32,000 bases of DNA from Candidatus Saccharibacteria bacterium oral taxon 488 (lineage in GTDB: Bacteria > Patescibacteriota > Saccharimonadia > Saccharimonadales > Saccharimonadaceae), in NCBI GenBank assembly GCA_010202845.1, contig CP047921.1, forward strand, positions 600,001-632,000, written 5' to 3'. The stretch's first letter is position 1. Each line of letters begins with the position of its first letter. A program made the position numbers and the translations under genes. This document shows, one piece after another, positions 1-32,000 of this stretch. The notes beneath the pieces were generated by a model. The model had not been told where the DNA came from and did no database searches. It worked only from the letters and a program-made list of their open reading frames with translations.

Positions 1-359
1 TGCCCTAACTCATGACAAAACGCTATCAACCCGACGATTTGACGACCTATTTCTGCATCCTCAAGTCGCTCACGCGGCACACCCAGTCGAGACGACATCC
101 GTGCTATAAGATTCGGACTAGACAGCGTCTCCCTTGTACCGATGACAATCATTGGAATTTTCTCACCATTCCGTGTTTCACCCTCACCACCCCTGAAGTC
201 ACCACTGTTCTCATCAATAACAATTTGCATCTCCTCTAGTGTCCGAGCCGGAAACAAATTCAAGGCGGTCTCGTAAATATCACCTGCTAGCGAATTAATA
301 TACTCACCAAGTGTTTCAACTTTTAATTTTTGCGCTTTTTTGTGCAACAACTCTTCCAT
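1..359 (-). CDS. hypothetical protein, partial (C-terminus lies beyond the left edge)
   Basis: Hand translation of the minus strand from the ATG at 359-357 stays open to position 3 (119 codons: MEELLHKKAQKLKVETLGEYINSLAGDIYETALNLF...GLIAFCHELG). It is absent from the ORF track because no stop lies inside the window. The terminal HELG could begin an HExxH motif, but this cannot be seen. It displaces the plus-strand ORF 12..239. Confidence 0.5.
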   Translation of the reverse strand, partial: MEELLHKKAQKLKVETLGEYINSLAGDIYETALNLFPARTLEEMQIVIDENSGDFRGGEGETRNGEKIPMIVIGTRETLSSPNLIARMSSRLGVPRERLEDAEIGRQIVGLIAFCHELG

Positions 360-400
360 AATAATCTAACTGTAACATATAATATTTATTCCGTCAAACA

Positions 401-1327
401 TCACTCTAAACTACGAATTGCTTCTGCCACCACTTTGGCCGAATGACGCAGTGCCGCCTGTTCGCGCTCATTGAGCGGATATCCAGTCAAGATCTTCACG
501 CCATCCGCACAAATCGTTGATGGCAGGCCGAGCACTACATCGTGCAGTCCATACTCGCCCTCAACCAGTGAGCAGACTGGATAGACCGAGCGTGACGACG
601 AGCGTAGTGCCGAGACAATCTTGGAGATAACGAAACCAATTGCATAATACGTCGACCGCTTGGTCTCGATCACCCGGTACGCCCGCTGACGAATTTTCTC
701 TTCAATGCCGTCGACCATCGCTGGCTTAAATCCCGGATAGTCAGCGAGCGGCACCTCACCGACTTGCGCCGATTCGATTGTCGCAAATGATGAATCGCCG
801 TGCTCCCCTAAAATGTACGCATCAACCTCCCGACTGTGCACATCTAGCTCGTCTGCAATATATGATTTGAGCCGTGAGGTATCGAGTGCCGTCCCCGTGC
901 CAAACACCCGACTCTTTGGCAAGCCCGATTCTTTCAACGCTACATATGTCAGTGCATCAACTGGATTTGACACCACAAGGATATACGGACGAGCACCGTT
1001 TCTCATAATATTTCTCACTGTCCCACGCATAATCTCGGCGTTCACGCCGAGCAGCTCCAGTCGCGTCTGCCCCGGTTGTTGCGGTGCACCAGCGGTGACA
1101 ACCACGATATCATCAGTCTTGATGTCATCATAACTACCAGGCCGCACCACAACACACCGATCAATTCCCATTCCATCAGTGATATCCGCCGCTTGACCCC
1201 ACGCCAGATCGGGGTTACGGTCAATCAGCACGATTTCCTCAACCACACTCCGTAGTGCGCAGGCGTATGCCGCTGTCGCACCGACCATACCGCCCGCACC
1301 GACGACCACCAACTTCTGTTTATTCAT
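401..1327 (-). CDS. ldh: L-lactate dehydrogenase
   Basis: N-terminal Rossmann motif VVVGAGGMVGATAAYA. LDH active-site signature LGEHGDS. The substrate-loop TAGAPQQPGQTR has Q rather than R at the LDH/MDH discriminating position. GGAGA Shine-Dalgarno lies upstream of the ATG. Confidence 0.9.
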   Translation of the reverse strand: MNKQKLVVVGAGGMVGATAAYACALRSVVEEIVLIDRNPDLAWGQAADITDGMGIDRCVVVRPGSYDDIKTDDIVVVTAGAPQQPGQTRLELLGVNAEIMRGTVRNIMRNGARPYILVVSNPVDALTYVALKESGLPKSRVFGTGTALDTSRLKSYIADELDVHSREVDAYILGEHGDSSFATIESAQVGEVPLADYPGFKPAMVDGIEEKIRQRAYRVIETKRSTYYAIGFVISKIVSALRSSSRSVYPVCSLVEGEYGLHDVVLGLPSTICADGVKILTGYPLNEREQAALRHSAKVVAEAIRSLE

Positions 1328-1363
1328 GTCTGTCTCCTGATTTTTTATTGCAATAACCCCTCT

Positions 1364-1392
1364 ACTGTAACGCTATCTCGTTAACTTGTCAA
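1364..1392 (-). promoter_or_regulatory. candidate sigma70-type promoter for ldh (TTGACA-17 nt-TACAGT)
   Basis: The minus strand reads TTGACA (1392-1387), a 17-nt spacer, then TACAGT (1369-1364). This is followed by CAGGAGACAGAC and the ldh ATG at 1327. Confidence 0.45.
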
Positions 1393-1428
1393 ACTGTTCA
1401 TGATAGTCCATTGACAATGTAGCCCATC

Positions 1429-1458
1429 AAAAATCCCCCAGTTTCCCAGGGGATTTTT
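1429..1458 (-). terminator. candidate intrinsic terminator downstream of tuf
   Basis: The minus strand reads AAAAATCCCC-TGGGAAACTG-GGGGATTTTT followed by GATGG. This is an inverted repeat with a U-rich 3' arm, 18 nt after the tuf stop. The G:C part of the stem is only 4 bp, so this is a modest call. Confidence 0.45.
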
Positions 1459-1476
1459 ATGCTTAGGTTATGAAGA

Positions 1477-2661
1477 TTATTTGTTAATCTTTGTTACCAC
1501 ACCAGCACCAACGGTACGGCCGCCTTCGCGGATAGCAAAGTTCAAACCTTGCTCCATAGCGATTGGGGCGAGCAATTTAACCTTGAAGGTTACGGTGTCG
1601 CCTGGCATGACCATTTCTTTGTCAGCTGGCAGCTCAACTTCACCAGTCACGTCAGTGGTGCGGAAGTAGAACTGTGGCTTGTAACCCTTGGAGAATGGAG
1701 TGTGGCGACCGCCCTCTTCCTTCTTCAAGATGTACACTTCAGCCTCAAACTCGGTGTGCGGCGTAATGGTGCCCGGCTTTGCCAAGACCTGGCCACGCTC
1801 AATGTCAGTCCGCTCAATACCGCGCAGCAAGACGCCGGCGTTGTCACCCGCTTGACCCTGATCCAGAGACTTCTTAAATGCCTCAATACCGGTCACCACA
1901 GACTTCTGGGTTGGGCGGATACCAACGATTTCAACCTCGTCGTTCAGCTTAACAACACCCTGCTCAATACGACCGGTTGCCACAGTACCGCGACCCTTGA
2001 TTGAGAAGACGTCCTCAATTGGCATAATGAATGGCTTGTCCATGTCGCGTGGTGGCTCTGGGATGTAGTTATCCATCGCGTCAACCAGCTCCATGATAGC
2101 GTCTTCGTACTTCTCGTCGCCTTCTAGCGCCTTGAGAGCTGAGCCCTTGATAATTGGAGCATTCTCATCAAAGCCGTTCTTAGCAAGCAGCTCGCGAACT
2201 TCTTCTTCGATCAGCTCGACCATATCTGCGTCAGCCATGTCCATCTTGTTAAGGAAGACAACGATCTTTGGCACGCCAACCTGCTTTGCTAGCAGCACGT
2301 GCTCGCGGGTTTGCGGCATTGGGCCGTCGGTTGCCGCAATCACTAGGATCGCGCCGTCAACCTGGGCAGCACCAGTGATCATGTTCTTGACGTAGTCAGC
2401 GTGGCCTGGCATGTCAACGTGTGCGTAGTGACGGTTCGGTGACTCGTATTCTTGGTGTGAGCTGGCGATAGTAATACCGCGCTGGCGCTCTTCTGGTGCG
2501 TTGTCGATCTGATCATACGCAATGGGTTTGTTAACTGCGCTTGGGAGGCGCTTTGCGAGCACTGCCGTAATTGCGGCGGTCAGTGTCGTCTTGCCGTGGT
2601 CAACGTGGCCCATAGTACCGACGTTCACGTGCGGCTTGCTTCGGTCAAATGCATCTGCCAT
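1477..2661 (-). CDS. tuf: translation elongation factor Tu
   Basis: The 394-aa sequence has [10 protein letters not shown] (G1), DMPGHADY (the DxPGH switch II / G3 box) and NKMD (G4), and the full-length EF-Tu domain II/III sequence is recognisable. AAAGGAGAA Shine-Dalgarno lies upstream. Confidence 0.98.
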
Positions 2662-2740
2662 TTGTAGAAGTTCTCCTTTATTTAATTATATTTTCACGCG
2701 GGTACAGTCCATTAAACAGACCTCACGGCGTATGTTCTTG

Positions 2741-2769
2741 ATTATAACTGGTTTGCAAACTGTTGTAAA
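2741..2769 (-). promoter_or_regulatory. candidate promoter for tuf (TTTACA-17 nt-TATAAT)
   Basis: The minus strand reads TTTACA (2769-2764), a 17-nt spacer, then TATAAT (2746-2741). It lies about 80 nt upstream of the tuf ATG. Confidence 0.5.
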
Positions 2770-2782
2770 TAGGGTTTATACT

Positions 2783-3307
2783 ATGAGCATGAGTATCTTT
2801 TCTAAGAAAGTGACACCCGAAGCAGCTCGCGCCGGTGTGTACCCAAAACGATTATCGTATGACGAGCGTCAGGAGCTAAATGCCGAGTATGATCGTCGTC
2901 ATCAAACCAGTCTGCCGAAGCTACCCTCCTTAAGTATCGCCTTCCTTCTAACCATAGCGCTCGCAGCAACCTGGATGTTCATCAAGCTCACCACCTTATT
3001 TATCAAGGCCAGCGGACAGTCTGCCGTCTTTCTATTATTCTTTCTATTTATCTTCATCGCGATCTGCTACGGTGTTACATTTTTCTACGTCAAGCGCACC
3101 CTTGATAGGCTCAGCGTTAGTGGCACAAAATTTGTTATCGTTTACGTCGCACTCGTTAGTGTCGTACTCGGGTGCTGCCACCAACTCGGTGTCGCTCCCT
3201 TTCATACACTTCTGTCACTACCGCTCCCAACTTTGTTAATCTCTGCCGGTGGACACTACGTTGCGACGAGCATACTCGCCAGATGCTGCATCCATTTTGA
3301 ATGGTGA
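2783..3307 (+). CDS. hypothetical membrane protein
   Basis: This is the 3' part of track ORF 2522..3307. The first 87 codons overlap tuf antisense and were trimmed to the in-frame ATG at 2783; an ATG at 2789 is also possible, since TATACT sits 6 nt upstream of it. Hydrophobic stretches include FLLTIALAATWMFIKL, VFLLFFLFIFIAICYGVTFFYV and FVIVYVALVSVVLGCC. Confidence 0.5.
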   Translation: MSMSIFSKKVTPEAARAGVYPKRLSYDERQELNAEYDRRHQTSLPKLPSLSIAFLLTIALAATWMFIKLTTLFIKASGQSAVFLLFFLFIFIAICYGVTFFYVKRTLDRLSVSGTKFVIVYVALVSVVLGCCHQLGVAPFHTLLSLPLPTLLISAGGHYVATSILARCCIHFEW

Positions 3308-3442
3308 TATCAATAATTGTATTATATACAACACTTTCTTAAAGGGGTAGATTGTTGTAATTATTACTTTTTGTTCATTATTTTTCTGAGATGTCGTATA
3401 CTGAAGAATGTGTATCAGTTAATGCTAAAGGAGAAATAATGT

Positions 3443-5269
3443 ATGTGTGGAATTGTTGGCTATATCGGTGAGCGCGAGGCGCAGAACATCCTTGTCGCTG
3501 AACTAAAGCGGCTCGAGTACCGCGGCTATGACAGCGCCGGAATTGTCACCCTGTCGGGTTCTGCCACACCAACCCTGCTGCGCACCAAAGGCAAGGTGGC
3601 AGCGCTGGAAGAGCTCGTCGGACAACATAAGACGAGCGATACGGTCGGCATCGGACACACCCGCTGGGCAACGCATGGTGAACCAAGTAAACGCAACGCC
3701 CATCCACACCATGTTGGTGAGATTTATCTGGTACATAACGGTATCATTGAGAACTACCAAGACCTTAAAACGATGCTTTCTGGCCATGAGTACGAGTTTA
3801 AGAGCGATACCGATAGCGAGGTGTTGGCAGCCCTGATTGACTATCTACGGCGTGACTCACCGGATCTACTGACAGCAGTCACTGGCGCGTTGAAAATGGT
3901 GGTTGGAGCGTATGGCATTGCAGTGCTTGACACCACGAACCCCGAAGAAATTATCGTGGCTCGCCAAGGCAGCCCGCTGATCATTGGCGTCGGAGATAGC
4001 GAAACATATATCGCTAGTGACGCTTCGGCGCTGGTTGGCTACACCAATCAAGTGGTGTATCTACACGATGGTGAAATCGGCCGCTGCACTCGCAGCGGGC
4101 TAGAACTACAGACAATTGAATCGCAAAAGCTTGACGTCAAGATCGAAATGCTCGACATGGATATGCAGGCGATTCAGAAGCAGGGCTTTGACCATTTCCT
4201 CGCCAAAGAAATTTATGAACAGCCAACCAGCCTCACCTCCACCCTGGCTGGCCGCGTACTACCCGACCAAAAATATACGCGCCTGGGCGGTCTCAATATG
4301 AGCGATGATGAACTACGCCAAGTCAAACATGTCATCATCGTTGGCTGCGGCACTGCCTATTTTGCCGGTGTGCAAGCCAGCTACTTTATCGAGCAACTGA
4401 CCGATGACGTGACTATCAGCATCGAGATCGCCAGTGAGCTACGCTACCGCGCATTCAACGTACCTGAACACTCGGTCGCTATGATTGTTAGCCAGAGTGG
4501 CGAAACGGCCGACACCCTTGCCTGCCTGAATGAATTGAAGCGACGTGGCGTTAAATGCCTCGGCGTCGTCAATGCCGTCGGCAGCACAATCGCCCGAGCG
4601 GTTGATGGCGGCGTGTACTTGCACGTTGGCGCCGAGATTAGTGTCGCCAGCACCAAGGCCTTTACCTCACAAGTCGCTGCTCTGACGATCTTTGGTATTA
4701 TGCTCGCCAATGCCAAGGGCACCAACCCACAATTTATTGATGAATTTGTACAAGAATTAGCGATACTGCCAAGCGAGATCCAAAAAGTCCTCGATAAACA
4801 AGGTGCCGAGATACCTTCCATCGCTAGGGCGTATGCTGATTACAATCACGCACTCTATATCGGCCGCGATACGCTGTATCCGATCGCCATGGAGGGCGCA
4901 CTAAAGCTTAAAGAAGTAAGCTACATTCATGCCGAAGCGTATGCCGCCGGTGAGCTGAAACACGGTCCGATCGCCCTGATTGATGATCGTTTCTTTGAGG
5001 TCTGCTATATCCAAGACAACTGGCTGTACGAGAAGTCGCAGAGCAACTTGATCGAGATGAACACTCGCGGTGCCCACGCTATCGTCATCACTGACACGAC
5101 GAAAAAGGTGCCGGGCGAAACGGTGATTCGCGTCTCAACCAGATTAACGCACCTTACGCCACTTCTGTTCAATGTCGTGTCGCAACTCCTAGCCTATCAC
5201 ATGGCTGTCAAGCGCGGCCATGACGTCGATCAGCCGCGCAACCTCGCAAAGAGCGTGACAGTCGAATAA
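3443..5269 (+). CDS. glmS: glutamine--fructose-6-phosphate aminotransferase (isomerizing)
   Basis: MCGIVGY N-terminal nucleophile start, two SIS domains (for example SQSGETADT), and the C-terminal KSVTVE ending typical of GlmS. AAAGGAGAA lies 7 nt upstream. Confidence 0.97.
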   Translation: MCGIVGYIGEREAQNILVAELKRLEYRGYDSAGIVTLSGSATPTLLRTKGKVAALEELVGQHKTSDTVGIGHTRWATHGEPSKRNAHPHHVGEIYLVHNGIIENYQDLKTMLSGHEYEFKSDTDSEVLAALIDYLRRDSPDLLTAVTGALKMVVGAYGIAVLDTTNPEEIIVARQGSPLIIGVGDSETYIASDASALVGYTNQVVYLHDGEIGRCTRSGLELQTIESQKLDVKIEMLDMDMQAIQKQGFDHFLAKEIYEQPTSLTSTLAGRVLPDQKYTRLGGLNMSDDELRQVKHVIIVGCGTAYFAGVQASYFIEQLTDDVTISIEIASELRYRAFNVPEHSVAMIVSQSGETADTLACLNELKRRGVKCLGVVNAVGSTIARAVDGGVYLHVGAEISVASTKAFTSQVAALTIFGIMLANAKGTNPQFIDEFVQELAILPSEIQKVLDKQGAEIPSIARAYADYNHALYIGRDTLYPIAMEGALKLKEVSYIHAEAYAAGELKHGPIALIDDRFFEVCYIQDNWLYEKSQSNLIEMNTRGAHAIVITDTTKKVPGETVIRVSTRLTHLTPLLFNVVSQLLAYHMAVKRGHDVDQPRNLAKSVTVE

Positions 5270-5279
5270 TTCTCTCGCA

Positions 5280-6482
5280 TTAGCGGCGATAATACGTCGC
5301 CAAAAACTCTTCACGAAACTTGTAAAATGTCCCTTTCTCTAGGCTGGCGCGAATATCATCAACTAGTTTGACGATAAATCGTTCATTGTGGATCGACAGC
5401 AGCGTGCCAGCCAGAGATTCGCGGGCATGGAGTAAATGACAGAGATAGGCGGCAGTATAATTCCTGCAAGTATAGCAATCGCAATTTTCCATAATCGGTT
5501 CAAACAGTTCACGGTATTTCTGGCCGCGAACATTGACCCGCCCAAACGGCGTGTAAGCCGCGCCGTTTCTGGCCACACGCGTCGGACTGACGCAGTCAAA
5601 GGTGTCGATTCCCTGTTCAATCGCCGCAAAGATATCGTCCGGCTCGGAAATGCCGAGTAAATGCCTCGGCTTGTTCTCGGGCAAGATTTGATTGACCCAC
5701 TGAATCGTCTGCTCCATGGTTTCCTTTTCCAGTGCGCCACCGATGCCGTAGCCATCAAAATCCATTGCGCCTAAAAACGCAGCCGTTTGCTTACGTAAAT
5801 CTTCATAATTCGCGCCCTGCAGCACGCCAAATAATGCTTGATATGGCTTGTCGGGACGAGCTTCGCGCAGGCGCTTAACCTCCGCCAAGCTCCGCTCCGC
5901 CCAGGCGTGTGTCCGCGCCAAGGCCTCAACTTGATAGTCATACGGATCAATCAGCGAGGTCAGCTCATCAAAGGCGAAGGTAATATCCGCGCCAATGCCC
6001 GCCTGAATCTGCATAGATAATTCCGGCGTAAATTTATGGTATGAGCCGTCCAGATGCGATTTGAACATCACGCCGTTTTCATCCACCCAAGCGTGGCGCG
6101 ACGATTTTTTAGCGATGGCAATTTCCTCATCGACATCAGTGCTCATCGCCAGTACTTTCTTAAAGCCCGAGCCCAGACTTAGCACCTGAAAGCCGCCGCT
6201 ATCAGTGAATGTCGGCCCGTCCCAGTGCATAAACTTGCCCAAATAACCAGCCTTTTCAATCAGTTCATGACCCGGCTGCAAATACAGATGATAAGCATTC
6301 GCCAGCACCGCCTGCGCGCCAACATCCGCCACCATCTCAGGTACCATCGCTTTGACATTAGCCTTTGTACCGACCACGATAAATGCCGGAGTCTTGATAT
6401 CACCATGCGGCGTATGAATAACGCCAGTGCGCGCCAGCGTGCCATCAAGCCTAGACATTATTTCAAAAGAAAACGGTTTCAT
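5280..6482 (-). CDS. tgt: tRNA-guanine transglycosylase (queuine tRNA-ribosyltransferase)
   Basis: TPAFIVVGT, the catalytic DSGGFQ, and the Zn site CDCYTCRNYTAAYLCHL. The start was trimmed from 6569 to the ATG at 6482 (MKPFSFEI...) because the longer form overlaps glgB and a -10 box sits 7 nt upstream of 6482. Confidence 0.93.
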   Translation of the reverse strand: MKPFSFEIMSRLDGTLARTGVIHTPHGDIKTPAFIVVGTKANVKAMVPEMVADVGAQAVLANAYHLYLQPGHELIEKAGYLGKFMHWDGPTFTDSGGFQVLSLGSGFKKVLAMSTDVDEEIAIAKKSSRHAWVDENGVMFKSHLDGSYHKFTPELSMQIQAGIGADITFAFDELTSLIDPYDYQVEALARTHAWAERSLAEVKRLREARPDKPYQALFGVLQGANYEDLRKQTAAFLGAMDFDGYGIGGALEKETMEQTIQWVNQILPENKPRHLLGISEPDDIFAAIEQGIDTFDCVSPTRVARNGAAYTPFGRVNVRGQKYRELFEPIMENCDCYTCRNYTAAYLCHLLHARESLAGTLLSIHNERFIVKLVDDIRASLEKGTFYKFREEFLATYYRR

Positions 6483-6489
6483 TTGATAG

Positions 6490-6498
6490 ATTATATCA
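6490..6498 (-). promoter_or_regulatory. extended -10 (TGaTATAAT) 7 nt upstream of the tgt ATG, leaderless-type
   Basis: The minus strand reads TGATATAAT-CTATCAA-ATG. No Shine-Dalgarno is present. Confidence 0.45.
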
Positions 6499-6521
6499 GT
6501 TTTTTCCGCTACACTATAACC

Positions 6522-8486
6522 ATGAGCAAGAAAACGCTGGTTGACCTTGACCCGTGGCTGGCACCGCATGAACCCGTCATCAAGGCGCGCGAGGCTTATG
6601 TTTCGTCGACGCTGCGGAGGGTTTTGGACGGCAAATCGCCGGCGGATTTTGCGCTAGGATTCCGTCATTTTGGACTGCACCGCACTCAAGACGGTTGGAT
6701 TTTTAGAGAATGGGCGCCAAACGCTACACGCATAGTGATGGTTGGCGATTTTTCTGACTGGCAAGAGCGCGAGGAGTTTGCCCTGCAGCCTGGTAGGCAT
6801 GGTGAATGGAGCGTTAATTTGCCGGGGAGCGCGCTGCGCCACGGTCAGAAATTTAAATTGCGCGTCTATTGGCCGAATGGTGACGGTTGGCGTTTGCCAT
6901 CATACGCCACCTACGTCGTTCAGGATAATGATTCGGTGGATTTTTCGGCCGTCGTGTGGAAGCCTGATGGGCCATATCAGTGGCAGCATGACGTTCCGCC
7001 TGCACCAAACGTGCCGCTAATTTACGAAGCACATGTTGGCATGAGCAGCGAGGAGGAAAAGGTCGCCAGTTTCAATGAATTTACCGCAAACGTCCTGCCT
7101 CGCATCAAACAGGCAGGCTATAACGCCATCCAACTAATGGCCATCGCCGAGCACCCGTACTATGGCAGTTTTGGCTATCACGTCAGCAACTTTTTCGCGG
7201 TGTCGTCACGGTTTGGTACGCCCGATGATTTTAAGCGGCTGGTTGACACGGCACACGGACTGGGGCTGCGCGTTATCATTGACATCGTTCACGCTCATGC
7301 CGCCAAAAATGAAGTCGAGGGCCTCGGTAATTTCGCGGGTGATCCAACGCAATATTTCAAAGCTCACGACCATCCAGCGTGGGATTCGCGGCTGTTTGAT
7401 TATGGCAAACCGGAAGTACTGCACTTTTTGGCCAGCAATTGCCGCTGGTGGTTGGACGAGTACCATATTGACGGCTTTCGGTTTGATGGTGTAACCAGCA
7501 TGTTGTATCACGACCACGGTTTGGGCAAAAGTTTTACCAGCTATGATGATTATTTTACTGATGATGTCGATAAGGACGCCTTGGTCTATCTTAGACTGGC
7601 AAATGACGTCATTCACACCGTTCGCCCCGATGCCACAACCATTGCCGAAGAAATGAGCGGGCTACCGGGGTTGGCGGCACCGGCTGAGCATGGTGGTTTG
7701 GGCTTTGATTATCGATTAGCAATGGGCGCGCCCGACCTCTGGATTAAAACACTGAAGGAAAAGCGCGACGAAGATTGGGACTTGGGCGAGCTGGCGCACA
7801 CCTTACGTTCACACCGCCCAGAGGAAAAAGTCATCACCTACGCCGAAAGTCACGACCAAGCCTTGGTCGGCGACAAGACACTGATTTTCCGGCTGATCGA
7901 CAAAGCCATGTATTGGCACATGAATAAAGCCGACCCTGACCTGACCGTGGAACGTGGCATAGCCCTACATAAACTGATTCGACTGCTGACAGCCGGACTA
8001 CATGGTGGCGGCTACCTTAATTTCATGGGCAATGAATTTGGGCATCCCGAGTGGATCGACTTTCCGCGCCAAGGTAATAATTGGTCGTTCAAGCACGCAC
8101 GGCGCCAGTGGAGTTTACGCGACAATGGTTTTCTCAAATACCAATGGCTAGGTGAATTTGACGCGAGCCTGATGAAGCTCATTAAAACCGTCGACGACCC
8201 AGGTATTCACTACCTCACCATTCACCAGCACGATCACGTGGTTAGTTTCATGCGCGACAATCTGCTGTTTATTATGAATTTCTCGCCCAGCCAGTCGTGG
8301 ACGGGTTACAGCATACCAGCGGCGGCTGGGTCATACCGGGTAGCACTCAGCAGCGACGACCAACAGTTTGGCGGACAGGGCCGGGTTGATCCTAATGGCC
8401 GCTACTTTACGACGCCGCATAACGACGAGCACATTATACGTGTATACATACCGGCACGAAGTGGCCTCGTACTACAAAAAGATTGA
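6522..8486 (+). CDS. glgB: 1,4-alpha-glucan branching enzyme, GH13 (eukaryote-like GH13_8 type)
   Basis: GH13 catalytic regions VIIDIVHAHAA, DGFRFDGVTSMLYHDHG, IAEEMSG and YAESHDQALVGDK. The start was trimmed from 6225 to the ATG at 6522 (MSKKTLVDLDPW...), because the longer form is antisense to tgt. Confidence 0.92.
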   Translation: MSKKTLVDLDPWLAPHEPVIKAREAYVSSTLRRVLDGKSPADFALGFRHFGLHRTQDGWIFREWAPNATRIVMVGDFSDWQEREEFALQPGRHGEWSVNLPGSALRHGQKFKLRVYWPNGDGWRLPSYATYVVQDNDSVDFSAVVWKPDGPYQWQHDVPPAPNVPLIYEAHVGMSSEEEKVASFNEFTANVLPRIKQAGYNAIQLMAIAEHPYYGSFGYHVSNFFAVSSRFGTPDDFKRLVDTAHGLGLRVIIDIVHAHAAKNEVEGLGNFAGDPTQYFKAHDHPAWDSRLFDYGKPEVLHFLASNCRWWLDEYHIDGFRFDGVTSMLYHDHGLGKSFTSYDDYFTDDVDKDALVYLRLANDVIHTVRPDATTIAEEMSGLPGLAAPAEHGGLGFDYRLAMGAPDLWIKTLKEKRDEDWDLGELAHTLRSHRPEEKVITYAESHDQALVGDKTLIFRLIDKAMYWHMNKADPDLTVERGIALHKLIRLLTAGLHGGGYLNFMGNEFGHPEWIDFPRQGNNWSFKHARRQWSLRDNGFLKYQWLGEFDASLMKLIKTVDDPGIHYLTIHQHDHVVSFMRDNLLFIMNFSPSQSWTGYSIPAAAGSYRVALSSDDQQFGGQGRVDPNGRYFTTPHNDEHIIRVYIPARSGLVLQKD

Positions 8487-8528
8487 CCGCGAAGCTATGT
8501 TAGTATGAATACCCTACCATGATCTTGA

Positions 8529-9107
8529 CTACTGTGCTAATTCTTTGACCATCTTAGACAGAATCGGAATGACGTTCATTTCGAACCACGGATTGCGCAC
8601 CCGCCAGCGGAAGTTAAGCGGTGATGGATGGACAAGTGGAAAATAATGAGGCAGATACTCCACATAATGCGCGACTGTTTCGGTCAGGTTGCGCTTCGCC
8701 TGCTTATTAAGATAGTATTGCTGAGCATGAGCACCAACTAAAATCGTCAGCCTCACATCCGGCATCTGTGCTAGCAGCCGTGGATGCCACTTTTTGGCAA
8801 ACTCCGATCGCGGCGGTAAATCACCATGCGCAGCCTTACCTGGATAATAAAAATCCATTGGCATTAGAGCAAACAAATCAGGATCATAAAATTGTTCATC
8901 GGTAACCCCCAGCCACTGACGCAACGTGCGACCACTGGCATCATTCCATGGCGTGCGTGTTTCCTGCGCTATTCGTCCCGGCGCCTGACCAACCAGCACG
9001 ATACGTGAGCGGGGTGAAGCGGTATAGACTGGCGGCCAACCACGAGCGTGAAACGAAGCATTCATACTATCTTGATCGATTTCATCATATAGCAACGGCC
9101 TAGTCAT
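8529..9107 (-). CDS. uracil-DNA glycosylase superfamily protein
   Basis: Motif A-like LVGQAPG and motif B-like HPSPLN in a protein of about 190 aa. The ATG at 9107 is preferred over the GTG at 9110 because of the upstream TGaTATACT. Confidence 0.7.
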   Translation of the reverse strand: MTRPLLYDEIDQDSMNASFHARGWPPVYTASPRSRIVLVGQAPGRIAQETRTPWNDASGRTLRQWLGVTDEQFYDPDLFALMPMDFYYPGKAAHGDLPPRSEFAKKWHPRLLAQMPDVRLTILVGAHAQQYYLNKQAKRNLTETVAHYVEYLPHYFPLVHPSPLNFRWRVRNPWFEMNVIPILSKMVKELAQ

Positions 9108-9113
9108 CACATT

Positions 9114-9122
9114 AGTATATCA
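9114..9122 (-). promoter_or_regulatory. extended -10 (TGaTATACT) 6 nt upstream of the UDG ATG
   Basis: The minus strand reads TGATATACT-AATGTG-ATG. No Shine-Dalgarno is present. Confidence 0.45.
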
Positions 9123-9172
9123 CAATCATTCTATACTGTTCACGCTTCAGACTGCCCTTCGTCAATATTATG

Positions 9173-9181
9173 TGATATATT
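9173..9181 (+). promoter_or_regulatory. extended -10 (TGaTATATT) 6 nt upstream of the ATG at 9188
   Basis: The plus strand reads TGATATATT-GTTCAC-ATG. It is divergent from the UDG promoter within a 77-80 nt intergenic region. Confidence 0.45.
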
Positions 9182-9187
9182 GTTCAC

Positions 9188-9640
9188 ATGGATATAAACT
9201 CAAAAAATATCATAGCCACCTTGATCTCGCTCGGCATCCCACCAGCCTCAGCAACGATCATCCATTGCCTCCTTGTCGCCCCACCGTACCACCATAGCCA
9301 CACGAGCCTGCATGAGCAAACTGGCTTTAGCAAAGCAGCCATTACTGGTGGATTACGCTACCTAGAAACGCTTGACATGATCTCCTACCAAACAGACAGT
9401 TCACGGCGGCAGCATATCGCTCTTGCTATCAAGCCGCTCGTCAGCTACATTCAACAACGTATGTTGCTGTTTGATAAACTGGCTGACGAATTACACGCAG
9501 CGTCAGCCGAACAAGCAGACGGTGAGTTTTCATCGGATATCGCCAGGGTAGCTGAGCTGTGTAGCGCAATCAACGAAACAATTTGGCAGGCTATAACGAC
9601 CTGGGAAGAGCAATATACCTCTACTCATCCATCGAAGTAA
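9188..9640 (+). CDS. hypothetical protein, possible winged-helix DNA-binding protein
   Basis: 150 aa. The N-terminal half (SLHEQTGFSKAAITGGLRYLETLDMISY) resembles a MarR/GbsR-like wHTH recognition helix and wing. The assignment is tentative. Its 3' end overlaps the convergent HD gene by 20 nt. Confidence 0.5.
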   Translation: MDINSKNIIATLISLGIPPASATIIHCLLVAPPYHHSHTSLHEQTGFSKAAITGGLRYLETLDMISYQTDSSRRQHIALAIKPLVSYIQQRMLLFDKLADELHAASAEQADGEFSSDIARVAELCSAINETIWQAITTWEEQYTSTHPSK

Positions 9641-10334
9641 GATATTCTTCTAGGAAATCGCCCCACTCCGGTGCATTCTTTTCTCGAAAATAGGCACGAA
9701 GAAAAGTAACCATAGTTTGCTGACGAATTAACGCTTCGTCTCGGCCCGGGTCGGTCATCATAATCTTTGGTAGCTTCAATAACTTTTCAAAGAAATAATT
9801 AATGAAGCTATCGCCATCATGTGTACCGCCGTTGGCGTTATATCGATGCGCATCAATGTTCACATCAGGCCAAACAGTTGGATCAAATATCCGACAACTA
9901 CCGTGATTCACCGCATAGACAAGCGCCCGCTCAATACCACATGCCCCGATCGCATCACACATATCGGCATCAGACACTATCTGACCGGCCAAACGTTCTG
10001 GCCGCACACCATGTAGATAACGACTATAGCCAATCCGAGCAATATTATGACGCACCGCATCCTGCAAATCAGCCGCAATATTAGCCTTCACCATAATTGA
10101 CGTGGCATTGTTGAGTTCATCCGCTTGCTCTTTGCCAACTAATTTATAGTCATCAACATCGTGTAGCCATGCCGTCAGCAGTACTTCGTCCATCGAAGCC
10201 GCTTCTTTATACTCATTCGCGAATCGCTCTGCTAGCCGTGCTACACGCTCAACGTGATCGTCGCTATGGCCTGACGTATCGCCGCCAAGCAGTCGGCAAA
10301 CTTCCCGTCTTACTATCGTCATTGATTTGTTCAT
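9621..10334 (-). CDS. HD-domain phosphohydrolase
   Basis: H...HD metal-binding pattern: GHSDDHVERV followed by AWLHDVDD and a downstream DADMCD. Confidence 0.8.
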   Translation of the reverse strand: MNKSMTIVRREVCRLLGGDTSGHSDDHVERVARLAERFANEYKEAASMDEVLLTAWLHDVDDYKLVGKEQADELNNATSIMVKANIAADLQDAVRHNIARIGYSRYLHGVRPERLAGQIVSDADMCDAIGACGIERALVYAVNHGSCRIFDPTVWPDVNIDAHRYNANGGTHDGDSFINYFFEKLLKLPKIMMTDPGRDEALIRQQTMVTFLRAYFREKNAPEWGDFLEEYLTSMDE

Positions 10335-10382
10335 AGACTTTATTATACACCCCCATGCAAGTTATGGGCGTAAATCTATTTA

Positions 10383-10811
10383 TTAGCTACGAAATCCCAA
10401 GATGCATAATGCATCATACACGCTCGGAACAACGTAAACTAGTTCGCGCAGCATGATATCAACCGGTGCTATTCGTGAAAAGATTGGTTTCTTTAATGCG
10501 AGAGCATAACCGATCTCCATCGCAGCACTTATGCCAACATAGCCTTTGGGGGCATGCAGTAAAATAAAATCAGACTGCTCGATAGCCCGTAAATGCCAGT
10601 TTTCTATCTCTCGAGGCGACAGGCCAACTTCTGCAGCGTCAACAACAAATTCACCGTCCATAAAGTCCACTCGTCGCGGTGACAATACCTGACAGCCAGT
10701 TACGGCTAGCTCGTCGTAAGCGCGCCGCAGCCCGCCAATATCGCGCCTGTACGACCCGCACAATACCGCACGTGCTGCCCGCGGCCTAGAACTCCGCACT
10801 ACCATATTCAT
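10383..10811 (-). CDS. nucleoside 2-deoxyribosyltransferase-like (Rossmann-like) protein
   Basis: 142 aa with ...SDFILLHAPKGYVGISAAMEIGYALALKKPIF. This matches the D-x-G-t/s-x-x-E-x-G-x-A-x-x-x-x-KP hallmark of the NDT/YtoQ-like fold. Its start overlaps the Nudix gene's 3' end by 26 nt. Confidence 0.5.
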   Translation of the reverse strand: MNMVVRSSRPRAARAVLCGSYRRDIGGLRRAYDELAVTGCQVLSPRRVDFMDGEFVVDAAEVGLSPREIENWHLRAIEQSDFILLHAPKGYVGISAAMEIGYALALKKPIFSRIAPVDIMLRELVYVVPSVYDALCILGFRS

Positions 10812-11496
10812 ATATTATTTCAGTCAACTCGCCGCACCCGTTGATACACGCCGTGATTTCTCGCAAAAAACTCTTGTACTTTTTTGGCTCATCACGCATC
10901 TCATCGAGTGTACGCCAGGCATTTCTGCCGCCCTCAAACCGTACGGCCAATTTACCCGAAAACACCTTGCAAAACATCAGATGAAAGATCTTGTCCTCGA
11001 TAATTTCACCTGTTTGTGCATGGCGCACACGTTCATGGTACACCCCGCGATGAACAAACTCACCCCGTAACCCCGTCTCCTCCGTCAATTCACGCGAGGC
11101 CGCATCGACGATCGACTCGGCCCACCGCACTTTGCCAGTAGGCGCACCCCAAAACCCATAGTAGGGGTGCTTGAGCCGCTGCTGCAATAAGTACTGTTTT
11201 TCTCCTTCATGCTCGCGCTCGATCACGAGCATAACTGCCACCTTTGGCTGCCGCTCAATAACACCGGCATCAGTATCAAGCTTATTCGCATACTCCTTAC
11301 CCTTGACCGAGAGGCAGTAACCGCCGTCGACTTTCTGCACATAACCTAGCTCAACGAGCCGTTTGATGTGAAATTTGATATGATCGCTTTCCAGACCGCT
11401 CGCTTTTTGTAGTGTTGCGAAATTAGCCGCTGGCAAAAATAACAATTCCCGCAAAATTTTCGTTTGTGCCTCATGGATCTTTGCTTCAAAACTCAT
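10786..11496 (-). CDS. wHTH-Nudix hydrolase fusion protein
   Basis: A complete Nudix box, GKVRWAESIVDAASRELTEETGL (G-x5-E-x7-REUxEExGU), preceded by an N-terminal ArsR-like HTH (LQKASGLESDHIKFHIKRLVELGYVQK). AAGGAGA Shine-Dalgarno lies 3 nt upstream of the ATG. Confidence 0.85.
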   Translation of the reverse strand: MSFEAKIHEAQTKILRELLFLPAANFATLQKASGLESDHIKFHIKRLVELGYVQKVDGGYCLSVKGKEYANKLDTDAGVIERQPKVAVMLVIEREHEGEKQYLLQQRLKHPYYGFWGAPTGKVRWAESIVDAASRELTEETGLRGEFVHRGVYHERVRHAQTGEIIEDKIFHLMFCKVFSGKLAVRFEGGRNAWRTLDEMRDEPKKYKSFLREITACINGCGELTEIIYEYGSAEF

Positions 11497-11536
11497 ATCG
11501 TCTCCTTTTGGCTCTAGTGTAGCGCGATCAGACGAG

Positions 11537-11563
11537 AAAAACTAGGGAAGTCGACTTCCCTAG
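11537..11563 (-). terminator. intrinsic terminator downstream of def
   Basis: Perfect 22-nt palindrome CTAGGGAAGTCGACTTCCCTAG (11542-11563), giving a 9-bp stem with a TCGA loop. On the minus strand it is followed immediately by TTTTTCTCG. Confidence 0.65.
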
Positions 11564-11629
11564 TGTAGAGGCGTAGAGGCGTCACACTCCTCTCATAGAA
11601 TCAGAGATTAGATAATCTCAACAGCTACA

Positions 11630-12232
11630 TCATTCCTGAGTACCGTCAGCCGACGCGCTGCGGATCGCCAATTCGGCCAGGTCGGCCTCCTCTGTCCGCG
11701 GCCCACTTTTTTCTATCCTGTCTGTAAAAAAGATACCGTTCAGATGATCTACCTCGTGCTGGATAACCCAGACAAGCATACCATCAACATCAACATCAAA
11801 GGTCTGTTCATGCGTCTTACCCTGCTCGTCTGTCCATTGCAGCGTAATCTCAGGGTAACGCGTCGTAAAGCCCATTGGTGTCGTTTCGGAATCACCCGTC
11901 ACTCCACTCAGGCAGCCCTCTGGATTCGAGCTCTTCATAGGTTCACCGCTATATTTAACGATCTTGGGGTTAATTGCCACGAGCCGAAATGGCTTGGCTT
12001 TGGCATCCTCAGGCGGCCGCACATCAATGACAAAGATTGCGAGATTGCTCCCAATTTGATTAGCGGCGATGCCTACGCCCTCGGGACCCTGTGAATGCAG
12101 CGTATCGAGCATATCTGTTATGGTCTGCTGTACATAATCGCTCCCTATGTCCTCACGTTTGACCGGTACGGCTTCTTGCGTTAATATTTCACGGCCATCT
12201 TCAGTAAAGATTTTTTTAATTTCGCGTTCCAT
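11630..12232 (-). CDS. def: peptide deformylase
   Basis: All three PDF motifs are present: GIAANQIG, EGCLS and QHEVDHLNG. Confidence 0.95.
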   Translation of the reverse strand: MEREIKKIFTEDGREILTQEAVPVKREDIGSDYVQQTITDMLDTLHSQGPEGVGIAANQIGSNLAIFVIDVRPPEDAKAKPFRLVAINPKIVKYSGEPMKSSNPEGCLSGVTGDSETTPMGFTTRYPEITLQWTDEQGKTHEQTFDVDVDGMLVWVIQHEVDHLNGIFFTDRIEKSGPRTEEADLAELAIRSASADGTQE

Positions 12233-12238
12233 GTTTTT

Positions 12239-12247
12239 ATTATACCA
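12239..12247 (-). promoter_or_regulatory. extended -10 (TGgTATAAT) 6 nt upstream of the def ATG
   Basis: The minus strand reads TGGTATAAT-AAAAAC-ATG. No Shine-Dalgarno is present. Confidence 0.5.
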
Positions 12248-12302
12248 TATTTATGGGTAGTAAACAGTAACTCTGTCGCAATATTGACGATTCTTCCATC
12301 AG

Positions 12303-12330
12303 TTGACAGCCAACCCGCCCCTGTTATACA
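12303..12330 (+). promoter_or_regulatory. candidate promoter for the ABC exporter (TTGACA-16 nt-TGtTATACA)
   Basis: TTGACA at 12303-12308 and TATACA at 12325-12330, preceded by TGt. It would produce a leader of about 100 nt ending in AAGGAG. Confidence 0.4.
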
Positions 12331-12434
12331 ATGAAATTTGTATTATTATCGTGAGTCTTGGTCGCCCGAGTCCACCATAGCGAGTCGTGGATGACCTATC
12401 TTTATGTCAAAATATAAATCTAAGGAGTTTTACC

Positions 12435-14195
12435 TTGCAACAACACGCAAAAACAACATTACAATTACTATGGCGAGCGTCGCGTCCATACAAATGGCGG
12501 CGCAACCTTGCTCTCATCACAGCGACACTAACCTTAGCGGTAGGCACAATTGTCGGGCCGCTGATTATCGCACAGCTCCTGGACATGATTCAACATGGTC
12601 AGCTACAGACCGGCTCTGTGTGGACGCTTGTGATTCTCTATGGCCTCAGTCAACTATGGTCAGAGATTATTGGGTGGCGGATAGTACTATATTTGATGTG
12701 GACGCTAGAAACCATTATGCAGCGCGACATCGCAAACAAGGTATTCGCCAAGCTAGCTGGCGAGACCATGTTTTTCCACTCCAACAAATTTGGCGGCTCG
12801 CTCGTCAGTCAAAACAGCAAGCTCAGTGGCTGTGTTGAACGATTTTGGGATGAACTAGTATGGGCAGTACTGCCGCTGGTCATCTCACTCACCGGATCAA
12901 TTGTTATCCTGTCAATGTTACTCTGGCAGTACGCGCTCTTTCTATTCATGTTCTCGATCATCTTTGGCGTAGCCGTCTTCTTTGGATCGCGTCCGATGGC
13001 CAAATTAAGTAGGCGTGAGGCGGAGGCCAGCAACAAAGTAAGCGGCAACCTCGCTGACATGGTGTCAAATGTGCTTGCTGTTAAGTCATCCAGCGCTGAA
13101 AAAATCGAGCAGCAGCGATTTGATAAAACGAATCGTGCATGGCGCAGGGCTAGCCTGGCCACCATGCGAGGATTTCTCACTGTCAGCAGTGTTTACTCAA
13201 CGATAAACACCAGCATCCGAATCGGTGCCATCGTGTTCGCTATTTATGCAGCACAGCATAATATCGTTTCGGTCGCAGCGGTGTACTTAATCATTACCTA
13301 CACTGGCAGTGTCGCCCGTGAGCTGTGGAATATGAATAGCATCATGCGCAATTATAACCGTATTATTGGTGACGCCCATGAGATGGTCGAGATATTACAC
13401 ACACCAACATCACTTGTTGATAGAAGTGATAAAAAGCTTCACGTCGATCACGGTGTCATTGATTTTGATGCCGTGACCTTTACACATGACGAGGGTAAAG
13501 GCGCAACCTTGTTCCACAATTTTTCACTACATATTACGCCAGGCGAAAAGGTCGGGTTGGTTGGTTCTAGTGGTTCGGGCAAGACGACTCTGACGAAATT
13601 GCTGCTGAGATTTGCCGACATCGACTCGGGCACAATCATGATTGACGAGCAGGACATTGCCGAGGTCACACAGGCCAGCCTCCGTTCGCAGATCGCTTAC
13701 GTGCCGCAGGAGCCGCTGCTGTTTCACCGTTCGGTGCGTGAGAACATTGCCTATGGCAGGGCCGACGCTACTGATGCCGAGATTGAACAAGCAGCCAAAA
13801 AGGCGGGGGCCTATGATTTTATTACTCAGCTGCAGGACGGCTTTGACACACTGGTCGGTGAGCGCGGCGTAAAGTTGTCGGGTGGACAGCGCCAGCGCAT
13901 CGCTATCGCTCGGGCCATCGTGAAAGATGCGCCAATCTTAGTCCTCGACGAGGCGACCTCGGCGCTTGATTCTGAGTCAGAAGTTCTAATCCAAAAATCA
14001 CTCAAGACACTGATGAAAAACCGTACCTCAATCGTCATTGCTCATCGACTTTCAACAATCGCCAAGCTTGATCGAATCATCGTGATGCATAATGGCAAGA
14101 TAGTCGAGGATGGCTCGCATGATCAGCTCATTAAGCATGGCGGCCACTACGCAAAACTGTGGCAGCATCAATCTGGCGGCTTTATTGACGCCTAG
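12435..14195 (+). CDS. ABC transporter permease/ATP-binding fusion protein (MsbA-like exporter)
   Basis: A six-helix TMD followed by an NBD with Walker A GSSGSGKTT, signature LSGGQRQR and Walker B ILVLDEATSALD. The TTG at 12435 has AAGGAG 8 nt upstream. The track start is a GTG at 12387, 16 codons longer, and remains an alternative. Confidence 0.92.
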   Translation: MQQHAKTTLQLLWRASRPYKWRRNLALITATLTLAVGTIVGPLIIAQLLDMIQHGQLQTGSVWTLVILYGLSQLWSEIIGWRIVLYLMWTLETIMQRDIANKVFAKLAGETMFFHSNKFGGSLVSQNSKLSGCVERFWDELVWAVLPLVISLTGSIVILSMLLWQYALFLFMFSIIFGVAVFFGSRPMAKLSRREAEASNKVSGNLADMVSNVLAVKSSSAEKIEQQRFDKTNRAWRRASLATMRGFLTVSSVYSTINTSIRIGAIVFAIYAAQHNIVSVAAVYLIITYTGSVARELWNMNSIMRNYNRIIGDAHEMVEILHTPTSLVDRSDKKLHVDHGVIDFDAVTFTHDEGKGATLFHNFSLHITPGEKVGLVGSSGSGKTTLTKLLLRFADIDSGTIMIDEQDIAEVTQASLRSQIAYVPQEPLLFHRSVRENIAYGRADATDAEIEQAAKKAGAYDFITQLQDGFDTLVGERGVKLSGGQRQRIAIARAIVKDAPILVLDEATSALDSESEVLIQKSLKTLMKNRTSIVIAHRLSTIAKLDRIIVMHNGKIVEDGSHDQLIKHGGHYAKLWQHQSGGFIDA

Positions 14196-14224
14196 TCGGT
14201 ACAGTCTCTAGATAATATGCTATA

Positions 14225-14893
14225 ATGCATAATGATATGATGCAGGCGTTCATTGATTTCATTGTTCACTTTGGCGTTGTCGCGATTTTGCTGGTTGTCT
14301 TTGCTGAATCGGGCCTACTCTTTGGTTTCATTTTTCCGGGCGACAGTCTGCTGTTCACGGCTGGCTATATGGTGCAGCAGCATATTTTACCAATTGACGT
14401 CCACTTCTTTGCACTCCTGCTCTCATTAATGGCTATTCTCGGCGACAGTGTCGGTTACGCATTTGGACATAAAGTTGGCCGTAAATTATTTGAACGCAAA
14501 AACTCTCGCTTCTTTAAGAAAAAATATCTCGTACAGGCTGAGAAATTTTACGAAAAACACGGGTCACTTACCGTAGTATTGGCGCGGTTTGTACCGATTG
14601 TGCGTACGTTTGCGCCAATCGTGGCCGGCGCTAGCAAGATGCACTATCGAACTTTTATTATTTTTAATATTATCGGTGGTGTTATTTGGGCCACGCTTTT
14701 CACCTACCTTGGATTCTTTGCTGGCAAGGCGCTCACCGACGCTGGTGTTAATATAGAAGTCGCCGCACTGATTATCATCTTCTTGTCAGTGCTGCCAATG
14801 ATCATTCACGCCCTCAAGCAGGAGCATACTCGCGCGGCGTTGCGCCAACAAGTATCAGTCCTGCTCGGCAAGACTCGCCGCAAAAAGCAATGA
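14225..14893 (+). CDS. DedA/VTT-family membrane protein
   Basis: FPGDSLLFTAGY and ARFVPIVRTFAPIVAG, typical of DedA. The first ATG lies inside a TGcTATAAT box (14218-14226), so the in-frame ATG at 14237 (MMQAFIDF...) may be the real start. Confidence 0.88.
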   Translation: MHNDMMQAFIDFIVHFGVVAILLVVFAESGLLFGFIFPGDSLLFTAGYMVQQHILPIDVHFFALLLSLMAILGDSVGYAFGHKVGRKLFERKNSRFFKKKYLVQAEKFYEKHGSLTVVLARFVPIVRTFAPIVAGASKMHYRTFIIFNIIGGVIWATLFTYLGFFAGKALTDAGVNIEVAALIIIFLSVLPMIIHALKQEHTRAALRQQVSVLLGKTRRKKQ

Positions 14894-14935
14894 GCCTTCA
14901 TGATGTAAGCTGCTTATTAGTAGCTATATAGCCAA

Positions 14936-17770
14936 CTACAGCAAACTTTTCAGATACGTACCGGTAAATGATTCTGGCACTTTGGCGACTTCTTCTGGCG
15001 TACCGCTCGCTACTACCGTACCGCCGCCGAGACCGCCCTCAGGCCCCATATCGACAATCCAGTCGGCTGATTTGATGACATCCAGATTGTGCTCAATAAT
15101 AATCATACTGTTACCACCATCAACCAGCTGCTGCAAAATCCCCAGCAGCCGCTTGACGTCGGCAGAATGTAGCCCAGTTGTCGGCTCATCCAGAATATAC
15201 ATCGTCTTGCCCGTCGAGCGCTTGGAGAGTTCTGTCGCTAGTTTAATACGCTGTGCCTCGCCGCCTGAAAAGGTGGTCGCTGGCTGGCCGAGCTTGATAT
15301 AACCAAGACCGACTTCCACCAGCGTCTGTAGTTTCCGAGCGATATTTGGCACGCTATCGAAAAATCCTGCCGCCTGCTCGACCGTCATATCGAGTACATC
15401 AGCAATGGTCTTATTTTTATACTTAATCTCTAGCGCCTCACGGTTATAGCGCTGGCCATGACACTCGTCGCACTGGACGTAGACATCCGGCAAGAAATGC
15501 ATTTCGATCTTGATCATACCGTCGCCTTGGCAATTTTCGCAGCGACCACCCTTAACGTTAAAACTGAACCGCCCCGCTTTATAGCCGCGGACATTAGCCT
15601 CAGGGGTACTGGCAAACAGTTCGCGAATTGGCGTAAAAATACCAGTGTAGGTCGCTGGGTTAGAGCGCGGCGTGCGGCCAATTGGCGACTGGTCGATGAC
15701 GATGGCTTTATCCAGCTGCTTGATACCCTCAATTTTATCGTGTGCCCCCGGCACATCGCTGGCTCGATTAAGCCGTGCCGCTAATTCTTTGGCGACGATA
15801 TCATTGACTAGCGTCGACTTACCGCTACCTGAAACACCCGACACTACTGTCATCAGACCCAACGGAAATGCCACATCAATTTGTTTCAAATTATTCTCGC
15901 GAGCGCCGCGAACGATCAGCTGACGGCTCGCATCGGCCTGGCGGCGATGTTTTGGTACGGCAATTTTTTCTGCACCCGACAGATACCGGCCAGTCACGCT
16001 ATCTGCACATTTGGCTACCTGTTCAGGAGAACCCAGCGCCACCACCGCGCCGCCATGCACACCAGCGCCTGGGCCCATATCGATCAAAAAGTCACTCTGC
16101 CGAATGGTATCCTCGTCGTGTTCGACTACCAGCACCGTATTGCCGAGATTACGTAGGTGCTTCAGCGTAGCAATCAGCCGATCATTATCGCGCTGATGCA
16201 AGCCAATCGACGGCTCATCCAGCACATACAGCACACCCTGCAAACCGCTGCCAATCTGTGTCGCCAGCCGAATTCGCTGCGCCTCGCCACCGCTCAGTGT
16301 ATTGGCGGCGCGCCCTAACTCCAAATAATTCAGCCCGACATTACTCATAAACCCGAGCCGGGCGGTAATCTCCTTCAGAATCAGCCGCGCAATCATCGCT
16401 TGCTGCTCATTCAGTGTTAACTTGTGAGTGAACAAATCGAGCGCATCATCAACACTAAGGTCGCAAATATCCATGATATTCAGACCCTGCACGGTTACCG
16501 CTAGGACAACTGGTTTCAGCCGCGCGCCGCCGCAAACATAACAGTCCCGCTGGCGCATAAACCGCTCAATGTCCTTGCGCATAAATTCGCTATCGGTTTC
16601 TTTCCAGCGCCGCTCCAAATTGGGAATCACTCCTTCATAGGTTGTATCGTAATGCCGCCCATTGCCAAGCTGTACTGGATATTTCTGATCGCCTGTACCG
16701 TAGAGTACCTTCTGGCGCGCCTCATCAGACAACTGCCCGACCGGCGTCCGGATACTGAAACCATGCGCCTCGGCTACCGCCGAAATCTTGCGCATGTAAA
16801 AGTTATCGACATTGATCCGGTTGTATGGCCGAATCGCCCCCTCGGCAATCGTCAGATTCTCATTCAGCACTAAACTAGGATCGACTTCCAATCGGCTGCC
16901 AAGTCCGGTACAGCTCGGACAGGCCCCTTGCGGTGCATTAAAACTAAACAGACGCGGCTCAAGCTCTGGGATCTCCTCATCCGGATGATCAACACAGGCA
17001 TATCGCTGTGAGAACGTCTTCAGTTCATCCGTATCAGCATCCAGCACCTCAACCACACCCTGACCAAGCTCTAGCGCCTGCTCGACGCTCTGGCTCAACC
17101 GGCTAGTCAGGTCATTGTTCATTGCCAGGCGATCAACCACTAACTCAATACTGTGCTTATAGCTTTTCTGTAACTGCGGAAACTCATCCAGTGCATACAC
17201 CACCCCGTCAACTCGCACCCGAGCATAGCCTAGCCGCCGATACTGCTCTGGAATGTGCGCAAACTCGCCCTTCTTATTTTTGACAATTGGCGCGAGTAGC
17301 AGCAACCGCTTGCCATCATATTGCTTAGCAATCTCCTGGATGATCGCCTCGGCTGTGCGGCGCGACACTGGCTTATGGCAGCGCGTACCGTCTGGTTTGA
17401 GAGCCGGACAATGCGGCGCGCCAATCCGCGCAAACAAGAGACGTAAGTAATCGTAAATCTCGGTCACCGTCGCCACGGTTGAACGCGGATTACGGCTGGT
17501 TGATTTTTGATCAATTGAGATTGCCGGACTCAGACCCTCGATGCTATCAACATCCGGCTTATCCATAATACCTAAAAATTGCCGCGCATAACTCGACAAA
17601 CTCTCGACGTAGCGGCGCTGCCCCTCGGCGTAAATCGTATCAAACGCTAGCGATGACTTACCGCTACCACTCAGGCCAGTGATCACCACTAATTTATCGC
17701 GTGGGATCTCCACGTCGATATTTTTCAGATTGTGTTCACGAGCGCCCTTGACGCGAATTACCTCTGGCAT
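14936..17770 (-). CDS. uvrA: excinuclease ABC subunit A
   Basis: 944 aa with two ABC modules: GLSGSGKSS and GVSGSGKST Walker A motifs, two LSGGE signature motifs (LSGGEAQR and FSGGEAQR), and Zn-finger cysteine pairs. Confidence 0.98.
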
Positions 17771-17881
17771 ATCTGGTCTATTATACCGAATAGGCGTTTA
17801 TTTTTCCAGTTGCAGCGGGCGAGATAATTTCCCCTGATACCACACTATAAATATATTTATAAAAATATATTATGCTTATGA

Positions 17882-17910
17882 TTGCAAATATAATAATCGG
17901 CTGTTATAGT
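17882..17910 (+). promoter_or_regulatory. promoter TTGCAA-17 nt-TGtTATAGT placed 7 nt upstream of the ATG at 17918, leaderless-type
   Basis: -35 at 17882-17887, a 17-nt spacer, -10 at 17905-17910 with TG at 17902-17903, then AAAATAC-ATG. No Shine-Dalgarno is present. Confidence 0.5.
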
Positions 17911-17917
17911 AAAATAC

Positions 17918-18337
17918 ATGAAGAGGTTTGTGATCATCTGTGGAATTGCCGTTACCGTCGCAACCTTGTTTTACCTGACCCGCGAAGAGTGGTTTTCATT
18001 CGTGGTTATCGGCAGACTTCCGTTCACCGGTATCATTCTGCCAGCGGCTGTGATGATGGGTTTTTGGATGATCATTGTACCGGCGTGCATTATTTGGGCC
18101 AAGTCGATCAGCGTCACGTTCTGGAACAGCATCGAGATACTGGGGCGATTTGATCAGCGTCGTATCAATCGACAGTTCCGCCTCGCAGCGCGGACTCATC
18201 ACACTGCGGCACAACAGGTCAGTCTAGCAATGGTCGCCACGTGGCTAGCAGTAACACAGCGCTACTTAACACAGACTGATACCACTACGAAAGCGGACGA
18301 CCAATCAACCACACGATTAGCTGTGGCGACGAATTAG
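17918..18337 (+). CDS. hypothetical membrane protein
   Basis: 139 aa. Hydrophobic N-terminal half (FVIICGIAVTVATLFYL, ILPAAVMMGFWMIIVPACIIW). It is supported mainly by the well-placed promoter. Confidence 0.45.
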   Translation: MKRFVIICGIAVTVATLFYLTREEWFSFVVIGRLPFTGIILPAAVMMGFWMIIVPACIIWAKSISVTFWNSIEILGRFDQRRINRQFRLAARTHHTAAQQVSLAMVATWLAVTQRYLTQTDTTTKADDQSTTRLAVATN

Positions 18338-18389
18338 TACGCTCCACCTAACTTACTCAAGTTTAGTTTAGTTTAGTTCTGTTTTCATC

Positions 18390-19805
18390 CTAGTCCTCAG
18401 TCGGCACTATTGCCTCAGCCCACAATTGCAGTTCTTGCAAAATAAACTGCTGCTCGTCAGTCGCTGTCGGCGCTAACCGCTGCAGAGACGCCATAAACCC
18501 TGGCAGTTGCGCCTGCAAGTGCTGAGCTCGCCAGACTTCCCATTGCGCCAAATCATCTTCACTGAGTGAGCGCGGAAAATTACGTGCTTTGTAGTGTAGC
18601 AATAGCGGCGCTAACCGTTCGTCCTGAAACTCTGGATGAAAATCAGCCAGCTCGCGCTCATTAGCATTGCGAACCGCCTCGACACGGATACGATCACGGT
18701 CGTTCAAAAAGCCGTCATATAATTGCGCTTCTGGATCGGGCAGTTTCTTGAAGGCTGGCTTGTTTTCAACAATACTACGCAATTTTTCAGCAAAATCCGG
18801 GTGGCTCAACAACATATTTTGGTGTTTCTGCACCGTCTCCAGATCAAGCGAAATCTTCTGCCAACCATCGCCCTGTTCCAGTACACCCAGCGGAGCTACC
18901 ACCGGACAACGATTGTACTGCAGTTCCTTGACAGGCAATTTGACGAAATCCTCAGCCTGGCGCTCCTCCCACGAAGCAAATATTTTCTTCGCCAACTCCT
19001 CTTGGCTCAGCCCAACAAACGGCGTCGGATCATACCGTAGATCATAGACAAATATGCCGCCGTTTCGACTGGTTGTCAGCGGAAATGCCACCGTGGTTTT
19101 GGCAAATTCTTTATCGTAGCGCCCGCTGGCGTAAACAAACGGTTTTTTATCGTCGACATTGACCAGCTGCTGGACTACTTTTTTATCGCGCATTTTTAGC
19201 AAGTAATCATACAGCTGTGGCTGTTTTTGCTTGATCAATTTCGTCACGGCGATCAATGCCGTCACGTCCGCCAAAGCGTCATGAGCATTTTCGTGGGCTA
19301 TGCCATTGGCGCTAGTGATTAATTCCAAACGATTGCTCGGCTCGCCCTTGTCATCAAGCGGCCAATTGATTCCTTCCGGCCTGAGCGCCCGCGTCAATCG
19401 CACCACGTCTAGCAAATCCCAACGCGAGCGGCCGTCTTTCCAGCTCCATTCGTACGGATCATGAAAATTACGCCACAACAAATGGCGAATAAACTCGTCA
19501 TCAAACCGAATATTATTAAATCCAACTGCGATGGTATCCGGCGTAAAAATCTCCTCACTCAGCATCCGTGCAAACTGTGCCTCAGTGTAGCCTTCCTCGA
19601 CCGTTTTTTGCGGCGTGATGCCAGTTACCATCAGTGCATCAGGACTTGGCAAGGTATCATCATTCAGCGTCACCAGCAGATTATAAGGCTCACCAATCGG
19701 CTCGAGATTCATGTCTGTCCGCTGCCCAGCAAACTGCATAATGCGGTCTTGCCGCGGATTTAGTCCGCTAGTTTCTAGGTCATAGAAGAAAAATGTTTGC
19801 GCCAT
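18390..19805 (-). CDS. sbcB: exodeoxyribonuclease I
   Basis: DEDDh exonuclease motif FFFYDLETSGLNPRQDRIMQFA, NNIRFDDEF and HDALADV, plus a long ExoI-type C-terminal domain. Length 471 aa. Confidence 0.88.
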   Translation of the reverse strand: MAQTFFFYDLETSGLNPRQDRIMQFAGQRTDMNLEPIGEPYNLLVTLNDDTLPSPDALMVTGITPQKTVEEGYTEAQFARMLSEEIFTPDTIAVGFNNIRFDDEFIRHLLWRNFHDPYEWSWKDGRSRWDLLDVVRLTRALRPEGINWPLDDKGEPSNRLELITSANGIAHENAHDALADVTALIAVTKLIKQKQPQLYDYLLKMRDKKVVQQLVNVDDKKPFVYASGRYDKEFAKTTVAFPLTTSRNGGIFVYDLRYDPTPFVGLSQEELAKKIFASWEERQAEDFVKLPVKELQYNRCPVVAPLGVLEQGDGWQKISLDLETVQKHQNMLLSHPDFAEKLRSIVENKPAFKKLPDPEAQLYDGFLNDRDRIRVEAVRNANERELADFHPEFQDERLAPLLLHYKARNFPRSLSEDDLAQWEVWRAQHLQAQLPGFMASLQRLAPTATDEQQFILQELQLWAEAIVPTED

Positions 19806-19811
19806 AGCTAT

Positions 19812-19820
19812 AGTATAGCA
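19812..19820 (-). promoter_or_regulatory. extended -10 (TGcTATACT) 6 nt upstream of the sbcB ATG
   Basis: The minus strand reads TGCTATACT-ATAGCT-ATG. No Shine-Dalgarno is present. Confidence 0.45.
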
Positions 19821-19843
19821 AAGCTACGAGATGACACCCAAAT

Positions 19844-21217
<1,374 letters not shown>

Positions 21218-21227
21218 TTAGAACATC

Positions 21228-22274
21228 CTAGTGGATAAAGTTATACCGACCAACTTCAGACATCGGGATTGTTCGATGCGTCACGACGTTATACCCAGCA
21301 TAATTCATGTCGCTAACGTAGATCGTGCCACCTTCAACCCGCTCGACCATACCGACATGGCCAAGACCACCGCCGCCCCATGTCGTCTGGAAGATTGCCC
21401 CTGGTGCTGGTGTATGATTAACAACAAAACCTGCTGCCCGAGCACTTGCCGCCCACGACGTTGCGTTGCCCCAGAAACTACCGATTGGTCGACCAAGTGC
21501 TGCTCGCCGCTCGTACACATACCACGTACAGTTGCCAAGAGCGTATCGATTGCCAACTGATGCTCGAGCGTAACCATAGCTGATACCACTGACTGCGCCG
21601 CCCGTTGTCCGCCCTGCATAACCCCGACGGCCCGAGCGCGACGCCACGTAACCTGGCTGCTCATTTTCTGGCAACACACCGCCTGGCAAGACAATCCGCG
21701 TATCTTTAGCCAGTGCCGCCCCACTTGCCAAGTCGTTATACAATGCCACTCGTTCAGGATTTGCTTTATACTTTTCTGCCAATTTTTCGATGGTGTCGCC
21801 GTCCTTAACAGTGTAGACCACACCATCAACCATCGGAATAATCAATGTCTTGCCGGCTTCAACCGCATCAGATGTCGTATTGTTCGCCCAGCGCACCGTC
21901 TGTGCTGTCACGTTAAACTTCTTGGCAATAGAATTAATCGTATCACCCTGTTTGGTGACATAAGTCTTGATCCCGCGCTGGGCCGACTTTTCTGGCTGGA
22001 CGATTTGTGGCTTGGAGATAACTTCAGTATCGCCCTGAGCCAGTTCTTTTTTGATCGACAGTGTTGCCGTCGCTTCGCGCAAGTCACCCGCAGTCGGCAG
22101 ATTAACTGTCTCAGCTAGATCAGTTACCGCATTAGCAGCCGCTAGCTGGTCTACCGAGACCTTATTGGCCTTATTCGTCTCATGAGCTGGGCCAGTAGAC
22201 GGTGCGACCGGCTGGGAGGCGGACACCGAGCCCTGCCGGCTGGCAACCCCGCCCGTTTGGTAGCTCAATGCCAA
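21228..22274 (-). CDS. LysM-repeat / CHAP-domain peptidoglycan hydrolase
   Basis: Two LysM repeats (YVTKQGDTINSIAKKFNVTAQTVRWAN and YTVKDGDTIEKLAEKYKANPERVALYN). C-terminal CHAP domain with the catalytic Cys in GNCTWYVYERR and His in GHVGMVERV. The TTG at 22274 is the first canonical start, but the reading frame stays open upstream to 22382 and encodes a signal anchor (see findings), so the true start is probably upstream. Confidence 0.88.
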   Translation of the reverse strand: MALSYQTGGVASRQGSVSASQPVAPSTGPAHETNKANKVSVDQLAAANAVTDLAETVNLPTAGDLREATATLSIKKELAQGDTEVISKPQIVQPEKSAQRGIKTYVTKQGDTINSIAKKFNVTAQTVRWANNTTSDAVEAGKTLIIPMVDGVVYTVKDGDTIEKLAEKYKANPERVALYNDLASGAALAKDTRIVLPGGVLPENEQPGYVASRSGRRGYAGRTTGGAVSGISYGYARASVGNRYALGNCTWYVYERRAALGRPIGSFWGNATSWAASARAAGFVVNHTPAPGAIFQTTWGGGGLGHVGMVERVEGGTIYVSDMNYAGYNVVTHRTIPMSEVGRYNFIH

Positions 22275-22566
22275 AAATGAAATAACTAACAGAAAAATCC
22301 CACCGTACGCCGATACTGCGCTTAACTTGAGTTTTTTGCCCCGACGGGCAGATACTTGATTACGAATAACGCTTCTCCCGTGTCAATGTCTCCATCAACA
22401 CTGACTACCGTACTAAGTCTTTCTTCTCGCACAAGAACAGGATGCATTGTCGACCTAATAATTAGTTGATATTGCTAAACGATTAGTTTTCCGCATCCGT
22501 GCGACCGTTCTGGTAGGCCCGCGCGCTTACACGGCGTATACCCTGTATGAGCGCAAGCTTATTCCC

Positions 22567-22596
22567 ATTATACGCGATCCTCTCATAATTTGTCAA
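22567..22596 (-). promoter_or_regulatory. consensus sigma70 promoter TTGACA-18 nt-TATAAT facing the LysM-CHAP gene
   Basis: The minus strand reads TTGACA (22596-22591), an 18-nt spacer, then TATAAT (22572-22567). It overlaps the stop region of the upstream membrane-protein gene. The predicted TSS is near 22560. Confidence 0.55.
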
Positions 22597-23429
22597 TGCT
22601 TTATCTTGTAATACACCTCGCCCTTTAGCATATACACCAGCCCAATAACAAAGCTCAAGATGACTGCATATGGCACCACCGCAGACATCGCCATCATCAT
22701 CGCAAAGAGAATGGTGGCGGGAGTAATATACAAAAGTGTCATGACAAACATGAACGCACATATGAGTGCGAACGGCACTCGCACCATCAAGGTCACGCCA
22801 ATCTTGCGACAACGTAGTCCCCGCTCCTGCTTGGTTTTCTCCGCCTCAGATAGTTGGTCAGCTGAACGCGGCTGCCAATATGGCGCCTCCTTAGCCATCA
22901 TGATAATTTTCCACAGCCACAGTGAACCAATAGTCGTACATACCACCATCAGCAAAATAACCGGGAGCGAGCCATTAAAAGCCAGGATAGCGCCGAATGC
23001 CGTGTGAGCAGCTTCTCGAAATGCCGAACTAAATGGGCCAACTTGAGAGATATAGAGCAGCGCCAATACAATGAACTGCACCAGCGGATACACTACAGTC
23101 ATAGCGAGTGCAGCGATGCGCTGCTGGTACTGATCGGTTCGACGAGACTGTTTCAGTAGAATGAGGCCTTGGACGAGGAGCGACGCGATAGCCATGTCAA
23201 CAATAATCAAAGCTAATGGCATGTGGACGTTTATAAAATATACCGGCAGCCAGCATATAAATACTGCTGCCGAGAGAACAAGCATTGCTGCTTCAATAAT
23301 AATGACTGCCTCGTACCGAATGTTACGCTCTGGCGAGAGCACGGCCTGCTTCTTTCGTTTCCTCTTGGTGGCTGGCGTCTTTGTCATGTAGTATCCGAAC
23401 GGAATAATATCCCCTGTATGGTGAGCCAA
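22593..23429 (-). CDS. hypothetical polytopic membrane protein
   Basis: 278 aa with about 7-8 hydrophobic segments and a basic N-terminus (KRKRKK). The track start is a TTG at 23429; the ATG at 23387 (MTKTPATKRKRKK...) is an alternative. No recognisable family motif. Confidence 0.6.
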   Translation of the reverse strand: MAHHTGDIIPFGYYMTKTPATKRKRKKQAVLSPERNIRYEAVIIIEAAMLVLSAAVFICWLPVYFINVHMPLALIIVDMAIASLLVQGLILLKQSRRTDQYQQRIAALAMTVVYPLVQFIVLALLYISQVGPFSSAFREAAHTAFGAILAFNGSLPVILLMVVCTTIGSLWLWKIIMMAKEAPYWQPRSADQLSEAEKTKQERGLRCRKIGVTLMVRVPFALICAFMFVMTLLYITPATILFAMMMAMSAVVPYAVILSFVIGLVYMLKGEVYYKIKH

Positions 23430-23497
23430 CCAATATAAATGTGGAACTCCTTTTTCGCGATTTGTTTGTGCTGCGGGATCGCTTTAAGGAGCTTGGT

Positions 23498-23554
23498 ATG
23501 GTTATCAAAAATGGCGAGGTGTATTTGCCGGATTTGGAGGAGCGCGATGTTTAA
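23498..23554 (+). CDS. 18-codon upstream ORF overlapping the PLD start (MVIKNGEVYLPDLEERDV)
   Basis: AAGGAG lies 6 nt upstream of the ATG at 23498. Its TAA stop (23552-23554) overlaps the PLD ATG at 23547 within ATGTTTAA. It could be a coupling uORF or a frameshift remnant. Confidence 0.25.
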   Translation: MVIKNGEVYLPDLEERDV

Positions 23555-24008
23555 TTTGCGAAAATCGAGCTCAAAACTCTACGACCAGAACACTTTTGAC
23601 GACCAGTTTATGCGCGACTTACGAAGAGCTCGAAAAAGCGTTATTATCGAAAGCCCGTTCCTCAGAACTGCCCGAGTTGAAAGATTCATCTCGATATTTC
23701 ATCGGCTCAAAAAGCGTGGCGTGGCAATATTACTTAACACCAAACCGCTTGAAGAACACTATGAAATATACAAATTGCAAGTCCAAAAATCTCTAAGTTT
23801 ACTACAATCTGCGGGTGTCGACGTTCTTTTTACAGTCAAACATCACCGTAAATTAGCCATCATTGATAGGCAGGTTATTTACGAAGGCAGCTTAAATATT
23901 CTCTCATATCACGATAGTTGTGAGATAATGAGGAGGACGACATCTACACTCGAAGCGGAAATGTTGATAGATTTTATCGGCTTAAATAAATTTATGGAGG
24001 TGAAATAA
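23547..24008 (+). CDS. PLD-family (single HKD) nuclease-like protein
   Basis: HKD motif HHRKLAIID (HxKxxxxD) followed by EGSLN (GSxN) in a 153-aa protein. GGAGGA Shine-Dalgarno lies 7 nt upstream of the ATG at 23547. The longer track ORF starting at 23439 has no Shine-Dalgarno and a Cys/Trp-rich junk-like N-terminus. Confidence 0.8.
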   Translation: MFNLRKSSSKLYDQNTFDDQFMRDLRRARKSVIIESPFLRTARVERFISIFHRLKKRGVAILLNTKPLEEHYEIYKLQVQKSLSLLQSAGVDVLFTVKHHRKLAIIDRQVIYEGSLNILSYHDSCEIMRRTTSTLEAEMLIDFIGLNKFMEVK

Positions 24009-24010
24009 TT

Positions 24011-24238
24011 ATGAACAACGAGGACACGATCAAAAATCTTCATCTGTACGAAGACGAAGAAACGATTCAGAAAACGATCCACTACCTGGAGCTTCACGAC
24101 CCAGACAATGCCAATCGCGAATACGCGGTCGGATTTCTGAAATTCATGCAGCGATTTGCGCATGTCGCTAGCAGGAGTGAAGGGTTTGATCTTGAGGGGC
24201 TTTTGAAGAAGTACAAGAAACAGGACAGTGCCTCTTAA
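24011..24238 (+). CDS. small acidic hypothetical protein, partner of the PLD nuclease
   Basis: 75 aa. Its ATG is 2 nt after the PLD stop, with GGAGGTGA 6 nt upstream (inside the PLD 3' end), which indicates translational coupling. The N-terminus is acidic (NNEDTIKNLHLYEDEETIQ...HDPDN). No recognisable motif. Confidence 0.6.
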   Translation: MNNEDTIKNLHLYEDEETIQKTIHYLELHDPDNANREYAVGFLKFMQRFAHVASRSEGFDLEGLLKKYKKQDSAS

Positions 24239-24258
24239 TAGACTTCAACGCGGCGGTG

Positions 24259-25965
24259 CTAAAAAGTTACACCCAGTAATGTGCCGTGCTCGTCTTTGTC
24301 GTTAAACCTTGCGATAATGTATTTGCTAAGGTTATCGGTAAATTCTTCCGGTAGAGAGTCATACGGCATATACCCAGAATTCATGGAGCAAATATACTGA
24401 AAGTCTAACGACTCGGCTTTGCTACTAGAAATTTCTAGAGCTTTTGCTACCTGTCTAGGATCTACGTCTGCAAATATTTTTGAATCGTGGAATAAGGGAA
24501 ATTCTCTGTGACGTATAGTAGACCAATATTCAGCTAGCATAAGATCGTAGCAGAACACCTTCATACTACTAACGCCGTCGCTGCCAGCTTTTTTAATATC
24601 AATTTTAAACTTATAGCCTTCTTTATCTACATCAATAGAGAGTGTCCCGGGCTGTTCGTACAAAAATCGAGAGTTTGAATTAAATAAACGTATAGCTGTT
24701 GATATTAGCGGCTGGTCTCCGTTATATTCCTGCCACATCTTTGATATAACATCGCTAATCTCTATTCGTATGTCATCAATCCTTGACTTAATCTCCGTGA
24801 GTCGAGAAATTCTGCTCTCTATGTCTGCTATCTTGGTCTTGCTTTTGTTGACTTCATCTTGAAGTTTTGTATATTCATCAAGAGCTCCATGTGTCTTTAG
24901 TATATTCAAATAGCCAGCTCTCTCATTTGAGAGTTTTTCCATTTTGTTATCCAAAGCTCTGTTTTTTGTTACATATAGCTCGATCTCGCTTTCTAGATAA
25001 TTTTTCCTGTTAAGTACTACGTCTCTGTGAAAATTAATCACCTCATCGAGTGTGCGTAGAGAGGATTTTTCAAAGACGGCGCCCGCTGCTTCGTATATTT
25101 GCTCTATTTTTATATCATCACCGTTTTCATTTTTTAAACTGTCTTTGTATCTCTCTACTATTTGAGAGTTTATAGTGATTTCATTGATAATATCGTGGAT
25201 TTCTTTAGTTAAAGTGTCTGCTTTAGCCTGTATATCTCTATAGTCTTCGTGAACTTGAAAATTTTCTAGTCTTTTCATCTTCTCCGCAAGTTGCAACTCA
25301 ACGTCTATTTTCTCTGAGTTCAAATCGCCCACCGTACCTCCAAACGCATCAAAAGCACCCGTTTCAATAGCTTTGTTTGCACTATCTAATTTTTTAAATT
25401 CAGATTTGAGTTGCGAGAATTTGACAGATAGCTGCCAATTTAATCCTAGCAGAAAAGCGGTATTGTTATCTCTAGATAGTGCTTTCTGCCGAGCAAAGCA
25501 TAAGAAAGGATCAGAGAATGCGCCATCATCAGTTCTCATGAAGTACGACGCCAATGTGCGATACGTAGGGTGATTGCTTTTGTCTTTTACTTCACGTACA
25601 CTAACACCAAACAATTTCTCTCCTAAGGTTAGACAAACTTCATCTGCGCTAATATCTTCAACTCCTAGCGCCACTATGTATTTTTTGTGATCATTTACTG
25701 CTCGCTTGAGAACAACCTCTTCTCCGTCTATCTCGATAGTCAAGCTGAATACCCAATCTTTCATCTCTTCTTTTTTAAGAGTTTTTGACGGCTTACCTCC
25801 CAGGCAATAATTTACAATTTCAAGCAATAGCGTTTTACCTAAGCCATTAGTGGAATGCTTGTCGCTGGAGTCTTGGTCGCGGTCGGCTATGATTATATTA
25901 AAACCTCTACGAAATTGTATGGTTTTAAAACTGCTTTTGTTTGCGCTTAATTTAACTAATTTCAT
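24259..25965 (-). CDS. ABC/SMC-like ATPase with coiled-coil insert (DUF2326-like; ABC-3C ATPase component)
   Basis: 568 aa. N-terminal beta-strand plus Walker A: FNIIIADRD...STNGLGKTLLLEIVNYCLGG. The central stretch of about 200 aa is heptad-rich and charged (LQLAEKMKRLENFQVHEDYRDIQAKADTLTKEIHDIINEI...IADIESRISRLTEIKSRIDDIRIEI). The C-terminal head carries a signature-like AGSDGVSSMKVFCYDLMLAEY and a Walker B-like EFPLFHDSKIF. Confidence 0.85.
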   Translation of the reverse strand: MKLVKLSANKSSFKTIQFRRGFNIIIADRDQDSSDKHSTNGLGKTLLLEIVNYCLGGKPSKTLKKEEMKDWVFSLTIEIDGEEVVLKRAVNDHKKYIVALGVEDISADEVCLTLGEKLFGVSVREVKDKSNHPTYRTLASYFMRTDDGAFSDPFLCFARQKALSRDNNTAFLLGLNWQLSVKFSQLKSEFKKLDSANKAIETGAFDAFGGTVGDLNSEKIDVELQLAEKMKRLENFQVHEDYRDIQAKADTLTKEIHDIINEITINSQIVERYKDSLKNENGDDIKIEQIYEAAGAVFEKSSLRTLDEVINFHRDVVLNRKNYLESEIELYVTKNRALDNKMEKLSNERAGYLNILKTHGALDEYTKLQDEVNKSKTKIADIESRISRLTEIKSRIDDIRIEISDVISKMWQEYNGDQPLISTAIRLFNSNSRFLYEQPGTLSIDVDKEGYKFKIDIKKAGSDGVSSMKVFCYDLMLAEYWSTIRHREFPLFHDSKIFADVDPRQVAKALEISSSKAESLDFQYICSMNSGYMPYDSLPEEFTDNLSKYIIARFNDKDEHGTLLGVTF

Positions 25966-26194
25966 GTTTTTTATTTTTTTCGATTACTCCATTATTATAC
26001 AGTATAGCTCCGGAGGAGTACAGTAACACCAGAGCTGCAATAAACTTCTCAAACGTACCTATTTCTTCATATACCTTCACTTTGCTCCATAACGAACTCA
26101 CTGTTTCAACTGAATCTATGTTTTGAAGAAGTATTGCACCAACTCCAACGACCGAAAACCCCACGCGAATAGTTTTATCTGGAAGTATTATCAT
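25952..26194 (-). CDS. small 80-aa protein (candidate ABC-3C middle component)
   Basis: Its start overlaps the HNH stop in ATGA (26194-26191), and its 3' end overlaps the ATPase start by 14 nt. It has two hydrophobic stretches (VGFSVVGVGAILL, FIAALVLLYSSGAIL), so a membrane protein cannot be excluded. The functional call rests on operon position only. Confidence 0.6.
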   Translation of the reverse strand: MIILPDKTIRVGFSVVGVGAILLQNIDSVETVSSLWSKVKVYEEIGTFEKFIAALVLLYSSGAILYNNGVIEKNKKHEIS

Positions 26195-26925
26195 TTTTCA
26201 AACACCTCACATAGCTGAAAATAGTAGGCCACTATTCCGTAAGCTGCAGCCATATGACGAGGGTCGCTACTGTCGCTAGAGGCTGCTTGCACTAGAGAGT
26301 AAAATATAGCATCCCCGTTATCAGTATCTCTTCTTAAATTTTTATACTTTTGTACAAAAAATACCCTTAATTTTTCTGGATAGTCTTCGCTAGCATTTTT
26401 GTTTAAAAAATTATCAATCAGCGATACAGAAGCCATGCCCATTTTTAACATCTGCTCTGTCTGCAGACTTAGACTATTTTTGTGCACTTTATCCTTTATA
26501 GGTATCAGTCCAAAGTCTTCGCTATCGTATTTCAAAGGAGGGTTATCTATTATGTGCCGAAGAGTTTCCTCGAGTTCTCTAAATGTGATTGTCGGTAAGC
26601 TTCTCTTTATGGCTCGCTCAATGCGCTCCTCATGCAAAGATTTGATTTCATGAAGATAGTCAACAGAGTATTGTACTGCACTCTTATCAATAATAGTGTG
26701 ACATGTTGGACAGAGAAGAATAAGATTATTATAGGAATGACGTTCGATATCACTCTGACTGTCATCGTAGCGTGCAGAATTCGGCCTATGCCCCTTAATA
26801 TGAGCCATTTCTCCTACAGGAATCAGTGTGTCAGTTTGACGCTCAACTACTAGGTTATTGCACATTGCACAGAGACTGCCACTTTTTGCCCATAGAATTT
26901 TCATGCTTGATTGAGGAATACCCAT
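26191..26925 (-). CDS. HNH endonuclease with C-terminal helical domain (candidate ABC-3C effector)
   Basis: The treble-clef HNH is CAMCNN...MAHIKGH...YNNLILLCPTCHTIIDK: two CxxC pairs, a catalytic His, and an Asn. A helical region of about 150 aa follows, ending AAAYGIVAYYFQLCEVFEK. Confidence 0.85.
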   Translation of the reverse strand: MGIPQSSMKILWAKSGSLCAMCNNLVVERQTDTLIPVGEMAHIKGHRPNSARYDDSQSDIERHSYNNLILLCPTCHTIIDKSAVQYSVDYLHEIKSLHEERIERAIKRSLPTITFRELEETLRHIIDNPPLKYDSEDFGLIPIKDKVHKNSLSLQTEQMLKMGMASVSLIDNFLNKNASEDYPEKLRVFFVQKYKNLRRDTDNGDAIFYSLVQAASSDSSDPRHMAAAYGIVAYYFQLCEVFEK

Positions 26926-26934
26926 TTGTCTATT

Positions 26935-26943
26935 ATTGTATCA
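26935..26943 (-). promoter_or_regulatory. extended -10 (TGaTACAAT) 9 nt upstream of the HNH ATG
   Basis: The minus strand reads TGATACAAT-AATAGACAA-ATG, inside the 47-nt gap after the coupling-ATPase stop. No Shine-Dalgarno is present. Confidence 0.4.
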
Positions 26944-26972
26944 CTCGATACTGCTTGTGCCTAGCTGAAGCC

Positions 26973-29576
26973 TCATATTTCATCTATCATCAACTCCGCC
27001 GTAATCTGTGACTTTTTCTTTGTTCGCCCGTTGGTCTTAGCGACTTTTCTTGACGAAGACCTACCAGAACTTTCTTGTCCAGAAACCTCTTCTCGTCTCC
27101 TGGCAAATTCCTTTCGTGAATGTTTAACAATTTCATTTCTCACTGCCTCATCGCCATCGCTTTCTAGCAATAAAGTCTGCCCGGATAGCGGCTCTTGCGT
27201 GTGCACCGCCGCCAGCCTAGCGTAATAATTATATGCTGGCAGGTTGCTGATTTCGCCCGGTTCAATATACGGGCTAAACATCGGCAGTAAACGCTGTTCA
27301 TCTTGCGGATTGCCGGTTCGGAAGCAGATAATCGTGCCAGTATTTGCCAAAATTATATTCACTGTTTGCTGGTCGCTTTGCTGCGAAGTAGACTGCTCGG
27401 CCATGATCATAAAGACGCGATATTTGCGGCTCTCAGACAGCATTTGCACAAATGATGTTGTGGCGAAATTCTGAAACTCATCGACATACAGATAGAATGT
27501 CCGCCGCTCCGCTTGCTTGAGTCGGGCGCGGCGGAGACTTGCGAGCTGGAGCTTCGCAAGTACGGTGATTCCAAATAGCTCAGATGTATCTTCGCCAAGC
27601 AAGCCTTTGGACAAATTACAAATCAGTATTTTCCCCGAGTTGATAATATCATCAAAATCAATCGTCGATTTTGGTTGCTCGAGAATTTGCCGAGCTGACG
27701 CTGAAAATAAAAACCGCCCAATTTTCGCTGTAATCCCTGCTGACATTTTTACTTTCTGCATATCGCCAGCTTTGCCAAACTCGTTCTTCCAGAAGTTTAT
27801 CAAGTTTGTGTCGTCAAGATTTTTAACGACACTGCGGCGATATTTTGGGTCGTTTAGCAAATCAAACACAGTAAAAAGCGTGGAATTTTCCTGCATGAGT
27901 GCGGTTTGAATGGTGTTGCGCAAAATGTATTCGATACGATGCCCGCCCGAGTCCTCGTCGCTAAAGATTTTCCGAAAAATCGACACGACCGACTCAGTAA
28001 TAAGATCTTTTTCGCGCATCAACTCGCTGCCGTCTAGCCCAGGCGCTAGCTCCAATAAATTCAAACCAACCGGATAATCCAAATCATCAGGATTGAAATA
28101 AATTACATCGCCAAGGCGCTCCGGAGGAACGTGCCGCAAAATCGTCTCCGCCATATCGCCATGCGGGTCAATTACAGCCACGCCTTTGCCGTTACAAATA
28201 TCTTGCACAATTTGATATTGCAACATCGTAGTTTTGCCGCTACCCGTACCGCCGATGATGTACTGATGGCGCTCGCGCTCAGCTTCCATCAAGCCAATCG
28301 GCGTCACCGTATTGTGATGATGATTTTCACCAATAATCACATCGAAACTTTCTGACTGCTTGAGTGAAATCGGCGCGGGTAGCGTGCGGCTGAGCGAAGT
28401 TATCAGATTGTCGGTTTTACTATGATAACTTGAAGGAAAATGAAACAAGCTAGCAAGTTCGCTTGAAGCGAGGATTATGGAGCTATTTTTATGCAGCGAT
28501 GGCAGGCGCTTTATGGATGCAAGAATTAGCAGGTTGTTCAGAATCGGCATACGATACTTTGCTTTGAGTGATTGATATGGCGGTGTACTAAAACCGTCCA
28601 GCGCGGATTTAAGCGCGGCGATATGTCTCTTTGTTTCTGGACTACTTACCATGATGCGTAGGTTGACATAAAATAGCGGACGAGTCACTTTTTGGTGCAT
28701 GGTTTCCATTAGTTCTAATTCAAAAGCACTTAGCATGCGCGCCGGGCGGTCACCTCGCGGCACCCTGATTTGCTGCCGCGGGGATACGGTTTTTGAATGG
28801 TAGTAATTACGGTAACTAGTTGTCATGCTAGCATGAACTTCGCTGACGAGGTCGGTTGCGCCAGAAGAAATTTTGCCAAAAAAGCTAGCTAATCTGCCGA
28901 GCATTGATAGTTTTTTGCCGCTAACATATTGCAAAATGTTTTCATTGCCGAGAATTTTATGCGACAGAATTTCTGCTTCACGTAAGCGCGCTGGTGTTGC
29001 TATAAGCTGCAAAATAATTTCCTCTTCGTCATCTAACCTGGTCATCGCACCAATCACATAACTGAGTGGATCGCGTTGCTCTAGCGTCGAATTTATAGCT
29101 AACGGCAAGACGTAATGCCCAGTTTCTCGAAATTCAATAACTTGATAATCATCACCGCTCTTTCGCTCAACTGTGCGAACCTTTGAGTCGGCGATGTAGG
29201 AGGTAATCACTTTTTGCATGTTCGCAGCGTGACGCCGTTCGACCTGCACCAAATACCGCACGCCGTGCTCTTTAGTTGATGTAATTTCAAAACTCATAAC
29301 TGGCGACCGACCGAGCAATTTTTCTTTGAGTGAGCGCGCCGCCCGATGTCCATGAATTACCGAAAATAGTTGCTCGGTTGCTTCAGGTGTTTTGGCGATC
29401 GTGGCAGGCGGTGTAATTTCCAGCCAAACCATGCCTCGTGTTCGCAAATATCGACGATTCAAAACAAAACGAATCACCAACCACAAAATGACCGCGCTAA
29501 TCGTAAGCGTGATTACGATTAAAACTATCGACCCAAGCCATAAGGTGGTGGCGAGGTAATCGGCTGTAGATTCCAC
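26973..29576 (-). CDS. type IV secretion coupling-protein-like ATPase (VirD4/TraD/TrwB family)
   Basis: 867 aa. N-terminal TM helix LWLGSIVLIVITLTISAVILWLVIRFVL. Walker A IIGGTGSGKTT at about residues 441-450, followed by AVIDPHGD. Walker B FYLYVDEFQNF. Basic C-terminal tail. The GTG start at 29576 overlaps the CHAP gene by 52 nt. Confidence 0.8.
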   Translation of the reverse strand: MESTADYLATTLWLGSIVLIVITLTISAVILWLVIRFVLNRRYLRTRGMVWLEITPPATIAKTPEATEQLFSVIHGHRAARSLKEKLLGRSPVMSFEITSTKEHGVRYLVQVERRHAANMQKVITSYIADSKVRTVERKSGDDYQVIEFRETGHYVLPLAINSTLEQRDPLSYVIGAMTRLDDEEEIILQLIATPARLREAEILSHKILGNENILQYVSGKKLSMLGRLASFFGKISSGATDLVSEVHASMTTSYRNYYHSKTVSPRQQIRVPRGDRPARMLSAFELELMETMHQKVTRPLFYVNLRIMVSSPETKRHIAALKSALDGFSTPPYQSLKAKYRMPILNNLLILASIKRLPSLHKNSSIILASSELASLFHFPSSYHSKTDNLITSLSRTLPAPISLKQSESFDVIIGENHHHNTVTPIGLMEAERERHQYIIGGTGSGKTTMLQYQIVQDICNGKGVAVIDPHGDMAETILRHVPPERLGDVIYFNPDDLDYPVGLNLLELAPGLDGSELMREKDLITESVVSIFRKIFSDEDSGGHRIEYILRNTIQTALMQENSTLFTVFDLLNDPKYRRSVVKNLDDTNLINFWKNEFGKAGDMQKVKMSAGITAKIGRFLFSASARQILEQPKSTIDFDDIINSGKILICNLSKGLLGEDTSELFGITVLAKLQLASLRRARLKQAERRTFYLYVDEFQNFATTSFVQMLSESRKYRVFMIMAEQSTSQQSDQQTVNIILANTGTIICFRTGNPQDEQRLLPMFSPYIEPGEISNLPAYNYYARLAAVHTQEPLSGQTLLLESDGDEAVRNEIVKHSRKEFARRREEVSGQESSGRSSSRKVAKTNGRTKKKSQITAELMIDEI

Positions 29577-30127
29577 GGCTGTGCTCCTGGTTTATTATGA
29601 ATAAATTTATAAGATTTGGCGACTTCTTTGGAAAAAGTGCGCTGCGACACCACGTTCAAACCGCGCGCGTTCATTTCAGAAATTTTCCAATCACCGCTGA
29701 TTTGATTAACTTCTATCACATACGCAACATGTCCATAATGGCCTTCATCAGTCTGAAAAACTGCACCAGCCGCTGGTGTATCGTTGACGATGTAGCCATC
29801 ACGCTTGGCGTTATCATCCCAGGTATTAGCGTTGCCCCAAGTGTTCGGAATCGGACTGTTTGCCCACCGACGCATCGCATACGCCCACCACGTACAGTTG
29901 CCCCAGGCGTAAGTGTTTCCGGGCATCACGCCGCCGTTATAAAAACCACGTTCTTCCACCGCTTTGGCGCTCGGTGCATTTGCTAAAAAGCTCATTGCCG
30001 GTAAGCCAAGTGATGAAATAGCTAAAATCGGAAACGTCAAAATAAGCAATAATGTAGCGATGATTATAGCTATAATTTTCTTAATGCTGAAACCAAAATT
30101 TGTAAACAAAACTACCGCGCCGTTCAT
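29525..30127 (-). CDS. membrane-anchored CHAP-domain peptidoglycan hydrolase (VirB1-analogue)
   Basis: N-terminal TM helix IIAIIIATLLLILTFPILAI. CHAP catalytic Cys in GNCTWWAYAMRRW and His in GHVAYVIEV. Its start overlaps the VirB4 stop in ATGA (30127-30124). Confidence 0.85.
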   Translation of the reverse strand: MNGAVVLFTNFGFSIKKIIAIIIATLLLILTFPILAISSLGLPAMSFLANAPSAKAVEERGFYNGGVMPGNTYAWGNCTWWAYAMRRWANSPIPNTWGNANTWDDNAKRDGYIVNDTPAAGAVFQTDEGHYGHVAYVIEVNQISGDWKISEMNARGLNVVSQRTFSKEVAKSYKFIHNKPGAQPWNLQPITSPPPYGLGR

Positions 30128-31902
30128 GATGAATACAACTCCGCAGGATTAGTCGTGATGAGCGGGTGTTCTTTTTCGGCTGCCACAACTTTAACGGCGA
30201 CATGGTTTTGGTCGGCGATAAGCAAAGCATCGCCTCGCTCGCACATGAGCAGAAAACTTTGTTCATATTCGCTGAGGTTAAATTCGTTAACCACGCCTTT
30301 GATAGTCGTCGTATCCTGGCGCATTAAAATCCGCAGTGCGCTTTGCGAAGCAATAGCGCGACCATACTCACTTTTGAGAAAGTCATTAGCTTGTTGCGAT
30401 ATAATTGACACGCCGAGATAATATTTGCGTGCCCGACGCACCAGTCCTGCTACAAACCGCGCCGACTCCTCGTGTTGCAACAAAATCCAGCCCTCATCGA
30501 TAATCAGCAGCCGCTTTTCTGGCTTAGCCATGACTTGATTTTTCACAAAATTAGAGATAATTAACATCATAATTTGGCGCAGATTTTCTGGTAAATCTTT
30601 GATATCGAAAATAACCAAGCGGTTGTCTAATTTAACATTTGTTTGCGCATTGAATACATCCGCCAGCGAGCCGGAAATATATTTTTCTAACTTTTCACAC
30701 AATTTTAGCTGACCCAACTTTCGAAGTTCCGCGTATAAATCTTCTAAAAGCGGCGGTTTGGTTTTTGACTTTTTGTAGATTTTCAAAACCGCTTTGTCAA
30801 TGGCGGCTTTTTCGCGCGCCGTTAAACTTTCAGCCATCAAACCGATTACGTCCATTAGATCTTGTGCATGCTCAGATAAATCACTAATTTCGTGAACAGT
30901 CGTCGCTAGGTCAAAAGGGTTAATTTTCTGCTTACTCTTGGCTGATAATTTTATATACGTGCCTTTTACTGATTCGGCGAGGCGCTTGTATTCACGCTCT
31001 GGGTCGATGACGATGACACGCGTGCCTTGCATGAGTTGGCGTAAAATCTCGACTTTGGTGGTGTAACTTTTGCCAGCACCCGACTGCGCAAATGTGATTG
31101 AGTTAGCATTGTGTAAACTAAACCTGTCCAAAATAACCAGCGAGTTGTTTGATTTGTTGACACCATAAAGGATGCCCGATTCCTGCACCAATTCTGATGA
31201 CATAAACGGAAAAGTCAGAGCGGCGCTGGAACTATCAAGGTTGCGCTTTTGCGCCAATTGGTCTTCGCCGCGTGGCAAAATTGATTGCAGCGCCTCTAAC
31301 TGCTGATAGCGCGCTACTTTTGAGTAAAACAACCGCGCCGACAGATTAGCTTCAAGCAACTTGGTGGTTTTATCAAGTTCTTCTTTGGTCTCAGAACGAA
31401 TGCAAATATAGATCGCCATTTGGAATAATTTTTCCTGACCGCGCTGAATTTTATCGCGCAAATCAATCGCCGACTCAAGCGGGTCGGTAATTTCCGAGCC
31501 AACGATTCGTCCCTCGCGCATCATCGCCCGGCGTGTGGATTCAAGCTCGGTAATTTTACGATTTAGTTTTGGCAGCGCCGCTCGGGCGTCTACTTCATGC
31601 AGATGATAACTAATGTCGATGTCGTGATTAAAATGAATCAAGCTATCCATCCAGTCCGAACTCGCTACGAACGGATATCCAGAAATAAACAACGTGCGCA
31701 TGTACACACCGTCGATGCAAAGATAATCAACGTTTTCTTCCAGCCCAGCGTAGGATAAAATATCCAGCGCGTCTTGTTTGCCAAATGTGATATTGAGCTC
31801 TTTTTGCTGTTCCTCGCGCTGGCGGTCGCGGCGTCGTTTCGGAGCACTAATTGAGTCACTAATTCTTTTGATAAATACTGGTGTGCGCGGTTTTTTAATC
31901 AT
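30124..31902 (-). CDS. VirB4-like type IV secretion ATPase
   Basis: Walker A FAQSGAGKSYTTK followed by VIVIDPEREY, and Walker B RLLIIDEGW. The ATG at 31902 (MIKKPRTP...) has GGGAG 8 nt upstream. The track start at 31917 is 5 codons longer. Confidence 0.88.
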   Translation of the reverse strand: MIKKPRTPVFIKRISDSISAPKRRRDRQREEQQKELNITFGKQDALDILSYAGLEENVDYLCIDGVYMRTLFISGYPFVASSDWMDSLIHFNHDIDISYHLHEVDARAALPKLNRKITELESTRRAMMREGRIVGSEITDPLESAIDLRDKIQRGQEKLFQMAIYICIRSETKEELDKTTKLLEANLSARLFYSKVARYQQLEALQSILPRGEDQLAQKRNLDSSSAALTFPFMSSELVQESGILYGVNKSNNSLVILDRFSLHNANSITFAQSGAGKSYTTKVEILRQLMQGTRVIVIDPEREYKRLAESVKGTYIKLSAKSKQKINPFDLATTVHEISDLSEHAQDLMDVIGLMAESLTAREKAAIDKAVLKIYKKSKTKPPLLEDLYAELRKLGQLKLCEKLEKYISGSLADVFNAQTNVKLDNRLVIFDIKDLPENLRQIMMLIISNFVKNQVMAKPEKRLLIIDEGWILLQHEESARFVAGLVRRARKYYLGVSIISQQANDFLKSEYGRAIASQSALRILMRQDTTTIKGVVNEFNLSEYEQSFLLMCERGDALLIADQNHVAVKVVAAEKEHPLITTNPAELYSS

Positions 31903-32000
31903 TAATTTTACTCCCATCTCGCATTAACGCGGTGTGAATTGTCTGCAAAGCGCGTTCAGTTAGCGGCTGAATTTTTGCTTGCGCTGGGCTGTAGAAACTG
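31895..32000 (-). CDS. hypothetical protein, partial (N-terminus beyond the right edge)
   Basis: The minus-strand frame is open from the window edge (...SFYSPAQAKIQPLTERALQTIHTALMRDGSKIND) to the TAA at 31897-31895. It overlaps the VirB4 start, consistent with another T4SS operon member. Confidence 0.4.
   Translation of the reverse strand, partial: SFYSPAQAKIQPLTERALQTIHTALMRDGSKIND

Follow-up and report, generated by a model that had tools for sequence, protein, structure and literature searches.

A complete three-gene ABC-3C operon, probably a Lamassu system with an HNH effector, in an oral Saccharibacteria genome

The cassette at positions 26925–24259 (minus strand) of the window, by which we mean the whole 32,000-nucleotide stretch of Candidatus Saccharibacteria bacterium oral taxon 488 that was analysed, consists of three intact genes that form a Lamassu (ABC-3C) operon, predicted to act against phages and plasmids, in which the effector is an HNH nuclease. 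Its genes encode the effector LmuA, the middle component LmuC and the ATPase LmuB, which is predicted to serve as DNA sensor and scaffold (Table 1). The operon likely acts by abortive infection, as a Lamassu (ABC-3C) system of the ‘short’ type II class with a Cap5/SPARHA-type HNH DNase as its effector. This HNH/MC6/DUF2326 operon adds one more member to a kind of system already known and does not define a new one. ABC-3C corresponds to type II Lamassu/DdmABC (LmuACB) (bioRxiv 10.1101/2025.06.23.660979; PMC10586767), the mechanism of which was solved by cryo-EM in 2025 (PMC12663957). An earlier, sequence-only reading of this DNA had described the ABC-3C class as essentially uncharacterised. This was wrong, as cryo-EM structures, DNA-end sensing, and phage and plasmid phenotypes have been published (PMC12663957).

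Results

Layout of the operon

The three minus-strand ORFs were found exactly where the sequence-only reading had placed them, and both overlaps could be read directly from the sequence. The lmuA stop and the lmuC start share ATGA at 26194–26191, and the end of lmuC overlaps the start of lmuB by 14 nt (25952–25965). The three genes are translationally coupled. The gap between lmuA and the upstream gene of an 867-aa T4SS coupling protein (T4CP; 26973–29576) is 47 nt, as had been stated. The contrast in G+C was overstated: the cassette has 0.37–0.40 vs 0.46–0.54 elsewhere, not 30–35% vs 57–65%. The guess of a reduced genome was right, since the nearest relatives are oral Candidatus Saccharibacteria/Nanosynbacter (94–96% identity).

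The dN/dS values were 0.04–0.15 across lmuA, lmuC and lmuB (0.04–0.08 for lmuC), and purifying selection on all three genes is strong, the sensor ATPase motifs included. The promoter-like site upstream of lmuA was recognised by its consensus only, and 14 such sites occur in the region vs 9.3 ± 3.2 in shuffles. Its –35 part lies in sequence common to all cassette types, and the alignment showed that ~30 nt after the T4CP stop are conserved between loci with different cassettes.

Table 1. Features of the Lamassu operon and of its flanks (positions in the window)
Feature	Position	Strand	Basis
T4SS coupling protein, VirD4/TrwB-like, 867 aa (left flank, outside the system)	26973..29576	-	Pfam TrwB_AAD_bind, TraG-D_C, T4SS-DNA_transf
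Promoter-like site TAGGCA, 17 nt, TACAAT, with TG	26935..26963	-	in the 47-nt gap upstream of lmuA
Swappable 2.7-kb low-G+C cassette, approximate extent	24239..26945	.	homology limits and G+C trough
lmuA, 244-aa effector	26191..26925	-	ORF list
HNH nuclease domain of LmuA, residues 1–112	26590..26925	-	sequence and fold matches
CTD10 all-helical domain of LmuA, residues 117–243	26197..26577	-	PF20275
lmuC, 80-aa middle component (Pfam MC6)	25952..26194	-	ORF list, sequence
lmuB, 568-aa SMC/Rad50-like coiled-coil ABC ATPase, DUF2326/YydD family	24259..25965	-	ORF list
Walker A / P-loop N40-G-L-G-K44-T45	25831..25848	-	sequence
Antiparallel coiled-coil arm, residues 177–436	24658..25437	-	AF2 model
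ABC signature-like motif S462-D-G464-V-S-S	24565..24582	-	sequence
Deviant Walker B F489-P-L-F-H-D494-S495	24481..24501	-	sequence
PLD-family nuclease-like gene (23439–24008), then orf75 (24011–24238) (right flank, outside the system)	23439..24238	+	PLDc_2 3.2e-9

The effector LmuA

For LmuA, Pfam returned CTD10 (PF20275) at 3.9e-12 (47.3 bits vs a cut-off of 28.1), together with HNH (1.4e-4; 22.4 bits vs 21.4) and HNH_2 (1.5e-4), both above cut-off, at residues 35–81 of the N-terminus. This is the effector-CTD family with an HNH N-terminus that had been expected for the 244-aa protein. PADLOC matched PDC-M68A over nearly the full length (1.6e-62) and SAVED-HNH/Cap5 effector models down to 8e-26. 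In the protein, for which the AF2 model has a pLDDT of 85, a linker helix joins the Cap5/SPARHA-type HNH nuclease at the N-terminus to the CTD10 docking domain at the C-terminus.

The HNH domain begins with an N-terminal helix (residues 5–15) and carries the Zn ligands C19, C22, C72 and C75, the catalytic H42 (nt 26800–26802), N67 and H76. All HNH motifs quoted in the sequence-only reading were located (C19-A-M-C22, H42-IKGH, N66-N67 and C72-PTC-H76). Among the homologues, C19, C22, H42, R52, N67, C72, H76 and D80 are 96–100% conserved. Searches of the PDB by sequence matched Cap5 (7rwm, 1e-12) and an HNH endonuclease (9om4, 2e-10), and activated Cap5 tetramers (8fmh/8fmf) were the best Foldseek matches of the domain. 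LmuA also has, as E39, the Glu residue by which HNH dimers of Cap5/SPARHA are bridged, although it is <90% conserved in the family. The work on SPARHA (PMC12738770) found the same HNH clade in ABC-3C effectors and predicted an oligomerisation-dependent activation.

CTD10 is the predicted tether by which LmuA is attached to LmuC and to the coiled coil of the ATPase. It has seven helices in the AF2 model, and E117, L118, K146, N150, G163, F190, Y194, F208, F236, C239 and F242 are invariant. Its sole structural match in Foldseek was the effector YydB of the YydD–YydB model (9a6c_B); the CTDs of the solved LmuA proteins were not matched.

The middle component LmuC and the ATPase LmuB

LmuC had been described as an 80-aa protein without a motif. 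This proved incorrect: it matches the ABC-3C middle-component family MC6 (PF20293; 4.1e-10, 40 bits vs a cut-off of 27.2), the kind of family anticipated for it elsewhere in the same reading. A phmmer search of the protein against the PDB gave no match.

LmuB matched DUF2326, as foreseen, at 1.2e-32 (113 bits vs 28.7), with a weak AAA_23 match in addition. In PADLOC, PDC-M68B was matched over nearly the full length (4.6e-170) and the LmuB model PDLC03859 over the full length (2.5e-20). The AF2 model (pLDDT 86) shows a head and an antiparallel coiled coil. In Foldseek, YydD ranked first for this model (E 2e-26, TM 0.70, 21% identity), and the solved LmuB chains 9hqx_B, 9nyg_B, 9hqu_A and 9ux7_A, which come from Salmonella, Vibrio and Bacillus, took ranks 2, 3, 6 and 7 (3e-12 to 1.5e-10). 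Between these ranked 5xei, an Smc head, and 7zr1_C, a Rad50 chain; the remaining Rad50, SMC and JetC chains ranked below the solved LmuB chains. At the level of sequence, the similarity to solved LmuB is marginal, with a profile E of 0.058 that covers the Walker A region only.

Inspection of the ATPase motifs located the Walker A, signature and Walker B sequences that had been quoted before; across homologues, the quoted residues of both the HNH domain and the ATPase are invariant or nearly so. In 25 LmuB homologues, N40, G41, L42, G43 and K44 are invariant, as are L491, H493 and D494 of the Walker B; S495, the Ser in place of the usual catalytic Glu, is nearly so. In the signature-like motif, G464 is invariant and S462 nearly invariant. 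The coiled coil comprises ~260 residues, not the ~200 estimated earlier. Its helices span residues 177–279 and 300–436 and meet at an apex (~280–300) where the pLDDT is lower; Y291, G295, F312 and H313 are conserved near this point. Short LmuB proteins are described as ~600 aa with a canonical Walker A and a Walker B of the form hhhhD[Q/S/T/E] (PMC12663957). The 568-aa LmuB, with its GLGKT Walker A and LFHD494-S495 Walker B, fits this description.

Conservation and classification of the gene triad

To follow the triad across genomes, we used 82 loci of the ATPase family with enough upstream DNA. MC6 was found in 78 and CTD10 in 76, and 58 carried the full HNH triad; a homologous small ORF stood directly upstream of the ATPase gene in 78/82. 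The loci span many bacterial phyla and several archaeal lineages, and the 4-nt overlap of effector and middle component is nearly universal among them. The triad is thus kept across phyla, as the sequence-only reading had expected. Relatives also have DarT/NADAR, OLD-family and type I R-M genes as neighbours.

The ABC-3C families in Pfam derive from the classification of Krishnan et al. 2020. The features that we took to define membership were a 3C-ABC ATPase, an MC family between the genes, a CTD-fused effector and a conserved three-gene neighbourhood, and LmuA/LmuC/LmuB possess all four. The ABC-3C assignment made from the sequence was therefore borne out: CTD10 and HNH in the effector, MC6 and DUF2326 all lie above their Pfam gathering scores. 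Because all three proteins exceed these scores and the triad recurs at 58/82 independent loci, the observation is far beyond chance. For the short type II Lamassu, the LmuB-like fold is present, as are a length of ~600 aa, a Walker A and a deviant Walker B. In the phylogeny of PMC12663957, HNH is an effector type specific to ‘short’ Lamassu. PADLOC files the HNH/MC6/DUF2326 subtype as the candidate PDC-M68, among 145 untested candidates. PDC-M68 is a bioinformatic prediction by ‘guilt-by-embedding’; its profiles were the best matches for both large proteins, and its model set holds no middle-component profile. In the literature searched, we found no experimental test of the exact DUF2326 + MC6 + HNH-CTD10 subtype.

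Comparison with related systems

The operon shares its gene order (effector, middle component, ATPase) with LmuACB/DdmABC of Vibrio cholerae and Salmonella enterica (PDB 9NY5, 9NYG, 9HQU, 9HQX). In both, the coiled coil of the ~600-aa LmuB is short, its Walker A is canonical and its Walker B lacks the catalytic Glu, and the effector joins an N-terminal enzyme to a helical C-terminal docking domain. The families differ: HNH, CTD10, MC6 and DUF2326 in our operon, Cap4, CTD7, MC3 and DUF3732 in those systems. The best fold match of the ATPase, YydD of Bacillus subtilis, is the DUF2326 archetype and is part of an integrative model with YydB (PDB 9A6C), in which the YydB chain has 481 residues vs 244 in LmuA and only ~140 columns align. 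We found no functional study of YydBCD in the literature searched. We take the N-terminal domain of YydB to be a phosphoesterase, not an HNH nuclease.

Cap5 (CBASS, SAVED-HNH) and SPARHA (short Argonaute-HNH) have an HNH domain of the same clade, with the N-terminal dimerisation helix and the catalytic His, and their nuclease is inactive until oligomerised. Unlike them, the operon has neither a SAVED or Argonaute sensor nor cyclic-nucleotide signalling, and control is expected to occur through sequestration on an SMC-like scaffold. CBASS was rejected as the identity of the system: the Cap5 matches cover residues 3–108 only, and the C-terminal half is CTD10, not SAVED. There is also no CD-NTase gene among the neighbours of the operon. 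Septu likewise pairs an ABC-type ATPase (PtuA) with an HNH nuclease (PtuB), but it was rejected because it has two genes without MC or CTD, and the operon has three genes with both. No PtuA or PtuB model of PADLOC matched any of the three proteins at E <= 1.

The genomic slot beside the T4SS genes

The T4CP gene, which has 336 relatives in metagenome contigs, flanks the cassette on one side. On the other side, orf75 and the PLD-family gene are convergent with lmuB; PADLOC gave a match to the MkoC C-terminus (3.8e-12) for this flank. Compared with relatives that hold other cassettes, homology is lost ~30 nt after the T4CP stop and regained at the orf75 stop. Among 78 T4CP loci, Lamassu occupies the slot in 7; 19 have an empty slot, with orf75/PLD kept directly after the T4CP gene, and 24 have unrelated cassettes. 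These other contents include type II R-M, a Bro-N/PDC-S13 candidate and an unknown two-gene cassette (a 345-aa protein and a 2-TM 195-aa protein). As an accessory insert, the cassette occupies a swappable defence hotspot between the T4CP gene and orf75/PLD. It moves independently of its flank, because its proteins are 88–95% identical where the flanking T4CP is only 71–78% identical. Of the earlier remark on the T4SS neighbourhood, the adjacency itself stands, but it is put down to a hotspot of insertion and not to functional coupling.

The recurrent place behind the T4CP gene could still be more than a neutral hotspot: any cassette in the slot may be read from a promoter straddling the conserved T4CP flank, and immunity would then be switched on together with the secretion machine and guard DNA entry, a reading that we consider unlikely. 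If it were true, the epibiont’s DNA-end-sensing immunity would be on together with the secretion machine needed to feed on its host, and the cassette of the 345-aa and 2-TM 195-aa proteins would, as a corollary, be a new defence system.

Discussion

The sequestration model is drawn from other systems. The 2:1:1 architecture and the DNA-end trigger are taken over by analogy, since the similarity of LmuB to its solved counterparts is marginal and CTD10 is unmatched to solved LmuA. Judging from the solved Lamassu complexes of Vibrio, Salmonella and Bacillus, LmuB would form a dimer, carry one LmuC at the middle of its coiled coils and hold one LmuA monomer by the CTD. Held in this way, the nuclease would be kept monomeric and inactive. 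On phage or plasmid DNA, the complex would bind either free double-stranded ends or intermediates of replication. This sensing would be governed by the binding of ATP and its slow hydrolysis, after which LmuA would be let go. As in Cap5 and SPARHA, the freed HNH domains may dimerise via the N-terminal helix (residues 5–15), and the dimers may assemble into tetramers with a composite active site. Such a tetramer would cut DNA without sequence specificity, and the infected cell would be killed or arrested before the invader spreads. The logic of the sequence-only reading, with sensing by the ATPase and with the small protein and the CTD as tether and licence of the effector, agrees with the solved Lamassu complexes.

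Four other explanations were weighed. The operon might be functionally coupled to the adjacent T4SS, for instance by policing or processing DNA that passes through the epibiont’s T4SS. Here, lmuA lies on the strand of the T4CP gene and begins 47 nt beyond its stop. In the sole promoter-like site, the –35-like part belongs to sequence that is conserved together with the T4CP flank. The same neighbourhood is seen in Saccharibacteria with a T4CP that is only 41% identical (locus L005), and also in two further loci, L057 (titled Candidatus Portnoybacteria) and L025 (an unclassified MAG). The occupancy of the slot (7/78, with 19 empty and 24 holding unrelated cassettes) and the independent movement of the cassette argue against coupling, however, and ~75 loci of the ATPase family carry the triad without T4CP or VirB4 within 6 kb. 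We regard a functional link as highly improbable.

An equally improbable reading is that of a mainly selfish addiction or stabilisation module, in which the toxic nuclease is checked by its partners and gives no real phage protection. The cassette does behave as a horizontally exchanged unit, and over-expressed Lamassu systems are toxic (PMC12663957; PMC11381338). Nevertheless, protection against phages and plasmids has been measured for related Lamassu and requires both Walker A and a catalytically active effector (PMC12663957; PMC10586767), the slot is also used by R-M systems, which is typical of defence islands, and the purifying selection is strong and extends to the sensor ATPase motifs.

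A housekeeping DNA-repair complex of the SbcCD/Rad50–Mre11 type that uses an HNH nuclease is scarcely credible. Lamassu is reported to derive from SbcCD (PMC12663957), and Rad50 and SbcC are among the fold matches of LmuB, but the solved LmuB chains outrank most of the Rad50 chains. No Mre11/SbcD gene is adjacent, the 25-homologue alignment of LmuB contains no conserved CxxC zinc hook, and the catalytic Glu of the Walker B is replaced by Ser; on these grounds SbcCD/Mre11–Rad50 was rejected. The nuclease is of the immune Cap5/SPARHA clade, and the operon is low in G+C and patchily present among close relatives of one lineage. That the operon is a decaying, non-functional remnant kept by chance in a small genome is just as hard to credit: the ATPase lacks a variable insert of ~10–40 residues (columns 112–155) present in most homologues, but all of the TM7 clade (P0001) has this short form. 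The three ORFs run to full length, all residues for catalysis and nucleotide binding are intact, and the low dN/dS speaks against decay.

Read as a short type II Lamassu, the operon adds little to the catalogue of defence systems, because ABC-3C/Lamassu is known, its mechanism is solved and HNH is already a published effector type. What it documents is a complete, selected Lamassu in the genome of an ultra-small, host-dependent oral member of the Saccharibacteria (TM7); no paper in the literature searched mentions Lamassu together with Saccharibacteria. As a compact, 2.7-kb HNH/MC6/DUF2326 representative, it could show whether sequestration and release also control Cap5-type HNH nucleases. The precise swappable slot from the T4CP gene to orf75/PLD could be mined for new systems of the Patescibacteria.

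Assignment of the operon

The sequence-only reading had proposed an ABC-3C-like operon of an HNH nuclease, a small protein, and an ATPase. The coordinates of the three consecutive minus-strand genes (lmuA, lmuC, and lmuB, respectively) matched the six-frame ORF list exactly. Minus-strand reading confirmed the ATGA stop/start overlap of lmuA and lmuC at 26194-26191, the 14-nt overlap of lmuC with the start of lmuB, and the 47-nt gap between lmuA and the 867-aa gene upstream. All of the quoted motifs were found in the sequence. The upstream gene, taken for a T4SS coupling ATPase, indeed matched TrwB_AAD_bind, TraG-D_C, and T4SS-DNA_transf in Pfam (T4CP hereafter). The low G+C content of the cassette held in direction but not in magnitude: we measured 0.37-0.40 across the cassette versus 0.46-0.54 in most of the window, instead of 30-35% versus 57-65%.

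Features of the window and of the comparison loci (L-numbers)
Locus	Feature	Coordinates	Strand	Remark
Window	CHAP-domain peptidoglycan hydrolase with LysM repeats	21228-22274	-	outside the T4SS cluster
Window	PLD-family (PLDc_2) nuclease-like gene	23439-24008	+	
Window	orf75	24011-24238	+	75 aa, follows the PLD gene
Window	slot with Lamassu-HNH	24239-26945		
Window	lmuB	24259-25965	-	568 aa
Window	lmuC	25952-26194	-	80 aa
Window	lmuA	26191-26925	-	244 aa
Window	T4CP gene	26973-29576	-	867 aa
Window	CHAP-domain peptidoglycan hydrolase	29525-30127	-	between the VirB4-like and T4CP genes
L148	empty slot	9544-10314		
L094	slot with type II R-M	9652-12391		
L154	slot with Bro-N/PDC-S13 cassette	9771-14046		
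L101	two-gene cassette, larger gene	9656-10693	+	345-364-aa protein
L101	two-gene cassette, partner gene	10987-11574	+	191-195-aa protein
L001	resolvase and DarT/NADAR pair	12852-16020		past the PLD gene
L003	resolvase and DarT/NADAR pair	5664-8832		past the PLD gene
L005	Lamassu, OLD, and type I R-M	7932-13737		

With curated Pfam thresholds, each of the three proteins scored above the cut-off of an ABC-3C family, and the proposed class proved correct. LmuB contains DUF2326 (E = 1.2e-32, residues 432-568) plus a weak AAA_23 match, LmuC is an MC6 middle component (E = 4.1e-10, residues 4-70), and LmuA combines N-terminal HNH and HNH_2 matches (E = 1.4e-4 and 1.5e-4) with CTD10 (E = 3.9e-12, residues 117-243). 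The top PADLOC models were those of the candidate system PDC-M68 (M68B for LmuB, 4.6e-170; M68A for LmuA, 1.6e-62); PDC systems are explicitly untested predictions in PADLOC. One PADLOC Lamassu LmuB model also matched full-length LmuB (2.5e-20), and residues 3-108 of LmuA were matched by Cap5-type SAVED-HNH effector models. NCBIfam gave no family above its cut-off for the three proteins (TrlF reached 47 bits versus a cut-off of 350), and LmuC had no match in PDB, PADLOC, NCBIfam, or PHROG. Membership in CBASS, Septu, or SbcCD was rejected on architecture.

ABC-3C is the earlier name of type II Lamassu, and DdmABC also belongs to the Lamassu superfamily (bioRxiv 10.1101/2025.06.23.660979; PMC10586767). 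PMC12663957 distinguishes long from short members of the family, describes short LmuB as ~600 aa with a Walker B of hhhhD[Q/S/T/E], and lists the HNH effector type, matched here by type name, as specific to short Lamassu. We therefore assign the cassette with high confidence to short type II Lamassu (ABC-3C). It is a fresh example of a known and mechanistically understood kind, so the earlier claim of novelty was not upheld; the description of ABC-3C as essentially uncharacterised was out of date, because the ABC-3C/Lamassu literature now includes a cryo-EM mechanism from 2025. The literature searched yielded no experiment on an HNH/MC6/DUF2326 member.

The ATPase and the effector

The nucleotide-binding residues of LmuB are intact. 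Across 25 aligned ATPase homologues (35-91% identity), Walker A N40-G-L-G-K44 was invariant, as were G464 of the signature-like motif (S462 nearly so) and L491, H493, and D494 of Walker B, where the nearly invariant S495 replaces the catalytic Glu. The same alignment contained no CxxC zinc hook. A single-sequence phmmer search of LmuB against PDB returned nothing meaningful, and a profile of the 25 sequences gave a marginal match to the LmuB chain 9hqu_A (E = 0.058), confined to the Walker A region. Because these searches were nearly blank, the link to LmuB rests on the PADLOC profile and on fold comparison. The AlphaFold2 model (pLDDT 86, pTM 0.70) consists of a head domain and an antiparallel coiled coil at residues 177-436. 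Its best Foldseek match was B. subtilis YydD (E = 2e-26, TM 0.70), while ranks 2, 3, 6, and 7 were solved LmuB chains (3e-12 to 1.5e-10) from Salmonella, Vibrio, and a type I Lamassu (LmuAB) complex. A single Smc head and a single Rad50 chain were interleaved with these; other Rad50, SMC, and JetC chains ranked lower.

For LmuA (predicted structure, pLDDT 85), the closest folds to the N-terminal domain were activated Cap5 tetramers, in agreement with the sequence matches in PDB to Cap5 and the HNH endonuclease chain 9om4. The sole structural match of the helical C-terminal domain was YydB, which is paired with YydD in 9A6C; Foldseek gave no match of this domain to solved LmuA, and our searches found no functional literature on YydD/YydB. 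The nuclease residues are also intact: among 54 non-redundant effectors, C19, C22, H42, R52, N67, C72, H76, and D80 were 96-100% conserved, and likewise a set of C-terminal residues ending in a C-E-V-F-E tail.

Distribution and selection

At least 625 relatives in the ATPase family of LmuB are present in the protein collection, and the family occurs in 294 stretches of species-representative genomes. These come from many phyla of Bacteria and from several lineages of Archaea (Woesearchaeota, Methanosarcinaceae, Thermococci, Methanoperedens, and Heimdallarchaeota). ORFs were called in 88 loci and searched iteratively with the window's proteins; the 82 loci with at least 1100 nt upstream were counted. 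An MC6 gene abutted the ATPase gene in 78 of these 82 loci and a CTD10-bearing gene lay before it in 76, the full HNH-CTD10/MC6/ATPase triad being present in 58. Effector and middle-component genes overlap by 4 nt almost everywhere, which makes translational coupling characteristic of the family. The genes are under selection, with dN/dS values of 0.12-0.15 (lmuA), 0.04-0.08 (lmuC), and 0.07 (lmuB) relative to three Saccharibacteria orthologues. Promoter-like and terminator-like sites were not enriched over shuffles, so the proposed lmuA promoter counts as weak evidence.

Some relatives carried other effectors. In 14 cyanobacterial loci (L034, L035, L037, L039, L043, L055, L058, L060, L066, L070, L072, L073, L079, and L086), the gene immediately preceding the MC6 gene encodes only ~210 aa, a ~75-aa charged, coiled-coil-like N-terminus followed by CTD10 and without a recognisable enzyme domain, next to an ATPase of the same family. 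These may be the effector-less short-Lamassu clade described in PMC12663957. Two Pseudanabaena loci (L038, L046) encode a 311-aa effector with an N-terminal domain of another type.

A swappable slot beside the coupling-protein gene

The best matches, with 94-96% identity, came from MAGs of oral Candidatus Saccharibacteria and from Candidatus Nanosynbacter sp. TM7-075. The window also holds housekeeping genes (Ldh, EF-Tu, GlmS, Tgt, UvrA, Obg, and peptide deformylase) and T4SS genes (VirB4-like, CHAP hydrolase, and coupling protein). A CHAP hydrolase between VirB4-like and coupling-protein genes is typical of monoderm-type T4SS; the region as a whole is flanked by two CHAP-domain hydrolase genes. 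On the other side of the cassette, the PLD protein is similar to the C-terminal part of Mokosh MkoC (3.8e-12) and is reminiscent of the Nuc endonuclease known from conjugative plasmids. The orf75/PLD pair may be part of the T4SS locus or a small system by itself.

A T4CP scan of metagenome contigs gave 80 loci of 58-93% identity (L089-L168), of which 78 were tabulated. The convergent orf75/PLD pair was the conserved right-hand neighbour, even where the interval was empty (19/78). The other intervals held Lamassu-HNH (7/78), a type II R-M system of a C5 methylase and a GHKL/Hypoth_Ymh enzyme (8/78), a Bro-N/PDC-S13 cassette (6/78), an uncharacterised two-gene cassette (10/78), or other content (26/78); two were too short for classification. 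Junction alignments of loci with different cassettes lost homology ~30 nt past the T4CP stop and regained it at the orf75 stop. The interval is a precise, swappable insertion slot in Saccharibacteria. A repeat search found no direct or inverted repeats marking an integration site around the cassette.

The cassette is mobile. Between the window and L012, L111, and L100, the cassette proteins were 88-95% identical versus 71-78% for the flanking T4CP, so the cassette has passed between lineages; dS was 0.30-0.76 for lmuB and 0.82 or saturated for T4CP. These values indicate recent lateral exchange among oral Saccharibacteria.

The T4SS genes next door raise the reading that the operon is functionally coupled to secretion. 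This is unlikely, since the census of T4CP loci spoke against it. Within the ATPase family, the only loci with a homologue of T4CP or VirB4 closer than 6 kb were those of Saccharibacteria, L057 (Portnoybacteria), and L025 (an unclassified MAG). This distribution and the variability of the slot therefore identify the neighbourhood as a defence hotspot, which is no sign that the operon is functionally linked to secretion.

Several relatives differ around the slot. Beyond the PLD gene, the near-identical L001 and L003 carry a resolvase together with a DarT/NADAR (DarTG-like) pair, whereas L002 and L004 carry unrelated genes; this stretch is thus a second variable segment. A more distant Saccharibacteria contig (L005) carries Lamassu (53% identical) at the corresponding position, followed by an ATPase-TOPRIM nuclease of the OLD family and a type I R-M system (HsdS, HsdM, and HsdR), a multi-system defence island behind T4SS genes. 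In Candidatus Nanosynbacter sp. TM7-075 (L011, NZ_JAJQJW010000002.1), the triad and the PLD gene are present at 94% identity, but the search of the 6 kb upstream detected neither a T4CP nor a VirB4 homologue; this cassette may be in a rearranged context.

The two-gene cassette of L101 recurs in L090, L091, L106-L108, L115, and L117-L119. Its larger protein has 84 homologues, matched solely phrog_3364 (unknown function), and has no Pfam or PADLOC family. The partner carries two hydrophobic helices near its N-terminus and has a weak Csx1-like match (5e-4). We consider the pair a candidate new defence system.

Mechanism and implications

According to the 2025 cryo-EM work, an LmuB dimer carries a single LmuC together with a single LmuA monomer, which is held by its C-terminal domain; LmuA is set free when double-stranded DNA ends are bound, and its tetramer is the active nuclease (bioRxiv 10.1101/2025.06.23.660979; PMC12663957). 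The HNH clade of LmuA is present in ABC-3C effectors, and systems with this clade have been argued to work as tetramers or higher oligomers (PMC12738770). By homology, the LmuB dimer and LmuC would keep LmuA monomeric, sequestered through CTD10. An invader's DNA ends or replication intermediates would prompt LmuA release, a step controlled by ATP binding and slow hydrolysis. The freed Cap5-type HNH would dimerise via helix 5-15 and then tetramerise, forming a composite active site, and would degrade DNA indiscriminately, resulting in abortive infection. By this analogy, we regard the mechanism as a whole as fairly probable, and rate it no higher because CTD10/MC6 docking is only presumed to resemble that of CTD7/MC3.

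The remaining interest lies in the HNH subtype, so far a prediction, in its carrier, an ultra-small epibiont, and in the swappable slot, whose uncharacterised two-gene occupant is a better lead to something new.
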